In this document: positions 1 to 64,000 of the stretch, piece after piece | Layout of the letters: the number at the start of each line of letters is the position of its first letter | How positions within the stretch are numbered: position 1 is the first letter of the stretch | Assembly: GCA_002433895.1 (NCBI GenBank) | Contig: DJJA01000006.1 | Coordinates: 104,630 to 168,629 of the forward strand | DNA: 64,000 bases | Reading direction: 5' to 3' | DNA from: Candidatus Gottesmanbacteria bacterium UBA6580 | Lineage (GTDB): Bacteria > Patescibacteriota > Microgenomatia > UBA10105 > UBA927 | Position numbers and translations under genes: made by a program | Notes under the pieces: model-generated | Told to the model about the DNA's origin: nothing | What the model saw: only the letters and a program-made list of their open reading frames with translations | Databases searched by the model: none

Positions 1-1150
1 CCGGCAAAATGCCCGCCCCGCCGACAGACGCGGAAAGGATACCATACACCCTCCCCCGCATATCACCTTGCGCTTCTTTTTGCAGAATGGTGTTGGACGG
101 CACATCCAAGAGACTATTGGCAACTCCCAGCAAAAAAAACAACCCGAGTGCAATCGCCAACACTAACGGCCGCGGAGTAAGCGAAAACCATACGGTATTG
201 GCAACCGCAAATAACGAAGAGACAGTAATAAGAATAACCCCCGCCGATAGTACCCCAACGTTCATCAATTTTCCGTATGGAAACCGGTAACCCCGGTTAC
301 CCACCCATAACGCCCCGCAAAGTATACCGGCAATTGTAGGTCCCACGATTAAAAGCGACGCGTCGCGTACGTCTATTTGTAATACCGTATCGGCAAGTCC
401 TGGGCCCAATGTACCAAGTAACACCAGCATGATCTGCGTGCCAGTAAGTAACACGACTGCGTCCCGCAGCACTCTGGACCGCGCGACATACTGTATACCA
501 CCTTCCATGTTTGCCAAAAACCGTTTAATAATATAGAAAAAATCATAGTGAAAAATTTTACGGAGTGACTTAATACCTTCTCCCTGCGGCGGGATACCAA
601 ATACAGAAACCGCGGCGACGATATAAAGTAAAAATAGCAGTAAATGCGCGCCATCCCGACCGAGCCACCGGAGCACAGGCCCCGCGCTTATTAATCCTAT
701 TGCCATGCTGCTATAAAACGTAAATGAAAAAAGACTATTTGCCGACACTAAATGCGTTTTCGGCACGAACTGCGGAATAAGCGGCACTTCAGCGGGCATC
801 GTCATCTGATTTATCACCGCGTACGCAAATACAAATAGATACACGGCAGAAATCCGGTCACCAGAGGCATACACACCAACAATAAGCAGTGCCCGGACGA
901 CATGGGAAACCAACAGCACCGCCCTCCGGTCTAGCCGATCGACAATCGTTCCTGCCATGACCCCAAAAAGGAGCGAAGGCAATCCATACGCCAAAAATAA
1001 ACCCGACACCGCAACATTACTTCCGGTTGCCCGGTAAATAATAAGCGCCAGCAAAAACACCAACATATTACTGGAAAGCTGTGAGGCGATTTGCCCTATC
1101 CATAGGCGGCGGAATAATGTGTTTGACAATACATCCAACACCGGATCCAT
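1..1150 (-). CDS. MFS-family transporter, partial (C-terminus lies beyond window start)
   Basis: Manual translation of the minus strand gives an uninterrupted frame from ATG at 1150-1148 (alternative ATG at 1177) to nt 1. The N-terminus reads MDPVLDVLSNTLFRRLWIGQIASQ and continues through GLFLAYGLPSLLFGVMAGTIVDRLDRR, a typical MFS pattern. It is absent from the ORF track because no stop codon lies inside the window. Confidence 0.7.
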   Translation of the reverse strand, partial: MDPVLDVLSNTLFRRLWIGQIASQLSSNMLVFLLALIIYRATGSNVAVSGLFLAYGLPSLLFGVMAGTIVDRLDRRAVLLVSHVVRALLIVGVYASGDRISAVYLFVFAYAVINQMTMPAEVPLIPQFVPKTHLVSANSLFSFTFYSSMAIGLISAGPVLRWLGRDGAHLLLFLLYIVAAVSVFGIPPQGEGIKSLRKIFHYDFFYIIKRFLANMEGGIQYVARSRVLRDAVVLLTGTQIMLVLLGTLGPGLADTVLQIDVRDASLLIVGPTIAGILCGALWVGNRGYRFPYGKLMNVGVLSAGVILITVSSLFAVANTVWFSLTPRPLVLAIALGLFFLLGVANSLLDVPSNTILQKEAQGDMRGRVYGILSASVGGAGILP

Positions 1151-1229
1151 TTTTTTCGTGAGGTGTGTCACCTTCATACGCAAACGCTTCGGTTTTACAA
1201 CAACAACCATCTTATCATACAATACAATT

Positions 1230-1703
1230 ATGACTGCAACCGCACACGCATTGGTAGCCGGCGCCATCGCCGCGCGTTTTACGGATCCTATCACTGCGAG
1301 CCTCCTTGCCATCACCTCACACTACATCATGGATAGCATTCCCCACTGGGATTTCGGGACAAACTGGCGCGCCCGCCCCAAACACAAAACAGGATTATTT
1401 GCGATCAGTGAAACAAGCGTAGGATTAGGACTATCCTATTATTTTTTCGGGCAGTATCTCCCGTTTCCGCTCTGGGCAATTACGGTGGTTGCTGGCATAC
1501 TACCCGACTGGCTAGAGACCCCGTGGTATATATTTTTTGCCCACCAAAAAAAGCATGAACCCGCAAAAAATGCCGGCGCGCTCGAGTGGCTCGCGTATGC
1601 CTTTTATAAAGTGCCGAATGTGTTCCACGCCAAAGCACAACTTCCGCTTGGATTAGTAACACAAATAGTAACCGTGATATTTTTCCTTTTACTCCTGAAG
1701 TAG
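1230..1703 (+). CDS. YdjM/DUF457-like membrane-bound metal-dependent hydrolase
   Basis: The internal ATG at 1230 (MTATAHALVAGAI...) is divergent from the MFS gene. His/Asp motifs (SHYIMDSIPHWDFG) and multiple TM segments resemble the YdjM family. Confidence 0.5.
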   Translation: MTATAHALVAGAIAARFTDPITASLLAITSHYIMDSIPHWDFGTNWRARPKHKTGLFAISETSVGLGLSYYFFGQYLPFPLWAITVVAGILPDWLETPWYIFFAHQKKHEPAKNAGALEWLAYAFYKVPNVFHAKAQLPLGLVTQIVTVIFFLLLLK

Positions 1704-1704
1704 T

Positions 1705-2658
1705 TTACCGGCGCACCCTGATGAGACCTGAACACGGAAGAATCTTAATTCCCTTTTTCTCAAACGCGTCAAGCAATAAATTCATCCCTAAACTATCCGA
1801 ACTCATGTGTCCCGCGATAACGAGGTTTATATGATATTTCAGCGCTTCTTTACGGTGCTCTTCAGCAGCATGCATACCCACGACGGTGCCAACTCCCGCC
1901 ATCGCAAGTTTTTCATACACAATCGGTGAGGGTTCAGTGCCTCCGGTAAATTCGATAGGCGCGACCTTCCCTGCCCGGTTATGCGGATCTCCTGCAAAAA
2001 TCATGGGGCCGGCTTTCCCTTTTGTGGCTTCTTTGTATTCCGGTTCTTTTTTCAGGACATCTAACACATCACCCACGGTTTCCGGCTTCGCCTTTTCAAA
2101 TAACTTCTCCATATATTCATGCACCAAATTGTCAGTCACCGTATGCATACCCATAAACGCCAAGCCTAACAGCCGGGCTGCGTCAATTGCCTCCGCGTGG
2201 TTTACGGGAGAAAATCTGCGCTGCACCTCGCGGATACGTTCATGCATCACTCCCTCGGCGATATTTATCGGAACTCCGTATTTTGCCCAAATATCTGCCT
2301 GCACATCCATAACCTCATGCAGTGACGCCAGTGATGCCCCTTCCGGATGATGTGTCAGCAACAAGTCGATGCTTTCACCTTTTTGATTGAGACGGTCTGC
2401 CAGCAAGACTTCAGCGGCATTAATATCGATGCCTGCCATAATGGAATCTACTTCCATATCGGGATCGCCCCAGAATATCCGGGAGTCGGTGTAGGGGTTC
2501 GTAAGATCTTCTGTATCAAATTCTTCTTTTTTGGATTTTGGAAGCTCGTCGTAGGCTTTTTTACGGCGCGCCAAAAGCTTTGCTACTCCATCTTTTCCAC
2601 GGGGATCAGCCGCTATACCCATCGTCACCGCCAGTGCATACAAATCTTTTAGTTTCAT
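1705..2658 (-). CDS. Nif3-family (GTP cyclohydrolase 1 type 2 homolog) dinuclear metal center protein
   Basis: A 317-aa ORF with the LLLTHHPEG motif and Nif3-like conserved His/Glu positions. Confidence 0.55.
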   Translation of the reverse strand: MKLKDLYALAVTMGIAADPRGKDGVAKLLARRKKAYDELPKSKKEEFDTEDLTNPYTDSRIFWGDPDMEVDSIMAGIDINAAEVLLADRLNQKGESIDLLLTHHPEGASLASLHEVMDVQADIWAKYGVPINIAEGVMHERIREVQRRFSPVNHAEAIDAARLLGLAFMGMHTVTDNLVHEYMEKLFEKAKPETVGDVLDVLKKEPEYKEATKGKAGPMIFAGDPHNRAGKVAPIEFTGGTEPSPIVYEKLAMAGVGTVVGMHAAEEHRKEALKYHINLVIAGHMSSDSLGMNLLLDAFEKKGIKILPCSGLIRVRR

Positions 2659-2685
2659 ATGTTCAAACTATACCATATTTTACGC

Positions 2686-2773
2686 TGGTGCCGAGGAGAG
2701 GAGTCGAACCTCCACGAGGAATTACCCTCACAGGTTTTTGAGACCTGAGCGTCTGCCATTCCGCCACCTCGGC
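2686..2773 (-). tRNA. tRNA-Leu (anticodon CAA), class II with long variable arm, CCA encoded
   Basis: The reverse complement reads GCCGAGGUGGCGGAAUGGCAGACGCUCAGGUCUCAAAAACCUGUGAGGGUAAUUCCUCGUGGAGGUUCGACUCCUCUCCUCGGCACCA. It has a cloverleaf, a GGUUCGACUCC T-arm and anticodon loop CUCAAAA. Confidence 0.85.
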
Positions 2774-2875
2774 AATATGCGTGTATTACAATGTTGTGAC
2801 CCAGGGCATTCAGTAGGAGCGCCCTGGCAACAATGAAGACTATTATAGCGTAAAAACGTGATAAGAAGGAATACG

Positions 2876-4228
2876 TCAGTGAACCGCGGGTGGTACTGAA
2901 TCGGCATGTTGCCGCTCGACGGAGTAAAACCGGATACGGTCTCCACGGAAAATAAGGTCTATTTCTGCAAGTGGTCCGTTACGGTGTTTCGCGATGCGGA
3001 GCTTCGTTGCAATCTGCTCGCCCCACATGCTTTGATCGGTTTCTTCACGGTACAAAAACATAACAACGTCAGCATCCTGTTCGATCGAGCCGGACTCCCG
3101 CAAATCTGATAGTTCAGGCACTTTATTGCCCCGCGCTTCGACCGCCCGGGAAAGTTGTGAACACGCAAGTACGGGAATACGGAGCTCGCGCGCGAGATTT
3201 TTCAGATTTTGGGAAATAACTGATACTTCCTGCACCCGGTTATCCAACTTCCGCCCCGGATCACAAAGCTGCAGGTAGTCAACGATAATGAGCTTTACCC
3301 CGTGCTCCACCTGAAGCCTTCGTGCTTTTGTGCGCATTTCGATGATATTCATACCGGGCGTGTCGTCAATAAAAAGCGGCGCTTCGGCAAGCTCACCCAT
3401 CGCGTCGGATAACTTGGTGAAATCATCGTCGGTAAGTTTACCGGTCTTGAGACGCCACGCGTCGATATCTGCCTGACTTACCAATAAACGGTCTACCAAT
3501 TCTTCCTTGCTCATTTCGAGTGAAAAGATACCGGTCGGTATTTTTTCTTTTACCGTGGCGTGCTGCGCCATGTTGAGGATCATCGCTGTTTTGCCGGTTC
3601 CCGGGCGGGCGGCAAGAATAATAAGGTTTGCGTCCTGCATACCGGCGAGTTTCGTATCCAACTCAGTAAAACCGGTGGGTACACCGCGAAGTCCCCCTGC
3701 CCGCTTATGTAACTCATCCAACCGGTCAAACGATGCCGCGAGCGCGTCTTTGATCGGGATAAAATCCCGCCGCGTGGTGGACTGGGCGATCGCGAATATT
3801 TCCATTTCGGCTTCGTTGACGATAGACTGAGAACCTCCTTCGTCCCGAAATGCCATCTCAGTTATTTTTGCCGCGGCCTCGACAAGCTTCCGTTTCGTCG
3901 CGTGCTCGACAATAATCCGCGCGTACTGCTCCGCGTGGGCACTCGTCGGCACGACGTTGACTAAATCAGATAAATATGCGGGTCCGCCGATATCTTTTAT
4001 CGCACCCTTTTGCTTTAGCTGAGCGGCCACCGTCACCACATCAATGGGCTCGTGTAATTCGTATAACTCCATCATGGATTCAAATACCAACGCGTTTGAC
4101 GGGGAATAAAAATGATGCGGACGCAAAAATTCCGCAACGTCAATCATCGTGTCTTTATCGATAAGTATCGCCCCGAGTACCGACTGTTCGGCGACATCAT
4201 CGTGTGGAGGAACTTTAGGACTCGTCAT
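2876..4228 (-). CDS. dnaB: replicative DNA helicase DnaB
   Basis: A 450-aa ORF with Walker A ARPGTGKTA, the DnaB N-terminal SVLGAIL motif and a RecA-like C-domain. It ends with a TGA stop. Confidence 0.95.
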   Translation of the reverse strand: MTSPKVPPHDDVAEQSVLGAILIDKDTMIDVAEFLRPHHFYSPSNALVFESMMELYELHEPIDVVTVAAQLKQKGAIKDIGGPAYLSDLVNVVPTSAHAEQYARIIVEHATKRKLVEAAAKITEMAFRDEGGSQSIVNEAEMEIFAIAQSTTRRDFIPIKDALAASFDRLDELHKRAGGLRGVPTGFTELDTKLAGMQDANLIILAARPGTGKTAMILNMAQHATVKEKIPTGIFSLEMSKEELVDRLLVSQADIDAWRLKTGKLTDDDFTKLSDAMGELAEAPLFIDDTPGMNIIEMRTKARRLQVEHGVKLIIVDYLQLCDPGRKLDNRVQEVSVISQNLKNLARELRIPVLACSQLSRAVEARGNKVPELSDLRESGSIEQDADVVMFLYREETDQSMWGEQIATKLRIAKHRNGPLAEIDLIFRGDRIRFYSVERQHADSVPPAVH

Positions 4229-4866
4229 GATGCTTGTAGTACGACTACTTGCTTTTCGGTAGGTAATTTATCTTTACTCACGGTTAATTTCGGAACCGGC
4301 ACGGCTTCTTCTTTCCCGATGTGCTTTAAGAACACTGAAACCGGAGCCAGGTCCTTGTTATAGGTATCGGTACCGTAATGCATCGGAATAATAATACGCG
4401 GGTCAATATCTGAAATAATTTGTGCTGCTTTTTCCGCGTCAATAGTATATACGCCGCCAACGGGAACAAACAGGACATCCACGCCATCGATCACATCAAC
4501 CTGAGCGGATGAAAGCACATGTCCGATATCACCCAAATGCGCGAACCGTACACCGTCCAGTTCAATGCGGTACATGGTATTACGGCCGCGCTCTTCCCCA
4601 TTTTTTTCATCATGAAATGACGAAACACCAATAACCGAAATACCTTTTATTTCATACTCACCCGGTCCTTGTACGATAAACGGCGAGCCACCAATGAGAT
4701 GTGCCGCATTGTGATCCGGATGTGCATGGGAGATCGTTACGATTTCAGCGTCAATATGCTTGGGGAATTTAATCCCCACCTGTTTTTCATCGTAGGGATC
4801 AGTGACGAGAGTTGCCTGTTTACCACGAAGTTTAAAACTCGCATGACCCAAAGGAAGTATTTCCAT
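4225..4866 (-). CDS. metallo-beta-lactamase-fold metal-dependent hydrolase (UPF0173-like)
   Basis: HAHPDH motif. There is a 4-nt ATGA overlap with dnaB. Confidence 0.7.
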   Translation of the reverse strand: MEILPLGHASFKLRGKQATLVTDPYDEKQVGIKFPKHIDAEIVTISHAHPDHNAAHLIGGSPFIVQGPGEYEIKGISVIGVSSFHDEKNGEERGRNTMYRIELDGVRFAHLGDIGHVLSSAQVDVIDGVDVLFVPVGGVYTIDAEKAAQIISDIDPRIIIPMHYGTDTYNKDLAPVSVFLKHIGKEEAVPVPKLTVSKDKLPTEKQVVVLQAS

Positions 4867-4989
4867 AGTAGTTGCATTTTATATCAGATTTAAGTATCCT
4901 AAGCAACATCCCCCTGCGCTATAAGCCACAGGGATCACTGCCCCAATTCTATTTGCTATTATTTATACGAATGTCATTCCAAACAATTA

Positions 4990-5445
4990 ATGAATAAAGA
5001 CGCAATTCTTGCGACAGTCATAGGGTTTGGTGTCGGGCTCATCATTGCAGCCTTGGTTTTTTTGGGACCAACCCTATTTAAAAACTTTCCGCAAATCCAC
5101 CTCCCTGATATCGGGGCAATGATTTCGAATTTCCAAAACGGCAACAATGCCATTAAACCCGCACCAACACCAAAGCCCGGTGATACACTCACCATCCAAA
5201 GCCCACTTCCTGACGCTATCGAGCCACAAAACGAAGCGCTTATCTCGGGGACCGCTGCGCCAAACGCATTAATCGTTATAGAAGGTGAAGCCACAGAAAA
5301 TGTCGTTGTCGCAAACGCATCCGGGTCCTTCGCCGGGAAAATAGCCCTTGGCGAAGGGAAAAATGAAATTCAGGTAACCAGCCATCTCAAGGACGTGACA
5401 CAGACACAGTCGGTGACGGTATATTACACGCCGGAAGATTTCTAA
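4990..5445 (+). CDS. hypothetical membrane-anchored protein
   Basis: N-terminal TM helix followed by a Pro/Thr linker and a beta-rich domain. No recognisable family. Confidence 0.4.
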   Translation: MNKDAILATVIGFGVGLIIAALVFLGPTLFKNFPQIHLPDIGAMISNFQNGNNAIKPAPTPKPGDTLTIQSPLPDAIEPQNEALISGTAAPNALIVIEGEATENVVVANASGSFAGKIALGEGKNEIQVTSHLKDVTQTQSVTVYYTPEDF

Positions 5446-5453
5446 ATAAACAT

Positions 5454-6248
5454 ATGAAAAAACAATCCTTACTCACCGGTCTTGCCATTCTTACACTCGC
5501 GGTACTTCCGGTAAACCACGTGGCCGCGCAGACAGCAACGCCGAGCGCAACCCCGACCGCCGCAAGCGCCCAGCTAGAAGAATTGAAAGTGCGCTTAGCC
5601 ACTAAAGTTGCGGAACTCAGGTCGGTCGTCAAACGCGCTATGTATGGCACCGTTAAGTCCGTGACGCTGACGTCCGCGACCGTTGAAACAAAAACAAAAG
5701 ACATAAAAATTGAACTTACCGATGACGTAACCATTTCCCAGGTGGTCGGCGGCAAGCGCGTCAACCTTGACGCCGAGGATCTGGCGGCGGACGACCCCAT
5801 CACCGTATTTGGTACCTATGATGAAACGCTTGACCTTCTCAAAGCGCAATATATATTTATTGAGAGCGCCACATCATATACCAGGATCGCCGGTATTGTC
5901 GTGGATGTAGACGATGAAGACTTTGTACTTACCGTCAACACATCTGAAGGAAAAACCATGCTTGTTGATATCGAAAAGACGACCAAAACCTCAGAATGGA
6001 CCCGTGAAAATGGTATTGCTAAAAGCGGATTTTCGAAACTTACCGTCGGAGACACTGTGCATATAACCGGCACCCCGGCAGCAAAAGAAGACAACCGTCT
6101 GTCCGCAGTACGGATACTTAATCTCGGTAACATCACGGGATCTGCTGGTACCCCAACGGCAACCACGGCAGTAACGCCTACGGCGTCTGCCTCTGCCACG
6201 CCCCGAGCGACTCCCCGCCCAACCGCGGTACCCACCGCCACACCATAA
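5454..6248 (+). CDS. secreted hypothetical protein with Thr/Pro-rich C-terminal tail
   Basis: Signal peptide MKKQSLLTGLAILTLAVLPVNHVAAQ. The C-terminus is a low-complexity TPTATP repeat. Confidence 0.5.
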   Translation: MKKQSLLTGLAILTLAVLPVNHVAAQTATPSATPTAASAQLEELKVRLATKVAELRSVVKRAMYGTVKSVTLTSATVETKTKDIKIELTDDVTISQVVGGKRVNLDAEDLAADDPITVFGTYDETLDLLKAQYIFIESATSYTRIAGIVVDVDDEDFVLTVNTSEGKTMLVDIEKTTKTSEWTRENGIAKSGFSKLTVGDTVHITGTPAAKEDNRLSAVRILNLGNITGSAGTPTATTAVTPTASASATPRATPRPTAVPTATP

Positions 6249-6294
6249 AATTGCCACATCATACTTGGGAATTTTTCACGGTATAATAGGTTTC

Positions 6295-7362
6295 ATGCGG
6301 TCTGTTGTGCTTACTGACACCGACGGATTATTTGTTACCAATCCAACCAACGTCCGTTATCTCACGGGCTTTCGCGGGGTCAGTCCCGAAGAACGGGAGG
6401 CATATGCGCTTGTCACCACAGATACAATCTATCTCTTTACCAGTGCGCTTTACCGGGAAACCGCGAAGCAGTTTTCTGGAGTACATCAAAAAGCCATTGA
6501 AATAAGCTACGATCATCCGATAACTGCTGCGTTATCTGAAGTGTGCGACAAGACACGTATCAAAACAGTTGGCTTTGAAGAAACAAATCTGACGGTCTGG
6601 GAGTTTCAAACGCTCAAGCAGTCACTTCCGGGTATCACCCTTACCCCGACACATGGCAGAGTTGAAGCGCTCCGGCAAATGAAAAATACGGAAGAACTAA
6701 AGAGTACGAGACTGGCCGCGTCGTTAACCGACCGGTGTTTTGCCTATATAAAACAACGGCTTAAGCCCGGGATAACGGAAGGTAAACTCGCGTGGGAAAT
6801 TGAAAACTTCTTGAATTTTAAGGCAGGGGGCAACGCATTCTCCCCGATTGTCGCGTTTAATGAACACAGTGCCATGCCCCACTATCATGAACGGGGCAAC
6901 AATCCTCTACGCAAAGGCTCACTTGTCCTATTGGATTTTGGGGCAAAGATAAACGGTTATTGTGCTGATATGACGCGGGTGGTATTTCTGGGGACACCCA
7001 AAGACGCGTGGGTCAGTACGTATACTACCGTGCTGGCGGCCAACGAAAAAGCACTGGCCCTTCTCAAAAACGGTGAGCGTAACGGCGCAACACTCGATGC
7101 CGTCGCACGCGAAGTGATCGCTGGTGCAAACCTTCCGGTCTACCCGCACTCCCTGGGACACGCAGTTGGTCTCGAAATCCACGAGGCTCCCCGCCTCACC
7201 ATAAAGAAAGCAGAAACCCTCAAGCCGGGCATGATTGTCACGGTTGAGCCGGGGGTGTATGTTGAGGGCACATATGGCATCAGAATTGAAGATTTAATAC
7301 ATATTAACGCAAACAGCATAGAACTGCTTTCGAAAAGCACGAAAGAAATCACCATTCTCTGA
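6295..7362 (+). CDS. Xaa-Pro aminopeptidase / M24 family peptidase
   Basis: M24 metal-ligand motifs (HSLGHAVGLEIHE, VEPGVY, IRIEDLI). The ORF track starts at a TTG; the ATG at 6295 is preferred. Confidence 0.8.
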   Translation: MRSVVLTDTDGLFVTNPTNVRYLTGFRGVSPEEREAYALVTTDTIYLFTSALYRETAKQFSGVHQKAIEISYDHPITAALSEVCDKTRIKTVGFEETNLTVWEFQTLKQSLPGITLTPTHGRVEALRQMKNTEELKSTRLAASLTDRCFAYIKQRLKPGITEGKLAWEIENFLNFKAGGNAFSPIVAFNEHSAMPHYHERGNNPLRKGSLVLLDFGAKINGYCADMTRVVFLGTPKDAWVSTYTTVLAANEKALALLKNGERNGATLDAVAREVIAGANLPVYPHSLGHAVGLEIHEAPRLTIKKAETLKPGMIVTVEPGVYVEGTYGIRIEDLIHINANSIELLSKSTKEITIL

Positions 7363-7363
7363 T

Positions 7364-7392
7364 TTGACAACCTCACAGCAGTTATCTATACT
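7364..7392 (+). promoter_or_regulatory. sigma70-like promoter: TTGACA, 17-nt spacer, TATACT
   Basis: TTGACA at 7364-7369 and TATACT at 7387-7392 with exactly 17 nt between them. It lies immediately after the peptidase stop codon. Confidence 0.5.
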
Positions 7393-7402
7393 ACAGGATA
7401 CT

Positions 7403-7471
7403 ATGAATATCGCGCGTGTTACCGTTTGGTACCATACCCACCCACACATCGGGCGGGTTTCCATGCGATAA
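7403..7471 (+). promoter_or_regulatory. candidate 22-aa leader peptide ORF (MNIARVTVWYHTHPHIGRVSMR) with three His codons
   Basis: ATG at 7403 is preceded by AGGA. His codons lie at 7433, 7439 and 7445 inside a CCCACCC segment. The ORF lies between the promoter and the terminator and ends at TAA 7469-7471. Confidence 0.35.
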
Positions 7472-7499
7472 AATACGTACACAACGCAAGGAATTGATA

Positions 7500-7524
7500 C
7501 CCGCCACATGGCGGGTTTATTTAT
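7500..7524 (+). terminator. intrinsic terminator hairpin CCCGCC-ACAU-GGCGGG plus UUUAUUUAU
   Basis: A perfect 6-bp GC stem followed by a U-tract, 13 nt upstream of the hisC-like start codon. Confidence 0.6.
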
Positions 7525-7536
7525 GGAAAAAACACT

Positions 7537-8574
7537 ATGAAATTACCACAAGCATATGCAACAGGAGTCAGAAAACGGGCTATAGACATGACCCTGAGCG
7601 TCAATCCTTTAGGGTGCTCTCCCCGTGCACTCCGCGCTTTACGGTCAATGAACATAAAGAGTATACGCACCTATCCTGACCAAACCTCGTTAAAAACGGC
7701 CGTCGCAAAGACATTTAATGTCAACACTGACAATATTCTCTTGGGGGTAGGATCAGAACAGCTTATTAAGCTGGTGAGTTGCGCGTTTCTTTCACGCGGC
7801 ACTACCGCAGCTATCGAGTCGGGCTCGTTTTTCCTGTTCTCACGGGAACCATTACTCGCGGGAGCGACAAACGTATTTTTTGATTTTAAAAATCCGCCGA
7901 CACTCCGCCGAAAGCCGGATATCCTATTTATCGCCAATCCGACAACGCCGGGAGGTCTTGACCGGACAAATGCCGATATCCTGCGTGTTATCGAGATCAT
8001 CAAACCAAAGATAGCGGTGATTGATGAAGCAAACGGTGAGTTCAGAAGTGATACGCTCATATCCGAACTACCGAAACGCCCAAATCTGGTTGTACTCCGC
8101 ACCTTCTCCAAAGCGCTCGGACTCGCCGGGCTACGGATCGGCATGGCTTTCGGCAGTGCAAAAAACATTGCCGCAATGGGTGAATTTCAGCAGCCATTCC
8201 CCGTCTCATCGGTCGCGCTGATTGCGGCAGAAGCGGCGCTTCGTGATACCGCATTCCTTCAGAGGACAAAACAGTTTATCGTTGCCGAACGTGGGTTTCT
8301 TACGGGCGAGTTGATCAAGCGGGGTTTCCGGGTATCCCCATCGATAACCAATAATCTTTTTGTGTCGAGAGCAGATAATAAACAAATCATCCGTGCGCTT
8401 GCCGCCAAAGATGTGAGTGTCATAGACGGTGCATTTTTTCCGGACAACCAACAGCGTGGATTTCGGATATCGCTCCGTGACAAAAAAACAAACCGGAAAT
8501 TTCTCGCCCGGTTAGATGAAGTACTTGCTTGTCTCGCTCCCAATAAATTGTTACGATCAAAGGAGGCTATATGA
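7537..8574 (+). CDS. class I/II aminotransferase, histidinol-phosphate aminotransferase-like
   Basis: HisC-family PLP lysine context (RTFSKALGLAGLRIGMAFG). Its 3' end overlaps hisS by 4 nt. Confidence 0.7.
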   Translation: MKLPQAYATGVRKRAIDMTLSVNPLGCSPRALRALRSMNIKSIRTYPDQTSLKTAVAKTFNVNTDNILLGVGSEQLIKLVSCAFLSRGTTAAIESGSFFLFSREPLLAGATNVFFDFKNPPTLRRKPDILFIANPTTPGGLDRTNADILRVIEIIKPKIAVIDEANGEFRSDTLISELPKRPNLVVLRTFSKALGLAGLRIGMAFGSAKNIAAMGEFQQPFPVSSVALIAAEAALRDTAFLQRTKQFIVAERGFLTGELIKRGFRVSPSITNNLFVSRADNKQIIRALAAKDVSVIDGAFFPDNQQRGFRISLRDKKTNRKFLARLDEVLACLAPNKLLRSKEAI

Positions 8575-9782
8575 ACACCATCCAACCACTCAAAGGATTC
8601 CGTGATTTTTTGCCTGCAGAGGCCGCCAAACGCAAATGGCTCCGCGACAAACTCGCGGGCATTTTTGAATCCTGGGGGTTTGCGCCGCTCGAGACCCCAA
8701 CGCTAGAGCCACTCGAAATATTTGCGGGAGCCATCGGCGAGGACGAAAAGCTGTTTTTTAAATTCAAAGATCAGGGCGAACGGGATGTCGCGCTCCGCTA
8801 TGATCAGACGGTGCCTACCTGCCGTGTAGTGGCACAATACCAAAACCAACTCGCCTTCCCGTTTAAGCGGTACCAGATACAACCGGCATTCAGAGCCGAG
8901 AAGCCGCAAAAAGGCAGGTACCGGGAGTTTACCCAAGCGGACGCTGACATATTTGGTATAAAAACCCCGGATGCAGATGCCGAAGTCATCGCGCTATCGC
9001 TGGAAATCTACAAACAGCTCGGATTTAAAAAAGCACTCGTCCGCATCAACTCCCGTGCGCTTTTTCAAAACATGCCGTACGAAGCAATCGTTTCCATCGA
9101 TAAAATCAAAAAAATCGGTGATGACGGCGTGCTTTCTGAAATGGAGAAAAAAGGCATCAGCCCGGATAAAGCCCGCGAATATCTGTCGTATGTAAAAAAC
9201 CTCAAACCAAACGAGGAAATTGCATTTATCCTGAAGTACATAAAAAATTATGGATTTCCTGATGACTGGTATGCGTTTGACCCGACAATTGCCCGCTCAT
9301 TCTCCTACTCGATGGGGCCAATTTGGGAAATAGAAATACCCGATGCCGGATACAATATGTCGGTGCTGGGCGGTGAACGATACGACGGATTATTGGAAAA
9401 ATTTGCCGGCCGCGATATCGGCGGCACCGGGTTTGCGGTGGGTTTTGACCGCACACTCGAAGCTGCGGAAATCATGGGGCTCATCCCCGCGTTATCCGTA
9501 GCGGGACAAGTGCTCGTCACCATATTTTCCAAAGATGTATTACCCAACGCCCAGCAAATCGCGCAAACGCTGCGGATAAACGGTGTTGCCGCGGACTTAT
9601 ACCCTAACGCGGATAAACTGGAAAAACAGTTAAAGTACGCCGATAAAAACGCTATCCCCTACGTCGTTATCCAGGGGCCCGATGAAGCAACCCGCGGTAT
9701 GGTAAAACTCAAAAACATGAAAACCAAGGATCAAAAAGAAGTATCGCTTGCCGAGCTTCCAAAATTGTTCATAAACGATTGA
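8571..9782 (+). CDS. hisS: histidyl-tRNA synthetase
   Basis: Class II aaRS motifs (GFRDFLP, RYDQTVP, FRAEKPQKGRYREFTQ) and a C-terminal HisRS anticodon-binding domain. Confidence 0.85.
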   Translation: MNTIQPLKGFRDFLPAEAAKRKWLRDKLAGIFESWGFAPLETPTLEPLEIFAGAIGEDEKLFFKFKDQGERDVALRYDQTVPTCRVVAQYQNQLAFPFKRYQIQPAFRAEKPQKGRYREFTQADADIFGIKTPDADAEVIALSLEIYKQLGFKKALVRINSRALFQNMPYEAIVSIDKIKKIGDDGVLSEMEKKGISPDKAREYLSYVKNLKPNEEIAFILKYIKNYGFPDDWYAFDPTIARSFSYSMGPIWEIEIPDAGYNMSVLGGERYDGLLEKFAGRDIGGTGFAVGFDRTLEAAEIMGLIPALSVAGQVLVTIFSKDVLPNAQQIAQTLRINGVAADLYPNADKLEKQLKYADKNAIPYVVIQGPDEATRGMVKLKNMKTKDQKEVSLAELPKLFIND

Positions 9783-9797
9783 AGAAATTATACTGCC

Positions 9798-10715
9798 ATG
9801 AGTCGTAGAACCACTGCCGCGCTCTATCTCCTCCTCGTCTCGGTTATCTGGGGTGCAGCGAGTCCGGTCGTAAAAAACACCCTCCAATGGTTTGACCCAT
9901 GGCTGTTTCTCACCTACCGTTTTTTTGTAAGCGCGCTTATCGCATTTCCGTATCTTTCACTGACCGGGGTACAAATGCCCAAAAAACCAGCACACCTTTG
10001 GCTTGTGATGATGACTGGCTTCGTATCGGCACCACTGTCGCTTTTTCTCTTTTTCGAGGCGCTGGATAAAACCACGGCACTCTCAGGAAGCCTTATTACT
10101 GCCGCGGGGCCCCTCTTTCTTATTCTTGGCGGCGTATTGTTTTTCCGTGACCGTATCACACGCAACGAAAAAATCGGCATAGGCATCGCTCTCGCCGGCA
10201 CCATTCTTACGGTCATCGGGCCGCTTATCCTCAATGGCCATTCGAACACCCTGGGCAAACTTGAGGGAAATGGCCTCATGCTGCTTGCGGTCATCACCGA
10301 TATCATCGGCGCGCTTATGAGCAAAGAGGCGATGAAAAAGGGTATTCATGCCACGCTTGTTGCCCAAACCCAATTTATTCTGGGATTTGTGATCTTTTTA
10401 CCCGTCCTGTTCCTCCGTCAGCCGCCGGAAGTTGCATGGGCAGCGCTTGTTTCTGCCCCACTGCAGGCTCACGCCGGAGTACTTTATATGGCTGTGCTTT
10501 CCGGTACCGTCGCCTATACCATACGCAATATTGCCGTGAAAACAATAGAGGTTTCCGAATCCGCACTGTACCAATATCTACAGCCTTTGTGGGCGGCTAT
10601 TCTGGCTGTTTTGTGGTTAAAAGAAGCGATAACCCCATCCTATATCCTGGGTGGCGTGATTATCGCCGTCGGCGTCTTCATCGCAGAAAAGAAACAGAGA
10701 AAAAAATTAAAATAG
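9798..10715 (+). CDS. EamA/DMT-family transporter
   Basis: About ten TM helices in two EamA-like halves. Confidence 0.7.
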   Translation: MSRRTTAALYLLLVSVIWGAASPVVKNTLQWFDPWLFLTYRFFVSALIAFPYLSLTGVQMPKKPAHLWLVMMTGFVSAPLSLFLFFEALDKTTALSGSLITAAGPLFLILGGVLFFRDRITRNEKIGIGIALAGTILTVIGPLILNGHSNTLGKLEGNGLMLLAVITDIIGALMSKEAMKKGIHATLVAQTQFILGFVIFLPVLFLRQPPEVAWAALVSAPLQAHAGVLYMAVLSGTVAYTIRNIAVKTIEVSESALYQYLQPLWAAILAVLWLKEAITPSYILGGVIIAVGVFIAEKKQRKKLK

Positions 10716-10717
10716 CG

Positions 10718-11056
10718 TTATTTCTCAACGAAAATACTCACCCACGCCAAACTTTTCCGCGTTTTCCGTGCGGAGATCTCAAACCACCCATGTTGTGTAT
10801 CAACATTTGACTTGACTCCTCCCCCACTTGGAACAGCGACATCTACACTCACTTCCCTGCCTTCAACGTATGCCCGGGTATGTAAAGAAAATGATGTTCT
10901 CCGCTTTCTCGGCACATTCGCATGCAAAAAGCCGTCCTCGTCTAGCGTTATTTCCCCCAATGTCGGATGACGGAATACGGTGCCTGGAGCGTACTCCCTC
11001 TCAATAGAGCGTAACCGCGCAGAGCGATAAGGCTTGTGAACAACAGTGAGACGCAT
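10718..11056 (-). CDS. hypothetical protein
   Basis: A 112-aa ORF with no recognisable motif. Confidence 0.35.
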   Translation of the reverse strand: MRLTVVHKPYRSARLRSIEREYAPGTVFRHPTLGEITLDEDGFLHANVPRKRRTSFSLHTRAYVEGREVSVDVAVPSGGGVKSNVDTQHGWFEISARKTRKSLAWVSIFVEK

Positions 11057-11151
11057 AAGAGGGTATTATATATTGCATCCTATAATATATCAATTTGACC
11101 TCCCAGTCCCATACTGTACGTAGATCGATATTTTTGCTATAATAGTCCTCT

Positions 11152-11451
11152 ATGAAGTCCGACATTCACCCAAAATGGTTTGCAGACGCGGTAGTTTCGT
11201 GTGCCTGTGGCAATACGTTTACCGTGGGCGCTACCAAGGATAAAATCCAGGTGGAAATCTGCGGCAAATGCCATCCGTTCTTCACCGGAGAAATGCGCTT
11301 TGTCGATACCATGGGTCGCGTAGAGCGTTTCCAGAATAAGCAGAAACAAGCGGCAACCAGCGGTTATATATCAAAGAAAAAGAAGAAACAGCAAAGTGCT
11401 ACTACTACGACCCCGAAATCTCTCAAAGAGATGTTGATGGGCTTAAAGTAG
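11152..11451 (+). CDS. rpmE: 50S ribosomal protein L31 (with Lys-rich C-terminal extension)
   Basis: MKSDIHPKW...CxxC...CHPFFTG zinc-ribbon pattern of L31. Confidence 0.9.
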
Positions 11452-11529
11452 CTATACTGAGTTTAGAAAACACCTGTTAAGTGAAGCCTCGTGCTACACT
11501 GAACATAACGTTTTCTAAACTCTTTTTTT

Positions 11530-12225
11530 ATGAATACCGATATTGCCATCATGGAATTCCGCGCAGGCCCCGGCGGCGAAGAAGCCAAATTGTGGGCTGC
11601 CGACCTCATGCGCATGTACAGCCGCTACGCGGCTATCCTGGGCTGGAAGGTAGAGCAGCTGGATACACTCACCATCCGAATCAAAGGACTAGGCGCGTTT
11701 ACCAAACTACAATATGAAGCAGGGACACACCGGGTACAACGGACACCCTCTACCGAACGGCACGGCCGTATCCACACCTCTACGGCGACGATCGCCGTCC
11801 TTCCCGAAGTACCCGAAAATGAAATAACCGTCCGCCCAGAAGATATCGAATGGGACTTTTACCGGGCAGGCGGCAAAGGCGGGCAAAACGTCAATAAAGT
11901 TTCCAGTGCCGTACGTATCCGGCATATCCCAAGCGGCATCGTTGTCCAGTGCCAAACGGAACGGGATCAGTATCAAAATAGACAGGTAGCGCTCGGTATG
12001 CTCCGGGCGAAGCTATGGGAACGGCAACTGATGGAGCGCGAACAATCCATGAGTGACCAGCGGAGCATCATCGGACGCGGCATGCGGAGCGAAAAAATCC
12101 GTACCTATAACTTCCCCCAAAACAGGGTGACAGATCACCGGATAAACAAATCATGGCACAACCTCGAAGATATTATCGAAGGAAAAATGCAAAAAATTAC
12201 GGAAGCCATGCTTACCATCCAATAA
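11530..12225 (+). CDS. class I peptide chain release factor, RF1-like, lacking N-terminal domain 1
   Basis: GGQ motif (RAGGKGGQNVNK), RF1-type decoding loop (HRVQRTPSTERHGRIHTSTATIAVLPE) and C-terminal RTYNFPQNRVTDHR. At 231 aa it begins at the position equivalent to about residue 110 of E. coli RF1. An in-frame stop 78 nt upstream excludes an N-terminal extension. Confidence 0.8.
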   Translation: MNTDIAIMEFRAGPGGEEAKLWAADLMRMYSRYAAILGWKVEQLDTLTIRIKGLGAFTKLQYEAGTHRVQRTPSTERHGRIHTSTATIAVLPEVPENEITVRPEDIEWDFYRAGGKGGQNVNKVSSAVRIRHIPSGIVVQCQTERDQYQNRQVALGMLRAKLWERQLMEREQSMSDQRSIIGRGMRSEKIRTYNFPQNRVTDHRINKSWHNLEDIIEGKMQKITEAMLTIQ

Positions 12226-12329
12226 CCTATACCATGACCGGAAAAAGACACCGCACAAGAGAAGATATTTTTGGAAGATTATCAAATAGAACCATCACCC
12301 GCCAAATGCGAAGAGGGCTAGAACCCGAT

Positions 12330-13502
12330 TTACTCTTGTGTACCTAGCGTGACCGTAAATGTCCGTTCCTCACCTTCCCGCCACACAGTACATGACACGA
12401 CATCTCCCACCTTTTTCTTTCCGACAATACGGGCAAGATCATTGGCGGTCGTCACCTTATCGCCGTTTATCCGGGTGATAATATCATCGGGCTGTATACC
12501 CGCGCGTTCCGCCGGGCTCCCCTCGACAATATTCATGACATACGCGCCTTCAGGAATTTCATTTAATACCGCGACCTGGCGGCTGATCATGCGGTACTCA
12601 ACCCCAACAAATGGCCGGTTGAACTGACCCGTGGTATTAAAGTTGTTCACCGCTTCTTTCACCGTATTGATGGGGAGGGCAAACCCGATACTTTGCCCTT
12701 CCGCGGAAACAGCGGTATTGACACCAATTACCTGACCGGCTGAGTTTAGTAGCGGCCCACCGGAATTACCCGGGTTTATCGCGGCATCAGTTTGTATCAC
12801 ATTGTCTAGACGCTCTGCCGAACTTGCAAACGGGTCACCAGCGGTTATCCCGCGGCCAACTCCTGAAATAACGCCGACGGTGACCGTATTACGGAATTCT
12901 CCGAGCGCGGTGCCGATCGCGATCGCCATCTGCCCGACCTTAATGTTGTCTGAGTCGCCCATTTCTATAGGGGTAAGTCCGGTTGCGTCGATTTTGACGA
13001 TAGCCAAATCGCTATCGGGATCACGGTAAATTTTGACGATATCATAGGACTTGTCATCCGCCGTAATCACCCGGTATTTCGCGTTCGGCACAGACACCAC
13101 ATGCTTATTGGTAACCACTAATCCATCGCCTGAAATGATAAATCCGCTCCCGATATCTTGCTCAATGGTGGTGCCCCTACCCTGCGGGGAAAACGGGTCA
13201 AACGGATTAAAATCAAATATATCGCTCGCTCTTCGTGTCTGGGAAATGCCCACAGTCACGACCGAGGGTGACACGCGCTCAACTACTTCCGTAATCACAT
13301 TTTCCTCTTCCACCACTTTGATACGGTCAGGAGAAAGGTTTAATGAAGATACGCCGTCATTTGGCAACCTGAGCCACTGGTTCACATATTGCCAATTCAA
13401 CCCTAACCACCCGGCAGATACCGTGCCACCAATGAGAATAAGGACGGCAGCGATGATAATGAGGGAATTTTGAAGTTTCATATGGAAAAAAGTATACGAC
13501 AA
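12330..13502 (-). CDS. HtrA/DegP-family serine protease with PDZ domain
   Basis: Catalytic GNSGGPLLN motif, trypsin-like fold and a C-terminal PDZ domain. N-terminal TM anchor. Confidence 0.9.
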   Translation of the reverse strand: MSYTFFHMKLQNSLIIIAAVLILIGGTVSAGWLGLNWQYVNQWLRLPNDGVSSLNLSPDRIKVVEEENVITEVVERVSPSVVTVGISQTRRASDIFDFNPFDPFSPQGRGTTIEQDIGSGFIISGDGLVVTNKHVVSVPNAKYRVITADDKSYDIVKIYRDPDSDLAIVKIDATGLTPIEMGDSDNIKVGQMAIAIGTALGEFRNTVTVGVISGVGRGITAGDPFASSAERLDNVIQTDAAINPGNSGGPLLNSAGQVIGVNTAVSAEGQSIGFALPINTVKEAVNNFNTTGQFNRPFVGVEYRMISRQVAVLNEIPEGAYVMNIVEGSPAERAGIQPDDIITRINGDKVTTANDLARIVGKKKVGDVVSCTVWREGEERTFTVTLGTQE

Positions 13503-13525
13503 CTTCCGAAAATGTCAAAAGCTTC

Positions 13526-14815
13526 TTACTTAAAAAGAAGCTCTATGGCACGCGCAAACTGCCCGTCTGCGGTCGCTGCATTGGCGGGATCAAGTGTAAC
13601 GACAAGGTCCGGGGTAAGGCCTTTTTCACTGATAGAAGTGCCTCCCGGCAATAGCCATTTTCCGGTGGTAATATGCACGCTGGAGCCACCGGAAAGGTCA
13701 AACGGTGTCTGTACCGTGCCTTTACCAAATGTCGTCTCACCGACCAACTTTGCCCGGTTGCTGTCCCGAAGCGCTCCCGCGACGATTTCCGCGGCGGACG
13801 CGCTCCCCTGGTTTACCAGCACGACGACTTTCATACCGGTCAATTTCCCCTTGCGGTCAGTCGGATAATCCTGACGGGTTCCGTCGCTATTTACCTGTGA
13901 CACCACCGTGCCACCTTTCATAAATTCACTGGCGATATACACCGCACCATCGAGATAACCACCCGGGTTATTGCGCAAATCCAGCACTAATCCCGCGAGC
14001 TTCCCGTTTTTTTCAGCGGTTAAAATTTCATTCACTGCCTTGTCCCAATCCGCGTTCGTATTATCCCCAAATCTCGTTAGGTTGATATAAGCTACCCGGC
14101 TGTTGTCTGAACGAAGCTTGAGCGAAGCTGCTTCCGTTGCTGCGGAAATCTCCTCAACGTCCCGCACGTTTTTCACCCACCAGGTGACTGATGGCACCGT
14201 GATCGTGTTTCTCACGATCTCCACTTCTCTGGGCCCTTCGGAAGAAAGCGGGCTCAAAAGCAACAAGCGTACCTTCGTGTTTTTTGGCCCGCGGATGCGG
14301 TCAACTGCCTGATCGACCGTCCAGCCGGCGGTTTCGGCATCATCAACTTTAAGGATAATATCATTGGGAAGTACTCCCGCCGCTTCCGCTGGTGTACCTT
14401 TAAGCGGTGACACCACAATCACCCTGCCGTCTTTCATCCCCAACTGCGCGCCGATACCTTCAAACGCGCCGCCCAAATCTTCCTTGAACTGTTTGTTTTC
14501 CTGCGGCGGGAAAAATGACGTATACGGATCACCAACCGCGGCAACCATGCCGGTGACCGCGCCGTATACCAATTTTTGGATATCAATCGCCTTGGGGTCT
14601 ATATAATACCGTGATACTTTACCCCACACATCCCAAAACAGATTAAAGTCAACATTGGTGCCATCGGGGGCTTCAGTATTGATTACTGGTCTGCTGTCGA
14701 CGAAGTTTACAGAAGCTTTCCGCTCACCTAACCGGTACCCTGCTCCACCAACGAGAATAAGAAGTGCGACAAGAAGAATAACCGATCGTATTTTAGAAAA
14801 TGGCAGGGATTTCAT
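13526..14815 (-). CDS. carboxyl-terminal processing protease (S41, CtpA-like) with PDZ domain
   Basis: S41 motif LVLDLRNNPGGYLDGAV. Start taken at MKSLPF (14815), 9 nt downstream of the rpsR stop. The track ORF over-extends into rpsR. Confidence 0.85.
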   Translation of the reverse strand: MKSLPFSKIRSVILLVALLILVGGAGYRLGERKASVNFVDSRPVINTEAPDGTNVDFNLFWDVWGKVSRYYIDPKAIDIQKLVYGAVTGMVAAVGDPYTSFFPPQENKQFKEDLGGAFEGIGAQLGMKDGRVIVVSPLKGTPAEAAGVLPNDIILKVDDAETAGWTVDQAVDRIRGPKNTKVRLLLLSPLSSEGPREVEIVRNTITVPSVTWWVKNVRDVEEISAATEAASLKLRSDNSRVAYINLTRFGDNTNADWDKAVNEILTAEKNGKLAGLVLDLRNNPGGYLDGAVYIASEFMKGGTVVSQVNSDGTRQDYPTDRKGKLTGMKVVVLVNQGSASAAEIVAGALRDSNRAKLVGETTFGKGTVQTPFDLSGGSSVHITTGKWLLPGGTSISEKGLTPDLVVTLDPANAATADGQFARAIELLFK

Positions 14816-14823
14816 TGAAAGCC

Positions 14824-15069
14824 TCAAGCACGCACCACAAACGGTAACAGGGCCACTAACCGTGCTCGCTTTATCGCTTGCTCTACGCGGCGCTGATGCT
14901 TGGCGCATACGCCGGTACGGGCACGGCCCTGTAACTTACCACGCTCAGTGACATATTTATCCAACGCTGCGACATCCTTGTAGTCAGGATTTGTTTTTGC
15001 CGCACAAAACGGGCAATTGGTCGGAACTGGCCGCAATTTTCGTACAAATTTTCCAGATCGTTTCATCAT
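14824..15069 (-). CDS. rpsR: 30S ribosomal protein S18
   Basis: An 81-aa ORF with the CPFC zinc motif and the canonical S18 C-terminus. Confidence 0.9.
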
Positions 15070-15127
15070 AGTTTTAACTTTTTACATGTAACAGTTAACT
15101 GTTAACAGTCAATTGTTAATAGTTATT
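15070..15127. repeat. GTTAAC-rich palindromic motif cluster (copy 1)
   Basis: Reads catgtAACAGTTAACTGTTAACAGTCAATTGTTAATAGTTA. Positions 15100-15124 match 44445-44469 at 24 of 25 nt. Confidence 0.7.
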
Positions 15128-15607
15128 TTAGAACGGTATATCGTCAGGATTTACATTTTCAGCCGCTGCTGGCTGGCTTACTGGTGCTTCCTCACTCTCT
15201 GTCTTACTTGGTTTCTTCTTCACTTCTTCTTCCGCTTCCGGTGCTGCTTCTTCTCCTCCGGCAGCCGGCCGCTTGGAATCGAGGACGATCATGTCTTCGA
15301 TAACAATCTCCGTACTTGTCCGTTGTGCACCGTCTTGGGCTTGCCAGGCGCTCGTCCTGAGCCTTCCTTCAACATACACCTTTCGCCCCTTTGCTAACAA
15401 CTGGCTGCAAAGTTCAGCAAGCTTATTCCAGGCTACCACCCGGTGGAATTCAGTTTCTTCTTTTTTTTCACCGCTATCGGTTACCCATGCTCTGTTTGTC
15501 GCGAGCCCGATGGTACAAACTGCTGCCCCTGTCGGGGTGTACCGTAATTCCGGGTCACGGGTCAGATTACCGATCAATATGACCTTGTTTAAGCTTCTAC
15601 TAGACAT
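15128..15607 (-). CDS. ssb: single-stranded DNA-binding protein
   Basis: OB-fold sequence with an acidic C-terminal tail ending DDIPF. Confidence 0.95.
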   Translation of the reverse strand: MSSRSLNKVILIGNLTRDPELRYTPTGAAVCTIGLATNRAWVTDSGEKKEETEFHRVVAWNKLAELCSQLLAKGRKVYVEGRLRTSAWQAQDGAQRTSTEIVIEDMIVLDSKRPAAGGEEAAPEAEEEVKKKPSKTESEEAPVSQPAAAENVNPDDIPF

Positions 15608-15633
15608 AACACTCCTTTATCAACCCCTGTCGT

Positions 15634-15912
15634 TTACTCTTTTACCGTCAGCAAGAACCGGAGAATTTCCGGCATCAATTTTGATTTCTTATCTAAATCT
15701 GCTGATTTTACGGTTCCTTCGACAACAGCGACAAGATAGGTGGCTTCTTCCTGTTTCTTGATAGGATACGCCAACGTCTTTTTGCCGAGTGAGGTTACTT
15801 CCTTCACTTTGCCGTTCTCTCCAACGAGTTTGGCAACTAAATCTTTTTGTGATTTATCCCCCGTCAAATCAACGGAAGAGGAAACCACAACCATAAGTTC
15901 ATATGTCGTCAT
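15634..15912 (-). CDS. rpsF: 30S ribosomal protein S6
   Basis: MTTYELMVVV start and canonical rpsF-ssb-rpsR gene order. Confidence 0.85.
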   Translation of the reverse strand: MTTYELMVVVSSSVDLTGDKSQKDLVAKLVGENGKVKEVTSLGKKTLAYPIKKQEEATYLVAVVEGTVKSADLDKKSKLMPEILRFLLTVKE

Positions 15913-15958
15913 AGGTGGAATGGTACCATAGGAAAGGGCAAAATCCAAGAAGGAATTA

Positions 15959-16058
15959 GCTTCCTATCTTAAATTCGACTACACCCGCCCGCCATGCAAG
16001 CCGAGTTAGATGAGGCGTTGCGGGCAGGTCCCCGTAACTAACTTCCTATCTTAAATTC
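15959..16058. repeat. 17-bp direct repeat (CTTCCTATCTTAAATTC) flanking an 83-bp segment; duplicated 3' end of ychF
   Basis: Copies lie at 15959-15975 and 16042-16058. On the minus strand both read GAATTTAAGATAGGAAG followed by a stop, which is the last six codons of ychF (EFKIGS*). Confidence 0.8.
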
Positions 16059-17114
16059 TATAACATCTCCGTCCTGCACCAAATACTCTTTGCCCTCACT
16101 TCTCGCCTTGCCTGCTTCACGGGCTTTTTTCCACCCGCCCAACGAAACAAAGTCCGCAAACGACACCGTATCGGCTTTGATAAACTTTTTTTCAAAGTCT
16201 GTGTGTATCACCCCCGCGGCAGCCGGCGCCTTCATACCCTTTTCTATCGTCCAGGCACGTGATTCCAGCTCACCCGTCGTCAAAAATGATATAAGCCCCA
16301 AGGTTTCATACGCCGTGCGGATAAGTAAATCTAATCCTGATGACGCAACACCCAGAGACGCGAGATAATCTTTTTGCTCATCCGGTGTCATCGCCGCAAG
16401 TTCTGATTCCGTCTGGGCACATATATACACAATAGGAGAAAGGTTCGACTGCGGTGGATCCGCAAGTTGTGTTTCCGATACATTACCCACATACACAATG
16501 GGCTTCATCGTCAGCAACTGCAACGGACGGATAAGTTCCCGTTCGTCGGGATCAGTGAGTACTTCACGCGCGCGTTTACCCCCGTCCATTTCTTTGATCA
16601 AGCGCTTCGCTAATGCATATCTCGCCCGATCTTCTTTGGTCGCGTTCATTTTGGGTTCCTGTTGTTTGCCCAATGTCTGTAAGTCAGCAAGGACTAATTC
16701 TGTCTCCACAATCGCGCGGTCACGCTCCGCGTCTATTCCCCCTTCGGTATGCACGATATTGGAATCGGAAAAAAAGCGCAGGACATTACAGATAATATTT
16801 ACTTCCCGGATATGCGCGAGGAATTTGTTGCCCAGCCCTTCGCCTTCAGACGCACCTTTCACGAGCCCCGCGATATCGACAAACTCGACGGTGGCGGGGC
16901 GAAGCGGCGGAAGCTTTTCCAGTTTATCTTCTACTTTGGTGATTGCCGCAAGCTTCGCCAACCGCTCATCCGGCACGGGAACAACACCGACATTGGGCTC
17001 GATCGTCGCAAACGGATAGTTTGCGGCAAACGCGACCTGTTTCTTGAGCAGTGCATTAAACAGCGTGCTTTTCCCTGCATTGGGAAGGCCGACTATACCT
17101 ACTTTTAAATTCAT
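16038..17114 (-). CDS. ychF: ribosome-binding ATPase YchF (Obg-family GTPase)
   Basis: G1 GLPNAGKST, NxxD, TGS domain. 358 aa. Confidence 0.95.
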   Translation of the reverse strand: MNLKVGIVGLPNAGKSTLFNALLKKQVAFAANYPFATIEPNVGVVPVPDERLAKLAAITKVEDKLEKLPPLRPATVEFVDIAGLVKGASEGEGLGNKFLAHIREVNIICNVLRFFSDSNIVHTEGGIDAERDRAIVETELVLADLQTLGKQQEPKMNATKEDRARYALAKRLIKEMDGGKRAREVLTDPDERELIRPLQLLTMKPIVYVGNVSETQLADPPQSNLSPIVYICAQTESELAAMTPDEQKDYLASLGVASSGLDLLIRTAYETLGLISFLTTGELESRAWTIEKGMKAPAAAGVIHTDFEKKFIKADTVSFADFVSLGGWKKAREAGKARSEGKEYLVQDGDVIEFKIGS

Positions 17115-17138
17115 GAAAATGATTGTATCACGAAGCTA
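17101..17138. repeat. about 35-bp imperfect direct repeat copy A (ychF start region)
   Basis: ACTTTTAAATTCATGAAAATGATTGTATCACG. A second copy lies at 18193-18227 (ACTTTTAAATTCATGCCAAGATTGTATCACG). Confidence 0.8.
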
Positions 17139-17169
17139 GTCTATACAACATGAACAATGAAAGACGCCA

Positions 17170-17964
17170 TTAATCCTGTAAAGTTCTCACAAAACTCTTT
17201 CCAAGTTCTCCCATGATTCTATGTAGTGAGTTAGTATGTGGTAGTACTCTTTTTGTATATGGTGAGCCGTCATTTGATTTCTGTACGCCTAACAACTGTG
17301 CCTTTACACTATCATCCACTTTCCTCCACCCAAATCCCTCACTCCACCATCCACCTCTAGCTTTTGGATCAGGATCTAACGCTCCAGCTAGATAATCATG
17401 CTGAGCAACTTGTGTTTTAAATTGATCGGTCATAAAAGCAAAAAAATCTACGTGCTGAATTCCAACTGCTTTAAAAAGCGTTCGCATCCTCTCCCTTGTA
17501 GGTGGATTTTTCCTGTTCGTTTGCCAGCTTCGTGCATAATCATCGATAACTAATATTCTATCTTTAGGGTCTAAATTACTTCTCTTTACAATTTCATTAA
17601 CCCTCTTCTCAATAAGCTTTTTCCTTCTTCGCTCCTGTATCCCAAAATACATATTGGAGGATGTTAAGTTGTCATTTCTTTTCTTCTGTGTAAGCCAAGC
17701 GTTATACTGAGCTTGATTAAAGGTATCCCAATCTTCCTTAAGAAATGAGACATGAGGAAATTTTAATCCATATTCTTTCGCGATCAACGGACGCGAAGCC
17801 CAATACATTGGTCGCCCACTATCCTCAGGAAAAATTATGCATTTTGGCATATCAGCTTTTCTTAAAAGAAAATAATCATGAAGCTGTCTAAGCGCCTTGT
17901 GAATAACCTCCGTGTCAGAATGCGGTAACTGAAAGGCTTCTGCTTTCTGTAAGTCGCTTGTCAT
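17170..17964 (-). CDS. hypothetical protein in lower-GC accessory insertion
   Basis: A 264-aa ORF in a region AT-richer than its surroundings. It contains KDRILVIDDYARSWQT, a basic residue, four hydrophobics and DD, which loosely resembles the PRPP-binding loop of type I phosphoribosyltransferases. No firm family assignment. Confidence 0.5.
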   Translation of the reverse strand: MTSDLQKAEAFQLPHSDTEVIHKALRQLHDYFLLRKADMPKCIIFPEDSGRPMYWASRPLIAKEYGLKFPHVSFLKEDWDTFNQAQYNAWLTQKKRNDNLTSSNMYFGIQERRRKKLIEKRVNEIVKRSNLDPKDRILVIDDYARSWQTNRKNPPTRERMRTLFKAVGIQHVDFFAFMTDQFKTQVAQHDYLAGALDPDPKARGGWWSEGFGWRKVDDSVKAQLLGVQKSNDGSPYTKRVLPHTNSLHRIMGELGKSFVRTLQD

Positions 17965-18192
17965 ATATATTCAGTGTTAAATATTATAATAAATACCACA
18001 CATCAGATACAAACGCAGCGAAACACTCTGCTGCGCCGGTTTTACCCCAAATCAATTGACCATAAAGGCTCTCCCCTTACACGATTCTTGTCCATACATC
18101 ACCTTGAATAATTAATTGCATTTTTTTGTCGAGGTGGAAGCTTAAACCTGAAGCTAAAAACAAAAGTTGGAGCGTTGTAACGTACGTTCCAA

Positions 18193-18227
18193 CTTTTAAA
18201 TTCATGCCAAGATTGTATCACGGGGAA
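18193..18227. repeat. about 35-bp imperfect direct repeat copy B (pseudo-start of ychF)
   Basis: Duplicates the ychF ATG plus the first 5 codons (MNLKVG) and about 20 nt of upstream sequence. It continues into a 42-codon frame unrelated to ychF. Confidence 0.8.
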
Positions 18228-18281
18228 TAAAAAGATTGTAATAGTGCGCTATTGAAAGCATTAACACCGGTAACCGAGAAT

Positions 18282-19226
18282 TTACCTTGATTGTTTTGAG
18301 GCCTCAAATTGCAGCGGTTCTCTTCTCAAGCTGGTAAATCGGAAAATATCACCCTTTCTGATTATCGTTTCACCGAAGGGAAGCCAGTTTTCACCCATAA
18401 TATGATCTTTTTGCCCATCTTTTCGCAACCAGCGCCCAACGCCCATTCGCGCTAAACCTGCAAGCGGTTTTATCCGACTAAACTCACCTGTGTTCTGATC
18501 TATACCTGTCACTTCACACCTACCACAAGGCTTTGGTTGGTGCACCTCAACACCGTTGATCGATCCGGCTGAATAATCATGAATACGGCGGAATGGAACA
18601 CCCCCAAGTAGCACTTGATACCGAAACCTATTGGCGTCCACCGGGACCCCTATGGTGGCAAATACCCGCTCCGCATCATCCGAGGCAATAGCATGGATGG
18701 GATAACCATCTTGGGCCCGAAGTGGATTTGTGTTTGCTTCAAAGTTTTGCCGTGACATGCGACTCCATGGACCGCTCGTTCTGGCAACTTTAACCTGCCG
18801 CTTCAGCTGATCGCTCAGCCATTCTGAGATTATGGGGACTTCGACTGCTTTACCGCGGTATTCCCAAACCTGTACCGGAATGACGTTCGACAAATCATCG
18901 TCTGCCTTATGAGGCACTTGCACTTCACTCCCGTTAAAACGGAAAAATAACCTATCACCCCTTTGCTCCGGCCTGACCAAAGCTAGCTGTGGAGTGCCTG
19001 CTACAAACATATTCTTCGCAGGGTCAACCTGAACTCTTTGGGTGAAAAAATTGTGATCTCCGTGGTGATCAGTCGTCGCATCTACCGCCACAAGAAAATG
19101 ATCTTGAATATCGCCACCGACCGTTTCGAGGCCGGATTTTTTCATCGAAGCTTCTTCCAACTTCAATGGGCTACCACCTTTGAGGGGTTGAATCTGTAAA
19201 TCAAGCACTTGTGCCTCAATCATCTG
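18282..19226 (-). CDS. MOSC-domain protein (YcbX-like)
   Basis: MOSC N-terminal beta-barrel followed by a MOSC domain with the conserved Cys (HQPKPCGRC). Confidence 0.6.
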   Translation of the reverse strand, partial: QMIEAQVLDLQIQPLKGGSPLKLEEASMKKSGLETVGGDIQDHFLVAVDATTDHHGDHNFFTQRVQVDPAKNMFVAGTPQLALVRPEQRGDRLFFRFNGSEVQVPHKADDDLSNVIPVQVWEYRGKAVEVPIISEWLSDQLKRQVKVARTSGPWSRMSRQNFEANTNPLRAQDGYPIHAIASDDAERVFATIGVPVDANRFRYQVLLGGVPFRRIHDYSAGSINGVEVHQPKPCGRCEVTGIDQNTGEFSRIKPLAGLARMGVGRWLRKDGQKDHIMGENWLPFGETIIRKGDIFRFTSLRREPLQFEASKQSR

Positions 19227-19323
19227 GTGTATTGTAGTATGGATTACATTAAAACACAATTGAACGGATCGGTGAAATATCTCAACAGTACATATCCTTA
19301 ACAGGGGACGTCATAAGCCAGGG

Positions 19324-19803
19324 CTATTTAATGTTATTTTCACTTACTAAGGATTTCAACGCATGCCCGAGATTTTCCGTATTTTTTAACTCATCTGCAG
19401 GAATCCATTTGTATGCCGTGTGTTCATTACTTAGGCGGACTGGGATATCATCAACAATACGCATTGCGACAGTATATCTATCAACTTTCTCATTCATGGA
19501 TGTCGTCACTTGCTGACGGGCAATAAACCGAAGCGTTTCGTTTCCTGTGGGTAACCAACCAATTTCCTCGCGCAATTCTCGACACAACTCTGGGTGTAAC
19601 GCTCCGCCGCCAGTGATTGAAGCAATATCGATATTTTTTTCTACTCTTCCGCCGGGTATATCCCAATACGCTTCTCCGTCACCATATACCTCAGGATTCC
19701 GCTTTAACAAAAGCACCTCATCTCGAGAGTTGAAAATTAACACCTTAACTCCTATTTGAGAAGGTTTAATTTTATATTCTTTGAACTGTTCATTTTCAGT
19801 CAT
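19324..19803 (-). CDS. NUDIX hydrolase
   Basis: Nudix box GGRVEKNIDIASITGGGALHPELCRELREEIG. Confidence 0.85.
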   Translation of the reverse strand: MTENEQFKEYKIKPSQIGVKVLIFNSRDEVLLLKRNPEVYGDGEAYWDIPGGRVEKNIDIASITGGGALHPELCRELREEIGWLPTGNETLRFIARQQVTTSMNEKVDRYTVAMRIVDDIPVRLSNEHTAYKWIPADELKNTENLGHALKSLVSENNIK

Positions 19804-19900
19804 ACTTTGCAGATCAAATATTTTTTTACTTTTCCCAATTCGTAATAAAGAATTATAGCATGTGTAAGAGCCGCACCGGTGGTATACTTAGAGCTTCCTT

Positions 19901-21523
19901 ATGCTTATTACTGCCCTCCAATTATCGAAAACTATCGGCGCCAAAACGCTGTTTACCGATCTGGATTTCCATATCGCGCCAAACGAAAAAGTAGCGCTCA
20001 TCGGCCGCAACGGTCAGGGCAAGTCCACACTTTTACATATCATCGGCGGGTTGGACACCGACTTTACGGGCTCACTGACCCGCAAGAAAAATCTCCGTAC
20101 AGTGCTTACCAAACAGGAACACTTAACCGACAATACGCTTTCGGCACTCGACTATATCCTCAAAAGTGTCCCCCATTATATCGAATACGAAAAAGTATTG
20201 ACCGGATTTGAAAAAGAACACCACACCGATATGCACCGCTACACCGAGGCAGTCGATTACTTTTCGGAACACGGCTACTACTATATAAAAGACCTGATTA
20301 TGGGAACCCTTAACGATTTCCAGATAACAGACGAGAAAGCCAATCACCCGCTTGTGACGCTGTCCGGCGGCGAAAAACGGTTTGTGGAACTTACCCGCAT
20401 GATGTATTCGCAGGCGGAGCTCTTACTCATCGACGAACCGACCAATCACATGGACTATGTGGGGAAAGAACAATTTATTTCCTGGATGCTCACGGTAGAG
20501 GCAGGAGTGCTGGTCGTCACCCATGACCGCGATGTATTAAAACACGTCGATCGTATTATCGAACTTAAAGATCAGCATATCTCCTCGTACAAAGGAAATT
20601 ATGAACAGTACCTCAAGCTCAATACCGCGCAAACCACGAGCTCGGTTGTGAACTACCAGAACCAGATGAAAAAGCTTGCCGATGCCAAAAAGCGGGTGGA
20701 ATGGGGCTTACAAATGCGTGCCAAAAGCAAAGCATGGAAGGTGCGCTACGATCACTGGGTCAAAGATTACGAAAAGATTAAATCCGAAACCGTGAAGCCA
20801 TCGTTTTGGATAGATCAAGATTCTGTCGCCGATCTCGACAAAGCCGTATCGGATTCGTACCACAAGTTCAAAGAGAAAAATGTGCGCATCAGTGTCCCCA
20901 CGAGCAAAGAAAAAATAAGTCAGCTGGTGGGTGTAAAAAATTTGTCGCTTGGCTATAACGGTCCCCTGTTTGCCGATATCACGTTTGCTTTTGGCAGCAC
21001 CCAGCGGCTATTTATTAAAGGAAGAAACGGCGCGGGCAAAAGCACGCTCGTCAAAACGGTCATCTCCCGCTACCACGGCGAAACCCCGCAGGCAACCATA
21101 TTTGAAGGGGAAATCAAACTCGCGTCAAATTTACGTATCGGGCAGTATAACCAAGAGCTTGACCCCATCTATCTCGAACAGACATTGGAGCAGGCAATAA
21201 ATAATGTATACGCGAGCCTCAATATCCCCATTGATGTAGGGAAAGTAAAAAGCACGATGTCCCAATATCTCTTTGATCCCGTCGTGGACGCGAGGCAAAA
21301 AATTATTGACCTGTCCGGAGGACAAAAAGCGCGGTTTCAACTGATCAAAATGTTTGCCAACAAACCCAATCTCCTTATCTTGGATGAGCCGACCAACCAC
21401 TTGGATTTACCGTCTATCGAAGAGCTGGAAAACGCGCTGCAAGACTATGACGGCGGCATACTGTATATCTCCCACGACACAAGCTTTATTTCCAAACTCG
21501 GCGGCGAAATCGTAGAAATCTAA
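19901..21523 (+). CDS. ABC-F family ATPase (tandem ABC domains, no TM domain)
   Basis: Two Walker A motifs (GRNGQGKST, GRNGAGKST) and two LSGG signature motifs. Confidence 0.85.
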   Translation: MLITALQLSKTIGAKTLFTDLDFHIAPNEKVALIGRNGQGKSTLLHIIGGLDTDFTGSLTRKKNLRTVLTKQEHLTDNTLSALDYILKSVPHYIEYEKVLTGFEKEHHTDMHRYTEAVDYFSEHGYYYIKDLIMGTLNDFQITDEKANHPLVTLSGGEKRFVELTRMMYSQAELLLIDEPTNHMDYVGKEQFISWMLTVEAGVLVVTHDRDVLKHVDRIIELKDQHISSYKGNYEQYLKLNTAQTTSSVVNYQNQMKKLADAKKRVEWGLQMRAKSKAWKVRYDHWVKDYEKIKSETVKPSFWIDQDSVADLDKAVSDSYHKFKEKNVRISVPTSKEKISQLVGVKNLSLGYNGPLFADITFAFGSTQRLFIKGRNGAGKSTLVKTVISRYHGETPQATIFEGEIKLASNLRIGQYNQELDPIYLEQTLEQAINNVYASLNIPIDVGKVKSTMSQYLFDPVVDARQKIIDLSGGQKARFQLIKMFANKPNLLILDEPTNHLDLPSIEELENALQDYDGGILYISHDTSFISKLGGEIVEI

Positions 21524-21566
21524 AACCCCCGCAATCCGATTGCTCTTCCTCTATGTTCGCTCTACA

Positions 21567-22520
21567 ATGGATATAAGGAAGTCTATGCTGCCCCCCGATC
21601 AGATACTTGCTGACATCAAAGCCCTCAAAATCCAGGGAGCGACCAATGTCGCGCTCGCCGTCCTTGACGCACTTAGTAAGGCAATCGAAGAGCAACCCGA
21701 CATTTCCTGTTTTGAATTAACCAAACTCGGCGAGATACTTGCCTATGCCCGCCCCACGGAGCCGCTGGCGCAAAATGCCGTGCGTTATATAAGCGCGGGG
21801 TGTACGGAAGAAGCCACCAAGCGAATAGCCGCCTACAAAACGTATATAGAAAAAGGAAAGCTTACTATCCCCCAAATTGGCGTGCCGCTCTTGAGTGATG
21901 GCGGGACATATCTTACGCTTTGCCATTCCTCCACCACCGTAAAGTTATTTACGGCAGCGCGAGCGAAAGGTGCGTATTTTTCGCTTTATGTTGCAGAAAC
22001 CCGACCCCGTTTCCAGGGGCGCATTACCGCCAAAGAACTGCTTGACGCGGGTTTTGATGACGTGACGATGACGGTCGATGACGTGGCCGTGTCACTTATC
22101 GAAGGGCGGATCGGCAAAATCGATGCCGTATTTATCGGCGCTGACCTTATTAACGACAAAGGGTTTGTCAACAAAATCGGTTCGCTCGCCGTCACTGCCG
22201 CCGCCAAACGGAAACATATCCCGGTCTATGTCCTTACCACGCTATTAAAATACGACCCCACCCCGTTTTCGCCCGCGATGATCGAAACCCGGAACAGCGA
22301 GGAAATTTGGAAGGAAGCTCCGGACAATCTGAAGTTTTACTCACCCGCGTTTGATTACGTATCATACATGAGTAACGTCCACGTGGTGTGCGAAGATGGC
22401 GTGATACCCGGTAAGCAGGTAAAAAAAGCGACAAATAAACACTATCCTTTTGTATTCGAAACAGGGTATGATAAATATCTGCACTATGGCAAATCGGTAT
22501 ATCCACTATCTCGCCCTTAA
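21567..22520 (+). CDS. eIF-2B alpha/beta/delta-like ribose-1,5-bisphosphate isomerase (or MTR-1-P isomerase)
   Basis: eIF2B-related family fold. It lies immediately upstream of a form II/III RuBisCO and overlaps it by about 35 nt. Confidence 0.7.
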   Translation: MDIRKSMLPPDQILADIKALKIQGATNVALAVLDALSKAIEEQPDISCFELTKLGEILAYARPTEPLAQNAVRYISAGCTEEATKRIAAYKTYIEKGKLTIPQIGVPLLSDGGTYLTLCHSSTTVKLFTAARAKGAYFSLYVAETRPRFQGRITAKELLDAGFDDVTMTVDDVAVSLIEGRIGKIDAVFIGADLINDKGFVNKIGSLAVTAAAKRKHIPVYVLTTLLKYDPTPFSPAMIETRNSEEIWKEAPDNLKFYSPAFDYVSYMSNVHVVCEDGVIPGKQVKKATNKHYPFVFETGYDKYLHYGKSVYPLSRP

Positions 22521-23724
22521 CGAAGAGGTCGATAAGACGAAACACATCATCGCCACGTTTACGCTACATGTAGAAGGCGAACCGTTTGATAAAACTGCCG
22601 GAGGGGTCGCGGCGGAATCCTCGGTCGGCACATGGACAGACATCGGACTCGAGGAAAAAGCGATCTGGGACAAACTCCATGCTAAGGTCATCGACATGGA
22701 CGAAAGCACAGGACGCATCGTGGTCGCGTATCCTTTGGATTTATTTGAGGCAGGCAGCATCCCTCAGCTCCTCTCCTCTATCACGGGAAACGTTTTCGGA
22801 CTAAAAGAAATCGTCGGGCTGCGGCTCGAAGACCTCGATTTTCCGGAAGTATTTGTGAAATCCTTTCCGGGACCCGCGCTGGGTATCGAGGGCATCCGTG
22901 CACTCACCGGAGTGAAAGACGCACCGCTTACGGGCTCCATCATCAAACCCAAACTGGGGCTCACCAGTGTCCGCCACGCGGAAGCGTGTATGGAAGTATG
23001 GGACGGCGGGGTGAACCTCGTCAAAGACGATGAAAACCTCGCCAACATGGCGTTTGATAATTTCTACACCCGGGTCGATGAAGTAACCCGACGGATGAAA
23101 GAAAAAAATTATCTGGAAATCGGGAAAGCAAAAATCCACGCTTTCAATATCACCGCAAGCTACGAAGAAATGATGAAACGCGCAAACTACGTACGTGACA
23201 GCGGTGCAAACTGTCTGATGATCGATGTATTAACCGCGGGCTTTGCCGCCACCCAAGGGATACGGAATAGAAACTACGGACTGATGATCCACGGGCACCG
23301 CGCCATGCACGCGGCATTCACCCGCTCCAAAGTATTCGGCATCTCGATGCTCGTGATCGCCAAACTCGCGAGACTAGCCGGCATCGATTCGTTCCACACG
23401 GGTACCGTGGTCGGCAAAATGGAGGGCGGGAAAGAAGAAGTAGTCACCATTAATAATTTCCTGCGCAGTGAGTGGTATGGCTTGAAAACCACACTCCCCA
23501 CGGCGTCGGGCGGACTGCACCCGGGACACATCCCTGATCTTGTTTCCATCCTCGGCAAAGACCTGCTTATGAACTTCGGCGGCGGCATCCACGGGCATCC
23601 TGACGGAACCCCCGCAGGAGCACGGGCAATCGTCCAGTCACTTAACGCGACGTTAGCAGGTATTCCCCTGTCAGAAGCCAAAGACAGCCCCGAACTGCAG
23701 CGGGCACTGGAAAAGTGGCAATAA
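22486..23724 (+). CDS. rbcL: RuBisCO large subunit, form II/III
   Basis: Catalytic motifs GLKTTLPTASGGLHPGHIPDLVSILGKDLLMNFGGGIHGHPDGTPAGARA and KPKLGL. No small subunit gene is nearby. Start taken at MANRYIHY. Confidence 0.9.
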   Translation: MANRYIHYLALNEEVDKTKHIIATFTLHVEGEPFDKTAGGVAAESSVGTWTDIGLEEKAIWDKLHAKVIDMDESTGRIVVAYPLDLFEAGSIPQLLSSITGNVFGLKEIVGLRLEDLDFPEVFVKSFPGPALGIEGIRALTGVKDAPLTGSIIKPKLGLTSVRHAEACMEVWDGGVNLVKDDENLANMAFDNFYTRVDEVTRRMKEKNYLEIGKAKIHAFNITASYEEMMKRANYVRDSGANCLMIDVLTAGFAATQGIRNRNYGLMIHGHRAMHAAFTRSKVFGISMLVIAKLARLAGIDSFHTGTVVGKMEGGKEEVVTINNFLRSEWYGLKTTLPTASGGLHPGHIPDLVSILGKDLLMNFGGGIHGHPDGTPAGARAIVQSLNATLAGIPLSEAKDSPELQRALEKWQ

Positions 23725-23730
23725 ACCTCC

Positions 23731-23757
23731 GCCCACTCCCGATGTGGGCTTGTGTTT
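23731..23757 (+). terminator. intrinsic terminator; also copy 1 of a 19-nt hairpin repeat
   Basis: GCCCAC-UCCCGAU-GUGGGC followed by UUGUGUUU, 7 nt after the rbcL stop. Confidence 0.6.
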
Positions 23758-23848
23758 GAAGCCTCAAGTTATGAAAAACTTGCTGAATGATCCCACCCTG
23801 ACGCCCTATTTACCCACATCTCCGCTTCAGTTATAATAGCTATAGGAT

Positions 23849-25174
23849 ATGTACAATGATCTTCTCTTACGGTTTGGGTTGAGTTTCCTCGTGGGCGCCA
23901 TCGTGGGGCTCGAGCGCGAGTACCAGCACGATGAAAAAGGGTCGCGCATGAAGCGCGAAACCTCCATGGGTATCCGCACCTACTCGCTCATCTCATTTTT
24001 GGGCGGCGTATGCGGCTGGCTCACGGTGACGGGTAACCTGCTCGGCTTAGTTGCCGCACTACTCACTGGTGCCATGCTTGTTTCCTACTATATTATGTCC
24101 AGCCTACACACGCGGGATCACGGGCCCACGTCGGAAATCGGCGCTATCGCCGTCTTTTTTATGGGGGCGCTTCTTTTCTTCCCTCAGTTTCCGATCGCTC
24201 TCGTGTTTGCCACGACGTTTGTGATCACGTTTCTGTTGTCCCGCAAAGAGGAAATCAAATCCAAAATCCGGACACTCCACAGCTTTGAAACCAATGCGTT
24301 TGTGCTCTACGGCATCATCGCGCTAGTCATCCTGCCGTTTTTACCAAATACCTGGATACACTTGGGTGATCTCAAACTCGTCAATGAACTTGCCGCCGCA
24401 TACAACGCGCCGCTTAACCGGTTTGCGTCTATCGAACTGGTAAACCCCTATCGCTTGTGGCTGGTGGTGACGCTTATCACGGGTATCGACCTTTTGGGCT
24501 ACGGATTGCAAAAGCTCCTCGGCGGGAAAAAGGGATGGTTACTTGCGGCAATCAGTGGCGGATTTATTTCTTCTACTGCTGCCACCTTAGCGCTCGCCCA
24601 ACGAAGCAAAAAAATGACCGATGTCACCGCACTCGTCACCGCAGCGGTGCTATCAAATACAACGAGCTTTGTGCAAATGATGCTCCTTATCTTGCCCCTT
24701 AACGCCGCGTTTTTCACCCACAGCTCGCTGTTTTTTGCCTCCCTTCTCGGGACGGGCATTATTGTCAGCGCGTTACTCCACTTCCGCTCTGGTAACGCAA
24801 CGAACGAAACAAAAGCCGCAACTTCTATTTTTTCGCTGCAGTCCGCGCTCAAGTTTGCCGTTATCTTCAGTCTTATCCGCACTGGCTCACAACTGGCGCG
24901 CCAGCTATTTGGGGAAAGCGGCGTTATCATCACGAGCGCCGTGGGTGCGATCGCCGGCATGGACGCGGTAACCATAACGCTTGCCGACATGGCAGGTAAA
25001 TCGCTCTCCTTTACCAACGCATTGGCGGCACTTGCGGTGGCAAATACCGTGAACCTCAGTATGAAAATCTTTTATGCCAAAACCAGCGGGTCGCCCGCGT
25101 TTTTCCGACTGTTTGCCATTGCTATAGCGACGATTATTATTGCCAGCGTACTCACGCTCCTTTGGATCAAATAA
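23849..25174 (+). CDS. MgtC/SapB-family membrane protein with DUF4010-like C-terminal domain
   Basis: N-terminal GLEREYQHDEKGSRMKRETSMGIRTYSLI motif of the MgtC family, about 10 TM helices. Confidence 0.6.
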   Translation: MYNDLLLRFGLSFLVGAIVGLEREYQHDEKGSRMKRETSMGIRTYSLISFLGGVCGWLTVTGNLLGLVAALLTGAMLVSYYIMSSLHTRDHGPTSEIGAIAVFFMGALLFFPQFPIALVFATTFVITFLLSRKEEIKSKIRTLHSFETNAFVLYGIIALVILPFLPNTWIHLGDLKLVNELAAAYNAPLNRFASIELVNPYRLWLVVTLITGIDLLGYGLQKLLGGKKGWLLAAISGGFISSTAATLALAQRSKKMTDVTALVTAAVLSNTTSFVQMMLLILPLNAAFFTHSSLFFASLLGTGIIVSALLHFRSGNATNETKAATSIFSLQSALKFAVIFSLIRTGSQLARQLFGESGVIITSAVGAIAGMDAVTITLADMAGKSLSFTNALAALAVANTVNLSMKIFYAKTSGSPAFFRLFAIAIATIIIASVLTLLWIK

Positions 25175-25194
25175 ACACATAGTTACGGTAGAAT

Positions 25195-25425
25195 ATGTGT
25201 ATGTACGTATCGGTAATTACCCACCCCAACGCAAAACGGCCACGAATAGAAGAAGATCTGACCGGTATACTGCATGTCTATGTCAACGCTCCCCCGCTCG
25301 AAGGCAAGGCAAATAGGGCGGCAATCGAAGCCATTGCGGACTACTACAACGTAAAGAAAAGCGCTGTCACACTCCTTTCCGGCCACACATCAAAGAATAA
25401 ACGGTTTGAAATACTGGGGTTATAA
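25195..25425 (+). CDS. DUF167/YggU-family protein
   Basis: A 76-aa ORF with a YggU-like LHVYVNAPPLEGKAN motif. Confidence 0.6.
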   Translation: MCMYVSVITHPNAKRPRIEEDLTGILHVYVNAPPLEGKANRAAIEAIADYYNVKKSAVTLLSGHTSKNKRFEILGL

Positions 25426-25432
25426 ACCTTCT

Positions 25433-26146
25433 TTAACGGAGAAACATCGCCCACGCCATCATCAGCAACAGTGACACACTCGTGACGATAGTGATAACCC
25501 GCGCGGCTTTTGCGCCGAGGAGTTCCGAAAGCCGGATCACCAGAATAAGCAACACAAACTGTGCTTCCCAAATAATGAGCGGCGGATAATGTACAACTCC
25601 CGGGGTCACCGGTACGTCTCCCGGAATAAGCCACGACATAATCGTCTTTTGCTTCAGGACAACCATATGAAACGCGATAAGCGCAAACGCTATCCGGGCT
25701 CCCCAATATTGCAGTTGCCACCAAAGTTTCGCACCCAACGCGAGCGTGGCATATCTGTTGGAAATAATAAGTAACACAAAAAGCACGATGAGTGCTTCCA
25801 GTCCCGGGTATGCCGACCACGGGCGGGATGAATACAACCCCCAAGGACCATTTCGCGCGAGCGGGAACATCACCAGATATACGTGTAAAAATCCCGTAAA
25901 AAAGCTCATGATACCAACCTCTTTGCGGTACTTAAGCGCCCAATCAAACCGGTTAAACAACCGTGACAACGGTCCCAGAAGAAGCACCGTACCAAGAAGA
26001 AACAATGTGCTTGCCGCCAGACTCACATTGAGTGCGGATAGCCCGGCAGCACCTGAAGCGATCACTTCTACTTCATATAAACCCAGCACTAACGCGACCG
26101 CGAATAACCCTGCATACACATACTGGAGGATATCGTTTCTGAGCAT
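25433..26146 (-). CDS. ferric-reductase-like transmembrane protein (MsrQ/YedZ-like)
   Basis: Six TM helices with His pairs (FLHVYL, AFHMVV) positioned like heme ligands. Confidence 0.4.
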   Translation of the reverse strand: MLRNDILQYVYAGLFAVALVLGLYEVEVIASGAAGLSALNVSLAASTLFLLGTVLLLGPLSRLFNRFDWALKYRKEVGIMSFFTGFLHVYLVMFPLARNGPWGLYSSRPWSAYPGLEALIVLFVLLIISNRYATLALGAKLWWQLQYWGARIAFALIAFHMVVLKQKTIMSWLIPGDVPVTPGVVHYPPLIIWEAQFVLLILVIRLSELLGAKAARVITIVTSVSLLLMMAWAMFLR

Positions 26147-26168
26147 CGTACAATTATTGTACCATCGC

Positions 26169-27149
26169 TCACACTATTTGTGCTGCCTTCAATTCCTTTA
26201 GAAGCGCGAGTATTTCATCTGCGGAGTTTGTCGCCATAGCCCGCACGCGCCAGTCGGTCGCGCCATGAAAATTGTTGACATAAATTTTGTAAAACTTTTT
26301 GAGTATCGCATAGTTTTTGTGGTTTCCCCACACCTGGGTGAACAACCTGACGTGCCGCTCCATGACATCCAGGAGTTCGCGCGGTGTCCCCACGTGTGGC
26401 GTGTCTGATGTATCAAACGCCCAGGGATTTTGAAATATTCCCCGCCCAATCATGATGCCGTCTACACCATACATGTTATATTTTTCTCTCGCGTCACTCG
26501 CATCCTTCACGTCCCCGTTTCCGATAATCACCGTATGTACCTTCATGCGGTCACGGAGCGCAACTAATTTACCGATCTCTTCCCATCTCGCGGGGACTTT
26601 GGATAATTCCTTGGCGGTCCGGGCATGGAGTGTCAGTGCATCAAGTCCCTGTTCGAGCAGAAACGGAAGCCACGTATCCGCGACGCTCTTTTTATTTCCC
26701 AACCTTGTTTTCACACTAATGGGTATCGGTTTTCCCGCTGCAGCAATCCCATCTTTGATCGCTTGTATAGCAGCGGCTGCGACATCGGGGCTATCAATCA
26801 TCGCCGCTCCTCCACCGTGGAGCATCACCGTTTTATCAGGGCAGCCCATATTTATATCAATCCCATCAAATCCCATACCTGCCACTTCTTTGGCGGTTTG
26901 AAATAATGTCTCCGGATTTTTACCCCAAATCTGGGCAATAATTGGTTTTTCTTCCGGGGTGTAGACAAAATTATCCGCAACCGCCCGTCTCCCCGGCGAA
27001 CAAAATCCATCGGCAGAGGTAAACTCGGTAAAAAATACATCGGGCTTCGCGCATGAAGCGACAATGCGCCGGAATACCGTATCAGCCACCCCTTCGAGGG
27101 GTGCCAACACAAGAAACGGTTTTGGTAGTGAACGCCAGAATTCCATCAT
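26169..27149 (-). CDS. dus: tRNA-dihydrouridine synthase
   Basis: Dus TIM-barrel motifs (LAPLEGVAD, GCPDKTVMLHGGGAAM, VKTRLG). Confidence 0.85.
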   Translation of the reverse strand: MMEFWRSLPKPFLVLAPLEGVADTVFRRIVASCAKPDVFFTEFTSADGFCSPGRRAVADNFVYTPEEKPIIAQIWGKNPETLFQTAKEVAGMGFDGIDINMGCPDKTVMLHGGGAAMIDSPDVAAAAIQAIKDGIAAAGKPIPISVKTRLGNKKSVADTWLPFLLEQGLDALTLHARTAKELSKVPARWEEIGKLVALRDRMKVHTVIIGNGDVKDASDAREKYNMYGVDGIMIGRGIFQNPWAFDTSDTPHVGTPRELLDVMERHVRLFTQVWGNHKNYAILKKFYKIYVNNFHGATDWRVRAMATNSADEILALLKELKAAQIV

Positions 27150-27186
27150 ACGATTGTATCAAAGATATGGATGTATACACGCATCA

Positions 27187-28293
27187 CTACGCTACTTCCA
27201 CCCGCATACGCAGCCTCCGGAGATTATTGGGGAGTGCCGCTAACAAATCCATTGCCTCGCCATGCTCATGATGGTCGGGGTTCATCCGGTTTTTTGTGGC
27301 GCTACCGCAATGCAGTAACGTGCCGAACGTCATCGCCGCAGCCAATATGTCGTTTCCATGCTCCAATTGTGATTGTTTCCAAATATTCACCAACTCCAAA
27401 ACAAACTGCATACGCAGCTCATTATTTACCCCGCAGCTCCGGTAAAAATCAGCAACATCAGTAATAAGCGCTAATACAGAATTTCGTGAGGCACCACTAT
27501 GCTCATAATCCAACACTGTTATTCCTGCTTCGTTCGGTTTGCGGCGCCTCGCTAATCCTAAATTCGTGAGCGCATAATCATTGTGGACAAATTTCTCTGC
27601 CAGTTCACGGTCGCCGGATTCTATCTCATCCACGACACTTTTTCTCACCCGTGTCACAATACGGCGCAAGTCCGGAGCCCGCTCCAAATATGGAACATAG
27701 ACAACCGGGAGACGTTTTGCAAATAATCTACGCTCACACCCGTGCCAGAGGTCAAAAAACGAAGACGCGTTTTTGTTGCGGGGATCATGACGTTGCAAAA
27801 ACGACGTATCCTGGTTTGCGGGTATCTGTTTTAGTGCGTCTCCGGCAAACGCCATGGCGACACGTCGACCAGTCATTGGATGTACACGGTCAAGCTGGGT
27901 CTTGCTAGAAAATAGTCTGCAAGCCCGCTGCTTGAGACGTTCAAACACGACTAACCCCAGCCCCTCATCAGACTCAGTATATGGTTGAAGTACATTCACC
28001 GAACGGATACCCATGGCTCCCGCAAGTGCGGTTACCTGCGCCTCACGCCGTAATTCTTCACCAGAAGCGGACGTTCCCACCGCCATTTTAAAAAACCCAC
28101 CCGTAGCCCAGTCGGGGTGACGCAGATGGCCCAACAAAAAACGTTCCGACCCGGCTAAATAACCCTGCGCGTTTATAAAGGCTACATGTCGCCCGCGTGG
28201 AACCAGCGTCTGGACATGCTGCTTAAGCTCGTCAGGACGAGTAAAAATCGCTGGCGTATGACTATGCGCTGTGCGCCGCTCTGGAAAAACCAT
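27187..28293 (-). CDS. protein-kinase-like phosphotransferase (APH/ChoK fold)
   Basis: Brenner-like HNDYALTNL motif and a DYEHSG motif. No closer assignment is possible. Confidence 0.45.
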   Translation of the reverse strand: MVFPERRTAHSHTPAIFTRPDELKQHVQTLVPRGRHVAFINAQGYLAGSERFLLGHLRHPDWATGGFFKMAVGTSASGEELRREAQVTALAGAMGIRSVNVLQPYTESDEGLGLVVFERLKQRACRLFSSKTQLDRVHPMTGRRVAMAFAGDALKQIPANQDTSFLQRHDPRNKNASSFFDLWHGCERRLFAKRLPVVYVPYLERAPDLRRIVTRVRKSVVDEIESGDRELAEKFVHNDYALTNLGLARRRKPNEAGITVLDYEHSGASRNSVLALITDVADFYRSCGVNNELRMQFVLELVNIWKQSQLEHGNDILAAAMTFGTLLHCGSATKNRMNPDHHEHGEAMDLLAALPNNLRRLRMRVEVA

Positions 28294-28395
28294 AGGAAAG
28301 AATTATATCAAAATAGATCACATCTCACTACCCACCTACGACATCTTTACATTAGTTTTCACACGGTGTATCGTGAAACACAGAGGAGTTAATGT

Positions 28396-29577
28396 ATGAA
28401 GAAATTATTGTCTACGCTTTTTATTCTCGTCTTACTGTCTGTCACTTTCTTTGTCCCCCAGGCACACGCCACCAGTGAACAACCACCCGTCACTGTCGTA
28501 TTGCTCCGCAATGAAACAATAAACCGCGATTATTTCGCTGCAGGTGATACGGTAACAGTCTCGGGCACCGTAAACGGCGACGCGTATATCGCAGGTGGCA
28601 CAGTCGTCATCGACGGTACGATTAACGGCGATCTTTTGGTCGCCGCAGGCACGGTACAGCTTAATGGCCCGGTGAAGAATGATGTCCGGGCAATTGCGGG
28701 TGCCATCATTTTTAGCAACACGGTTGGCGGCAATGTCACGCTCGGCACCGGTACCGCCACGGTAAATCCCGAAGCGCGTATCACAGGTAGTGTCCTTGCG
28801 GGCGCCGGAACACTGGATATATACGGATCCGTCGGTAAAGGTATCACTGCGGGAAGCGGCAATATCACCATCAACAACAAAGTTGGCGGTGATGTCATGG
28901 TTGCCGCCGAAATGCTTTCGTTCTTACCGAAATCAAATGTCAGCGGCGACGTGACATACTGGAGTGAAAATGAAGCAAGTGTTGCCTCAGGCGTTGTGAT
29001 GGCGGGTGATCTCGTCCGCCATGAACTTCCCAAACAGGAAGAACCCAAAGTAATCGGCAAAAAAGGCATGTTGGCGGGTGCTACCATGTTCGGCGGATTC
29101 GCGTTTGCCGGAGTAATAATCGCAGGACTTACCTTATTTGTTCTTGGACTTATTTTGAAGGCGTTACTGCCTAAGTTCACGGAGCGATCAGTGTCGCTTA
29201 TGCAGAAAAATCCATGGGGGTCATTTGGGCTTGGCATCGTCACGGTCATCATGTTACCCATACTCGCGGTGACGGCGATGATTACGGTCATCGGCTTTCC
29301 AATCGGACTCTTTTTATTGATGATGCTCTCGATTTTGTGTCTCGTAGGACACATCTATGCGGCGTTCTTTATCGGAAAAGGAATATTGACGAAATCCAAA
29401 GCAGAAGTACACCACGCATGGCACCTGCTCGTCGGATTAGTTGTCCTTGGGATATTTACCCTTATCCCCATCTTGGGATGGCTTGCCAAGGGAATATTTG
29501 TCCTGATCGGTACCGGAGCAATTCTCTTTGAGAAAAACTCTGTCTACCGCCAGATGCGCCTGAAGCACTTGGTATAA
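28396..29577 (+). CDS. secreted beta-helical repeat protein (bactofilin/DUF583-like repeats) with C-terminal polytopic membrane domain
   Basis: Signal peptide, then about ten GxVxGxV/I repeats, then four TM helices. Confidence 0.4.
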   Translation: MKKLLSTLFILVLLSVTFFVPQAHATSEQPPVTVVLLRNETINRDYFAAGDTVTVSGTVNGDAYIAGGTVVIDGTINGDLLVAAGTVQLNGPVKNDVRAIAGAIIFSNTVGGNVTLGTGTATVNPEARITGSVLAGAGTLDIYGSVGKGITAGSGNITINNKVGGDVMVAAEMLSFLPKSNVSGDVTYWSENEASVASGVVMAGDLVRHELPKQEEPKVIGKKGMLAGATMFGGFAFAGVIIAGLTLFVLGLILKALLPKFTERSVSLMQKNPWGSFGLGIVTVIMLPILAVTAMITVIGFPIGLFLLMMLSILCLVGHIYAAFFIGKGILTKSKAEVHHAWHLLVGLVVLGIFTLIPILGWLAKGIFVLIGTGAILFEKNSVYRQMRLKHLV

Positions 29578-29593
29578 AAACCGGACACGTATA

Positions 29594-30217
29594 ATGCTGC
29601 GGATATTTCCATTTATCAGCCCGATAATATTTACGTTCGTTATGCTCATCCTGGGATTGGTGACGCCGGGATATAACCACCTCAACCATACGATCAGCAG
29701 GCTCGCGATAGAAAAATATGGCTGGCTGCAATCGCTCAATTTTATCCAGCTTTCGGTCGGGCTCTATCTCACCGGCAATCATCTCGCGCGTCATATAAAA
29801 GACGAAACAGTAGATGAAATCATCCAGGGCATATTCCGGTTTTCAAGCGTGTTTCTTGTCATCGCCGCGTTTATTCCTACGGATCCCATCGAAAACGTGC
29901 CACTGGACTATACCCTACTTACTCCTACCGGACTTGTGCATATCAGCCTCGTTATCATATTTTTACTCCTTTCACCCATCGGAATCGTGCGGCTTTCCCA
30001 AATACTCAACAAAACACCGGGAACGGCGCGTTACACCCGCTACACCCTGGTTGCCGGATTTAGTGCATTCATCGGCAGCGCTATATGGTTTGCGTTTTAT
30101 TTTATGGGGATCTTGCTCGAATACCGGGGTATTTTCCAGAAAGCGATTGCGCTTCCCGTACTTATCTGGCTCATACTCATCAACTACACCATGATGCGAC
30201 ACGGCCATCGGATATAA
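29594..30217 (+). CDS. DUF998-like membrane protein
   Basis: Six predicted TM helices in a small ORF. Confidence 0.45.
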   Translation: MLRIFPFISPIIFTFVMLILGLVTPGYNHLNHTISRLAIEKYGWLQSLNFIQLSVGLYLTGNHLARHIKDETVDEIIQGIFRFSSVFLVIAAFIPTDPIENVPLDYTLLTPTGLVHISLVIIFLLLSPIGIVRLSQILNKTPGTARYTRYTLVAGFSAFIGSAIWFAFYFMGILLEYRGIFQKAIALPVLIWLILINYTMMRHGHRI

Positions 30218-30225
30218 TACAACCT

Positions 30226-30627
30226 ATGACAAAACCGTATAACACGCTCACCGATGAAGAAGCATACATCATCGTCAACCGCGGCACAGAGGCGCCGTTT
30301 ACCGGCGAATATGACTCGTTTTACAAGGAAGGCACGTATATTTGCCGGCGCTGCAATGCGCCACTCTACTCCTCCAAAACAAAATTTGATGCGGGATGCG
30401 GATGGCCGGCGTTTGATGAAAATTTTCCTGACAGTGTCAGGCGTCTCCCCGACCCCGACGGACGGCGGGTGGAAATACGATGTAACAATTGCGACGCGCA
30501 TTTAGGCCATGTGTTTACCGGCGAGCGGCACACACCAAAAGATACGAGACACTGCGTGAACTCGCTCTCCCTCAAATTTATTCCGGTTGGAACGCTACTT
30601 CCCGAAGTTATCCGGGGCGACCTATGA
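30226..30627 (+). CDS. msrB: peptide methionine sulfoxide reductase MsrB
   Basis: CxxC...CxxC zinc site and the catalytic RHCVNS motif. Confidence 0.9.
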   Translation: MTKPYNTLTDEEAYIIVNRGTEAPFTGEYDSFYKEGTYICRRCNAPLYSSKTKFDAGCGWPAFDENFPDSVRRLPDPDGRRVEIRCNNCDAHLGHVFTGERHTPKDTRHCVNSLSLKFIPVGTLLPEVIRGDL

Positions 30628-31325
30628 CTCCTGTAACCTTGCACCGGACACTGCTCACTGCTATCAAAAAGCATGCCCGGATTATTTCATTTGATATCGC
30701 TCACTATGTAGGGACCAAACACCGGGTGTACAACGTCCCGACACCGGTAATGCACGATATTGCAAAAAATTTTGCGAAGGAACACAAAGATATCGGTGCT
30801 GATGATTGCATATCCCTCGTCAACTCATTGTTTCACGCATCCTCATTTGAAGAAAAAGTCCTTGCTACCATGATACTGCGCAGGTTTCCCATAATCCTTG
30901 CCTCGCTCCCTGCTTCGTATATTGATCAGTGGCTTTGCCTTCTCACCGGCTGGGCGGAAGTGGATACATTTTGTGATGAGATAGATTATTGGCTCAGAAT
31001 AAACCCGGCGAGCGGGGTAAAACTATTGAAAAAATGGAACAAAGACCCGTATCTTGAGAAACGAAGAGCGAGTTTGGTGGTGCTATGTAGTTGTCTGCGG
31101 CACAGCCCTGACCCGCGGTGGAAAACACTCGCGTTCACGTTCACCGGCGCACTGGCCCACGAAAAACACGTGATGATTACCAAAGCTATTTCCTGGGTGC
31201 TGCGCGCAATGGTGAAATACCATAAATCAGAAGTCACCTATTACATCCAATCACACCAAAACACATTACCAAAAATCGCCATCCGCGAGGCAACCAAAAA
31301 AATTCAAACAGGAAGAAAAAATTAA
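30624..31325 (+). CDS. DNA alkylation repair protein (AlkD-like HEAT repeat)
   Basis: AlkD/AlkC family pattern. There is a 4-nt overlap with msrB. Confidence 0.7.
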   Translation: MTPVTLHRTLLTAIKKHARIISFDIAHYVGTKHRVYNVPTPVMHDIAKNFAKEHKDIGADDCISLVNSLFHASSFEEKVLATMILRRFPIILASLPASYIDQWLCLLTGWAEVDTFCDEIDYWLRINPASGVKLLKKWNKDPYLEKRRASLVVLCSCLRHSPDPRWKTLAFTFTGALAHEKHVMITKAISWVLRAMVKYHKSEVTYYIQSHQNTLPKIAIREATKKIQTGRKN

Positions 31326-31741
31326 CGCGCTCCAAGCCCTCCGGCTTTTACCGCGTCGCGAAGAATAGCGCCCAATATCTTTTGATCAATATCGGCGGCA
31401 TGTTTAATGCGTATACAGCTTTTTCCGATACTGGCCTTCGGGAGTTTATCTTTATATTTTTCCGCTATATACTGACCGTCGGCCATCGCGCACACGTACA
31501 GTGATATATATTGTTTTTGGCTCGCAAGCCCTATGAGCGCCCACTCTCCTTCTCTGCCGCTCGGGTATTTATAATGATATTTACCAAAGCCAAGCATCCC
31601 CACTTCTATGTAGGGCGCAAGTGAAGGAACGGTTTTTCGGATAAAATCATAGAGCGACTGGATTTCACTTCTCCGGGGTTCATCTATTTTTTCGATATAC
31701 TCCTTGGGTGTTTTTGCGTTGATGGGCTTAAACATGTTCAT
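31322..31741 (-). CDS. DUF1801 (YdhG-like) domain protein
   Basis: 139 aa with the family pattern. Confidence 0.45.
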   Translation of the reverse strand: MNMFKPINAKTPKEYIEKIDEPRRSEIQSLYDFIRKTVPSLAPYIEVGMLGFGKYHYKYPSGREGEWALIGLASQKQYISLYVCAMADGQYIAEKYKDKLPKASIGKSCIRIKHAADIDQKILGAILRDAVKAGGLGAR

Positions 31742-32790
31742 AAGCGTTCTTTATAAAATTCAACCGTCCGCTGCATAGCGGTTGAAAAACTCCCACCGTC
31801 GATATTGTGTCCGCCGCTGGGATATTCAAATAGCTCGTGGCGGACATTTGTGCCGTCTAATAATTTCATCAAATTTCTACTGTACTCGATACTCACAACA
31901 TCGTCATTGACCGCATGGTGTAACTCCAAAGCACCTTTCAGGTCTTTCAGATAATCAGTCACTGCCACCTGCTTCCAGAACGGATGCTCAGCGTTAAAAT
32001 CACCGTGCGCTTCACGGAGCTGCTCCCTTTTCCGCTGGCGGGCGGTGTTTGTTTGCGGCGGCCGGTAGCTATTGTCGGAAATACGGTAGGTCGCAAGATC
32101 AGTATAGGTATACCCCGCGCCCGCCCATATCACGACACCGGGTATTTCCGGCCGCGCGACAAACGCGCGCATGGTCACATTGCCTGCCATACTGTGCCCC
32201 CACAATCCGATACGGTTTTCGTTTACTTCAGGTGTGTTGCCCAACGCAGCGCGTGCGTTTAATGTATCGATCACGTAGTCGGAAGAATAATACGCGCCGC
32301 CTGGTTCACCCTCAGACTTATCGTGACCACGGAGGTCGATTTTAAATACTGCAAACCCGTTGCGCGCAAGATAATCCACATAGGCCACATAATTGCCCGT
32401 TGTCTTGTAAACTGTCGGTGGAATATACCCGTGGACAAACACGATCGCCGGCCATCCGCCTGTTGGCGGCTCGCCTTTGGGGATCGTAAGTAATCCGTTT
32501 ATTTTAAGCCCGTCTGAGGTGTAGTGTGTAAGATATGAAGTATAGGTGGCGCTCTCGGAAAGCCGGGTTCTGGCACCCAAGGTGCTTTCGTAGTCACGCT
32601 CCCGTAAATACGGTACCGTCATCTCAATGAACGGTATGGGCGTTGGTGTGGGTACAAATCCCGCTTCTTCAGCAAAGGGCGAAAGTAATGATAGCGAAGG
32701 TTTATTTGCCTGACCGCTCCGGAACACGAAAAATACACCGAGGATGATGGCAAAGAGGAGTATGGAAATGGCCCGGGTTTTTGGTTTCAT
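31738..32790 (-). CDS. alpha/beta hydrolase (S9/dienelactone hydrolase-like), secreted
   Basis: N-terminal signal/TM segment and GHSMAG nucleophile elbow. Confidence 0.7.
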   Translation of the reverse strand: MKPKTRAISILLFAIILGVFFVFRSGQANKPSLSLLSPFAEEAGFVPTPTPIPFIEMTVPYLRERDYESTLGARTRLSESATYTSYLTHYTSDGLKINGLLTIPKGEPPTGGWPAIVFVHGYIPPTVYKTTGNYVAYVDYLARNGFAVFKIDLRGHDKSEGEPGGAYYSSDYVIDTLNARAALGNTPEVNENRIGLWGHSMAGNVTMRAFVARPEIPGVVIWAGAGYTYTDLATYRISDNSYRPPQTNTARQRKREQLREAHGDFNAEHPFWKQVAVTDYLKDLKGALELHHAVNDDVVSIEYSRNLMKLLDGTNVRHELFEYPSGGHNIDGGSFSTAMQRTVEFYKERL

Positions 32791-32881
32791 GCTGCCTTCC
32801 CCAATCTGATTATTGATATTTGTATTTTACCATACAATAAAAACGCCGGTGAAAGGGTACATCGCCCATGTACTAAGAAGG

Positions 32882-34702
32882 TTACCCAACAAGGTCGTAC
32901 TGCCGGAGGGCCTTCGCACGGTCCTCTTCGCTTGCGTCAAGCAAGGTTTTTTGAAGCGCGATCATCCGCGCGTACAAGCTGCTTTTATCACGGAGTAATA
33001 CCTCGGGAGCACCAAACTGTGCCACTTTACCGCCCTGTAACACCAAAATTTTATCTACACCGGAGAGGGTAGACAAACGGTGCGCAATAATAATGGTTGT
33101 TTTTCCACGGGTGAGATGCGTCAACCCCTGCTGCACAAGAAGCTCCGATTTACTATCGAGCGAGCTGGTCGCTTCGTCCAGTATGATAAACGGCGCATCA
33201 TGGAGTATGGCGCGCGCGATCGCGATCCGTTGCTTTTGCCCGCCCGATAATTTTATTCCCCGCTCGCCAATCGTCGTGTTATAACTCGCGGGAAGCGTAT
33301 CTATAAATTCGGTCGCGTTGGCGAGTTTAGCCGCGCGCTTCATATCGGCGTCAGTCGCGTCAGGGCTCCCGTAACGAATATTTTCAGCGATGGTACCGGA
33401 AAACAATAGGGCATCCTGGAATACGATGGAAATATATTTCCGCAGGGACTCACTGGTCACCCGTCCCACATCGTGACCGGCAAAATGTATATTGCCCTTT
33501 CTCGGCACGTAATAGCGCAGAATAAGATTTACCAGTGTTGATTTGCCCTGACCGCTTTCCCCCACAAGCGCGAGACGCTCGCCGTGCGCTAGCGAAAATG
33601 ATATATCCCGGAGGACATCACCGGCATTATCGCCATACGCAAATGATACGTGATCAAACGAAAGCGCTGGCCCCCGCACTTTTTTGGGGAATACCAATGC
33701 TTTTGCATTTGGCGCGTCTTTGATTACCTGAACGGTGCCCAGTACGTCAAAAAAGTCTTTGCTTCCCGCGTCTGCCTGCTGGATTTGGCCGATGATAAAC
33801 GACATCGCAAACAACGGAAACCTCGCTTGGTTAACAAGCTGCAGCATAAGCGTCATTTCTCCTAACGAATAGATCCCGTGATACGTCTGATACAGAATAT
33901 ACGAAACGATCAAAAACAAAATGACATTTAACAGTATCCGCCGGTAGAAATCATAGATATGCCATTCTTTCGATTGCTGGCGGGTGATAACCTCTATAGC
34001 ATCGCGGGCTTTGGCAAACGCGTGAAACTCAAACAGTTCACCAATAAACGCTTTCACCACCCGGATACCCGATAAACTTTCGAGGACTCTGCCTTGGGAT
34101 ATATCAGCAATTTCATTTTTTTTGCCTTCGTGTTTTCCCCATGCCTCAGATGACCGGTGGGTAATAATCGTATAAAGCGGAAACAGCGCGGCAAGCAGTA
34201 TTCCTACCACTGGTGAATAAAACATCAAAATACCGATGGTGATAAACGCGGTCAGGAAAAACGGCAGGAAATTGTTCGTCGCATTCTGTATAAAATTTGT
34301 AATACTGGAAATTCCCCGGTATAGCTTGTTCGTAAGATTTCCGACTGCGATATTGTCAAAATACGCGACATCCAGAGAAAGCACGTGCTTATAAAACTTT
34401 GATGAAAGAAACGTCTGGAGTTTTACGGACATCATGTCGCCCACCCACATGCTATACGCCGTAAGCGTGGTGCCCGCGACATCAGCCACCAACAATATAC
34501 CGAGCGCCCAATAAATCATGGAAATATCACTGATGTCTCCGGTCAGCTGTGCGGTAATGACATCAACAATCGACTTTAATACAAAAGGGGTGACGAAATT
34601 CAAAAGCGAAGAAACAATGATAAAAATACTCATCGCGGCATACCAGCCGCGGAAGCTTCCGGTAAACCGGAAAATATGAAATATATTCTTCATTACCGTC
34701 AT
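32882..34702 (-). CDS. ABC transporter, fused permease/ATPase exporter (MsbA-like)
   Basis: Six TM helices, Walker A GESGQGKST, LSGGQKQRIAIARAIL, and a D-loop. Confidence 0.9.
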   Translation of the reverse strand: MTVMKNIFHIFRFTGSFRGWYAAMSIFIIVSSLLNFVTPFVLKSIVDVITAQLTGDISDISMIYWALGILLVADVAGTTLTAYSMWVGDMMSVKLQTFLSSKFYKHVLSLDVAYFDNIAVGNLTNKLYRGISSITNFIQNATNNFLPFFLTAFITIGILMFYSPVVGILLAALFPLYTIITHRSSEAWGKHEGKKNEIADISQGRVLESLSGIRVVKAFIGELFEFHAFAKARDAIEVITRQQSKEWHIYDFYRRILLNVILFLIVSYILYQTYHGIYSLGEMTLMLQLVNQARFPLFAMSFIIGQIQQADAGSKDFFDVLGTVQVIKDAPNAKALVFPKKVRGPALSFDHVSFAYGDNAGDVLRDISFSLAHGERLALVGESGQGKSTLVNLILRYYVPRKGNIHFAGHDVGRVTSESLRKYISIVFQDALLFSGTIAENIRYGSPDATDADMKRAAKLANATEFIDTLPASYNTTIGERGIKLSGGQKQRIAIARAILHDAPFIILDEATSSLDSKSELLVQQGLTHLTRGKTTIIIAHRLSTLSGVDKILVLQGGKVAQFGAPEVLLRDKSSLYARMIALQKTLLDASEEDRAKALRQYDLVG

Positions 34703-34962
34703 TTTACACGCTTTCGCAGCCCTTGTCTCTTGTAATTTACCCCACAATAAAAAATGAGGAAGCACCCCTTGTTGTTATATTGAATTTCATCCAAAAAACC
34801 CGTACAACTACATATAGACCGTGAAAAAACTCGCTTCATGCTCGTGCGGGAACTCGCTCTCCTTTTGCCATTGGGTGTATATACTTCATTTTCGGAAAAA
34901 TCGGTCTCGCATTTGCGCCTCTCGCTTGACACCTACAAGACAGACGTAGGAGAATAAAGATA

Positions 34963-35364
34963 ATGAATAAAAAACCAGACGCCATGGTATATGCAATAGC
35001 ACTTGGAGCGCTTATTCTCATGGGGGTCGTGACGACCGCCATCATAAATGTCGTCAAAAATAACCAAAGCAGCACCACCGACATCCGCGCAAAAGCAGGA
35101 GTCGTCAACACACTGAAACTCACCGGCACGGTAGACAGCACCGATGACATCGCCGGAACTATCACCGTCCTCAACGTCCAGTTTGCGGATGAAAGCAGAA
35201 GTGGTAAGCCGGTTAACTATGGCACATGGTCAGTTACCCCACCGGCAACTTTCAGTTTATCGAGTGCTATCCCGGGGACACGGATATCATTTACCGTAAA
35301 TTCTGATTCGTTTAATGTCTCTACAAAGCAGGTAGTCGCCGCGCAGGTTACTGTACTTCAATAA
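34963..35364 (+). CDS. hypothetical small membrane-anchored protein
   Basis: N-terminal TM helix. An AGGAG ribosome-binding site precedes the ATG. Confidence 0.35.
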   Translation: MNKKPDAMVYAIALGALILMGVVTTAIINVVKNNQSSTTDIRAKAGVVNTLKLTGTVDSTDDIAGTITVLNVQFADESRSGKPVNYGTWSVTPPATFSLSSAIPGTRISFTVNSDSFNVSTKQVVAAQVTVLQ

Positions 35365-35392
35365 CGGTACTATCCCCCGTCTTCGTCCGGTT

Positions 35393-36811
35393 TCACATCT
35401 TTTTTACCGTTGTGCCGTCTGCGGTGTCTTCTATTTCGTAACCTTTTTCCAGGAGTGCGTCGCGTATCTTATCTGACTCTGTGAAATTCCGGGCTTTACG
35501 GAATGCTTCTCTTTCCGTAAGCAACCGTTGTATATCAGCCGGCACTGCTTCAACGGCCGCCTCTTTTATCTCCGCTAATCCAAGTCCAAGCGTTTGATCA
35601 AAATCCAAAAGTAAATCATATTTATCCTGGCTGGTGATATTCGATTTCAAAAGCTCCCAAACGACCGCGAGTGCCTGAGGCGTATTCATATCGTTTGCGA
35701 GCGCGTCATCAAAGCGCTTGCGGAACCCGTCTATTTTCTCCAGTTTCTCATCGCTTAATGTATGGCGCTTCTGGGACTGCGCGCGGAGTACCATGACGTG
35801 GCTCTGCAACTCTTTAAGCGCGGCGGCGGAGCCGGAAAGTGCTTCCCATGTGAAATTCAATTCACTGCGGTAATGCGCGGTAAGATAAAAATACCGCAGC
35901 GCCATAGGATCCACTCCTTTTTGTACAACATCTTCTATCGTGTAAAAATTACCGAGACTCTTACTCATTTTTTTCCCATCTACCCGAAGGAAATTGTAAT
36001 GAAGCCATACCAGGACAAATGGCTTACCTGTCGCTCCCTCACTCTGCGCTATTTCATTGGGATGATGCACCGGAATATGATCTATGCCTCCCGTATGAAT
36101 ATCAATCGAATCACCCAAATATTTCATGCTCATGGCGGAGCACTCTATATGCCACCCAGGAAATCCATCTCCCCACGGACTGTCCCAATGCATCGCGTGA
36201 TCAGCAAATCTGCCGACCCGCTTAAACCACAACGCAAAATCCGCCGCGTGTTTTTTGTGCTCACCTTCCACCACGGCGTCTCTCACTCCCGCCTTTTTGT
36301 CTTCCAACTTTTGTCTGCCAAAGAGTGCTGCGTACCCGGGAAATTTTGTCACATCAAAATACACTGCCTCCGGCGTGTCGTACGCTAACCCTTTTTGTAT
36401 AAGTTTACTGATGAGTGCAATCTGATCGCTGATATGTTCAGTAGCTTTGCAGATAACGGTCGGACGAAGCACGTTGAGCGAATGCATCGACTGATAAAAA
36501 TGATCGGTATAAAACTGCGCTACTTCCCATACTGTTTTTCCGTATTTTTTAGCACCCTTTTCCATTTTATCTTCACCCTCATCCGCGTCTGAGGACAAGT
36601 GCCCGACATCGGTCACATTTTGCACATGAGTCACGTGGTACCCGAAACGGCTGAGTGTCCTGCGTAGGATATCATCGCCCACATATTTTCGGCCGTGCCC
36701 AATGTGGGCAAAATCGTATACCGTCATGCCGCACGTATAGAGACTGACCGCTGGTGGGTTACGCGGTGTAAATACTTCAATGCTTCTGGTCAGTGAGTTA
36801 CAGAGTTTCAT
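35393..36811 (-). CDS. cysS: cysteinyl-tRNA synthetase
   Basis: HIGH motif (AHIGHGR) and KMSKS motif, plus CysRS zinc ligands. Confidence 0.95.
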   Translation of the reverse strand: MKLCNSLTRSIEVFTPRNPPAVSLYTCGMTVYDFAHIGHGRKYVGDDILRRTLSRFGYHVTHVQNVTDVGHLSSDADEGEDKMEKGAKKYGKTVWEVAQFYTDHFYQSMHSLNVLRPTVICKATEHISDQIALISKLIQKGLAYDTPEAVYFDVTKFPGYAALFGRQKLEDKKAGVRDAVVEGEHKKHAADFALWFKRVGRFADHAMHWDSPWGDGFPGWHIECSAMSMKYLGDSIDIHTGGIDHIPVHHPNEIAQSEGATGKPFVLVWLHYNFLRVDGKKMSKSLGNFYTIEDVVQKGVDPMALRYFYLTAHYRSELNFTWEALSGSAAALKELQSHVMVLRAQSQKRHTLSDEKLEKIDGFRKRFDDALANDMNTPQALAVVWELLKSNITSQDKYDLLLDFDQTLGLGLAEIKEAAVEAVPADIQRLLTEREAFRKARNFTESDKIRDALLEKGYEIEDTADGTTVKKM

Positions 36812-36878
36812 TGTTTTATGGACCGGTTTTTTCAAGCAAAAAAGTGTCTAGAATTATTTACCCCGGTACCTGATTATA

Positions 36879-37346
36879 TCAATCCTGACGTTTTGATTTA
36901 TTTTCCATACTTGTCTGCTTCGCTTTTTTACCATACAAATCACCTCTCGGACGCTTACTGGCGGGTTGCGGTAACGCCTGCTTTCTCGCCTGTTCTTTTT
37001 GCTTCTTTTCCATTTCTTTCTTTTGCTCTTCTTCTTTTTGGATTTTTTCCCAAACACTTAATTCTTTGGGTTGGGACTGACCGGAAAGCTCGCGCAATGC
37101 CGCACGCGCGATTGCCCGTTTCACTTCGTCACTCGGTCCGGGGGCTGCCGGTGCATTTTCCTGCCCACCCTGCGGATCAGCGGCTGCCTGTTTCGGGTTT
37201 TTCTTTTGCCCTGAAGACACACCTAAGCTCTCCAATGCTGTACCCACGATATCTTTGGGTGCCTGTACGGTCTCACGGGCAATATCTTTACCGATATCTT
37301 CAAATGATTCGCCGATTTGCTGCAATACTGATCCCGAATTAGCCAT
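36879..37346 (-). CDS. hypothetical Lys/Glu-rich protein
   Basis: Low-complexity charged C-terminus. The start sits 2 nt after the stop of the upstream gene. Confidence 0.4.
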   Translation of the reverse strand: MANSGSVLQQIGESFEDIGKDIARETVQAPKDIVGTALESLGVSSGQKKNPKQAAADPQGGQENAPAAPGPSDEVKRAIARAALRELSGQSQPKELSVWEKIQKEEEQKKEMEKKQKEQARKQALPQPASKRPRGDLYGKKAKQTSMENKSKRQD

Positions 37347-37348
37347 AA

Positions 37349-37654
37349 TTAGACAAATCCTAACTGCTTCTTTGCCGTGTCGGACATGCGCTCCATATTC
37401 CACGGCGGATCAAACGTCAGGTCGACATCCACTTTTTTCACTCCCGCGAGCGCGCCGACCTCTTGTTGGATTGGCCCTGATATCAAACTAAATAGCGGGC
37501 ACCCGATGGTCGTTAATGTCATGCGGACGGTCACGGTGCCTGTTTTTTTGTTAATATGAATGCCATAGATGAGTCCCAGATCCCACAGTGAGACACCAAT
37601 CTCCGGATCGGGAATATTTTTCAGCACTTCTTCTATTTGTTTCTTGGTAACCAT
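37349..37654 (-). CDS. DUF59/MIP18-family Fe-S assembly protein (SufT-like)
   Basis: NIPDPEIGVSLWDLGLIY motif with a conserved Cys. Confidence 0.75.
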   Translation of the reverse strand: MVTKKQIEEVLKNIPDPEIGVSLWDLGLIYGIHINKKTGTVTVRMTLTTIGCPLFSLISGPIQQEVGALAGVKKVDVDLTFDPPWNMERMSDTAKKQLGFV

Positions 37655-37661
37655 ACTGTTG

Positions 37662-38285
37662 TTAAAATTCGTGCCTGCCCTCCAACGCACGGGAAAGGGT
37701 CACCTCATCAGCATATTCGATATCGGCCCCCACTGGCAACCCGTGTGCCAGCCGGGTCACTTTGACCGCCGTCCCGTTTTCCGAATTGAGCTGGTTTATT
37801 TGTCTTGTGATATACATAGCGGTCGCTTCCCCCTCCATATTCGGGTTCGTCGCGAGAATTACTTCCCCTGCATCACTCCCCATACGTTTCAGACGTTTCA
37901 AAAGATCGGCAATATAGATTTCATCCGGTCCGATATTATTTAGCGGATCAATGCAGCCGTGTAACACATGATATACACCTTTAAACTTTCCGGTTTTTTC
38001 TACCGATAATACATCAGTCGGTTGCTCTACAACGCACAGCACACGCTGATCCCGGCTTGGCGTGCTGCAGACGATACACGGATCTTCTTCCGTGACGTTT
38101 TTACATATGGAACAAAGTACTGTATGTTTTTTTAGATTTTGAAGCGCGTCAGCAAACCGTTCAATATCATGCTGTGGCACATGAAGGAGATAAAACGCTA
38201 ACCGCTGCGCGGTCTTGGGACCCACACCGGGAAGCCGTTCAAATGATTCTATGACATGCACAAGCGATTTCGGAAGAAGCGCCAT
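37662..38285 (-). CDS. recR: recombination protein RecR
   Basis: HhH (LPGVGPKTAQRLA), C4 zinc finger and Toprim domain. Confidence 0.95.
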   Translation of the reverse strand: MALLPKSLVHVIESFERLPGVGPKTAQRLAFYLLHVPQHDIERFADALQNLKKHTVLCSICKNVTEEDPCIVCSTPSRDQRVLCVVEQPTDVLSVEKTGKFKGVYHVLHGCIDPLNNIGPDEIYIADLLKRLKRMGSDAGEVILATNPNMEGEATAMYITRQINQLNSENGTAVKVTRLAHGLPVGADIEYADEVTLSRALEGRHEF

Positions 38286-38297
38286 AATAGAGACATT

Positions 38298-39212
38298 TTA
38301 CTTTGTTTGCTGCATGATTGCATCAGCAAGAAGCGAAGAAACAGAAACAACGTCTAGTGTGGCAAAGTGTTTGGTAGTTGGCACGGCAATCGTGTCAGTC
38401 ACGATCACTTTATCAATAACGCTCTGAGAAAGTGTTTCTGCTGAGTGACCCGCAAGCACGGCATGCGTGGCCAAAAAATATACACTTGTAGCACCTTTTT
38501 CTTTGACGAACTTACTCGTCGTCACGGCGGTGGCACCGGTATTTATAATATCATCAAATATGATAACTGCTTTCCCATCCACCGCGCCTTCGATACCATC
38601 TACGGTAACCTCGCCAGTCGCGGTATCACGATGTTTCATAAGATAAACGGTGGATAATCCAGCTTTTTCGGCAAACCGCTCAGACCGGGAAACACCGCCT
38701 TTATCAGGTGAAACGACTACCGCGTTTTCTGAGGTAAAATTGCGCTCGGAGGAAAAGAGCGTCTCCCGGAGCAGTTCATGGGCAGATATCTCCATCACCG
38801 GTATGCGGAAAAATGGCAATACATTTTCGGAATGAAGCTCCACAGAAATTACCGCATCAAACCCAGCTGCCTCGATAAATTTCGCGACTAACTGCGATGA
38901 AATCGCCTCGCCTTTTCGAAATGCTTTGTCCTGCTTGCTATACCCCATCCACGGGATAACCGCGGTTACTTTCGTCGCCCCCAGATTTTTAATCGCAGAC
39001 CCCAATAAGCAAAGCTCGACCAAATGTTGATCCGCAACTTCGGAAAGTGACTGTACGACAAACACCTCTTGCCCCGAAACATCTTCACGAACAAATACCC
39101 GGCATTCATTGTCGATAAAACGGGTGATCTCCACGTCACCCAATGGCATATCGAGTAGTTTTGCTATGCGACCTGCGAGTGGTTCATTTGATGTGCCGGA
39201 AAAAATCTTCAT
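38298..39212 (-). CDS. prs: ribose-phosphate pyrophosphokinase
   Basis: PRPP synthetase motifs. Start at MKIFSGTSN. The track ORF over-extends upstream. Confidence 0.9.
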   Translation of the reverse strand: MKIFSGTSNEPLAGRIAKLLDMPLGDVEITRFIDNECRVFVREDVSGQEVFVVQSLSEVADQHLVELCLLGSAIKNLGATKVTAVIPWMGYSKQDKAFRKGEAISSQLVAKFIEAAGFDAVISVELHSENVLPFFRIPVMEISAHELLRETLFSSERNFTSENAVVVSPDKGGVSRSERFAEKAGLSTVYLMKHRDTATGEVTVDGIEGAVDGKAVIIFDDIINTGATAVTTSKFVKEKGATSVYFLATHAVLAGHSAETLSQSVIDKVIVTDTIAVPTTKHFATLDVVSVSSLLADAIMQQTK

Positions 39213-39934
39213 TATTGTAATCCTAACAAGGCGAGCAGCTGTCCGTCTATGAGAGAGTCTATATGCATATCGGGAGGAAATTGGGCAAAGTCTTCTTTGA
39301 CCACTCCCCACCCGGTCGCCACAATTACTGCGGTTGCCCCGATAACACGCGCGCACTCCGAGTCCCGAACCGTATCACCGATAATAATAATATCGCTCGG
39401 TGTAAACGTTTGACCGAAAAAAAGCTCAGCCTTGGCCGGAATAAGTCTGGCGAGGTCATTGCGCTCATCAGCCTCATGCCCGTATATACCAAACGCGATA
39501 TCCGGCAATCCGGTTGATCGAAGTTTCCAGCTCGCTGAAGGCCCAAGATTTCCGGTAAGCACCCCTTCCGACAAATGATCTGCCGAGATTACTTTCTCCA
39601 CCAATGTTTTTGCTTCGGGTATGACCGTATACGAAGGCCCGCCGTCTTTTATACTTTCCAGATATTCGGCGAATGCGTCACCGATATCACCTATTTTATC
39701 CAGAAATGCGTCACGGGAAATCCCAAAATCTTTTATGAACTCCCACAGGATATACCGGTCACCGGCGCCGTTAAAGTTTTTCGATTTCCAACGCTCCATG
39801 GTAAATGCTCCTATGTCGACTCCAAATACCTTTTTCACTGCGTACGGAAACCGTTGAAGATTATCCACCATCCGCTCTGCACGGATAAGTGTGCCGTCGA
39901 TATCAAATAACACCAGCTTTTTCTTTTTATTCAT
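39212..39934 (-). CDS. HAD-superfamily hydrolase
   Basis: DIDGTL motif I plus motifs II and III. Confidence 0.75.
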   Translation of the reverse strand: MNKKKKLVLFDIDGTLIRAERMVDNLQRFPYAVKKVFGVDIGAFTMERWKSKNFNGAGDRYILWEFIKDFGISRDAFLDKIGDIGDAFAEYLESIKDGGPSYTVIPEAKTLVEKVISADHLSEGVLTGNLGPSASWKLRSTGLPDIAFGIYGHEADERNDLARLIPAKAELFFGQTFTPSDIIIIGDTVRDSECARVIGATAVIVATGWGVVKEDFAQFPPDMHIDSLIDGQLLALLGLQ

Positions 39935-39948
39935 ATCTATGATGCGCT

Positions 39949-40686
39949 CTACTTCTTATCCGGCAGGCGAAGTAGCGCCAACATCGGCGCGTCCGTAAGC
40001 GTATTTACTACGATATCTCCTCCTGCTGCCTCCAATTGTTCTAAACTCTCGGTCATACCTGTCGCAACGCCGACAGAAAAGACGCCTGCTTTCTTTGCAG
40101 AAGCGATGTCATGAATAGTGTCGCCGACAACAATAATATCTGATCTAAGAAATTTAGTGCCGAAGTGATGTTGCGCCTTCTGTATTGCCTCCACAACCAG
40201 ATCGCCGCGATCTTCAACGTTATCTCCAAATCCCCCCACCGAAAATGGCGTATCGAAATCAGCACTTTTAAGCTTAAGCCACGCGTTTTTTTCAATATTT
40301 CCCGTAACCAATCCCATATAAATATGAGAAACCTTCATGAGCCTCTCTACCAAATCCGCGGCTTCCCGCACCTTGGTGAAATTAATATTTTTCTTCTCTA
40401 TGTGGTGCTTCAGCAATACGTGAAAATATTCAGCGGCTGCCGGAAACTTTTTTTCAAACTCATCCTTAGATACTCCCAGCATTTCAGCAATTTCCCTAAA
40501 ATACCGGCGCTCAACTTTCCCGTTGACCCGCGCGAGATCGAAATCCACCGGTAAATCCTTGCCGTACACCTCTTTAAATACTTCCACCACGCGGATCCGC
40601 CATTGTGCAACGCTTTGTTTGTCTGTTTGTACCAATGTCCCATCTATATCAAATAACACCAATTTCTTGTTTACATTTGCTTTCTT
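39949..40686 (-). CDS. HAD-superfamily hydrolase (paralog of preceding gene)
   Basis: LVLFDIDGTLV motif. Start at MKKANVNKK. Confidence 0.75.
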   Translation of the reverse strand, partial: KKANVNKKLVLFDIDGTLVQTDKQSVAQWRIRVVEVFKEVYGKDLPVDFDLARVNGKVERRYFREIAEMLGVSKDEFEKKFPAAAEYFHVLLKHHIEKKNINFTKVREAADLVERLMKVSHIYMGLVTGNIEKNAWLKLKSADFDTPFSVGGFGDNVEDRGDLVVEAIQKAQHHFGTKFLRSDIIVVGDTIHDIASAKKAGVFSVGVATGMTESLEQLEAAGGDIVVNTLTDAPMLALLRLPDKK

Positions 40687-40701
40687 CATGGTTTCTTTTA
40701 C

Positions 40702-40720
40702 GCCCACATCGGGAGTGGGC
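40702..40720 (-). repeat. 19-nt hairpin repeat copy 2 (identical to 23731-23749 in reverse complement)
   Basis: GCCCACATCGGGAGTGGGC on the plus strand is the exact reverse complement of GCCCACTCCCGATGTGGGC. On the minus strand it lies between the aminotransferase stop and the HAD start. Confidence 0.7.
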
Positions 40721-40729
40721 TTATGCAAA

Positions 40730-41935
40730 TTATGGTTTGTAGACGGATAGTGCTTTCGCGAGTAGCTCGACGCAGCGGCGGATAGACTTGGTGTTTAACA
40801 CATACGCTATCCGCACTTCATTTTTACCCATGCCCGGCGTCGCGTAAAACCCCGCAGCGGGAGCGATCATGACCGTTTCATTGTTATCCCGGAAATCGGT
40901 GAGTAGCCACTGGCAAAAATGTTCACTATCTTTCACCGGTAGTCCAACAATCGTATAAAACGCACCCTCCGGCTTTGGGATAACTACGCCGGGGATACCG
41001 CGCAGTCCTTCGTACAACGCGTCTCTGCGGTTTACATACTCGTTATGTACTTCCTTCATATAGGAATCAGGTACGTCAGTAAGTTTCGCGGCAATTGCCT
41101 GGTCAACTAACCCCGACGACAATCTCCCCTGCGCGATGGCAAGTACCCCACGCAATACGTCTGTATTGAGCGTCACCAGCGTCCCCAGCCGGACACCGCA
41201 CAAACTGTACCGCTTGGACATACTATCAAGCACAATCGCGCTATCGGGTATCTCCTGCATAAACCGAAGCAATGATACGTGTACCCTCCCGTCGTAGGTA
41301 TATTCCCGATACACTTCATCGGAAAGAAGGAATAACCCATGGGCTTTAGCGATATCGACAAGCATACGGATTTCATCTTCGGTATACGCCGTACCGGTGG
41401 GATTATTCGGATTACATATGAGAATCGCTTTCGTGCGGTCGGTAATTGCTGCCTCAATTGTTTTTTTGTCAGGCAGATGGAAACCGGTATCGGATGTCGT
41501 AAGTATCCCTTTCAGCGTGACGCCGTTTACTACGGCATATGAATTGTAATTGGTGTACAGTGGCTCAAAGGTAAGCACCTCGTCACCGGGATTACACGCA
41601 GCAAAAAGCGCCATAGAAATCGCTTCTGACCCCCCGGTAGTTACTTGGATATGTGGAGTTTCTAAAAATGTAAATCCCAACCGGTGATAATACCGGAGCA
41701 TCGCCTCCAAAAATCCGGGATTACCCTGTGACTGATCGTAGCCGATAGGATTTCTGTCCCACGTACGGAGTACTTCAAGCATAACGTCGGGTGTCTTAAT
41801 ATCAGGGTCGCCGATATTGAGATGATACACATGCACGCCTGCTTGTTTGGCGGCAACGGCAAATGGCACGAGCTTACGGATAGGGCTTGCGGGAACCTGA
41901 GCAAGCCGGTGTGAGACTGCGGTAGTTGCACTCAT
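40730..41935 (-). CDS. class I/II aminotransferase (aspartate/LL-DAP aminotransferase-like)
   Basis: PLP-Lys context SMSKRYSLCGVRLG and the fold-type I pattern. Confidence 0.8.
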   Translation of the reverse strand: MSATTAVSHRLAQVPASPIRKLVPFAVAAKQAGVHVYHLNIGDPDIKTPDVMLEVLRTWDRNPIGYDQSQGNPGFLEAMLRYYHRLGFTFLETPHIQVTTGGSEAISMALFAACNPGDEVLTFEPLYTNYNSYAVVNGVTLKGILTTSDTGFHLPDKKTIEAAITDRTKAILICNPNNPTGTAYTEDEIRMLVDIAKAHGLFLLSDEVYREYTYDGRVHVSLLRFMQEIPDSAIVLDSMSKRYSLCGVRLGTLVTLNTDVLRGVLAIAQGRLSSGLVDQAIAAKLTDVPDSYMKEVHNEYVNRRDALYEGLRGIPGVVIPKPEGAFYTIVGLPVKDSEHFCQWLLTDFRDNNETVMIAPAAGFYATPGMGKNEVRIAYVLNTKSIRRCVELLAKALSVYKP

Positions 41936-41985
41936 GTGGTTATTGTAGTCGGGAAGCGCACAAAAATCCAGAGAAGAAGCTACCC

Positions 41986-42405
41986 TCACCAATCACTAAA
42001 TAATTTACTCACTCTGTTTCGATTCTGAGGGGAAATTTTCATCGATCGCACCGCATCCCGAAGCTTCTCTTTATCACCGCTTTGTGCCCATATTTCGTGA
42101 ATGATATCGCCATCGCTCGCGCTGTTACGCGGGTGGAATGTCTGCTGCTTCATCTCGGCCGCGAGAGTAACGAGTAATCTGGCACGTTTGTCCGGCGGCA
42201 GCAGACCATTTGCGGCATAAACAAAATCAGCCCTGCCCCCGTCTAACAGGTAAACGTCGAACGTGGTAAACCATGACGCGTCTATTGGACGCCCATCAAC
42301 AAATGGCTGAAGCAATACAACTGACTGCCGGCGGTACCGGGTTCTGATCGTGATATCTTTGAGTACACCGAGCACTCTACCTGCTGTTGCTTCCAATAAA
42401 CCCAT
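41986..42405 (-). CDS. hypothetical protein
   Basis: 139 aa with no motif. Confidence 0.3.
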   Translation of the reverse strand: MGLLEATAGRVLGVLKDITIRTRYRRQSVVLLQPFVDGRPIDASWFTTFDVYLLDGGRADFVYAANGLLPPDKRARLLVTLAAEMKQQTFHPRNSASDGDIIHEIWAQSGDKEKLRDAVRSMKISPQNRNRVSKLFSDW

Positions 42406-42526
42406 CGATAATTATCTTACCCGTATAATTACCAGATGCGCAATATCGCACACGCTAGTCTCATAGACACACGGGATTTCCCTATGTATAATATCGCACA
42501 TTATGTTTAATGGAGAAAGTATTGTC

Positions 42527-43045
42527 ATGCAGAAAGAGCGGTTGACGCAAGACACCAAATTTCTATTGCGTCATGGTGTTATCCCTTGGATGCCTCGGGC
42601 GTCTGTTGATATTACTCGAATTTCCCGTACGTCGTCGCCTCATCAGGTATTGTCGATCGCGGACACTATCTTCGAGACAGTGTACAGCTACCTACCCTCA
42701 AAAAATGGTCATGAAATGCGGTTGAGTTACCGGCGAGAATGGAGCGGTGTAAATCCCCGTCTTACCAGAAACGCGATACACGAGCTTTGTGCGAATTTAT
42801 TTACGCAACTCAAAGCATACGACGTTTCCCGAGAAATGTTCGGGTTCCGCATGCAGGTATTTGATGAGGTATTACCTTTCGTTTCTTCGAGACGCAAAAC
42901 GCTCATCGATATTCAAAGTGGAATAAGCACCAGGTTGGGAGACGGGCAACGTCATTATGATGGTGACGGCCAGTGGTCATTTAGCCAAATGAAAGGACTA
43001 CGAACACACACTGGACATTTCTATATCAGAGGTAACCGCACGTAA
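42527..43045 (+). CDS. hypothetical protein
   Basis: About 172 aa, divergent from the previous gene, with no motif. Confidence 0.3.
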   Translation: MQKERLTQDTKFLLRHGVIPWMPRASVDITRISRTSSPHQVLSIADTIFETVYSYLPSKNGHEMRLSYRREWSGVNPRLTRNAIHELCANLFTQLKAYDVSREMFGFRMQVFDEVLPFVSSRRKTLIDIQSGISTRLGDGQRHYDGDGQWSFSQMKGLRTHTGHFYIRGNRT

Positions 43046-43100
43046 AGGCGACGCACCAATACTCCTTTACCTTTCGCTTCCCCAACAAGCAGGGCGTCAA

Positions 43101-44467
<1,367 letters not shown>

Positions 44468-45016
44468 TTAATCGTTAACAAGGGGCAGGTAAAAGTGTAC
44501 TTCTCCAATATATTGTCCTTTAAACGCGATCGCCCCCGGTGTCACTCCCGCTTTCCGAAACCCCAACTTTTCGTACATATGAAGTGCCGGAGCATTTGTT
44601 TCAAAGCACGTTAACGTGAGCAATCGTAATCCGAGAACGCGCGCTTCGTCAATAAGGGATTTCATGAGCTCCGTCCCTATTCCTTCTCCACGGAATGCCG
44701 AACGGAGTGATAGGCCAATGTTCCCCACGTGACGATGCCTGCCTTTACCCCGGTTCACTCTGCCGTTTCCGGCAAACGCGCCCTGTACATATACCATGAG
44801 ATAAATGGACTCTCTTTCATTGACCTCACGGATCACCGCTTCAAAAAAGTCATGCTCTTCATTTTCTGTCGGTGGCGTATCGAGCGCGATGAATGTGTCT
44901 TCGCTGCCAATATCACACGCAAACGAAAACATGTCCGCAAAGTCGGTAACTTTGGGATAACGGAAAAGCACCTCATTTCCTTTTTTGCTGGTAAAGCGCT
45001 TCACGATGTCTGACAT
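44468..45016 (-). CDS. GNAT-family N-acetyltransferase
   Basis: Acetyl-CoA binding motif RGEGIGTELM. Confidence 0.8.
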   Translation of the reverse strand: MSDIVKRFTSKKGNEVLFRYPKVTDFADMFSFACDIGSEDTFIALDTPPTENEEHDFFEAVIREVNERESIYLMVYVQGAFAGNGRVNRGKGRHRHVGNIGLSLRSAFRGEGIGTELMKSLIDEARVLGLRLLTLTCFETNAPALHMYEKLGFRKAGVTPGAIAFKGQYIGEVHFYLPLVND

Positions 45017-45025
45017 GGCACGATA

Positions 45026-45967
45026 TTACAACTCAAGCGTCTGGTGATAATTTTCCTGATACCTTTTGATAAATTCTTCTTTTGTATAGTGGTGCGTTAC
45101 GGTACCGTACTTCTCTACCGTATAAACCGCAGCAACCGCTCCCATTTGACCCGCAACAAGCAAATCAAAGCCACGCAGGTATCCCGCGATAAATCCACCC
45201 CGGAACGCGTCCCCCGCGCCGGTAGGATCGGATACATTTTTGGGCTTTGCGGGTTTTATATGAATTGCTTCCTTACGGGTTTCCACTATCGCCCCTTTCG
45301 ACCCGAGTGTGGTAATTACCGCCTTTGGTCCCATAACCAGCAACTCTTCATGGGATATCTCTAATTTTTGTTCAATAAGCGAAATCTCATAGTCATTACC
45401 GATAAGAAGCTCTGCTTTCTCTATCGCGGTACGTAACTCTTCGGGTGAAAAATTGCCGATCTGAAACGCAGGGTCGTACATGTATGGGTAACCCAAATTC
45501 TGACACTCGGTCACATATTTTTTCATCGCATCTGGATCATTGGGACCGATAATGACCAACCGGGGTGCTGTCTCCTGTTTGAGGGAAAGGTCTTTGTTGT
45601 AACGCGTAGCTCCCGTGTAAAAAGCGCCTATCTGGTTGTCATCGCTATCGGTGATAACGTGATAACTTCCACACGGCTCATCACGTACTTCATGTATGCC
45701 GGCGTGCGGTATACCGTGCTTTTCTAAAAACTCCCGGTACTCGGAAAAATCATTCCCGGCGGTGGCGACAATGTATGGCTCAGCACCCAACAACCGCAGC
45801 GTATACGCAAGGTTGCCCGCGGTGCCCCCCAAATTTTTTGATAACTTATCGGCAAAAAACGAAAGGGATATTTGATGTAGTTTATCCGGCATGATCCGGT
45901 CGGCAAACCGGCCGGTAAAATTCATAATATAGTCATATCCCAGTGAACCGGTGACTATTTCCTTCAT
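45026..45967 (-). CDS. PfkB-family carbohydrate/nucleoside kinase (adenosine kinase-like)
   Basis: GG motif and DPTGAGDAF anion hole. Its position near ahcY suggests adenosine as substrate; that is an inference. Confidence 0.75.
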   Translation of the reverse strand: MKEIVTGSLGYDYIMNFTGRFADRIMPDKLHQISLSFFADKLSKNLGGTAGNLAYTLRLLGAEPYIVATAGNDFSEYREFLEKHGIPHAGIHEVRDEPCGSYHVITDSDDNQIGAFYTGATRYNKDLSLKQETAPRLVIIGPNDPDAMKKYVTECQNLGYPYMYDPAFQIGNFSPEELRTAIEKAELLIGNDYEISLIEQKLEISHEELLVMGPKAVITTLGSKGAIVETRKEAIHIKPAKPKNVSDPTGAGDAFRGGFIAGYLRGFDLLVAGQMGAVAAVYTVEKYGTVTHHYTKEEFIKRYQENYHQTLEL

Positions 45968-45983
45968 GCTTGTACGGCTGACG

Positions 45984-46250
45984 TTATTGTTGGAAATTTT
46001 TGGAGATTTCCGCCAGCTTCATCGCTGCCGCTTGTTGACTCTTTTTGATCGCCTCGTTTAATGCTGCCTGCACGTCACTATTCTGTACACCGTCAATTTC
46101 TACGGTTTTTACATTCTGGTTTCCGGAAATAACGATCCGTACATTCCCTTTGGTCACTTCAAACTCTTCCTGCTCTAATGCCTGTTGAATTTGTAACGCC
46201 TGCTTACGCATCGCGTTCACGTCCCCTAATGCTTTAAATGGATTAAACAT
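45984..46250 (-). CDS. ybaB: nucleoid-associated protein YbaB/EbfC
   Basis: 88 aa, family pattern, downstream of dnaX as is commonly conserved. Confidence 0.85.
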   Translation of the reverse strand: MFNPFKALGDVNAMRKQALQIQQALEQEEFEVTKGNVRIVISGNQNVKTVEIDGVQNSDVQAALNEAIKKSQQAAAMKLAEISKNFQQ

Positions 46251-46281
46251 ATATCCTCCTTCACTCCGATCATATCGGAGA

Positions 46282-47742
46282 TTATTTTTTACCTAACACA
46301 ATTTCTATTTTAACTTTCTCGCCGAATAATTTCTTGAGTACATCAGACAACACTTGTTTTGTATGAATATCGGCAAGTTTTTCCTGATGAAACTTATAAA
46401 ACGCCTCGATGGTCACTATACCACCATTGACACTCTTTGGTCTAGAGGACCGTAAAACTCCTGCGACCGAGTGATTAAACGGCTTTGTCGCGGTGATAAA
46501 ATCTGACCAATGATCCAATAACTTTTCCTGCGTTAAAAGCCCGAGCGACGCAACTTCGGGTTCGTCCGCGGGTACCGCTACGGGAGGTGCGTGCTGGGCT
46601 GGCGGCACTGGTTTTGCGGCAACCGGAGGTACTGCCGGAGGCGTGCTTGTCTTTGGTGCAAGAGCAGGTGGTACGGAAGCCACAGCGGCCGGCTGCACTC
46701 CTGCTTGTGGCGCTGGTGCCTGGAACGACTCAATGACAGCTAGCTCCAACGGAAGTTCTGGTATCGGGCTATACCGGAGCTCGCTATATGCCCGGGTGAG
46801 TAAATGGATAATTCGCTCAATATTTTTCGTATCCGGTGAAATATTTTTTTCGCTCACCCGGCTTAAAAGTTCTTTATGCAAATACTGCAGTACATCGATG
46901 AGAAACGAACGGATATCCGCGCCTTCCGAAACCGCACCATGTATGTGTGTCAGCGCTTTTGCAACATCCGCTCCCTTACCATACAGAAACGACACAAACA
47001 GCGCGACGTTATGGCTTGTCGACAATGAAAGCACCGAGTCTATATGGGCAATTTCGATTTTTCCTTTGCCGAAACTCACTTGCTCTAAAAATTTCACGGC
47101 ATCCCGAAACGCACCGTCTGCCACCTCTATAATCCGCTGCAATGCTTCGTCTGAGATGGAAATCTTTTCCGATTTCACTACCCGCTGCAGTGCGTGCAAC
47201 AGTTCTTCTTTTGACGCTTTGGCAAATTTGATCACCATACACCGCGAGGTGATAGTCGGCGGCACTTTATGCGCGTCTGTCGTCGCCAACACAAATATCG
47301 CGTGGCTTGGCGGCTCTTCGAGGGTTTTCAGCAAGGCATTAAACGCCTCGGTCGTTAACATGTGCACCTCGTCGATAATATAAATCGTGTAGGCAGATGA
47401 CACCGGGGAAAGGCCAATACGCTCACGCAGCTGTCTGATCTCATCAATACCACGATTGCTGGCAGCATCCATCTCGATGACGTCAAGGCTCGTGCCAGCT
47501 GCGATACTTTCACACTGCTCACACTTACCGCACGGGCCGGTTTTCGTGGATTTTTCACAGTTAAATAATTTGGCGATTACCCGGGCGGCGGTCGTCTTCC
47601 CCGTCCCCTTAGGTCCGGCAAAAAAATACGCGTGCGGCAAATCCTTACGGTCTTTAGAAAGCAGCGCTAACAACTGCGCGCGCACGTTTGCGTTGTCTAT
47701 TTCATCGATTATCTGCGGCCGGTATGTTCTATAAAACGACAT
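46282..47742 (-). CDS. dnaX: DNA polymerase III subunit gamma/tau
   Basis: AAA+ Walker A (GPKGTGKTT), zinc module CGKCEQC, SRC motif. Confidence 0.9.
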   Translation of the reverse strand: MSFYRTYRPQIIDEIDNANVRAQLLALLSKDRKDLPHAYFFAGPKGTGKTTAARVIAKLFNCEKSTKTGPCGKCEQCESIAAGTSLDVIEMDAASNRGIDEIRQLRERIGLSPVSSAYTIYIIDEVHMLTTEAFNALLKTLEEPPSHAIFVLATTDAHKVPPTITSRCMVIKFAKASKEELLHALQRVVKSEKISISDEALQRIIEVADGAFRDAVKFLEQVSFGKGKIEIAHIDSVLSLSTSHNVALFVSFLYGKGADVAKALTHIHGAVSEGADIRSFLIDVLQYLHKELLSRVSEKNISPDTKNIERIIHLLTRAYSELRYSPIPELPLELAVIESFQAPAPQAGVQPAAVASVPPALAPKTSTPPAVPPVAAKPVPPAQHAPPVAVPADEPEVASLGLLTQEKLLDHWSDFITATKPFNHSVAGVLRSSRPKSVNGGIVTIEAFYKFHQEKLADIHTKQVLSDVLKKLFGEKVKIEIVLGKK

Positions 47743-47864
47743 AATACAGTAAATAGTTTATAGTGCACTCGACGATTATTAGCAATATCCGGACCAAGAG
47801 GTACACGTTCAGGGAAAATGAGGAAGCCGCGAGAAAAACCGGAACGTTTTATCCCACGGTATCA

Positions 47865-48260
47865 TTACTCCTCGTGGTGGTTCCCTAGTAAATGCTCAAG
47901 TCCATGAAGCACTAATTCGATGAGTTTATCGTCGACCATTTTGTTTTCTTCAGTTGCTTCCCGGACGGCCTCTGGATACGAAACAACAATGTCACCCAAA
48001 CGAAGGATACCGTCGGGAACCTCAACAAACGGCTTCATCGGCTGCGAAGGATCATGTTGGGGAAACGATAATACGTCGGTCGTGGCATCTAATTTTCGGT
48101 AATTCTTGTTTAGCTCACGCATCCTGCGGTCACCCACCACAATAATGCTCAACTCCGCGTCACTTTTTATCCTCCCCTGCAGCGACTGAGTAACGGCACC
48201 GGTGATGACCGATTTTTTTACCGGAAAATGTGATTCTGTTTGAAAAAGAACAGTTATCAT
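47865..48260 (-). CDS. ybeY: rRNA maturation endoribonuclease YbeY
   Basis: HGLEHLLGNHH metal-binding motif. Confidence 0.85.
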   Translation of the reverse strand: MITVLFQTESHFPVKKSVITGAVTQSLQGRIKSDAELSIIVVGDRRMRELNKNYRKLDATTDVLSFPQHDPSQPMKPFVEVPDGILRLGDIVVSYPEAVREATEENKMVDDKLIELVLHGLEHLLGNHHEE

Positions 48261-48292
48261 GGGCGTGACTAGTACAATATATCAATTCGGGA

Positions 48293-48739
48293 TTATTTGG
48301 AAGAGAGTAGCTGCTTCAATATTGCAGACACCCGGCTGCCATCTGCCTGACCCTTGACTGCTGCCATCGCCCGCCCCATAAGGGGCCCAAAGTCACCGCC
48401 GGCCGCGGCGACCGGAGCAATAAGCGCGGTAAGCTCTTCGTCAGACAGCTGCTTCGGGATGTACTGCTCAAGGATCGCAAGCTGTGCCTGTTCGTTTTTA
48501 GCAAGCTCTGGGCGGTTTGCTTTGGTAAACGCGTCGACTGACTCTGTATGCGTTTTTACCTGTTTTTTAATCACGTCCAAAACATCAGCGTCAGTAATTT
48601 TTGCCTCACCGTCGGCACCATATTTCGCAATGGCCACATTCCTCACTGCAGCCAAAAGAAACCGTAATGTATCTACGGTTACGGCATCATGCGCCTTCAT
48701 AGCAGTGGTTACCTGTGATCGGATGTCATCCAATAACAT
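48293..48739 (-). CDS. GatB/YqeY domain protein
   Basis: 148 aa with the family pattern. Confidence 0.8.
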   Translation of the reverse strand: MLLDDIRSQVTTAMKAHDAVTVDTLRFLLAAVRNVAIAKYGADGEAKITDADVLDVIKKQVKTHTESVDAFTKANRPELAKNEQAQLAILEQYIPKQLSDEELTALIAPVAAAGGDFGPLMGRAMAAVKGQADGSRVSAILKQLLSSK

Positions 48740-48745
48740 AAGAAA

Positions 48746-48943
48746 TTACCGCATTGCTAATTTACGGTTCCTCTTCAGTCGGCGGGAAAGCTCTTTCTTC
48801 TGCTCTTTGCGTTTTTCAGCCGGCTTGACGTAATGCTCGCGCTTTTTCAAATCCTGCAATATACCTTCATTGAGGACTTTACGCATAAACTTGCGGATTA
48901 ACGCGTCTGATGTGTCGCCTGGTTGTGCTTTTACAAATACCAT
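48746..48943 (-). CDS. rpsU: 30S ribosomal protein S21
   Basis: Basic C-terminus KRKEQKKELSRRLKRNRK and the S21 pattern. Confidence 0.8.
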   Translation of the reverse strand: MVFVKAQPGDTSDALIRKFMRKVLNEGILQDLKKREHYVKPAEKRKEQKKELSRRLKRNRKLAMR

Positions 48944-49018
48944 AAATACATACACCTCATTTCCTTTTTGCCATCCCGGTTCATGTACCGGAGCCTCACG
49001 ATGATGACAACACTCCCT

Positions 49019-49434
49019 TTACTTCAGGTTTGCCTTAATAGCGTTTGCTACTGAAACAAAATCCTTATTATGTAACGGCTTACCCGGGAGTGATTGCATT
49101 ATACCACCACCGTCACCCTCAAAGCGAGGCATAATATGAATATGCAGATGCTTCACCCCTTGCGGCTCCCCGTGATTTATCCCTATCGATAATATCTGGG
49201 TGCCATATGTTTTCTCAATTGCCGCGGCAACCTTTTTTGCGGCCGACCATAACACCCCCAATTCGTCGTTGGTGTAGTCATGAATAGTAGCGCCATGCTT
49301 TTTGAGTATTACCATCGCGTGCCCGTCTGTAGCACCAAAAATATCCAAAAAACTCCGGGTATCCGCGTCTTCGTAGACCGTATATGAAGGAATATCGTTT
49401 GCCACCAGCTTACAAAAAATACACCCGTTCATTT
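49019..49434 (-). CDS. HIT-family hydrolase
   Basis: HxHxH motif (HLHIHIM). Start at MNGCIFCK. Confidence 0.85.
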
Positions 49435-50259
49435 GCACACCTCCTGTATGACACTCACAAGATCCGCGAGGCTCCGCTGTGAAGGTTTCATGTCGGGATT
49501 TTTCGCGCTCCCGTTTAATATCATGTGGTGTGAAGCATGGAGAAACCACGTCGCGTCAGGCTCATCACTTTTAAGACGTTCGTAAAGCTCAGAGAGATCA
49601 ATCTCTTCTTTCGGAAGTGTTTTAATCCGCACGTATCCTTTTTTCGGATCCTTCCGGATAACGATAGAAAACCCCCGTTTCTGTGCCTGATGGATCACCT
49701 CATCATTCACCGTTTCAAAACCAGCGCCTTTCCCCCACTTGGTAGAAAACTCCATTGCGGTGAGCATTTCTTTTTCTGCCCACATTTTATTAAGCAGCAC
49801 TTTATAAATTCCGTCGAGCGACTGAAATCCCAGCTCCATGATTTTCGTCGGATTTTCTCCGTGAAGCAGCCGCCATCCGTCGATTTGCGCGACGATCCAA
49901 AATTCCCAATAATCGGCAGCCGCGTTGGGATAAAACACCTCCCGGAAATGATCAACATCATTCACTACCGCGACCATACGCTCCAACACTGGATCCACCC
50001 CGTGTAGCCTTGCGATTTCTTCGTATACCAACCGGGCAGCGCAGGTATCTGCGTCAGTCTGGTGGTGGTCAAATTTTCCAAATCCGGTATCAACGTGGAT
50101 AATTTCCGGATCGCTATCCGGACTCATCTTATTGAGTGTGGTGCCGGCAGGAACGAACGCGAGGAGTGCTTCTTCCCAACCCGGGAAAAATGTCTTTACC
50201 AGCCAGGTGCTCGTGATAGCATCCAAATCCGGACCAATATGGGTAACAATCGTTTTCAT
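49429..50259 (-). CDS. DHH-family phosphoesterase (NrnA-like)
   Basis: HIGPDLDAITS and FDHHQT motifs. Confidence 0.65.
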   Translation of the reverse strand: MKTIVTHIGPDLDAITSTWLVKTFFPGWEEALLAFVPAGTTLNKMSPDSDPEIIHVDTGFGKFDHHQTDADTCAARLVYEEIARLHGVDPVLERMVAVVNDVDHFREVFYPNAAADYWEFWIVAQIDGWRLLHGENPTKIMELGFQSLDGIYKVLLNKMWAEKEMLTAMEFSTKWGKGAGFETVNDEVIHQAQKRGFSIVIRKDPKKGYVRIKTLPKEEIDLSELYERLKSDEPDATWFLHASHHMILNGSAKNPDMKPSQRSLADLVSVIQEVCK

Positions 50260-50274
50260 ATGTGTTGAGAAGTA

Positions 50275-50760
50275 TTATACCTTACTTTGTACGCGCGGGG
50301 GTTGTCCTGCCATTATCTTGGTAACGATTTCATCTACCCGCTGCTCTGCCACTTTCCCTTTTGCGGAAACGATACGCTTCCCCTCAGGGTTTTTAGATAA
50401 ATACGAGCGCCATTCCTTGGCAGACTTGCGTATTTTACTCCGTTCCTTGGCGGCAGGACTTCTGCCAGAAAACATAACGATAATTGGCGCGTAAAACCAC
50501 AATTGGGTAAGTTTTGATAACGCGTGCCACCGCCCTTGATCACGGAAATTATCGTCTACCTGGCTCATTTTTTCCGGAGCGGCCAATTTTGCTCTCTCAA
50601 ATGCTTCCCACGACTCGCCGTACGGGATAGCCGATTGGATTTTGCCGATCTGCCGGACAACCTCCTTGGACACCGGGCCTGACGGATGAAACAGGTAATC
50701 GAGCTTTGCCTGGATACGTTCACCAAGGCTTGGTCTTCTGTACTCCGCGTTTTCTGCCAT
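50275..50760 (-). CDS. hypothetical protein
   Basis: Start taken at MAENAEYRR, 8 nt after the proS stop. Confidence 0.35.
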   Translation of the reverse strand: MAENAEYRRPSLGERIQAKLDYLFHPSGPVSKEVVRQIGKIQSAIPYGESWEAFERAKLAAPEKMSQVDDNFRDQGRWHALSKLTQLWFYAPIIVMFSGRSPAAKERSKIRKSAKEWRSYLSKNPEGKRIVSAKGKVAEQRVDEIVTKIMAGQPPRVQSKV

Positions 50761-50768
50761 ATAATTGG

Positions 50769-52217
50769 TTAGTATGACTGCCCGAACAGCCACCGGTGTA
50801 CGGCTGGCTTCCCACAGTGCACACACACTCCTTCTTCTTCAGGAGCAGTCAACGGCAGACAACGGGTGGCAGCCTTCGTCTTTTCCTTAATCGCAGCTTC
50901 ACACGGTGCTTCTTCGCACCAGAACGCCCGGATAAATCCACGGTTCGTTTTCATAATGTCCTCAAAATCAGAAAATTCAACGACATCACGCGTGTTGCTT
51001 TCCAGAAAATTCTTTGCCGTGGCGTAGAGCGATTTTTGGATATCCTCGAGCATTTTTTCAATTTTCGGGATCATTTCCCGCCGCTCTACGACAATCTTTT
51101 CGCCTGTATCGCGGCGCGCCATGGTCACCGTCCTATCAGTCATCTCTTTCATACCCACTTCCAGCCGCACGGGTACGCCTTTTACTTCCCATTCGTTAAA
51201 CTTGCGGCCGACTGACTGGCTATCCCGGTCGTCAAGCCGTGTGCGCACGCCCTGACCGACCAAGGCATCACGTATCTCGCCGCAATAATCCAGAAGTGCC
51301 TCACGCCCTTCATCGCCGCGCGAAATAGGCACTACCACGACCTGCGTAGACGCGATTTTCGGTGGCAGTACTAACCCGTTATCATCACCATGGGTGAGGA
51401 ACAACCCTCCCAGACTCCGGGTAGAAAACCCAAATGAGGTCTGCCAGACAAACTCGGAGGCTCCTTCGCGGGTCTGGAAAGAAATATTAAAAGATTTCGA
51501 GAAATTTTGCCCCAAGTTATGACTTGTCCCTCCTTGGAGTGCTTTGCCGTCCGGCATAAGTGCTTCTACCGTAAACGTGGTTTTGGCTCCGGCAAATTTC
51601 TCTGTTTCGCTTTTCCGTCCCATTATGACGGGTACGGCGAAATAATCCTCGTAAATCTGGCGGTACCAATCAAGCGCTTTCATCACCGTCGCCACGGCTT
51701 CTTTTTCGGTTTCATGGGCGGTGTGCCCCTCCTGCCATAAAAACTCAGTTGTCCGCAAGAAAAGATAGGTACGTTTTTCCCACCTGACTACGTTATTCCA
51801 CTGATTGATCAGGACCGGCAGATCGCGCCAACTATGTACCCATTTGGAATACATATCGTACATAATTGTCTCGGACGTCGGGCGGACAACCAGCGGATCT
51901 TTGAGTTTCTCGCCCCCTCCCACTGTTACCACCGCAAGCTCAGGGGAAAATCCTTCTACATGCTGCTTTTCTTTCTCGAGGAGCGACATGGGGATAAACA
52001 ACGGAAAATACGCGTTTTCGATACCCGCTGAACGCATCATACGGTTCAATGCCTCCTGTACCGATTCCCACAACGCATAACCATATGGTCGGATAACCAT
52101 ACAGCCTTTTACCGGGGCATAATCGGCTATCCCCGCTTTCAGTATGACGTCGGTATACCACGCAGATAAATCATCGCTTTTTTTCTTCAGTTCCTTTTTT
52201 TCGAATGCTGGTTTCAT
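50769..52217 (-). CDS. proS: prolyl-tRNA synthetase (archaeal/eukaryotic-type class IIa)
   Basis: Class II motifs 1-3, a C-terminal zinc-binding domain, and no editing insertion. Confidence 0.9.
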   Translation of the reverse strand: MKPAFEKKELKKKSDDLSAWYTDVILKAGIADYAPVKGCMVIRPYGYALWESVQEALNRMMRSAGIENAYFPLFIPMSLLEKEKQHVEGFSPELAVVTVGGGEKLKDPLVVRPTSETIMYDMYSKWVHSWRDLPVLINQWNNVVRWEKRTYLFLRTTEFLWQEGHTAHETEKEAVATVMKALDWYRQIYEDYFAVPVIMGRKSETEKFAGAKTTFTVEALMPDGKALQGGTSHNLGQNFSKSFNISFQTREGASEFVWQTSFGFSTRSLGGLFLTHGDDNGLVLPPKIASTQVVVVPISRGDEGREALLDYCGEIRDALVGQGVRTRLDDRDSQSVGRKFNEWEVKGVPVRLEVGMKEMTDRTVTMARRDTGEKIVVERREMIPKIEKMLEDIQKSLYATAKNFLESNTRDVVEFSDFEDIMKTNRGFIRAFWCEEAPCEAAIKEKTKAATRCLPLTAPEEEGVCVHCGKPAVHRWLFGQSY

Positions 52218-52293
52218 ATGTTTACTGTTGACATGTAACGATTAACTTTTAACAAGAAATTCTGGTTAACTGTTAATTGTTAAATGTTCATTG
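52218..52293. repeat. GTTAAC-rich palindromic motif cluster (copy 3)
   Basis: CTGTTGACATGTAACGATTAACTTTTAACAAG...GGTTAACTGTTAATTGTTAAATG, lying between csaA and proS. Confidence 0.6.
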
Positions 52294-52629
52294 TTAATAT
52301 AATCTTCCTCCGACTATTGCATCATCTTTGTCCGGAACTATCAAGACGCACTCATGATTTTCATCTGGGACTCCAAGCGTAAGCACCTCAGACACAAACG
52401 GACCGATTTGACGGGGTGGGAAGTTTACGACCCCCAGCACTTTCTTTCCGATCAGCGCCTCTTTCGTATAGTATGTTACAAGCTGCGCGCTCGACCGTTT
52501 TTTACCTATTTCGCTACCGAAATCTATAGTGAGTTTATAGGCGGGTTTTCTCGCCTCGGGAAAATCGTCGACCGCCACAATAACACCAACCCGTATATCC
52601 AACGCCGCGAAATTGTCATACATAGCCAT
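52294..52629 (-). CDS. csaA: tRNA-binding protein CsaA (EMAP/Trbp111-like OB fold)
   Basis: 111 aa with the IRVGVIVAV...KKRSSAQLV pattern. Confidence 0.85.
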   Translation of the reverse strand: MAMYDNFAALDIRVGVIVAVDDFPEARKPAYKLTIDFGSEIGKKRSSAQLVTYYTKEALIGKKVLGVVNFPPRQIGPFVSEVLTLGVPDENHECVLIVPDKDDAIVGGRLY

Positions 52630-52843
52630 AATAAAACCCTCTCCTTACACAAATCAGGCAGTATTCCTGAAATGTAAGGGCGAGGGTAAATCCCGCGGTA
52701 CCACCTTACTTTTCGCCTCCGCCAAACGGCGGATTGCGAATCTTCATTTAAGCAGTCACGGGCTTTCCCGTCTCCGTTATTGGCGGAGCCACCTCTTATT
52801 CCGGTCGGATCTCGGAACGAACGTGTTTCACGTACAATCGATT
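52630..52843 (-). promoter_or_regulatory. T-box riboswitch leader (translational, RBS-sequestering type) upstream of csaA-proS
   Basis: The minus-strand RNA contains AAGUAAGGUGGUACCGCGGG, matching the T-box consensus AAUUAGGGUGGUACCGCGG at 16 of 18 positions including the invariant UGGUACCGCG. An antiterminator-type fold (GUAAGG/CCUUAC stem, 7-nt UGGUACC bulge, GCGGG/CUCGC stem) competes with a sequestrator helix ACCCUC...CCUUACA/UGUAAGG...GAGGGU that occludes the AAGGAGAGGG Shine-Dalgarno sequence. Confidence 0.75.
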
Positions 52844-52849
52844 ACTCAT

Positions 52850-52878
52850 AGTGTAGCCGATAACAAACCACCAGTCAA
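52850..52878 (-). promoter_or_regulatory. promoter for T-box leader: TTGACT, 17-nt spacer, TACACT (minus strand)
   Basis: The hexamers sit at plus-strand 52873-52878 and 52850-52855. Confidence 0.45.
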
Positions 52879-52894
52879 CGGGATCACCAACGCA

Positions 52895-53923
52895 TTAGTT
52901 ATCCGGCGAGTTGCCGCCATCACCATTATTGTTGCCATTATTATCATTGTTATCATCCTGCCTACCCTGATTGTTTCCGTCACTATTACTACGGTTATTG
53001 CCCCGCCCCTGATCACCGTTGTCCTCCCCGTCTTCCTGTTCCGTGATATCTGGCTGCGATGCTATAATCTCCAATTCGTCAATAACTTCCTGTATTTCGT
53101 CATCAACGTCCGTAATAGAGGTGTCGTTCACTACTCCCCCTGAGGGGGGTGCTACTACCACATCGGTGATTTGCTCCGCGATAGTTTCCGTCTCCTGCTG
53201 TGATACGCTCAGTTGCTCTGCGATTGCCTGAATTTCGGCCGATGCGGGGGCATTTGCCGGTTGGGCAGCTGCCTGTTGTTGCAATGCCCGTAACTGTTGC
53301 GCCTGAAGCGCGAGTTGCGCCTGTAATTGCTGTGACTGCTGTGACAGTGATTGCTGTGACTGCTGCTGCAATTCCGCTTGCAATGCTAATACCTGATCAA
53401 GCTGCATCTGTAGGTTGGCTTGTAATTGCTGTGCGCTTGTATCGGGAGCGAACTGCCGCTTTACGGGTTTTGCAGTAGGACGTGCCTTGGTCTTCACTTG
53501 TTGTGCTTTTAACTCATTGGAAACACCCTGCAGAGTCGTGATATATTGCTTGGCAGCTTCCCGTTTCTTTTCAACGGTCGGCGCCTTTTCAATCATGACC
53601 TTTGTCGCTTGCACCTGGGCGGAAAGCAGCGATAATCCTTCATAAGATTGCCGGCTTGCCAGTAATGTCTTTGCCTCTTCAAGCCTGCGCTTCGTATAGT
53701 GCGAATTGAGACTTGCCTGGGCGTCATATGAAGGTCTTGCCACAGCGAGCAACGTCTGCTCAAACGACCGCTTCACCCCGTACATCGTGTCGCCCGGCAA
53801 ACTACTCCATGATGCCATAATAAGGATGGTGGGAGCAGCAAATACAGCAATAAAACCCCAACTGAGGTAATCAAAAGCTTTGTTCACTACCCTAACAGTA
53901 AGCAATATCGTTACCGGTGTCAA
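52895..53923 (-). CDS. hypothetical membrane-anchored coiled-coil protein with Gln-rich and Asn/Asp/Gly-rich low-complexity tail
   Basis: N-terminal TM helix, a QQLQAQ coiled-coil region, and a C-terminus NNDNNGNNNGDGGNSPDN. Confidence 0.45.
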   Translation of the reverse strand: MTPVTILLTVRVVNKAFDYLSWGFIAVFAAPTILIMASWSSLPGDTMYGVKRSFEQTLLAVARPSYDAQASLNSHYTKRRLEEAKTLLASRQSYEGLSLLSAQVQATKVMIEKAPTVEKKREAAKQYITTLQGVSNELKAQQVKTKARPTAKPVKRQFAPDTSAQQLQANLQMQLDQVLALQAELQQQSQQSLSQQSQQLQAQLALQAQQLRALQQQAAAQPANAPASAEIQAIAEQLSVSQQETETIAEQITDVVVAPPSGGVVNDTSITDVDDEIQEVIDELEIIASQPDITEQEDGEDNGDQGRGNNRSNSDGNNQGRQDDNNDNNGNNNGDGGNSPDN

Positions 53924-53956
53924 TCACACGAAAAAAAAATGAAGAAAGCTGGTGTC

Positions 53957-55066
53957 TTATCCGCGCACAAGCCGGAGAATATCGTTTATCGAAACCAGAA
54001 GCACTAACCCTAACAAAATAATCATGCCTATCTGATGGGTAGACTTTTCAAACGCGGGATGAGCCCGGCGGCCGAGTATTTTTTCCAAAAAGACAAATGC
54101 AAGCCTGCCGCCATCAAGCGCCGGGATCGGCAGGATATTTAATACCGCCAGATTAAGTGACAATATGCTCGCAAATTCCAGTACCGCTTGCCATCCGAAT
54201 TTAACCGCCTGACCCGTCACTTGCGCTATCCCAATGGGTCCCGCGACATCTGCTTCCGGCGCGCGGAGTGTCACGAGACGCCATAGCGTGGAACCGAGCG
54301 ACACCAGCATCTCTTTTGCGCGCATGATATTGATCATAAATGCCTTGCCCGGGGCTTCAGTCAAGGTGTATTTATGTGTTTCCAAATCTGATATTGCTAC
54401 CCCTAACGGTCCCTCACCCGGCGGAACCTCTTTACGTGGGGTGACCGTAATATTCATATCCTGACCATCACGGACAACGTGAAGCGTCACTTCATTGCCT
54501 TTTTCCTCATTCACAAACGCAATGAGCTCAGCGGGAGTCGTCAGCTTCATGGGTTTTTGATCACGAACGGCGATAGACACGAGCGTGTCGTTTAACTGGA
54601 ATCCTGCTTTTTCTGCCGGGCTCCCTGCGACAATCCGTTCAACACGCACGATACCGGATGGCTCCTTCACTCCAGAAACGAGCAGAGCAGCAGTAATACC
54701 CACCGCGAGAATAAAATTCATTATGACCCCGGCCGCCAATATCACCGAGCGTTCTTTTTTGCTTCGAGCCCAAAAATACTCACCCAGCTTTTGACGCTGG
54801 TCAGGCCGGAGCTTACCTTTTATTTTTGATAACTGTCCGGAAGACGCGTCATCTTCCCCTGCTAAGCGCACAAAACCGCCGATAGGAAGCCAATTGAGGG
54901 AATATATGGTATTTCCGAACTTCTTCCCCCAAATACGCGGAGGCAACCCCAATCCAAATTCTTCTACCCGAACACCAATCCAGCGGGCCATCATAAAATG
55001 TCCGAGTTCATGGATAAGGACAAGGACGGTGAGAATGACGAGAAATGTAAGGGCAGTGAGGATCAT
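53957..55066 (-). CDS. rseP: RIP metalloprotease RseP (M50 site-2 protease) with PDZ domain
   Basis: HELGH zinc motif in the first TM segment, a PDZ domain and an LDGG motif. Confidence 0.9.
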   Translation of the reverse strand: MILTALTFLVILTVLVLIHELGHFMMARWIGVRVEEFGLGLPPRIWGKKFGNTIYSLNWLPIGGFVRLAGEDDASSGQLSKIKGKLRPDQRQKLGEYFWARSKKERSVILAAGVIMNFILAVGITAALLVSGVKEPSGIVRVERIVAGSPAEKAGFQLNDTLVSIAVRDQKPMKLTTPAELIAFVNEEKGNEVTLHVVRDGQDMNITVTPRKEVPPGEGPLGVAISDLETHKYTLTEAPGKAFMINIMRAKEMLVSLGSTLWRLVTLRAPEADVAGPIGIAQVTGQAVKFGWQAVLEFASILSLNLAVLNILPIPALDGGRLAFVFLEKILGRRAHPAFEKSTHQIGMIILLGLVLLVSINDILRLVRG

Positions 55067-55075
55067 GGTGATGGA

Positions 55076-55639
55076 TTATACCTGCATGAGCTCCGCTTCT
55101 TTTTTTGCCTCCATCGCTTCGAGTTCGGCAATCATTTCATCTGTTAATTCCTGTACTTTCTTTTCCCCGGATTTTTTCTCATCTTCGCCAAGATCCTTGC
55201 TGGAAAGCGCGCCGTCAAGTTCTTTCATCGCGTCGTGACGGACACCGCGTACCATGACTTTACCTGCCTCTAACTTTGCTTTAGCGAGCTTAATATAATC
55301 CTGTCGGCGTTCTTCTGAAAGCGGCGGGATACTTATCCGAAGTATTTCCCCGTCAACAATCGGATTGAGCCCCACATTGGCGGCGGCAATGCCCCGTTCG
55401 ATTTCTGAAAGTATCGATGGATCATATGGAGAAATAACAAGCGTCTTACTGTCTATTGCGGAAATAGTGGCAAGTTCCATCACTTTAAGGTGCTGGGTGG
55501 CACCGTACACGGCAACAACAATATTTTCGACCAACGCGGGGGTTGCCCTACCGCTCCGTATAGAAGAAAGGTCAACGCGCGTTACTTCTATGGCTTTTTT
55601 CATCCGTTCGCGGGTTGAGTGAAGAAGTGCGTCAATCAT
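55076..55639 (-). CDS. frr: ribosome recycling factor
   Basis: RRF family pattern. Start at MIDALLHS. Confidence 0.9.
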   Translation of the reverse strand: MIDALLHSTRERMKKAIEVTRVDLSSIRSGRATPALVENIVVAVYGATQHLKVMELATISAIDSKTLVISPYDPSILSEIERGIAAANVGLNPIVDGEILRISIPPLSEERRQDYIKLAKAKLEAGKVMVRGVRHDAMKELDGALSSKDLGEDEKKSGEKKVQELTDEMIAELEAMEAKKEAELMQV

Positions 55640-55780
55640 TGGTATTAGTTTAGGCGACAAACACGCACCAGTCAATAGCATCTTGTTTTATTGATAAGGA
55701 AAGAGAGCAGTGCCGGTTTTCATCCCGCTACGCGGGATGGCACGTCGAGAGGAAACCGTAGGTGTCCTCTCGAGATAAGT

Positions 55781-56239
55781 TTACTCCCCCAACTGCATGC
55801 GGGTAAATTTCGCGACAGTGATGTTTTCGCCTACTTTCGCGATCGTAAGTTTAATAAGATCCGTAATTGATTGCTTCGCATCCCGGATATATGCGCCTTC
55901 CAACAGCTCCTTCACGTCTTTCGGGTTCATCGCGGCGATTTGCATGGCAATCTCGTGAGCAAGTGTTTTAAACTCATCGGTTCTCGCCACAAAATCGGTC
56001 TCGCAACGGAGCTCCACAAGCACCCCTACCTTGCCACCGGCATGAACGTAGGATTCGATAATTCCCTGGCTTGTTTCTTTACCTTCTTTTTTGGCTGCCT
56101 TCTCCAATCCCCGCTCCGTCAGAAGTTTTTTTGCTTTGTCGTAGTTTCCCTCTGCGTCTTCCAATGCTTGCCGACAATCAGACACGCCTGCGGAAGTTTC
56201 TTCACGAAGTTTTTTGAGATCATCAATAGACACTTTCAT
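55781..56239 (-). CDS. tsf: elongation factor Ts (short form)
   Basis: N-terminal UBA-like LREETSAGVSDCRQAL motif. Start at MKVSIDDL. Confidence 0.9.
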   Translation of the reverse strand: MKVSIDDLKKLREETSAGVSDCRQALEDAEGNYDKAKKLLTERGLEKAAKKEGKETSQGIIESYVHAGGKVGVLVELRCETDFVARTDEFKTLAHEIAMQIAAMNPKDVKELLEGAYIRDAKQSITDLIKLTIAKVGENITVAKFTRMQLGE

Positions 56240-56279
56240 GTTTGTTCCTTTCTGTGCATCCCGCAAAATCCGGGAAAAG

Positions 56280-57107
56280 TTATTTCTCTGCCTTTTTCTT
56301 TTTCTCTTCAACCGGTTTCTCTTCTTTTGCCGCTTCCTTTTCCGCCGCTTCTGCCTTCACTTCGGTTTTTGCCGGCGCTTTTTCTGTAGCTGCTTTTTCC
56401 GCGGCTTTGGCGGTTTCTTTTTCCAGTTTCTCACGGGCTTCGCGATAACTTTCAGCGACTGCGGTCACGATAAGTTCAACAGACCCCACGGCGTCATCAT
56501 TTGCCGGGATAACATAATCGATACCACTCGGATTTGCATTCGTATCAACAATACCGATAACAGGTATACCGAGGCGCTGCGCTTCCCGCACCGCTGACTG
56601 TTCTTTACGGACATCAACGACAAAGATGGCCTTGGGAAGTGAGTCGAGCATGAGCACGCCTTCATAATCCACGTTCAAACGGTTGAGATAACGCGCCATT
56701 TTTGTCTGCTCGTGTTTGGGAAATTTCTTCCATCCGCCGTTTTTCTGGTCATCCATCATTTTAATGATTTTTTGGATATTTTTGTGAACCCCTTCCCAGT
56801 TGGTCATAAATCCGCCAATCCACCGCTGGGTAAGGTACGAGGCTCCGGCGTTTTGTGCTGCAGTCTTTACCACTCCGCGTGCCTGCCGCTTGGTACCAAC
56901 AAAAAGCACAGTTTCGCCCGCTTCCCCGAGCGCGCGTACAAACGCGACAGCCGCGTCTAATCCCGCCTTGGTTTTTGCAAGATCGATTATGTGGATACCG
57001 TCTTTTTCTGCCCAAATAAATTCAGACGCTTTGGGGTGCCAACGCTCTGCTTTGTGACCGAAATGGCAACCTGCTTCTAATAACTGCTCTAATGTTGTGT
57101 CATGCAT
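56280..57107 (-). CDS. rpsB: 30S ribosomal protein S2 (with Lys/Glu/Ala-rich C-terminal extension)
   Basis: S2 signature motifs and the rpsB-tsf-frr order. Confidence 0.95.
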   Translation of the reverse strand: MHDTTLEQLLEAGCHFGHKAERWHPKASEFIWAEKDGIHIIDLAKTKAGLDAAVAFVRALGEAGETVLFVGTKRQARGVVKTAAQNAGASYLTQRWIGGFMTNWEGVHKNIQKIIKMMDDQKNGGWKKFPKHEQTKMARYLNRLNVDYEGVLMLDSLPKAIFVVDVRKEQSAVREAQRLGIPVIGIVDTNANPSGIDYVIPANDDAVGSVELIVTAVAESYREAREKLEKETAKAAEKAATEKAPAKTEVKAEAAEKEAAKEEKPVEEKKKKAEK

Positions 57108-57150
57108 ATGTTTTTTCCTTTTATTACTAAAATTAATAAATATTAATACC

Positions 57151-57176
57151 CAATAAAAAACACGCGATACGCGTGT
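57151..57176 (-). terminator. intrinsic terminator (7-bp stem ACACGCG/CGCGUGU, AUA loop, U6AUU tract)
   Basis: On the minus strand it reads ACACGCGUAUCGCGUGUUUUUUAUU, between glyA and rpsB. Confidence 0.65.
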
Positions 57177-57263
57177 TTATATAATTCGCGTATCTCTTTA
57201 TACCGCCACCCGGGAAAAGAATTGCTTCTCAAGAGATACTCCCGAATGTGTGGAATAGAACAT

Positions 57264-57292
57264 ATTATACACAGCGGGAGACCACTTCGCAA
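57264..57292 (-). promoter_or_regulatory. sigma70-like promoter TTGCGA, 17-nt spacer, TATAAT (minus strand)
   Basis: The hexamers sit at plus-strand 57287-57292 and 57264-57269 with exactly 17 nt between them. The transcript would end at the 57151-57176 terminator, about 100 nt long. Confidence 0.4.
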
Positions 57293-57312
57293 GTGAGGCC
57301 GCATCAGTATAA

Positions 57313-58623
57313 TTACGGCAGAGGAAATGCAGCACACAAAGACTTCACTCTATCGGCAATTGCACGCAATTCGTGATGTTGAGCAAACTCTTTTTTCGTT
57401 TGTGCGATAAACGCGAGCCGCTCTGCTTTTTCTTCCGGCAAATGCATATCTTTTACCAAATGAATAACGTCCATGATCCATACGCCAATTTTTTTCATTT
57501 CCTCCTCTTTCATCCCGCGGGTAGTAATCGCGGGCGTCCCCAGCCGGATACCGGATGGATACACAGATGAACCGGTATCAAACGGGACGGTGTTGCGATT
57601 GACGATAATATTGGCAAACTCAAGCGCCCACGCGACGACCCATGCTGAAGCGTTGATACTCCGAAGATCAATTAATACCAGATGTTTATCAGTACCTCCC
57701 GATACCACATCCAACCCCGCACTCACGAAATAGTTCGCAAGTACCTGTGCGTTGGTAACCACCTGACGGGCATACGCTTTAAACCCCTCTGAATGCGCTT
57801 CTTCGAGCGCCACGGCAATACCGGCGATGGTATGTTCGTGAGGACCACCCTGGATACCCGGAAACACCGATTGGTCTATAGCAGCGCTCAGCTCTTTTTT
57901 GGAAAAAATCATCGCGCCCCGGGGGCCACGCAATGTTTTGTGCGTTGTCATCATCACCACATCGGCATACAAAAACGGTGACGCGTTTACCCCGCCCGCG
58001 ATAAGGCCGGCTTCGTGAGACACGTCTGCCAGGTAATACGCGCCGACATCATGCGCAATTTCACTCATGCGTTTATGATCGATTTCCCGTGGATACGCCG
58101 TGCCGCCGGATATAAGAAGCTTGGGCTTCACTTCCCTTGCCTGCGCTGCGATCGCGTCATAATCAAAAAGGCGGGTAGATGTGTCAACGTGATAAAACGT
58201 GATATCCCATATCTTCGAAACCAACGTGATTTTTTTATCCGGCAACTGCCAGCCATGAGAAAGATGACCGCCATCGGGCAAATACATAGAGAGTATTTTT
58301 TCTCCCGGTTCAAGCAATGCGGCAATAATCGCAAGATTAGCCGGACTTCCGCTTAACGCCTGCACGTTAACTCCCCACACGGCTTCCGAAAGTCCAAAAA
58401 GACGGAGCGCCCGGGATTTACAGAGTGTTTCTAACTCATCCACCACACTATTGCCCTGATAATACCGCTTCATCGCCTGACCTTCCGCGTATTTATTCAT
58501 GAACACAGAGCCGACTGCGGCCCGGACATCCGATGATGCGTAATTTTCTGAGGGGATCATTTCCAAAACTTCGCTTTGGCGCTTCGCTTCTGAGGAAATA
58601 AGATGGGAGATGCTGGTATCCAT
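57313..58623 (-). CDS. glyA: serine hydroxymethyltransferase
   Basis: PLP-lysine motif (TTHKTLRGPRG). 436 aa. Confidence 0.95.
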   Translation of the reverse strand: MDTSISHLISSEAKRQSEVLEMIPSENYASSDVRAAVGSVFMNKYAEGQAMKRYYQGNSVVDELETLCKSRALRLFGLSEAVWGVNVQALSGSPANLAIIAALLEPGEKILSMYLPDGGHLSHGWQLPDKKITLVSKIWDITFYHVDTSTRLFDYDAIAAQAREVKPKLLISGGTAYPREIDHKRMSEIAHDVGAYYLADVSHEAGLIAGGVNASPFLYADVVMMTTHKTLRGPRGAMIFSKKELSAAIDQSVFPGIQGGPHEHTIAGIAVALEEAHSEGFKAYARQVVTNAQVLANYFVSAGLDVVSGGTDKHLVLIDLRSINASAWVVAWALEFANIIVNRNTVPFDTGSSVYPSGIRLGTPAITTRGMKEEEMKKIGVWIMDVIHLVKDMHLPEEKAERLAFIAQTKKEFAQHHELRAIADRVKSLCAAFPLP

Positions 58624-58634
58624 AATCCTTCCTA

Positions 58635-59438
58635 TTATACCAGTTTAGGAGGGATACGGGTTTTTTCAGCAAGCCGGATAACGGCGGGCTCAAACGCACC
58701 ACAGATAAACGGCCGGAGAGCGGCATCTGGGATATGTGCCCACGTTTCATACCGGAGCAATTCCTTGGGTTCATCCGCCAACCCATCCTGTACAGAAATG
58801 ATGAGTGGCTTGCTGGTATCAAAAAATTGGCGTCCGCCGTTTGCAAGTGAAATGCCTCCTCCCGTATCAGGGATTATTTTGTTGCCACTTCCTTTCGCGT
58901 ACTCTACCAGCTCTTCGCGTGTAAACGGCCGCATACTTGCCTGTGCTCTGACCATAACGGTTTGCGGTTCAGATACACCGTTTTTGTCGCAGCGTATTGC
59001 AGTAAGCGCGCTCACAATTTCGACCGTTTTTCCTGATTGATCCATGGCTTCAGGAGAAGTCGCTGCCCACACCACCGGATCCCCCTGCGGTTTTTCGTGG
59101 ATTGAAATAGAACCATCAGGTTGATGGACAAACTGTACCGAATCGGTATACAGATACATGTGTCCGCGTTCTGATTTTACTTTTTGTGCTTCGTTCACCA
59201 TCACATCTGATAGTCCACAGACGGCACTGACCCACGCAGCGTCTTCCCGGGCTTTTCCTTCCGCAATGTACACTGGACGTTCTTCAGTGTGGGGTGCGGT
59301 TTGTTTAATCCGCCATTCGTTAAATGAAGGTTCTTTACGGGTTATTTCCCATTCCGGCAAGGCAGTTTGATAGATACGGTCTTTTTGGTATCCGCCGTTT
59401 TTGGTAACGATGGTGATAGTGGGACGTTCGGTGTTCAT
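58635..59438 (-). CDS. hypothetical protein
   Basis: 267 aa with no recognisable motif. An intrinsic terminator sits 7 nt upstream of its ATG. Confidence 0.35.
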   Translation of the reverse strand: MNTERPTITIVTKNGGYQKDRIYQTALPEWEITRKEPSFNEWRIKQTAPHTEERPVYIAEGKAREDAAWVSAVCGLSDVMVNEAQKVKSERGHMYLYTDSVQFVHQPDGSISIHEKPQGDPVVWAATSPEAMDQSGKTVEIVSALTAIRCDKNGVSEPQTVMVRAQASMRPFTREELVEYAKGSGNKIIPDTGGGISLANGGRQFFDTSKPLIISVQDGLADEPKELLRYETWAHIPDAALRPFICGAFEPAVIRLAEKTRIPPKLV

Positions 59439-59444
59439 AGTTTT

Positions 59445-59473
59445 TTAAAACAAAAAAGACCCTTGTGGGGTCT
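59445..59473 (-). terminator. intrinsic terminator-like hairpin AGACCCC-ACAA-GGGUCU plus U6GU4
   Basis: The minus-strand RNA reads AGACCCCACAAGGGUCUUUUUUGUUUU, ending 7 nt before the ATG of the 58635-59438 gene. Confidence 0.5.
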
Positions 59474-59616
59474 TACAAAAGAAAAAACTAAAAAACACTT
59501 ACTCGCCGACGTTTTTTCGTTTGGTGAACCCCGTCCCCCCGCCGTAGCGGGGTTCTAGCTGGCCAAGTCATCCTTGGCGGGCTTCGTTACTTGAGAAAAA
59601 ACCTGTATTGTAATGT

Positions 59617-59655
59617 TAAAACAAAAAAGGCGCTCAAAAAAGCTTTTAAGCGCTT
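59617..59655 (-). terminator. intrinsic terminator (10-bp stem) downstream of histidine phosphatase gene
   Basis: The minus-strand RNA reads AAGCGCUUAAAAGCUUUUUUGAGCGCCUUUUUUGUUUU. Confidence 0.6.
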
Positions 59656-59686
59656 TTGTTATTTATACCACTCCACCCATGGCTTG

Positions 59687-60286
59687 TCAAGTGGCAACTA
59701 TAGGATACACTCCACGCACGATGTCAGCCTCAAAAACAAGGCGAAATCCCCCTGCCATAGGCACGTACGGCACTATTGCCATCAGATGTGCAGTATCGAG
59801 CGTGGTGCCCCGGTAGTACGCGGCAGCAACCATGATGGGGTCCCCATGAGAAACAAGGCAAATAGCCTTACCAGAGTGCTCCAGACGCTTTTCCTCGACT
59901 ACAGATACCACCCTCGCACGTATCTCTTCAATAGTTTCCCCACCCTGCTTTTGATACCACTGGGTGTCGTATATTTGCCAATTCCAACCTCCAAGTGCCT
60001 GAATTTCATCGGGCGTCTTCCCTTGGAACGGCGACCGTACTTCATTCAGGCGCTCATCAACCACCGGCGCGAGATGGTGAGCGCGAGCCAAAATATCGGC
60101 GGTTTCCCGGGTCCGCTCCATGGGACTCGTCACCATTGCGGCAATCTGCTCCCCAGCCAGTTGCCGGGATAGTACCTCCACCTGGCGTATGCCTTCCGGC
60201 GATAAATGAAACCCAGGCAACCGGTACGGTGCGACAGGCGCAGGACTTTCATAGTGCCCATGGCGGAGAAGGTAAATTGTGGTCAT
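59687..60286 (-). CDS. histidine phosphatase family protein (phosphoglycerate mutase-like)
   Basis: RHG motif (LLRHGHYE) and a downstream catalytic His. Confidence 0.8.
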   Translation of the reverse strand: MTTIYLLRHGHYESPAPVAPYRLPGFHLSPEGIRQVEVLSRQLAGEQIAAMVTSPMERTRETADILARAHHLAPVVDERLNEVRSPFQGKTPDEIQALGGWNWQIYDTQWYQKQGGETIEEIRARVVSVVEEKRLEHSGKAICLVSHGDPIMVAAAYYRGTTLDTAHLMAIVPYVPMAGGFRLVFEADIVRGVYPIVAT

Positions 60287-61420
60287 TTACGTAATAATAT
60301 GCCTATCCCGGAGCACAGCAAGCACTTTTTGGTGTATTGTTTCTTTGGGAAGTATCTGACCGTTTTCTACACACTCGACAAGTACCCAGTTTTCTCTTGA
60401 AGCAGCCAGCGAAAGGTACATTGCTTCCGACTCCTGCCGGTGCTTGGTGTCTGCTTCTAGGATGTCCTTGCGCTCACCCAAATATGCCCGTTCACCTTTC
60501 TTTTTGGTAAGCTCTTCGCCCACTGCCGCCGGCACATGCAGGTAAATTACGATATCTTCACGGGGAATTTTGTGCACTTTATACTCCAACTCATCAATCC
60601 ATTCCAAAAATTCCTTGCGGTCACGCTCGGAAAGCCGCGCGCCCTGATGTGCCATATTGCTTGTTGCGTACCGGTTACAAACGATCACGCCCCCGTGCGC
60701 AAGCCACAAATCCATTTCTTCCTTCGCACTTGCCCGGTCGAGGGCATAGGCAAGTGACGCCAAATATGGCGACACGTCAGCACCAAATTCTCCCGCCAAA
60801 AATCTCCCTGCTATTTTTCCATGAAACGAACTGTAATACCTGGGGAAATCAAACGCTTTTACCGCCGTATGGGATTTTTCAAAATAATCGACCAGCAACT
60901 CCGCCTGCGTTGTCTTGCCGCTGCCATCACCGCCGTCGATAACGATAAGCTTCCCCCGCCTGTTTTTCTCAACTTCAACTTGTTCAAGGAAATGCTTTAT
61001 GAGTATTGGCAAGCTATCTTCATCGTAATGTTCCAAAAAGAGATGGTCAGAAGGGTTGCCGGAAATCATAGCCGAGAGCTCGTTTGTTGTGTCTTTGTAA
61101 AATAGCGCTAATACGGGTTTATGATGCGTCAGCGCATACACCAGCTCTCCGCCCACTCCGCTTGAAGGCTTACTCACCTCAGCAATCACGCAATCAGCGT
61201 CATCAATGGCTTGCTTTTCCCGGTAAAAAATTTCTTCCGCGGTTTGTACCGCATCTTTTTCCAGCTGTTTGTGATCCAATATTTGTTCACCTGAGGTGAG
61301 ACGGTGTCCCAGTTTTTTAATCTCAGCAACGATCGCTTTTTCCTGTGACAGGTAGTCTCCGTTATTGGTGGTCGCCGCGGTAAAGTATATGTTCATCCTA
61401 TGTCTATAGTAGACATTCAT
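60287..61420 (-). CDS. tmk: fusion protein: DNPH1/Rcl-like 2'-deoxynucleoside 5'-phosphate N-hydrolase domain + thymidylate kinase
   Basis: The N-domain has IYF..., ADCVIAEVSKPSSGVGGELVYALTHHKPVLALF and LSAMISG. These match the Rcl/DNPH1 family motifs VYFCGS, VVAEVTQPSLGVGYELGRAVALGKPILCLF and LSAMIRG. The C-domain has the Tmk P-loop KLIVIDGGDGSGKTTQ and a DRY-like motif NRYATSNMAHQG. Confidence 0.8.
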   Translation of the reverse strand: MNVYYRHRMNIYFTAATTNNGDYLSQEKAIVAEIKKLGHRLTSGEQILDHKQLEKDAVQTAEEIFYREKQAIDDADCVIAEVSKPSSGVGGELVYALTHHKPVLALFYKDTTNELSAMISGNPSDHLFLEHYDEDSLPILIKHFLEQVEVEKNRRGKLIVIDGGDGSGKTTQAELLVDYFEKSHTAVKAFDFPRYYSSFHGKIAGRFLAGEFGADVSPYLASLAYALDRASAKEEMDLWLAHGGVIVCNRYATSNMAHQGARLSERDRKEFLEWIDELEYKVHKIPREDIVIYLHVPAAVGEELTKKKGERAYLGERKDILEADTKHRQESEAMYLSLAASRENWVLVECVENGQILPKETIHQKVLAVLRDRHIIT

Positions 61421-61452
61421 CGTGAAATGTCAAAGGAATAACCGGGGAAAAA

Positions 61453-61674
61453 CTATGGTAACGTCGTAGTCTGAGGCTGATGCACGGAAAAGCTTGCCCT
61501 GTTTACCCGCGGTGGCCGGACACCGCCCGGACCGACAAATTCCTCATTATAAAACGTTTTCGGCAACGGAATACCCGCCTCAATCATCCGACGGATTTCG
61601 AGGTAGTGCGGGTTTGTCGTGCCGGCATCGGCAACTATTTCCCTTCTTGGTGGTGACCCCGCCACTTGTTTCAT
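61453..61674 (-). CDS. hypothetical small protein
   Basis: 73 aa with a 4-nt overlap with the upstream HAD gene stop. No motif. Confidence 0.3.
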   Translation of the reverse strand: MKQVAGSPPRREIVADAGTTNPHYLEIRRMIEAGIPLPKTFYNEEFVGPGGVRPPRVNRASFSVHQPQTTTLP

Positions 61675-62327
61675 GGTAAGAGTGTGGGCAGAGTATAAAT
61701 ATCTTCGATAACACTGTCAACACTGTCCGTTTGCGGTGTGGTCACTCCCCAGCTCACTAAACACGTTTGCATCCCCACCGTTTTGGCAGGCACAAGGTCT
61801 ACCGCCTCCCGGTCTCCTATCATAAGATGCGAGGCTGGGGGCTGCCCGGTTTTTTTCATAACGTATTGAAATCCGTCTAACTGCGGCTTATTCACTCCCA
61901 CGACTTCTGACGTTACCACTTCGGTAAACAAAGAGGCAGACAAACCAAGCACTTCAAGTCCCTCGGTCACTTTTTCTTTGATACCGTTGACCAATAAATA
62001 ATGTGTGTATGTTCTAAGCGACTCAAACGCAGATACCAACTTCTCATCACGGGCCAAATACTTACGCCGGTCTTTGTACAACTCACATTCGATGGCTGCT
62101 TCCCGCACCGAAATCCCGGCAAGCTTCGCCGCGGTTTCAGTACTGCTGGGCGTAACAACTTGAAATACTTTATGAAATTCGGTCACCGTTTTTTCACGGC
62201 TCCAGCCCGTATGCTTCATGACCAATATATAATCCGCCTCGATTATGGCGCGATCGAGCTCGGGCGTTGGTTTATACAGCGTCCCGTCAAAATCCCATAC
62301 ACAAACTGAAACACCGGAAAATGTTGC
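61671..62327 (-). CDS. HAD-superfamily hydrolase (nucleotidase-like)
   Basis: VWDFDGTLY motif I and a GDREAVD motif. Start at MATFSG. Confidence 0.75.
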   Translation of the reverse strand, partial: ATFSGVSVCVWDFDGTLYKPTPELDRAIIEADYILVMKHTGWSREKTVTEFHKVFQVVTPSSTETAAKLAGISVREAAIECELYKDRRKYLARDEKLVSAFESLRTYTHYLLVNGIKEKVTEGLEVLGLSASLFTEVVTSEVVGVNKPQLDGFQYVMKKTGQPPASHLMIGDREAVDLVPAKTVGMQTCLVSWGVTTPQTDSVDSVIEDIYTLPTLLP

Positions 62328-62337
62328 CATATCTTTC

Positions 62338-62982
62338 TTAGTGTACACTATGAGGATTACGGAGTGCGCCCCGGACAAGCGACACAAACTGTGCCTGCGC
62401 GTCTTTATCCCGGGATATATTGAGTGTATCCGTCGGCACCCGAAGCACCGGGATCGTCGTGTTTTGCTCCAGCCACTTGCGGTTTAGCTTATCGAGCAGT
62501 GTAAGATAATCCGTCGGTATTGCCTGTTCAAATTCCCTCCCCCTGGCGGCAATCCGTTGTTCGATGGCGGGGATGGAGGTATCCAAAAAAACAATAAGGT
62601 CAGGTTGTGGAAAATGCGGCGTAAATTCATGATATATTTTTTGATACAGCGCCCACTCCGCGTCATCCATATGCCCTAACTCGTGCTGTGCGCGCGCGTA
62701 TGAATACACATCCTGGGTAATCGGGGTATCTTGTATTACTGGAGTTTTTTCCAACATCCCCTTGGCCTCTACCATTTGCCTGATTTTTTCCATGAGGAAA
62801 AACGTTTGCGAATGAAACGCCCACCTGCCCATATCCTGGTAAAACCGGGGTAAAAATGCGTTCTCCTTAACGTTTTCTTCAACGAGGGTATATCCTAGTT
62901 CTTTGGCGAGCAGGTTCGCGGCGGTTGTTTTTCCGCTTCCCATGGTGCCCATTACCGCAATGTAATCGTGTCGTTCTTTCAT
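62338..62982 (-). CDS. deoxynucleoside kinase (dAK/dGK/dCK family)
   Basis: P-loop GTMGSGKTT, an ERS-like motif and the family length. Confidence 0.85.
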   Translation of the reverse strand: MKERHDYIAVMGTMGSGKTTAANLLAKELGYTLVEENVKENAFLPRFYQDMGRWAFHSQTFFLMEKIRQMVEAKGMLEKTPVIQDTPITQDVYSYARAQHELGHMDDAEWALYQKIYHEFTPHFPQPDLIVFLDTSIPAIEQRIAARGREFEQAIPTDYLTLLDKLNRKWLEQNTTIPVLRVPTDTLNISRDKDAQAQFVSLVRGALRNPHSVH

Positions 62983-63164
62983 TACTTACCAGTCGTTTTA
63001 ACATATTAAAAACCGGCAGACAAGCGGGATCCTGCAGTGCCATCTCTCAGGCATTTCATTGATTTGACAATACGGGATATTCAGGGGTAGCATAAGGGAT
63101 ACAGAAAGGCACATTAAAAAGAGAGCGGCAATTGGACAGGTTTAAGCGTGTGGCCCACGGAATT

Positions 63165-63240
63165 GACTAATAACAATTAACAGTTAACTGTTAACCAGAA
63201 AATAAAACTTCTGTGTCAATAGTTAATAGTAAACAGTTTC
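63165..63240. repeat. GTTAAC-rich palindromic motif cluster (copy 4)
   Basis: AACAATTAACAGTTAACTGTTAACCAG...GTCAATAGTTAATAGTAAACAGTT. It contains the perfect 12-nt palindrome ACAGTTAACTGT also seen in copy 1. Confidence 0.7.
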
Positions 63241-63548
63241 TAGTTCGCTTCGCGGGATACGAGGAAGGGGCCTCGCCATCGACTGAAAAGTCAGAGGTTC
63301 GGCGGGGAATCGGACACAATTTCAGCTCTTTCTGTTTTTCGGGAAGAGTTGGGGAAACCCGTTTTCGGGAGTCCCCAAGAAGCTGTAGTATCTGCGGAAA
63401 CCCCTCGGTGGCACTCCCCACCGCAATTCTTGCGAGAAGCCCCGCCGTAAGGCGAGGTATAGAACGGCAAGGAACGGAGTCCGTATCTCTTCTATTATCT
63501 TCAAATATTTTTTCAATACCCTGTGGTACAGGGATTATTGCTCTTAAG
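63241..63548 (+). promoter_or_regulatory. highly structured 5' UTR upstream of glmS (candidate cis-regulatory RNA, possibly glmS-ribozyme-like)
   Basis: Nested hairpins include CUUGGGG...CCCCAAG enclosing CCCG-UUUU-CGGG, CGCC-GUAA-GGCG, CGGUGG-CACUCC-CCACCG and CCCUG-UGGUA-CAGGG. A strong Shine-Dalgarno AAGGAGGG follows. It shares short strings ACGAGGAAGG and GCCGUAAGG with the glmS ribozyme core, but their spacing is not canonical. Confidence 0.35.
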
Positions 63549-64000
63549 GAGGGCTTAATATGTGTGGCATTTTCGGATATATCGGGGACAAAAAAACCGC
63601 CCCCCGCATGGTGCTTGCCGGCTTAAAAACGCTGGAATACCGAGGATATGACAGCTGGGGTGTTGCGGTGGTACCTAGCAAACAGTCGACAAACAACACG
63701 ATTGTTGTAAAGAAAAAAGCGGGCAAAATTGGTGACGCGACCGTAAACGACTTGCCGGAAGGCTCACTGGCGTTTGGTCACACGAGATGGGCGACGCATG
63801 GCGGGGTAACCGATAAAAATGCACACCCCCATCTGGATTGCTCCAAGACGGTAGCGGTCATCCACAATGGTATAGTGGAAAACTACGAGACACTCAGAAA
63901 TGAGCTCATCAAAAAAGGCCATCGTTTCGTCTCTGAAACCGATACTGAAGTCATCGCACATCTCGTCGAAGAGTATCTTAAAAAATTTTCGGTACTCCCC
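63549..64000 (+). CDS. glmS: glutamine--fructose-6-phosphate aminotransferase, N-terminal part (gene continues past window end)
   Basis: MCGIFGYIG N-terminal nucleophile, then RGYDSWG and GHTRWATHG glutaminase motifs. No stop lies within the window, so it is absent from the ORF track. Confidence 0.9.

Follow-up and report, generated by a model that had tools for sequence, protein, structure and literature searches.

Control of an aminoacyl-tRNA synthetase gene by a leader peptide rich in the cognate amino acid is known from pheM-pheST of Escherichia coli. The usual picture of bacteria of the candidate phyla radiation (CPR, Patescibacteria) is one of minimal biosynthetic capacity and sparse regulation. 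For histidine, the attenuation mechanism of the enterobacterial hisL leader has been described (PMC9413887), and predicted His leader peptides precede a hisS paralogue and hisZ in Bacillus (Bacillus cereus group) (PMC2965389) and the his operons of three Firmicutes lineages (PMC9413887). In mycobacteria, leaderless polycysteine short open reading frames (ORFs) serve as attenuators (bioRxiv 10.1101/834739). In the full-text literature, we found no paper on attenuators in the CPR or Patescibacteria.

Here, we analyzed a stretch of 64,000 nucleotides from Candidatus Gottesmanbacteria bacterium UBA6580 (hereafter, the window), in which the initial annotation had proposed a leader with 1:2, 2:3, and 3:4 attenuator geometry upstream of a HisC-like aminotransferase gene and hisS (Table 1). 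The individual elements, their predicted folding energies, and their conservation in 24 leaders all support this reading. Based on sequence comparison and modeling, we consider it likely that the region is a ribosome-mediated, histidine-responsive transcription attenuator of a hisC-like/hisS/EamA operon.

Table 1. Coordinates of the predicted attenuator and of the surrounding genes in the window (energies are computed values)
Feature	Position	Strand	Energy (kcal/mol)	Details
M24 peptidase gene	6265-7362	+		Stop codon directly before TTGACA
-35 hexamer, TTGACA	7364-7369	+		17-nt spacer to -10
-10 hexamer, TATACT	7387-7392	+		
Leader ORF, 22 codons plus TAA	7403-7471	+		MNIARVTVWYHTHPHIGRVSMR; ATG 7403, TAA 7469-7471
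His codons 11 (CAT) and 13 (CAC)	7433-7441	+		Regulatory codons, proposed stall site
Third His codon (15)	7445-7447	+		Non-conserved
Segment 1, ACCCACCC	7436-7443	+		5' arm of the 1:2 anti-antiterminator; includes CCCACCC 7437-7443
Segment 2, GGGCGGGU	7451-7458	+		Includes GGGCGGG 7451-7457; partners segment 1 or 3
1:2 hairpin, ACCC-A-CCC / GGG-C-GGGU	7436-7443 / 7451-7458		-11.3	
Middle hairpin, UUCC.UGCG / CGCA.GGAA	7459-7493	+	-7.6	UAA 7469-7471 in loop
2:3 antiterminator	G7452-U7458 / A7499-C7505		-21.6	7 Watson-Crick pairs; energy stacked on the middle hairpin
Intrinsic terminator (3:4)	7499-7524	+	-13.8	Stem 7499-7516, tail UUAUUUAU to 7524
Terminator arms	7499-7505 / 7510-7516			Segment 3 ACCCGCC, loop ACAU, segment 4 GGCGGGU
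HisC-like class I/II aminotransferase	7537-8574	+		PF00155 (Aminotran_1_2); first gene of the putative regulated operon
hisS (histidyl-tRNA synthetase)	8571-9782	+		TIGR00442
EamA-family transporter	9798-10715	+		PF00892; probable third operon gene

Relatives of the aminotransferase were recovered from two Candidatus Woesebacteria metagenome-assembled genomes (MAGs), two Gammaproteobacteria-labeled MAGs, and 27 metagenome contigs, which places the window in a CPR (Microgenomates or Woesebacteria-like) bacterium; an identical aminotransferase was found only on two short Logan contigs. Another 23 loci, all distinct (Woesebacteria MAGs and metagenomes), carry the same leader ORF with conserved His codons ahead of the orthologous aminotransferase gene. 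All 24 leaders keep the promoter, the ORF, the His codon, the G-rich segment 2 with its antiterminator, and the terminator; no leader was found that keeps the hairpins while losing the ORF or its histidine. A covariance model built from the 24 leader sequences scores them at 63-127 bits and detects no second copy in the window, where the leader is found once. The most distant aminotransferase homologue (L028, 31% identity) has no leader upstream.

The genes found with the leader point to histidine as well. In locus L006, whose aminotransferase is 65% identical to that of the window, tRNA-His, hisG, and hisD come after the leader-hisC unit, and a tRNA-His and a hisG fragment lie nearby in L024. 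Locus L023 holds a second, diverged leader (positions 1311-1433; 29.6 bits, E = 4e-4 with the covariance model), consisting of an ORF (MTANIDSFNHHDSLGWRV) with His-His codons, a GGUUGGCGGG segment, and a terminator. The gene directly after it encodes a HisG homologue. Since the neighbors are repeatedly hisC, hisS, hisG, hisD, or tRNA-His and the upstream genes vary, the leader family travels with histidine genes. Within the 64-kb window itself, tblastn searches with the L006 and L023 proteins detected neither hisG nor hisD.

Downstream of the leader, the Pfam and NCBIfam profiles agree with the gene calls that had been made from the sequence alone. The best NCBIfam match of the aminotransferase is TIGR01141 (hisC) at 193.8 bits, under the cutoff of 276.55, and hisS scores 347.7 bits against its own profile, over the cutoff of 286.75; the two genes overlap by 4 nt, as annotated. 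The EamA-family transporter gene is probably the third gene of the operon: the order aminotransferase-hisS-EamA is kept in L002, L003, and L023, and the ORF order of L001 is the same, with the third ORF there being EamA by position only. The terminator had been placed 13 nt upstream of the aminotransferase; the closeness stands, but the measured gap after the tail is 12 nt. This leaves no room for a separate aminotransferase promoter, and the operon including hisS must therefore be transcribed through the leader terminator.

The near-consensus promoter described in the initial annotation, TTGACA-17-TATACT, was recovered at 7364-7392 with 11 of 12 matches to the sigma-70 consensus, and it ranks best among the three promoter-like sites in 6200-10900 (shuffles average 5.6); no other site in these 4.7 kb comes near the consensus. 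In each of the 24 leaders, the -10 box is combined with either TTGACA at a spacing of 17-18 nt, which is common to the window's clade (L001, L005, L006, and L007), or an extended TGn motif, with many relatives having the TGnTATAAT form, and 4-12 nt (mostly 8-10) separate it from the leader ATG downstream. Transcription typically starts about 7 nt past the -10 hexamer, so that this spacing corresponds to a 5' untranslated region of about 0-5 nt in all loci; in the window, the start would fall at approximately 7398-7400. Judging from the conserved distance between -10 box and ATG, the leader ORF is probably leaderless or nearly so. The AGGA motif proposed as a ribosome-binding site is indeed present (7395-7398), but such a role is unlikely, as it lies only 4 nt before the ATG and 2 nt past the -10 box and is confined to the window's clade.

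The 22-codon ORF with histidine codons at 7433, 7439, and 7445 (3 of 22 codons) reads as originally described, and a short ORF of 14-25 codons with a common start position occurs in 24 of 24 distinct leaders. Histidine is found at codon 10-12 in every one of them, encoded by both CAT and CAC. In total, 44 of the 544 leader codons specify it (8.1%), compared to 1.0% in the neighboring proteins (binomial P=1.6e-25). The His codons overlap or abut segment 1. All three His codons of the window had been taken as regulatory, and this holds for two of them (11 and 13), which are conserved. The third (7445) is replaced by Arg in L005 and by Glu in L006, the closest relatives, and in the simulation a ribosome stalled at this codon would mask segment 2, which leaves codons 11 and 13 as the relevant ones. 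Several relatives have just one His codon.

Folding of the window leader recovered both of the alternative pairings that had been anticipated: CCCACCC with GGGCGGG as the 1:2 hairpin, and GGGCGGG with the CCCGCC arm (7500-7505) as an antiterminator. The strong intrinsic terminator, first placed at 7500-7524, is also present, its stem extending to A7499, and it is the strongest terminator-like site in 6200-10900; its U-tract is interrupted (UUUAUUUAU). The whole leader folds at z = -2.75 relative to dinucleotide shuffles. Over 7433-7524, the OFF (terminator) state is at -32.7 kcal/mol and the best ON (antiterminator) state at -30.6 kcal/mol, a near-degeneracy of the kind that a switch needs. 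The middle hairpin was absent from the initial annotation and stacks under the antiterminator. An equivalent hairpin occurs in the predicted antiterminator of all nine leaders examined fold by fold.

We propose the following sequence of events. Transcription would start a few bases before the leader AUG, and the 22-codon ORF would be translated from a leaderless, or nearly leaderless, transcript. When charged tRNA-His is scarce, the ribosome would stall with His codon 11 or 13 in its A site and cover segment 1, leaving segment 2 free. Helped by the adjacent middle hairpin, segment 2 would then pair with the terminator arm (7499-7505) once this had been made, and, with the antiterminator formed and the terminator thereby prevented, RNA polymerase would read into the operon. 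With ample His-tRNA, the ribosome would reach the UAA codon, melt the middle hairpin, and cover the 3' part of segment 2, in which case segments 3 and 4 would form the terminator. If the leader were not translated, the 1:2 hairpin would form first, and termination would again be expected.

Simulations of ribosome position are largely consistent with this scheme. To represent a stall, nucleotides were masked to 12 nt past the first His codon in an RNA ending before segment 4, using a ribosome footprint that we assumed from general knowledge. With the ribosome stalled at the first His codon, the antiterminator occupied the terminator arm in 22 of the 24 leaders by automatic count, and the remaining two (L002 and L015) also formed the antiterminator on inspection. 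With the ribosome at the stop codon, the terminator arm was free in 18 of 24. For the window, masking supports a disruption of the 1:2 hairpin by a ribosome at His codons 11 and 13, but not at codon 15. The RNA ending before segment 4 folds preferentially into the 2:3 structure even without a ribosome, and the terminator is present in only 12 of 24 full-length minimum-energy folds. Therefore, the decision between the two states must be kinetic, as in classical attenuators.

The leader does not belong to a described RNA family as far as Rfam is concerned. At gathering scores, the search of the window returned only a tRNA-Leu, and RF00514 (His_leader) had no match at E<=10 in 7300-7600, nor at the gathering score in the window or in 16 loci. 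Weak, terminator-driven matches appeared at E<=10 in 7300-7600 for anti-hemB (22.5 bits) and Trp_leader (21.4 bits); both are far under their cutoffs, and membership in either family was rejected. A T-box was rejected too, in line with the earlier dismissal of a canonical one: RF00230 has no match at E<=10 in 7300-7600, and no Stem I, specifier loop, or GGUGGNACCGCG was found. The UGGUACC heptamer to which attention had been drawn is present, but it is no T-box hint, being simply the codons TGG-TAC-CAT (Trp-Tyr-His); it occurs only in leaders that encode Trp-Tyr-His and is missing from most relatives. With RF00230, a reduced T-box containing GGUGGUACCGCG is found at another place in the window (52673-52830, minus strand), which lies upstream of a tRNA-binding protein gene and proS, and L006 carries a reduced T-box-like leader at 4061-4251.

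These results bear on whether the leader is translated at all. A riboswitch- or T-box-like element, in which a ligand, a protein, or uncharged tRNA-His sets the hairpins independently of translation and the ORF is incidental, would be compatible with the conservation of the leader segments at the nucleotide level, with segments 1 and 2 explaining much of the peptide conservation (Pro-Thr-Arg and Val-Gly-Gly-Phe), and with the use of reduced T-box-like leaders by these organisms, as at the two positions above. We nevertheless regard it as improbable. Membership in an Rfam family, T-box and His_leader included, was not found in 7300-7600; no ligand pocket is obvious beyond the simple hairpins; and the heptamer is limited to leaders in which it encodes Trp-Tyr-His. 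The ORF start, length, and stop are kept in 24 of 24 leaders, even across a change of frame: segment 2 is read as Gly-Arg-Val (GRV) in the window's clade and as Gly-Gly-Phe (GGF) in L006 and others, and a T indel of one base compensates, so that the position of the stop codon is unchanged. Conservation of the segment as RNA, with the open frame maintained separately, is what a translated regulatory leader should show, and the constant histidine at codon 10-12, specified through both synonymous codons, likewise argues against an incidental ORF.

The relationship between segment 2 and the terminator was examined across the family, using the terminator 5' arm plus loop as the query in a duplex search. 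In all 24 leaders, the best upstream partner of the arm lies after the last His codon (mean z -4.2, dinucleotide shuffles). The 22 full-length ORFs have this partner ahead of their stop codon; in L002 and L015, where the ORF stops early, 3-4 codons past His, it runs beyond the stop. For the window, no stretch of the entire upstream region pairs better with the arm than segment 2 (z -2.8). Three loci have divergent terminator stems, L002 and L015 (CCAGCC) and L025 (CCTCC), and in a swap test the own segment 2 of each ranked first of 24 for its own terminator arm (in L025, -19.8 compared to a mean of -8.3). The 1:2 hairpin is retained in L005, L006, L007, and L001, and its helix shows one double compensatory change, from CCC/GGG to CCUU/AAGG in L006, along with two wobble changes.

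Alignment-based analysis was less informative for the 2:3 pairing. RNAalifold on a MAFFT alignment recovered the terminator as the sole helix, with compensatory changes in three of its seven pairs. For the 2:3 helix, 81.8% of the alignment cells pair, compared to 29-53% in slid registers, and covariation was not significant; the shuffle controls were not exceeded because the segments are highly conserved and common to most sequences. MAFFT did not bring the window's clade and the three divergent loci into register; therefore, per-sequence duplex energies and the swap test were used.

A segment 2 that fits the terminator arm at each locus and tracks its sequence changes is difficult to reconcile with a small-protein or sRNA gene ending in its own leaky terminator, from which constitutive read-through would reach hisC-hisS without any sensing of histidine. 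Such a gene could account for the weak terminator tail of the window (UUUAUUUAU), the small number of His codons, and the sub-threshold likeness to terminator-bearing sRNAs (anti-hemB, 22.5 bits). It leaves unexplained the invariant His codon just before segment 1, and the element accompanies hisC, and in L023 hisG, even though the upstream neighbors differ. We consider this explanation very improbable.

Trp and Tyr codons are also enriched in the leader ORFs (3.5% compared to 0.9% and 6.4% compared to 2.6%, respectively), beside the His codons, and Pro often follows. These features could be read as a sensor acting through the nascent peptide (TnaC or arrest-peptide type), in which the conserved Trp/Tyr-His-x-His/Tyr-Pro in the exit tunnel possibly senses free histidine or aromatic amino acids, rather than the response running through tRNA-His charging alone, but this is highly improbable given that the Pro codon falls on segment 1 (CCAAC), with Ala (GCAAC) in its place in leaders that retain the pairing, that the frame of the C-terminal part differs between clades, two being in use, that peptide lengths and N-termini vary, and that the L002 and L015 peptides stop so soon after His.

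A more elaborate version of the ribosome-mediated attenuator can be imagined, which we offer as a speculation and think unlikely as a whole. The leader could be a minimal leaderless device for which one or two His codons suffice, since the flanking conserved Trp/Tyr codons, or a nascent Trp/Tyr-His-x-Pro peptide, strengthen the stall; alternatively, the codons could integrate the supply of histidine and aromatic amino acids for a broad-specificity HisC-family aminotransferase. In many relatives, the interval from the terminator to hisC holds a further conserved RNA element. This long hairpin, which contains tandem G-A pairs, recurs before tRNA-His and matches no Rfam family; a search for it in the window found none. 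Together with this element and the reduced T-boxes, the attenuator might form part of a layered histidine RNA regulon in the CPR.

The leader family is probably a new instance of a known attenuator mechanism; it matches no Rfam model in the window or in the 16 loci, and, with 24 distinct loci available, it could enter RNA annotation resources. Contrary to the usual picture of CPR bacteria, the Woesebacteria-like lineage retains histidine genes, hisC-like and hisS in the window and hisG, hisD, and tRNA-His in relatives. Classical translation-coupled attenuation in these organisms would imply a tight coupling of transcription and translation, and the mechanism probably depends on leaderless initiation. 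As the mechanism itself is the textbook one of hisL and pheM-pheST, and His leaders have arisen repeatedly and independently (PMC2965389, PMC9413887), the advance lies in taxonomy and comparison and not in the concept.

Compared to described systems, the predicted attenuator shares individual features with several. T-boxes (RF00230; Firmicutes and Actinobacteria) likewise link the charging of tRNA-His to the control of hisS or his genes through a terminator and an antiterminator, whereas sensing here would occur by translation of His codons. The mycobacterial polycysteine ORFs are similar in having a regulatory short ORF at or next to the 5' end of the transcript, through which the genes of the downstream operon respond to the cognate amino acid; they differ in the amino acid (cysteine) and host (Actinobacteria), and here an intrinsic terminator and an explicit antiterminator are predicted. 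As in pheM-pheST, an aminoacyl-tRNA synthetase gene would be placed under a cognate leader peptide, but the amino acid is a different one, and the synthetase comes second, after a biosynthetic-type aminotransferase. The His leaders of Firmicutes (Bacillus cereus group, Peptostreptococcaceae, and Erysipelotrichales) are, like the present family, lineage-specific, independently arisen, and found by comparative genomics; theirs contain three to five consecutive His codons (PMC9413887), and the Woesebacteria-like leaders have no apparent relationship to them. A further parallel is enterobacterial hisL (RF00514), with which the family shares a leader ORF with His codons, mutually exclusive hairpins, ribosome stalling (proposed here), and association with histidine genes. 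In contrast to the seven His codons in a row of hisL, those of the present family number one to three and are scattered; the ORF is probably leaderless, a middle hairpin surrounds its stop codon, and RF00514 gives no match. Finally, hisL controls a whole his operon, whereas the leader described here would control a hisC-like gene, hisS, and a transporter gene, in a CPR bacterium.

Among the relatives of the window's histidine leader, which come from Woesebacteria metagenome-assembled genomes (MAGs) and metagenome contigs, locus L023 carries a second, diverged copy with the open reading frame (ORF) MTANIDSFNHHDSLGWRV and the terminator CCCCGCCA..GGCGTGG. This copy precedes a HisG homologue, and the device is therefore used twice in one genome. 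The 64-kb window itself (1-64000) gave no hisG or hisD homologues in a tblastn search using the proteins of L006 and L023, and its only tRNA is a tRNA-Leu(CAA). The coordinates of these and the following features are collected in the table.

Features in the window and in relatives' loci
Locus	Feature	Position	Remark
Window	tRNA-Leu(CAA)	2686-2773	
Window	T-box-like leader	52673-52830	minus strand
Window	tRNA-binding-domain protein gene	52294-52629	downstream of T-box-like leader
Window	prolyl-tRNA synthetase gene	50769-52217	downstream of T-box-like leader
L006	T-box-like element	4061-4251	
L006	tRNA-His	4393-4467	downstream of T-box-like element
L006	hisG	4478-5320	downstream of T-box-like element
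L006	hisD	5286-6626	downstream of T-box-like element
L006	extra conserved RNA	2888-3000; 4287-4392	
L009	extra conserved RNA	974-1072	
L012, L020, L022, L023, L024, L017, L011, L003	extra conserved RNA		between terminator and hisC ATG
L023	second His leader copy	1311-1433	
L023	HisG homologue	1444-2154	downstream of second leader copy

Outside the window's own clade (the window leader with L001, L005, L006, and L007), the 5' end of the leader ORF, AUGAAAACCCnnAUGACCAAC, shows complementarity that spans all of segment 2, the strand that pairs either with segment 1 or with the 5' arm of the terminator. This complementarity lies within the first 20 nt of the ORF in L022, L029, L009, L011, L012, L016, L018, and others, where the same nucleotides encode a conserved Met-Lys-Thr-Gln-Met-Thr start, and it is absent from the window leader. 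As read from the sequences, the pairing offers a possible second anti-antiterminator in which the start codon would also be involved. Across the leader ORFs of the 24 loci, Trp codons (3.5% versus 0.9%) and Tyr codons (6.4% versus 2.6%) are enriched directly beside the His codons, as in Trp-His-His-Tyr, Trp-Tyr-His-Thr-His, and, in the window, at 7427-7432. This could reflect (i) aromatic amino acids serving as an input for a HisC-family aminotransferase, or (ii) a constraint at the RNA level.

In about twelve relatives, an extra conserved RNA of 60-150 nt lies between the attenuator terminator and hisC, forming a long hairpin with a covarying stem (e.g., GGUUAGUUAGC...GCUUACUAACC) around a tandem GA/GA. 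Most of these relatives have AAUCCGCC...GGCGGAUU as the next hairpin, but the second hairpin differs in L006, where the extra RNA occurs again upstream of tRNA-His. The extra RNA had no Rfam match at the gathering score and was absent from the window.

Two of the loci, L003 (CAYLWN010000002.1) and L004 (CAYHKY010000009.1), are MAG contigs labelled uncultured Gammaproteobacteria. L003 has the leader and the aminotransferase-hisS-EamA order in common with the Woesebacteria loci, at 42% protein identity, while for L004, whose contig stops inside the aminotransferase gene, the comparison is limited to the leader and 48% identity. These contigs may be mislabelled, or there may have been a transfer.

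T-box-like RNAs were found in two places. The element in L006 (41.3 bits, E=2.6e-7) directly follows the leader-controlled hisC, and a 75-nt stretch of the model's Stem I region is replaced by only 8 nt; its UGGGACCGCG would base-pair with tRNA-His at the discriminator base C73. The leader in the window is a sub-threshold match to RF00230 (37.2 bits versus a gathering score of 93, E=1e-4); its Stem I is greatly reduced, and an AAGGAG ribosome-binding site lies inside a hairpin. This leader retains the canonical GGUGGUACCGCG, and its UGGU fits a tRNA with the discriminator base A73.

Follow-up and report, generated by a model that had tools for sequence, protein, structure and literature searches.

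The window, which is the whole stretch of DNA that was analysed (64,000 nt) and comes from a bacterium of the candidate phyla radiation (CPR, Patescibacteria), carries ychF on its minus strand, with three accessory genes and two start-like remnants upstream of it and a divergent ABC-F gene beyond them. The features of this region, in window coordinates, are as follows.

16038-17114, minus strand: ychF (358 aa), the target gene, identified by Pfam MMR_HSR1 and YchF-GTPase_C
17098-17132, minus strand: proximal, working module (promoter plus ychF codons 2-6), delimited by repeat comparison and by L183 homology that begins only at 17116
17116-17169, minus strand: cassette 3' spacer, from the ORF264 stop codon to the putatively imported ychF promoter (sequence)
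17170-17964, minus strand: ORF264, the cargo gene, with a predicted divergent type I phosphoribosyltransferase (PRTase) fold (profile search, AF2, Foldseek)
17965-18151, minus strand: cassette leader (sequence and fold)
18152-18197, minus strand: terminator-like hairpin (inverted repeat and RNA fold)
18187-18222, minus strand: distal pseudo-start psi3, a former ychF promoter with ATG (18205-18203) and codons 2-6, matching the working L005 start
18282-19223, minus strand: MOSC-domain gene, with 313 aa in the gene calls of public records (Pfam MOSC and MOSC_N)
19324-19803, minus strand: NUDIX hydrolase gene (Pfam NUDIX)
19837-19862, minus strand: psi1, CATGCTATAATTCTTTATTACGAATT, the oldest of the pseudo-starts and a degenerate copy of the ychF promoter and start (comparison with the L185 start)
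19901-21523, plus strand: ABC-F ATPase gene, divergent from ychF (ABC_tran domains)

The 5' end of ychF occurs twice on the minus strand, as CGTGATACAATC, a short spacer and CATGAATTTAAAAGT. The proximal copy (17132-17101) is the real start of the gene, with an extended -10 box, TGATACAAT, at 17130-17122, a 7-nt spacer and the ATG at 17114-17112; the distal copy (18222-18192) lies upstream of ORF264. The spacers within the repeat (ATTTT vs TTGG) agree at no position and are unequal in length by 1 nt, and the likeness extends over codons 5-6, to 17098 and 18189, respectively, with two synonymous differences (GTA GGT vs GTT GGA). The pair scored 37.9 bits (E ∼1e-5 for the 64-kb window and both strands), compared to at most 23.7 bits for a reversed-query control, and each repeat block has exactly two occurrences in the window. 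The unambiguous duplication comprises only the 15-19 nt from the ATG on, and the 12-nt promoter block is near the general promoter consensus of these genomes, a point against the integration model favored below. A preliminary description of this DNA had already recognized the duplicated start; its coordinates required slight correction, and the difference in spacer length is added here. The distal copy heads a 42-codon frame (18077-18205) that had been taken for a pseudo-ychF; the open reading frame exists, yet it is a scar and not a gene.

Spacer included, the distal pseudo-start matches the working ychF promoter and start of the related locus L005 at 27 of 27 nt. Because the dead distal copy matches a working start elsewhere and the spacers are changed as a block, we conclude that the working proximal copy arrived with the cassette. 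A simple target duplication, as envisaged in the preliminary description, does not survive this comparison. An insertion sequence or transposon was rejected on similar grounds, as the 31-35-nt flanking repeats differ by block change, unlike a target duplication, and neither a transposase nor an inverted repeat between the ends was found. The ychF body is native from about codon 6 onward; its 5' part has an identity of 0.81-0.86 to that of L005 and a normal GC3. The insertion is no assembly artefact: ten contigs that encode the identical YchF protein, and that stem from several samples and several assemblers, agree with the window throughout their overlap with 15,999-19,400, nine of them with 100% identity and the tenth (L004) with 99.94% (a single mismatch). 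Neither an empty site within the same species nor a circular form was seen, all of these fetched contigs having the insertion wherever they cover the region.

Between the two start modules, ORF264 and a leader have a GC content of 0.39 vs 0.49 for the contig. ORF264, the sole gene in the segment 17116-18191, has the lowest values of the 68 window ORFs (GC 0.391, z = -3.8; GC3 0.325, z = -3.5), in agreement with the low GC first noted for the insert, and the 264-aa frame (17170-17964) and the 317-nt non-coding stretch (17965-18281) were both confirmed. The leader has its own TATAAT box (17988-17983), 18 nt ahead of the start codon of ORF264, as well as a further small hairpin (∼18036-18014) with TTTGT after it; Rfam (E ≤ 1) revealed no structured RNA in this leader. 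A weak Rfam match to RF01953 (13.2 bits, E 0.65) lies within ORF264, outside the leader, and was disregarded. The terminator-like hairpin starts 8 nt past the orphaned ATG and has AAAAGT in common with the repeat. Its arms (18197-18184 and 18175-18162, 14 nt each) are 93% complementary and are followed by TTTTGTTTTT; the predicted fold, with UUUUGUUUUU directly after it, has an energy of -17.2 kcal/mol (z = -3.2). This element had been reported as a palindrome at the distal junction, and the palindrome is real; it reads as a terminator-like hairpin immediately past the orphaned start. A simple terminator scan did not call it because the stem has an internal mismatch. No terminator is visible in 17116-17169, so read-through into ychF is possible. 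The cassette leader, the cassette 3' end and the MOSC DNA exhibited no similarity to any fetched locus.

The closest relative, L183, encodes a YchF protein that is 96% identical to that of the window (92% for L185). It aligns with window positions 23718-19331 and 17116-16036, and between these blocks it has 46 nt vs the window's 2,214 nt, an excess that corresponds to the MOSC gene, the pseudo-start and the ORF264 cassette. Homology resumes at 17116, 2 nt ahead of the ychF ATG, and ychF is 88.5% identical at the nucleotide level. In L185, the ABC-F gene adjoins ychF directly. ORF264 is missing in all three nearest relatives (L183, L185 and L005), each of which is arranged differently, and the MOSC gene is not at this position in any of them. 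This absence, together with the deviant composition, upholds the initial proposal that foreign DNA was inserted at the 5' end of ychF through recombination. The converse would be that ORF264 (and MOSC) always lay upstream and that the relatives lost both by deletion between the repeats; the direct repeats could mediate such deletions, and an ancestral arrangement would explain the lack of an empty site within the species. We regard this as very improbable, given that nothing in the window deviates more strongly in composition than ORF264 and that the three nearest relatives lack it in three different arrangements. Moreover, L183 is not a simple deletion product because its ychF promoter matches neither window copy, and pseudo-starts are insertion scars regardless of later events.

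A second such scar lies farther out. At 22 of 26 positions, the psi1 sequence agrees with the promoter and start that ychF uses in L185, with the ATG changed to ACG (19843-19841), and the blastn alignment from the ABC-F side extends 7 nt into the L185 ychF gene. This upstream ACG copy is a scar and no gene, and its position upstream of the NUDIX gene, as revealed by L185, indicates that genes have accreted at the ychF start one after another. The NUDIX gene (GC 0.41, z = -3.1) encodes a protein with 67% amino acid identity to the L183 NUDIX protein and is missing in L185; it is an older insertion at the same site, common to the window and L183. No significant pseudo-start was detected upstream of MOSC, between NUDIX and MOSC (p = 0.27), and an exact-protein look-up of MOSC returned no record. 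The ABC-F gene, which is 70% identical in L108 and is there also upstream of ychF, is the conserved outer limit of the accretion zone. The insertion at ychF is one of a series, beyond the single event first described.

Each module, with its extended -10 box 6-7 nt ahead of the ATG, reads as a candidate leaderless promoter. The motif TGnTAnAAT was found 6-9 nt ahead of the ATG, without a Shine-Dalgarno sequence, in 19 of 26 CPR ychF starts, and the same -10-to-ATG arrangement occurs at many genes of the window. Conservation extends across distant CPR ychF starts (ATGAATTTAAAAGT in L087; TGATACAATC in L085, L106 and L019).

ORF264 had no above-threshold match in Pfam (including PF00156), PHROGs, PADLOC or NCBIfam; its match to TIGR01744 (E = 0.14) reached 11.8 bits against a cut-off of 164. 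A profile search yielded a family of 106 representatives. Weak PF00156 matches were obtained for 4 of 43 family members (best 3.5e-4), and the A2 profile of the family matches OPRT, HGPRT and APRT in the PDB. The AF2 model (pLDDT 88.8, pTM 0.87) was matched by Foldseek to 8a0m, 7shg and dozens of HGPRTs with a probability of ∼1.0 and TM values of 0.32-0.51, and the structural matches include PRPP-dependent ribofuranosyltransferases. Profile and model together predict that ORF264 is a PRTase-fold member of an unnamed, CPR-restricted family, and they bear out the early guess of a phosphoribosyltransferase-like protein with a putative PRPP-binding loop. A two-sequence profile had pointed weakly to NtMOC1, a Holliday-junction resolvase (GWWSxGFG, E = 0.3); the deeper profile and the PRTase-fold model overruled this match, and a first structure model from two sequences (pLDDT 59) was set aside as poor.

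ORF264 resembles type I PRTases (HGPRT, OPRT, APRT) and the CriT domain of Bcs3 (7shg) in its fold; like the type I PRTases it shows the DD motif of the PRPP loop after a hydrophobic strand, and its family shares a G-[FY]-x-Y-R motif with HGPRT. It differs from known PRTases in its low sequence identity to them (9-13%) and in a long helical insertion (residues 84-128). A canonical PRPP loop comprises four hydrophobic and two acidic residues and then small ones, among them Gly and Thr. The family consensus is ILVIDDYxxxGxxT, with Asp141 conserved in at least 90% of members. The PRPP-loop region of ORF264, ILVIDDYARSWQTNRKNPPT, is devoid of Gly and has a 6-residue insertion, and the loop of the closest homologue likewise has an insertion and no usual Gly; ORF264 may therefore not be a transferase. 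Its most likely ligand is PRPP or some other 5-phosphoribosyl compound, and it would act in the metabolism of nucleotides or ribose phosphates. Among 5.8 billion proteins, a single non-self homologue exceeded 37% identity, and the homologues reside in host genomes of 32-42% GC; both observations favor a foreign origin of the gene. The nearest homologue, P0002 in L001, has no convincing flanking repeats. The window also holds form III RuBisCO and ribose-1,5-bisphosphate isomerase near ORF264, and PRPP synthetase is present.

The suggestion of a defence role did not hold up, as nothing links ORF264 to defence. Its neighbours in the window are housekeeping genes, family members in other CPR genomes occupy a stable housekeeping synteny between MetRS and TatD, PHROGs gave no match, and the best PADLOC match (PDC-M54A, 11.5 bits, hmmscan E = 0.0064, a single short stretch) was treated as noise.

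Duplicated starts were sought by blastn-short over ∼150 ychF loci, with a maximum of 26.9 bits for the reversed-query control. Matches were obtained for L098 (36.3 bits) and L088 (34.7 bits), and the pattern is present in only three lineages among these loci, with at least five pseudo-starts. L088 has three ychF starts (ATG at 4401, 5254 and 6001) that flank two tandem cassettes, one with MazE/MazF and the other with an antitoxin and YafQ-RelE. Both are complete one-operon units of 750-850 nt that open with the same sequence straight after ...GGAATA, so that their junctions are identical, and ∼90 nt of adjoining sequence is common to these two different cassettes. L098 carries a 4.9-kb island at the same ychF site; its pseudo-start encodes NLSIGVV, and the start copies derive from different ychF alleles because their serine codons differ (AGT vs TCA). 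The window cassettes (NUDIX, MOSC and ORF264) have no conserved end in common with one another or with the L088 cassettes. GGAA is found at cassette left ends in the window (psi1 and psi3), twice in L088 and in L098; this likeness was left out as evidence because Gly-Ile codons explain much of it.

We favor, with a probability of roughly 55%, the integration of integrase-less cassettes into ychF codons 5-7 by a Campbell-style and probably site-specific event. A horizontally acquired cassette of ∼1.09 kb would have entered by one crossover of circular or circularisable DNA with the chromosome in the first ychF codons, within the shared stretch CATGAATTTAAAAGT(NGG). In the direction of the gene strand, this cassette would consist of the terminator-like hairpin, the leader with its TATAAT box, ORF264, and a module mimicking the ychF 5' end (extended -10 promoter, 7-nt spacer, ATG and codons 2-6). 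Transcription of ychF would proceed from the imported module, probably giving a leaderless mRNA, and the old promoter and start would survive as a pseudo-start whose transcript should end at the hairpin, after ∼45 nt. NUDIX would have been inserted first, leaving psi1, with MOSC between and ORF264 the newest; with successive insertions at one point, new genes would accumulate beside ychF and older ones would be displaced outward. A site-specific recombinase encoded elsewhere and acting in trans is suggested because two other CPR lineages use the same codons and the L088 cassettes share their junction and ∼90 nt; against this, the window cassettes have no common end, a feature that a shared integrase would lead one to expect. 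Pfam scans of 40 further window ORFs, the gene records covering ∼12.3-24.4 kb, and a crude search for catalytic motifs in the window and in L088, L098, L183, L185 and L005 all failed to reveal a recombinase. Integrase-encoding elements of other phyla that use ychF or the region upstream of it, discussed below, provide a precedent for the site. Viral contigs yielded neither the cassette nor its att pattern.

The absence of an integrase from the window and of common ends among its cassettes would also fit a process with no dedicated recombinase, in which foreign CPR DNA comprising the gene and a ychF promoter and start was captured through RecA-dependent pairing of only 15-31 nt, or else through homology-facilitated illegitimate recombination. 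Joining at the other end would have taken place at the AAAAGT microhomology of the hairpin with ychF codons 4-5 (the left junction is a 6-nt microhomology within the hairpin stem), and recurrence would reflect the conserved ychF 5' end and selection for inserts that maintain ychF expression. Distant CPR lineages share a conserved ychF promoter block and conserved first codons, so a donor module could pair with a foreign ychF. In other CPR genomes, PRTase-like genes of this family are located 1-2 genes ahead of the S6-SSB-S18 operon, which makes a donor carrying ORF264 immediately ahead of ychF-S6-SSB-S18 conceivable. We nevertheless consider such capture rather unlikely. A linear double-crossover leaves no pseudo-start, whereas at least five are present in three lineages; the unrelated L088 cassettes have the exact same junction and ∼90 nt of adjoining sequence, pointing to a defined site; and the right junction falls in the first 20 nt of ychF despite hundreds of nucleotides of homology further in. 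In addition, a homology of 15-31 nt just reaches, or falls short of, the minimum that RecA usually needs for efficient recombination.

The 4.9-kb island of L098 raises another explanation, that the cassette is what remains of a larger element (a prophage, satellite or ICE/IME) that integrated at ychF by means of its own integrase and then lost nearly all of its DNA through internal deletion, leaving the att sites and one cargo gene. Integrase-less remnants flanked by att sites are a known outcome of element decay, and integrase-encoding elements that target ychF appear in the passages on Firmicutes and Actinobacteria discussed below. This origin seems quite improbable, because the cassette is compact and orderly, with one intact gene and no pseudogene debris or phage-like sequence, the L088 cassettes are complete one-operon units as well, and elements in several lineages are unlikely to have decayed, time after time, to tidy units of one operon. 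An integrative element encoding its own integrase was rejected, as the segment 17116-18191 has no integrase and no PHROG match.

Site-specific integration of integrase-less cassettes may, more tentatively and at less than even odds, be the work of a previously undescribed CPR cassette-capture system with small cassettes of this kind and the first 5-9 ychF codons as its attachment site. Its cargo would include toxin-antitoxin pairs, NUDIX and PRTase-like enzymes. Each cassette would end in a portable leaderless promoter-ATG-first-codons module that rebuilds ychF, integron-like arrays of co-oriented genes would be marked by decaying pseudo-starts, and the recombinase, encoded elsewhere, could be a host enzyme. 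CPR bacteria have tiny genomes with few recognisable mobile elements, and their routes of gene gain are poorly understood. If the proposal is true, a fixed landing site at a conserved gene start that receives one-operon cassettes able to mend the interrupted gene would constitute a simple, traceable route of gene gain, with the pseudo-starts as a built-in record of capture order. The duplicated ychF promoter and start offers a concrete signature for locating accessory genes, and perhaps the recombinase, across thousands of MAGs. ORF264 also flags an uncharacterised CPR family with the PRTase fold in hosts that depend on nucleotide salvage, and annotation should treat both the 42-codon frame and the ACG copy as scars.

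The cassettes resemble integron arrays in being small, co-oriented units of one gene or a toxin-antitoxin pair, added in turn at a fixed site with the newest beside the attachment point. They differ from integrons in having no intI (in the window scans), no attI and no attC hairpins, in carrying their own promoters, and in attaching inside a protein-coding gene, the start of which is restored with every insertion. An integron was rejected, since 40 window ORFs (by Pfam) and the records for 12.3-24.4 kb gave no Phage_integrase-type match. With attC defined as an imperfect hairpin at the cassette 3' end in which an R'' box (RYYYAAC) complements an R' box (GTTRRRY), inspection without a covariance model placed GTT...AAC of the window hairpin in the reverse order and at the cassette 5' end, and the repeated 3' elements of L088, also by inspection, had no complementary R' box. 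Inspection by eye for dif/Xer sites disclosed no convincing dif-like site. As in a cis-mobilisable element (CIME), direct repeats (17098-17132 and 18187-18222) surround a single cargo gene without recombination or transfer genes. CIMEs, tandem att-site accretion and Xer-dependent pdif modules all involve att-flanked units without a recombinase, the enzyme being thought to act in trans, and toxin-antitoxin modules are typical cargo; CIMEs derive from ICEs at tRNA genes or 3' gene ends, and 28-nt XerC/XerD sites delimit pdif modules on plasmids. Hochhut & Waldor in 1999 and Farrugia et al. in 2015 are said to have described elements that provide a replacement 5' end, such that the target gene stays functional. 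Those elements are 20-100 kb in length with their own tyrosine integrase and excisionase, whereas the ychF-start units are 0.75-1.1 kb, carry one gene or operon and no recombinase, and are stacked in series. Attachment in the ychF region is described elsewhere: the satellite prophage PhiBM6001.4 of S. pneumoniae lies upstream of ychF between 26-bp att sites that differ by 4 nt, and pipolins with large serine recombinases use ychF as their attachment site, the integrase-encoding ychF elements of these accounts belonging to other phyla, Firmicutes and Actinobacteria (PMC11551731, PMC10383233). Unlike the cassette, PhiBM6001.4 and the pipolins encode integrases and replication or packaging functions, and the passages on them report no replacement of the ychF promoter and start. 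The window repeats nevertheless share with the PhiBM6001.4 att sites the same target region and the character of short, imperfect repeats of similar length.

The two copies of the ychF start form a pair scoring 37.9 bits, against at most 23.7 bits for a reversed-query control, and the exact blocks of the repeat occur twice each and nowhere else in the 64-kb window. Between the copies lie a non-coding leader and ORF264, which ranks last of 68 window ORFs in both GC (0.391, z = -3.8) and GC3 (0.325), confirming the preliminary description of a duplicated ychF start that brackets a lower-GC insert.

Features at the ychF start (window coordinates)
16038-17114, minus strand: ychF, with the expected YchF domains
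17132-17098, minus strand: proximal copy, 35 nt around the ychF start, CGTGATACAATC-ATTTT-CATGAATTTAAAAGT-AGG
17170-17964, minus strand: ORF264, 264-aa gene
18222-18189, minus strand: distal copy, CGTGATACAATC-TTGG-CATGAATTTAAAAGT-TGG
18197-18184 and 18175-18162: hairpin with 14-nt arms, directly after the orphaned ATG, then UUUUGUUUUU

The 12-nt block of the repeat holds an extended -10 element (TG-A-TACAAT) whose 3' end lies 6-7 nt upstream of the ATG, and no Shine-Dalgarno sequence intervenes. Because this -10-to-ATG geometry is shared by 19 of the 26 CPR ychF starts inspected and recurs at many other window genes, the repeated block is best read, from consensus and spacing, as a leaderless promoter followed by the opening five or six ychF codons. 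The last codons of ychF (EFKIGS, window 16038-16060; GAATTTAAAATTGGAA in the related locus L185, 9057-9072) resemble its first (MNLKVG, ATGAATTTAAAAGTTGGAA), a likeness that produces weak spurious matches in repeat searches.

The hairpin folds at -17.2 kcal/mol (z = -3.2); a simple terminator scan did not call it, owing to one internal mismatch. A transcript from the old promoter would stop there after ~45 nt, and the old ychF start would be silenced by this terminator-like structure. Next in order are another small hairpin, a TATAAT box lying 18 nt upstream of the ORF264 ATG, ORF264 itself, a 54-nt spacer and the imported ychF module. An Rfam scan found no structured RNA in the leader, its sole hit being a weak one inside ORF264 (RF01953, E 0.65, 13.2 bits, minus strand, 17298-17368), and nothing similar to the leader was present in any fetched locus. 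The structure is real and fixed in this species, since ten fetched contigs with identical YchF, drawn from several samples and assemblers and including NCBI GCA_002343365.1, agree with the window wherever they overlap 15,999-19,400 (nine at 100%, L004 at 99.94%, with one mismatch). The organism is present in samples such as SRR5325083, ERZ761600/ERZ761602, JGI 3300014773 and SRR2082602. Three contigs from different assemblies (L180, L004 and L181) all start exactly at 17707, inside ORF264, and L182 starts at 17569; the shared start may reflect reduced coverage of the low-GC cassette, or a strain variant that diverges at this point.

The organism belongs to the Patescibacteria/CPR: its best GTDB match is a Patescibacteria MAG, and more distant YchF matches are labelled Gottesmanbacteria at source. 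Comparison with close relatives indicates which copy is the newcomer; beyond the loci compared here, YchF proteins P0115-P0127 are 85-91% identical. L183, a locus with 96% identical YchF, has the gene order RuBisCO, e2b2 (ribose-1,5-bisphosphate isomerase), ABC-F, NUDIX, ychF, and aligns to window 23718-19331 at 84.8% and to 17116-16036 at 88.5%. Where the window has 2,214 nt (MOSC, distal copy and ORF264 cassette), L183 has 46 nt, which supports the earlier proposal that foreign DNA was inserted at the ychF 5' end; homology restarts only 2 nt 5' of the ychF ATG, and the L183 promoter (GGTATAAT-ACTCCTC-ATG) is unlike both window copies. In L185 (92%) ychF directly adjoins ABC-F, and in L005 (90%) unrelated small ORFs lie upstream of ychF. 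The distal copy matches the working L005 promoter and start at 27 of 27 nt, spacer included, and from about codon 6 on, the window ychF resembles L005 to the same degree as elsewhere in the gene, with GC3 in the normal range. Taken together, these comparisons indicate that the distal copy is the former working ychF start and that the proximal one now in use, whose spacer differs, came with the inserted DNA; hence a block change, rather than dispersed point mutations, separates the copies. An ancestral arrangement with later losses in the relatives is less likely. The preliminary description was thus right about insertion, but its target duplication needs recasting: the working start was imported rather than plainly copied from the target, and the insertion is one event of a series.

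Two other differences were seen among these loci. The e2b2 gene (IF-2B family, window 21540-22520) is only 48% identical to L005:3773-4687, with the flanking RuBisCO at 96% and YchF at 90%; L183 is alike throughout this region (~85% nt), and the allele replacement therefore appears to lie on the L005 side. In L185 a PMT_2 glycosyltransferase-family gene (9172-10584) is inserted between ychF and S6, an interval that in the window and L183 is a short spacer only, so the 3' side of ychF is variable too.

An older scar, psi1, marks an earlier event of the series. Window and L185 align across ABC-F and the adjoining intergenic stretch, then over the first 7 nt of the L185 ychF, up to window 19837. 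There psi1 reads CATGCTATAATTCTTTATTACGAATT and the working L185 start reads CATGGTATAATTCGGTATTATGAATT, identical at 22 of 26 positions, with ATG changed to ACG. The adjacent NUDIX gene, also of low GC, is present in L183 (67% aa identity) and absent from L185. From this scar and distribution, NUDIX entered at the ychF start earlier, and MOSC and ORF264 later, nearer ychF. No scar was demonstrable upstream of MOSC, which arrived either in a separate event or together with ORF264. The MOSC start (TACAAT-ACACCAG-ATGA, window 19223 region) resembles the L183 ychF promoter and start (TATAAT-ACTCCTC-ATGA, L183:7985-8003) at 13 of 17 positions. Shuffling showed the likeness to be non-significant (p = 0.27); it may be either a trace of the start that MOSC displaced or plain promoter consensus.

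ORF264 itself has two matches among 5.8 billion proteins, its own fragment and one protein, 37% identical, from a different context, and a profile search of 1.8 billion representatives gave 106 relatives. The alignment of 43 members has the motifs FPETSARPL, ILVIDDYxxxGxxT, GFxYR and GVxK. Against the PDB the family profile matched OPRT (1e-4), HGPRT and many APRTs at the PRPP loop, and four members weakly touched Pfam Pribosyltran. The AF2 model of ORF264 (pLDDT 88.8) was closest to the part of Bcs3 that is a PRPP-dependent ribofuranosyltransferase, followed by 7shg and by HGPRTs. The earlier guess of a phosphoribosyltransferase-like protein therefore stands at the level of the fold; ORF264 and its nearest homologue have a modified PRPP loop, which makes catalysis uncertain. 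The suggested link to defence found no support: family members are unnamed CPR proteins from genomes of 32-42% GC, their genes often lying between MetRS and TatD upstream of S6-SSB-S18, and these genomes and contexts fit a low-GC CPR donor and speak against a defence role. With AMP-salvage genes (form III RuBisCO and e2b2) a few kb from ORF264 and a PRPP synthetase at 38298-39356, this protein may plausibly serve ribose-phosphate or nucleotide metabolism.

Some features of gene context may be added. The family gene is wedged into the widespread MetRS/TatD pair in Paceibacteria/Nomurabacteria-type loci (L165:6001-6870, L167:4382-5251, L169:2308-3165), just upstream of S6-SSB-S18 and sometimes with a DUF559 endonuclease-like gene alongside; ORF264 likewise ends up upstream of an S6-SSB-S18 cluster. 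The window is rich in nucleotide salvage, with the PRPP synthetase, the form III-type RuBisCO (22450-23724) with e2b2, and a gene whose product joins nucleoside 2-deoxyribosyltransferase and thymidylate kinase domains (60287-61420).

When ~150 ychF loci were scanned for a second upstream copy of their own start region, two stood out, L098 (36.3 bits) and L088 (34.7 bits), the reversed-query controls reaching at most 26.9 bits. L088 (YchF 60% identical) has three ychF starts, with ATG at 4401, 5254 and, for the genuine start, 6001. A MazE/MazF pair occupies the first interval (850 nt); in the second (750 nt) a small antitoxin-like ORF accompanies a YafQ/RelE-type toxin. The middle start uses other codons (ATGTTAAGTATAGGAATA, MLSIGI). 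Both cassettes open identically right after ...GGAATA (CACAATTCACAAT...TTACAATTCAAGTT...) and remain alike for ~90 nt. These shared junctions of two different cassettes provide the strongest argument that a defined recombination site, not random joining, would be at work. The chief competing explanation is capture without a recombinase, by way of short homology or microhomology. In its favour, the ychF start is conserved across CPR lineages and AAAAGT is common to the hairpin and ychF. Such capture accounts for the window cassettes without common ends, but it leaves both the L088 junctions and the existence of pseudo-starts unexplained.

In L098 (54%) the pseudo-start lies 4.9 kb upstream of ychF and reads ACG AAT TTA AGT ATT GGT GTC GTG against the real ATG AAT CTA TCA ATT GGT ATA GTC. 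The copies encode the same peptide with another serine codon family, and thus come from different ychF alleles; ATG is again changed to ACG. The 4.9-kb island also holds an IS30-type transposase-like ORF (L098:3577-4587; HTH_38 and HTH_23 only by Pfam, the DDE part by eye) and a CheR-type methyltransferase, and immediately beyond the pseudo-start there is a gene with an ORF6N domain.

All these observations fit one crossover in which a cassette, circular or circularised and bearing a module like that of ychF, would recombine with the 5' end of the chromosomal ychF and leave one hybrid site on either side. The expected excision junction would be ...CGTGATACAATC[TTGG or ATTTT]CATGAATTTAAAAGTAGGTATAGTCGG with MOSC-side flanks, and the circle junction ...GATACAATCATTTTCATGAATTTAAAAGTTGGAACGTACG. 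Neither a recombinase nor any other mobile-element gene was found among 40 further window ORFs of at least 151 aa (Pfam) or in the public records covering ~12.3-24.4 kb, and a crude catalytic-motif scan of key loci gave no recombinase either; we therefore infer that the enzyme acts in trans. A decayed larger element is a less likely origin.

Upstream of its toxin-antitoxin cassettes, L088 carries at least five further small co-oriented genes (469-4400), encoding proteins of 152, 233 (methyltransferase-like by eye), 224, 128, 157 (cupredoxin-like by eye) and 248 aa (no Pfam match) and a glyoxalase-family protein (Pfam). In most, a TGnTATAAT box precedes the ATG by 6-8 nt, and each is followed by a repeated element of ~27-44 nt (TAAATTCTAACATCC...CCTCGGAGC...TTAGCCT), also found at 5195-5230 and 5948-5975, with near-exact copies confined to this array. 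The region looks like a longer cassette array beside ychF with a second boundary type. Its repeated element is not like the attC of integrons. Integrase-encoding elements that use ychF or its upstream region are described in other phyla (PMC11551731, PMC10383233). Its appearance in three CPR lineages, together with the lack of a nearby integrase, would make the present arrangement a new form of site-specific integrative cassettes, and ychF-start cassettes could be a distinct capture system.

Follow-up and report, generated by a model that had tools for sequence, protein, structure and literature searches.

The standard example of an mRNA able to read a tRNA is the T-box riboswitch, whose canonical transcriptional members include the tyrS and glyQS leaders of B. 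subtilis and the proline-responsive proBA and proI leaders. T-boxes with an ultrashort Stem I were reportedly described from actinobacterial ileS genes by Sherwood, Grundy and Henkin in 2015. In two secondary accounts, these ultrashort (US) T-boxes, exemplified by ileS of M. smegmatis and M. tuberculosis, are actinobacterial, confined to ileS and translational (10.1101/2023.02.28.530422; PMC7583486). Transcriptional T-boxes generally need a long Stem I and its contact with the tRNA elbow for fast tRNA capture (PMC7583486, section 6.2), so that an ultrashort Stem I would argue for translational control. The TBDB resource ran its short-Stem-I model on Actinobacteria only (PMC7778990), and our literature search on T-boxes in CPR/Patescibacteria found no report; among the 10 hits listed for names of lineages (Microgenomates and others), none mentions T-boxes.

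Here we characterize a leader of comparable brevity in a 64,000-nucleotide stretch of DNA (termed the window) from a Candidatus Gottesmanbacteria (CPR/Patescibacteria) genome and its relatives in other contigs; all features described lie on the minus strand and are numbered by window position. The leader occupies the gap at 52630-52894, between the stop codon of a 342-aa ORF (52895-53923, minus) and the ATG of csaA (52629). The csaA gene (52294-52629) encodes a 111-aa tRNA-binding OB-fold protein of the CsaA/Trbp111 family (PF01588), which matches the profiles NF007495 (154.8 bits) and TIGR02222 (138 bits) above their own cut-offs, and CsaA chains in the PDB at 1e-35 to 7e-35. After a spacer of 76 nt comes proS (50769-52217), encoding a 482-aa prolyl-tRNA synthetase (ProRS) of the archaeal/eukaryote-like type (family I; PF00587, PF03129, PF09180; TIGR00408, 589 bits) that shares 94% identity with the ProRS of Ca. 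Gottesmanbacteria UBA5942. Inspection of the spacer revealed no recognisable Shine-Dalgarno (SD) sequence for proS, and a scan of the sequence placed no terminator-like site there; with both genes confirmed by profiles, the csaA-proS operon proposed in a preliminary description of this DNA is upheld. The promoter proposed in the same description, with a -35 element TTGACT (52878-52873) and a -10 element TACACT (52855-52850) separated by 17 nt, was recovered at 52850-52878 in a consensus scan, and transcription would start near 52843, about 7 nt beyond it. Of 17 orthologous leaders, 16 carry the pattern TTGAC-N16-19-TAnnnT in the matching position, 15-45 nt ahead of Stem I.

The T-box family RF00230 was the sole Rfam family to match the leader. 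The match spans 52828-52674 (minus strand) with 37.2 bits, corresponding to E-values of 8.9e-7 on 501 nt and 1.1e-4 on the 64-kb window; the search of this strand suggested in the preliminary description therefore returned a significant E-value, at a score below the gathering score of 93 bits. The score falls so far short because Stem I is tiny: 27 nt take the place of the 90 nt in the model. Consistent with this, an Rfam scan of the window at default gathering thresholds found tRNA alone and missed the T-box, which was detected only when E-value thresholds were applied. Relatives of the leader score equally low (30-41 bits), and because Rfam misses such leaders and the scope of TBDB was narrow, regulation of aminoacyl-tRNA synthetases in CPR is probably under-annotated.

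Twenty-three related leaders were found in contigs of Patescibacteria (CPR). Since MAFFT alignment of full-length leaders misaligned helix P1 (the basal helix of Stem I) and, in one relative (L097), a long Stem III, variable junctions and Stem III were trimmed by hand, and the outcome was rechecked on untrimmed sequences through a covariance model. In the trimmed-core alignment of 14 leaders, 98.5% of the cells pair and double changes occur at 16 of 29 pairs; slid controls gave 30-45% pairing, and none of 500 shuffles attained the observed score. The untrimmed, real sequences gave 97.4% pairing and double changes at 17 of 29 pairs; five leaders with long Stem III inserts (L006, L082, L087, L091 and L097) were omitted from this second alignment because the covariance model split each of them into two matches. 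The model built from the trimmed core scored the window at 72 bits and L005, a leader not included in it, at 95 bits. Comparison of orthologous leaders, proposed earlier as a check on the element, thus revealed a conserved structure with strong compensatory change in its helices. Two candidates were rejected: a match to GGUGGAACC in L086, which adjoins coding sequence, lacks the A1 and A2 helices and draws no model match, and a match in an archaeal locus (L051) at an E-value of 0.12, which we regard as noise.

These comparisons bear directly on whether the leader might be a decayed, non-functional remnant of a T-box, or a chance resemblance to one. Such a reading would account for the sub-gathering score (37 versus 93) and for the missing distal platform of Stem I and S-turn of Stem II. 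It is nevertheless highly improbable in view of the compensatory changes in five of six helices (Stem IIA being the exception) across 14-15 species-level variants, the invariance of the specifier, the Stem II loop adenines and the UGGUACC bulge, the conservation of promoter and terminator, and the consistent association with proline genes. Every element that the preliminary description had placed at this site is present in the sequence, and the comparative sequence evidence confirms the gap ahead of csaA-proS as the site of a real, unusually small leader of the predicted proline T-box type.

The 5' domain begins with helix P1 (52790-52825), in which CAC (52825-52823) pairs with GUG (52792-52790); all three pairs covary, as CG/UA/AU, GC/AU and CG/UA among the aligned leaders. 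P1 encloses the Stem I hairpin and two junctions, GUUCG and UAAGAG, which vary widely in length among relatives (1-31 nt on the 5' side, as little as 1 nt in L003 and L097, and 2-28 nt on the 3' side); five relatives (L001, L004, L006, L019, L092) carry an extra, variable hairpin within the 3' junction. Stem I itself (52799-52817) consists of covarying pairs UUCCG/CGGAA, replaced elsewhere by UCCUG/CAGGA or UUUCG/CGAAA, closed by the terminal Specifier Loop AGAUCCGAC. The 14 class-A leaders in the alignment, and L005 as well, all share this design of 5 bp and a terminal loop. The leader shares with actinobacterial US ileS T-boxes the ultrashort Stem I, the specifier in its terminal loop and the lack of an elbow-binding distal platform. 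Canonical T-boxes differ on each count: their Stem I measures about 90 nt against about 19 nt here and presents the codon in an internal rather than a terminal loop, whereas the long Stem I with its distal platform (AG bulge and distal loop, interdigitated T-loops) is absent from the leader, in which there is no S-turn and no K-turn could be recognised. By-eye inspection of the junctions disclosed no conserved tandem G-A motif (K-turn) at the base of Stem I.

Two CCG triplets had been offered earlier as candidate specifiers. The first, in GAUCCGACC (52811-52803), coincides with the Stem I terminal loop, where CCG (52808-52806) is followed by A (52805), and alignment of Stem I resolves the specifier to this CCG-A, a proline codon followed by a purine as in canonical T-boxes. 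Each of the 14 aligned class-A leaders carries CCGA unchanged, and L005 has it too, within loops of 9 nt (AGAUCCGAC) or 7 nt (CACCGAA, CUCCGAA, CCCCGAA). The second candidate, AAUCCGCC (52735-52728), is not sustained, because it is base-paired inside Stem III, a helix that 6 of the 14 aligned leaders and L005 lack. An isoleucine reading of AUC in AGAUCCGAC was also rejected, since the 7-nt variants of the loop lose AUC and keep CCG. More distant proS leaders present CUCCUAA (L016, L018), UUUCCGG (L007) or UUUCCCG (L011), and among amino acids proline alone fits every one of these predicted specifier loops (CCG, CCC, CCU). The genes downstream agree, being proS, csaA-proS, or ornithine cyclodeaminase-csaA-proS. 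The L011 leader also precedes a gene for ornithine cyclodeaminase (PF02423, 290 bits), an enzyme of proline synthesis, so that the targets, an aminoacyl-tRNA synthetase and in L011 an amino-acid biosynthesis gene, are those familiar from canonical T-boxes. In the long ORFs of the window CCG is the commonest proline codon (283 of 720). Set against US ileS T-boxes, the leader is distinguished by its source in CPR/Patescibacteria, by its proline specifier CCG and by its place before csaA-proS.

Stem I is followed, as in US ileS T-boxes, by a Stem II region and Stem IIA. Stem II is here a miniature hairpin (52772-52788), CUCCG/CGGAG with the 7-nt loop CCAAUAA; all five pairs show compensatory changes, and the 14 aligned leaders do not vary at loop positions C1, A3, A4, A6 and A7 (C-N-A-A-N-A-A). 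The Rfam alignment sets this hairpin at the Stem II position and deletes the S-turn segment (GAA...AGUA). From its US ileS counterpart, Stem II of the window type differs in being a hairpin of 5 bp, in its CNAANAA loop and in lacking an S-turn. Stem IIA (52752-52771) comprises ACGGG-AAAG-CCCGU (52771-52758) and an F-box-like tail GACUGC (52757-52752); Rfam aligns the segment to Stem IIA/F-box (CGg..cCGUUA), an F-box-like CCCGUGA is present, and the motif RAYAGC is conserved. Covariation is uninformative for this helix because it is almost invariant. Among unpaired columns of the 14 sequences we found no convincing partner for a IIB pseudoknot or other tertiary covariation. Stem III (UUCGC...GCGAA, 52740-52712) is seen in the minimum-free-energy (MFE) fold and lies, together with the flanking purines AAAUGAAGA (52749-52741) and AA (52711-52710), within 52710-52749; the motif AAUGARR is conserved. 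In a further departure from US ileS T-boxes, Stem III is dispensable, being missing from 6 of the 14 class-A relatives in the alignment and from L005 (together L002, L003, L004, L005, L083, L084 and L094).

The glyQS-type minimal T-boxes, which have no Stem II, are likewise reduced and likewise read a G/C-rich codon, GGC there and CCG here. The strength of a G/C-rich codon-anticodon duplex has been the argument for glycine T-boxes dispensing with Stem II (PMC7583486, section 4.2). Reduction has nevertheless run in opposite directions: glyQS keeps a long Stem I with its elbow contact and drops Stem II, whereas the window leader shrinks Stem I and keeps a vestigial Stem II.

The 3' domain contains AAGUAAGGUGGUACCGCGGG at 52711-52692 (minus strand) and, like canonical leaders with their T-box sequence AAGGUGGUACCGCG, follows a promoter and leader with a choice between antiterminator and terminator. 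The antiterminator, corresponding to the predicted ON state (52674-52709), forms the 3' end of the RF00230 match with high posterior probability. As drawn in the preliminary description, helix A1 (GUAAGG, 52709-52704, with CCUUAC, 52679-52674) and helix A2 (GCGGG, 52696-52692, with CUCGC, 52684-52680, and the loop AUUUACC) flank the 7-nt T-box bulge UGGUACC (52703-52697). The bulge is invariant in the aligned leaders, the outer pair of A1 covaries, and so do all five pairs of A2. A UGGN bulge within a two-helix antiterminator or antisequestrator is also the arrangement of US ileS T-boxes; the A2 pair beside the bulge, in contrast, is G-C or A-U in leaders of the window type, against the conserved G-U wobble of canonical T-boxes.

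The competing fold is a long hairpin (52636-52687), ACCCUC-GC-CCUUACA-UU-UCAGG-AAUACUG-CCUGA-UU-UGUAAGG-A-GAGGGU, that would represent the OFF state as terminator, sequestrator or both. Its outer arms, ACCCUC-GC-CCUUACA (52687-52673) and UGUAAGG-A-GAGGGU (52649-52636), had also been proposed earlier as a helix containing the csaA SD, and this helix is real, conserved and part of the MFE fold. Because the 3' half of the antiterminator serves as the 5' arm of this hairpin, the two folds exclude each other. The MFE fold with the competing helix reaches -84.4 kcal/mol (z = -3.4), and none of 200 shuffles was equally stable. The antiterminator alone has an energy of -11.6 kcal/mol. Folding with the antiterminator enforced gave -18.5 kcal/mol for the 3' domain against -26.7 to -30.5 kcal/mol as the OFF hairpin. 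All 19 leaders folded form an equivalent hairpin, and the inner-stem sequences differ completely between them.

Evidence on how this hairpin would act comes largely from what follows it. Directly 3' of it in the window lies the U-tract UUUUAUU (52630-52636), which doubles as the spacer between SD and AUG, and hairpin and tract fit an intrinsic (Rho-independent) terminator, as predicted from their arrangement. Terminator-like sites are enriched in the window (37 versus 24.6 +/- 4.9 expected; 34 versus 21.1 +/- 5.1). In every one of the 19 leaders folded, a U-tract comes after a hairpin whose energy lies between -15 and -33 kcal/mol; in orthologs the tract contains 5-7 U, mostly 6-7, and three further leaders (L005, L016, L018) have hairpins and U-tracts that by eye follow the same design. 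The tracts of the window and of L087, both UUUUAUU, are the weakest of the set. The csaA SD region AAGGAGAGGG (52637-52646) is paired within the 3' arm of the hairpin in the MFE fold, and this fused layout recurs in 8 of the 19 leaders (the window, L001, L004, L019, L092, L110, L122 and L129), the start codon following the first U by 6-7 nt. In the remaining 11, a distance of 20-160 nt separates the hairpin from the SD and start codon downstream of it, and occlusion of the SD by the hairpin is therefore impossible there.

The preliminary description had assigned the leader to a translational, Actinobacteria-like mechanism and not to the terminator type. The likeness holds for Stem I, ultrashort with its specifier in a terminal loop, and the competing helix of the window does contain the SD as in US ileS T-boxes; it fails for the expression platform, in which the helix runs into a U-tract present in all leaders and the SD lies outside it in most relatives. 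Because the tract is conserved and most relatives have a helix without an SD, the platform of window-type leaders is of the terminator type and resembles in this respect, with its predicted intrinsic terminator and U-tract, that of canonical T-boxes.

Taken together, the comparisons make it likely that the leader is a proline-specific miniature T-box controlling csaA-proS through termination and SD occlusion, with tRNA binding, termination efficiency and occlusion all read from sequence patterns; termination control with secondary SD occlusion is the most likely mechanism. The nascent leader would fold into P1, the 5-bp Stem I showing CCG-A, the 5-bp Stem II with its A-rich loop, Stem IIA and Stem III, and tRNA-Pro (anticodon CGG) would pair with the codon in the Stem I loop. 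If the tRNA were uncharged, its 3' ACCA could pair with UGGU of the bulge and stabilise the weak A1/A2 antiterminator, allowing RNA polymerase to read through and leaving the SD single-stranded. Were the tRNA charged or missing, hairpin 52687-52636, which is far more stable, would form instead and, with UUUUAUU, act as a terminator before the csaA AUG; in full-length transcripts that refold, the same hairpin would bury the SD and so add a second, translational layer of control on csaA. A search of the window and of 60 loci recovered no cognate tRNA-Pro(CGG) with A73; the tRNA genes seen were tRNA-Leu(CAA) alone in the window and unrelated tRNAs in the loci.

A purely translational T-box, in which helix 52687-52636 would solely sequester the SD without ending transcription and uncharged tRNA-Pro would free it reversibly on full-length mRNA, in the manner of actinobacterial ileS T-boxes, could draw on the AAGGAG within the 3' arm of the helix, on the interruption of the window's U-tract, and on the association of an ultrashort Stem I so far with translational T-boxes (10.1101/2023.02.28.530422; PMC7583486, section 6.2). 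We consider it quite unlikely. Relatives retain a tract of 5-7 U, and since the SD lies outside the hairpin in 11 of 19 leaders, termination must be both ancestral and the prevalent mode; L087 combines the very tract of the window, UUUUAUU, with a separate, downstream SD. Moreover, proS, the gene that regulation would logically target, is not tied to csaA in the window at the level of an SD: as it begins 76 nt past csaA without an SD of its own, control of csaA translation alone would not obviously regulate it.

The opposite simplification, a purely transcriptional T-box, would treat the SD-like sequence as a by-product and the position of the AUG after the U-tract as a result of genome compaction. 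Since the 3' arm has to be complementary to CCUUA/CUCG of the antiterminator, it is inherently rich in AAGG/GAGG; L002 bears AGGAGAGGG in its terminator arm and a real SD 40 nt downstream; the AUG is in any case absent from terminated transcripts, and CPR genomes are compact. These points lend the proposal some weight, but it too appears unlikely, for the fused layout is found in at least two leader classes (the window with L001, L004, L019 and L092, and L110 with L122 and L129), and the OFF hairpin exceeds the ON fold in stability by 12 kcal/mol, so that read-through RNA should refold and occlude the SD after the tRNA leaves. Under the favoured combination of termination and occlusion, termination in the window, whose U-tract is among the weakest, may be inefficient, with SD occlusion carrying more of the regulation.

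The leader and its approximately 20 relatives thus bring together an ultrashort Stem I, a terminator, proline and CPR, with Stem II shrunk and Stem III often dropped. We tentatively propose, as a possibility somewhat short of even, that CPR carry an undescribed class of minimal T-box with a core of about 117 nt and a terminator read-out. If such a class exists, a hairpin loop of 7-9 nt resembling an anticodon loop would suffice to present the codon, the S-turn would give way to a 5-bp Stem II carrying four invariant adenines, and Stem III would be optional. A transcriptional T-box would then be workable without contact to the tRNA elbow, challenging the kinetic argument for that contact, and the leader, if functional, would represent the smallest T-box aptamer in nature, of value to structural studies and in engineering tRNA sensors.

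Inclusion of csaA under the same control suggests a link between a tRNA-binding protein and ProRS. Members of the CsaA family (OB-fold) bind the 3' NCCA tail of tRNA (PMC11286949). The tRNA 3' end would accordingly be read by the T-box bulge and is bound by the family of proteins to which the first gene under control belongs. Because the two share this end, CsaA could feed back on the ligand of the switch or serve ProRS as a cofactor in trans; we offer both as possibilities, at the same tentative level as the minimal class itself. Leaders of the miniature type were accompanied in our survey by one of conventional form, a canonical T-box scoring 100 bits in another CPR-like contig (L103).

The 265-nt gap upstream of csaA on the minus strand (52630-52894) is bounded by a 342-aa ORF (52895-53923) and csaA (52294-52629), and all strings quoted in the preliminary description are present there. 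Read from the minus strand, it holds a promoter, TTGACT-17-TACACT (52878-52850), the T-box sequence AAGUAAGGUGGUACCGCGGG (52711-52692), helix A1 (52709-52704 with 52679-52674), the bulge UGGUACC (52703-52697), helix A2 (52696-52692 with 52684-52680), a competing helix (52687-52673 with 52649-52636) and the csaA Shine-Dalgarno (SD) region AAGGAGAGGG (52646-52637), followed by the ATG at 52629. The csaA product is a CsaA/Trbp111-type tRNA-binding OB-fold protein (PF01588; NF007495, 154.8 bits; TIGR02222; PDB CsaA chains, 1e-35), and proS (50769-52217, minus strand) encodes an archaeal-type prolyl-tRNA synthetase (ProRS; TIGR00408, 589 bits). The ProRS of Candidatus Gottesmanbacteria UBA5942 is 94% identical to that of the window, the next nearest relatives occurring in other Gottesmanbacteria, Woesebacteria and Patescibacteria metagenome-assembled genomes; the csaA-proS pair is kept in nine species-level genomes. 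The 342-aa upstream protein (minus strand) has no Pfam match; a hydrophobic segment at its N terminus is followed by a long middle part rich in Q and A, and the tail is of low complexity, rich in N, D and G. Another ORF without a Pfam match, of 183 aa (50275-50826, minus strand), shares 58 nt with the 3' end of proS, provided that its GTG start is genuine.

A default Rfam scan gave no match at the leader; with E-value thresholds, the T-box family RF00230 was the only one to match (52673-52830; E = 8.9e-7 for a 501-nt query and 1.1e-4 when the whole window is searched), in keeping with the T-box initially proposed, at a score of 37.2 bits that lies far under the gathering score of 93. The alignment sets 27 nt of leader against the model's 90-nt Stem I and deletes the S-turn part of Stem II. 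Folding of the 241-nt leader is unusually stable (z = -3.4), and its minimum-free-energy structure includes the SD-burying helix. This fold also contains a small hairpin at the leader 5' end, ACGUG-AAA-CACGU (52820-52832, minus strand), which overlaps the 5' strand (CAC) of the basal helix P1 and would compete with it; it is not conserved in orthologs.

Scanning GTDB genomes with ProRS and metagenomes with CsaA yielded 160 loci (denoted L001, L002 and so on), many having a T-box core upstream of csaA-proS. Fifteen distinct leaders share the architecture of the window (class A), and more distant variants occur at L007, L011, L016, L018, L110, L114, L122 and L129; none of them exceeds 41 bits with RF00230 (range 30-41). 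In class A, P1 (3-5 bp) encloses a 5-bp Stem I with terminal loop AGAUCCGAC or NNCCGAA, whose 3' junction varies in length and carries an extra hairpin in some leaders. There follow a 5-bp Stem II with loop C-N-A-A-N-A-A, Stem IIA (ACGGG...CCCGU), RAYAGC, AAUGARR, an optional Stem III (missing from six of 14 aligned leaders and from L005) and, as the 3' end of the core, A1, UGGUACC and A2. In the trimmed-core alignment of 14 leaders, paired cells amounted to 98.5% and both sides had changed in 16 of 29 pairs; slid controls gave 30-45% pairing, and none of 500 shuffles equaled the observed covariation. Stem IIA is the only helix too conserved for covariation to inform. A covariance model built from this alignment finds L005, which lay outside the training set, at 95 bits, and aligns 11 untrimmed sequences with 97.4% pairing and double changes in 17/29 pairs. 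Among unpaired positions, those that never vary are CCGA in the Stem I loop, UGGUACC and, in the loop of Stem II, the C and four A's.

The CCG in the Stem I loop, with its following A (52808-52805, minus strand), is the only triplet retained whether the loop has 9 or 7 nt; proS leaders further removed from the window carry CCU (CUCCUAA; L016, L018), CCG (UUUCCGG; L007) or CCC/CCG (UUUCCCG; L011). Proline, as suggested initially, is the only amino acid consistent with all of these, and it agrees with the regulated genes. The second candidate of the preliminary description, at 52735-52728, was rejected, being base-paired inside the dispensable Stem III. Where the loop has 7 nt, positions 3-5 hold the codon and a purine comes next, a placement resembling that of an anticodon in its loop, and we infer that codon recognition would occur by a loop-loop (kissing) interaction. 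The UGGU of the bulge implies discriminator base A73. No tRNA-Pro gene was found in the window or in 60 loci; the sole tRNA gene of the 64-kb window is tRNA-Leu(CAA) (2686-2773, minus strand).

By its predicted fold the leader is a T-box in mechanism and core, differing from the canonical family in having no long Stem I, no S-turn and a score below gathering. An ultrashort class of T-boxes is known, in which Stem I is short and its terminal loop carries the specifier; two sources describe the class as translational, with every member regulating ileS (10.1101/2023.02.28.530422; PMC12990946). The present element differs in gene, amino acid and phylum, and in having a terminator, which that class does not. 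Transcriptional T-boxes, according to reviews, generally require a long Stem I and elbow contact (PMC7583486, section 6.2), and the TBDB short-Stem-I model was applied to Actinobacteria only (PMC7778990). A full-text search for T-box with Candidate Phyla Radiation (CPR) or Patescibacteria found no papers, and T-box was absent from the 10 matches listed in a search by CPR lineage names.

The preliminary description held the switch to be translational rather than of the terminator type, a reading that the related leaders do not support. All 19 leaders folded, the window included, have a hairpin (-15 to -33 kcal/mol) and a U-tract, mostly of 6-7 U; the inner stems are unrelated in sequence, so that what is conserved is the structure itself. 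In 11 of the 19 (L002, L003, L006, L007, L011, L083, L084, L087, L091, L094, L097), the hairpin includes neither the SD nor the start codon, which follow 20-160 nt further downstream. The remaining eight (the window, L001, L004, L019, L092, L110, L122, L129) have a fused layout, with the SD within the hairpin 3' arm and the start codon 6-7 nt past the first U. In the window, which is enriched in terminator-like sites, the OFF hairpin (52687-52636) has the antiterminator 3' half as its 5' arm, and UUUUAUU and the AUG come directly after it; the 3' domain folds at -30.5 kcal/mol in the OFF state and -18.5 kcal/mol with the antiterminator enforced (-11.6 kcal/mol by itself), the normal energy relationship of T-boxes. 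Five leaders (L003, L005, L006, L084, L091) have an alternative terminator in which the palindromic GGUACC of the bulge pairs with another copy of GGUACC (in L005, GGUGCC) immediately upstream of the U-tract, leaving the antiterminator 3' strand unused. No SD is recognisable for the proS ATG in the AT-rich stretch of 76 nt that separates proS from csaA, and synthetase regulation thus calls for transcriptional control. These sequences lead us to regard termination as the main read-out and the ancestral one. SD burial by the competing helix stands as a predicted feature, and an exclusively translational mechanism is not supported: in the window, the OFF hairpin would also occlude the csaA SD, on top of termination. 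The terminator 3' arm is inherently SD-like because it must complement CCUUA/CUCG, and the fused layout would thus be easy to evolve. Overall, the initial observation is confirmed, its interpretation supported in part and the proline specificity resolved, the mechanism being deduced entirely from sequence. Directly 3' of the U-tract in many leaders (e.g. L003, L006, L007, L011, L091, L094), UUUUUUUGUGG or UUUUUUGAUGG is very frequent, even where the true start codon is further downstream in another frame.

The OB fold of Trbp111/CsaA binds the tRNA 3' NCCA tail in a recent structure (PMC11286949), the same tRNA feature read by the T-box bulge; CsaA might feed back on the switch, or serve as a ProRS cofactor. 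At L005 the T-box is immediately upstream of proS, and at L011/L098 (Ca. Woesebacteria RIFCSPLOWO2_01_FULL_39_10) a proline T-box (L011, 1399-1574) precedes ornithine cyclodeaminase (PF02423, 290 bits)-csaA-proS, which places a proline-synthesis enzyme in the same regulon as the synthetase. Seven loci (L002, L004, L005, L010, L012, L016, L018) bear GTDB titles of "uncultured Gammaproteobacteria" or "uncultured Pseudomonadales". The ProRS encoded there are up to 86% identical to the Gottesmanbacteria enzyme of the window, with csaA-proS synteny and leader in common, and the record taxonomy looks wrong. A canonical T-box with long Stem I (RF00230, 100 bits, above gathering) occurs on the CPR-like metagenome contig Ga0209542_10020307 (L103, 2882-3176), indicating that canonical and miniature T-boxes both occur in CPR-like genomes. 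Its position is just 3' of a csaA homologue; after it come first a terminator and then three ORFs (98, 270 and 290 aa) that, judged by eye, resemble chorismate mutase, another enzyme of the aromatic pathway and prephenate dehydrogenase.
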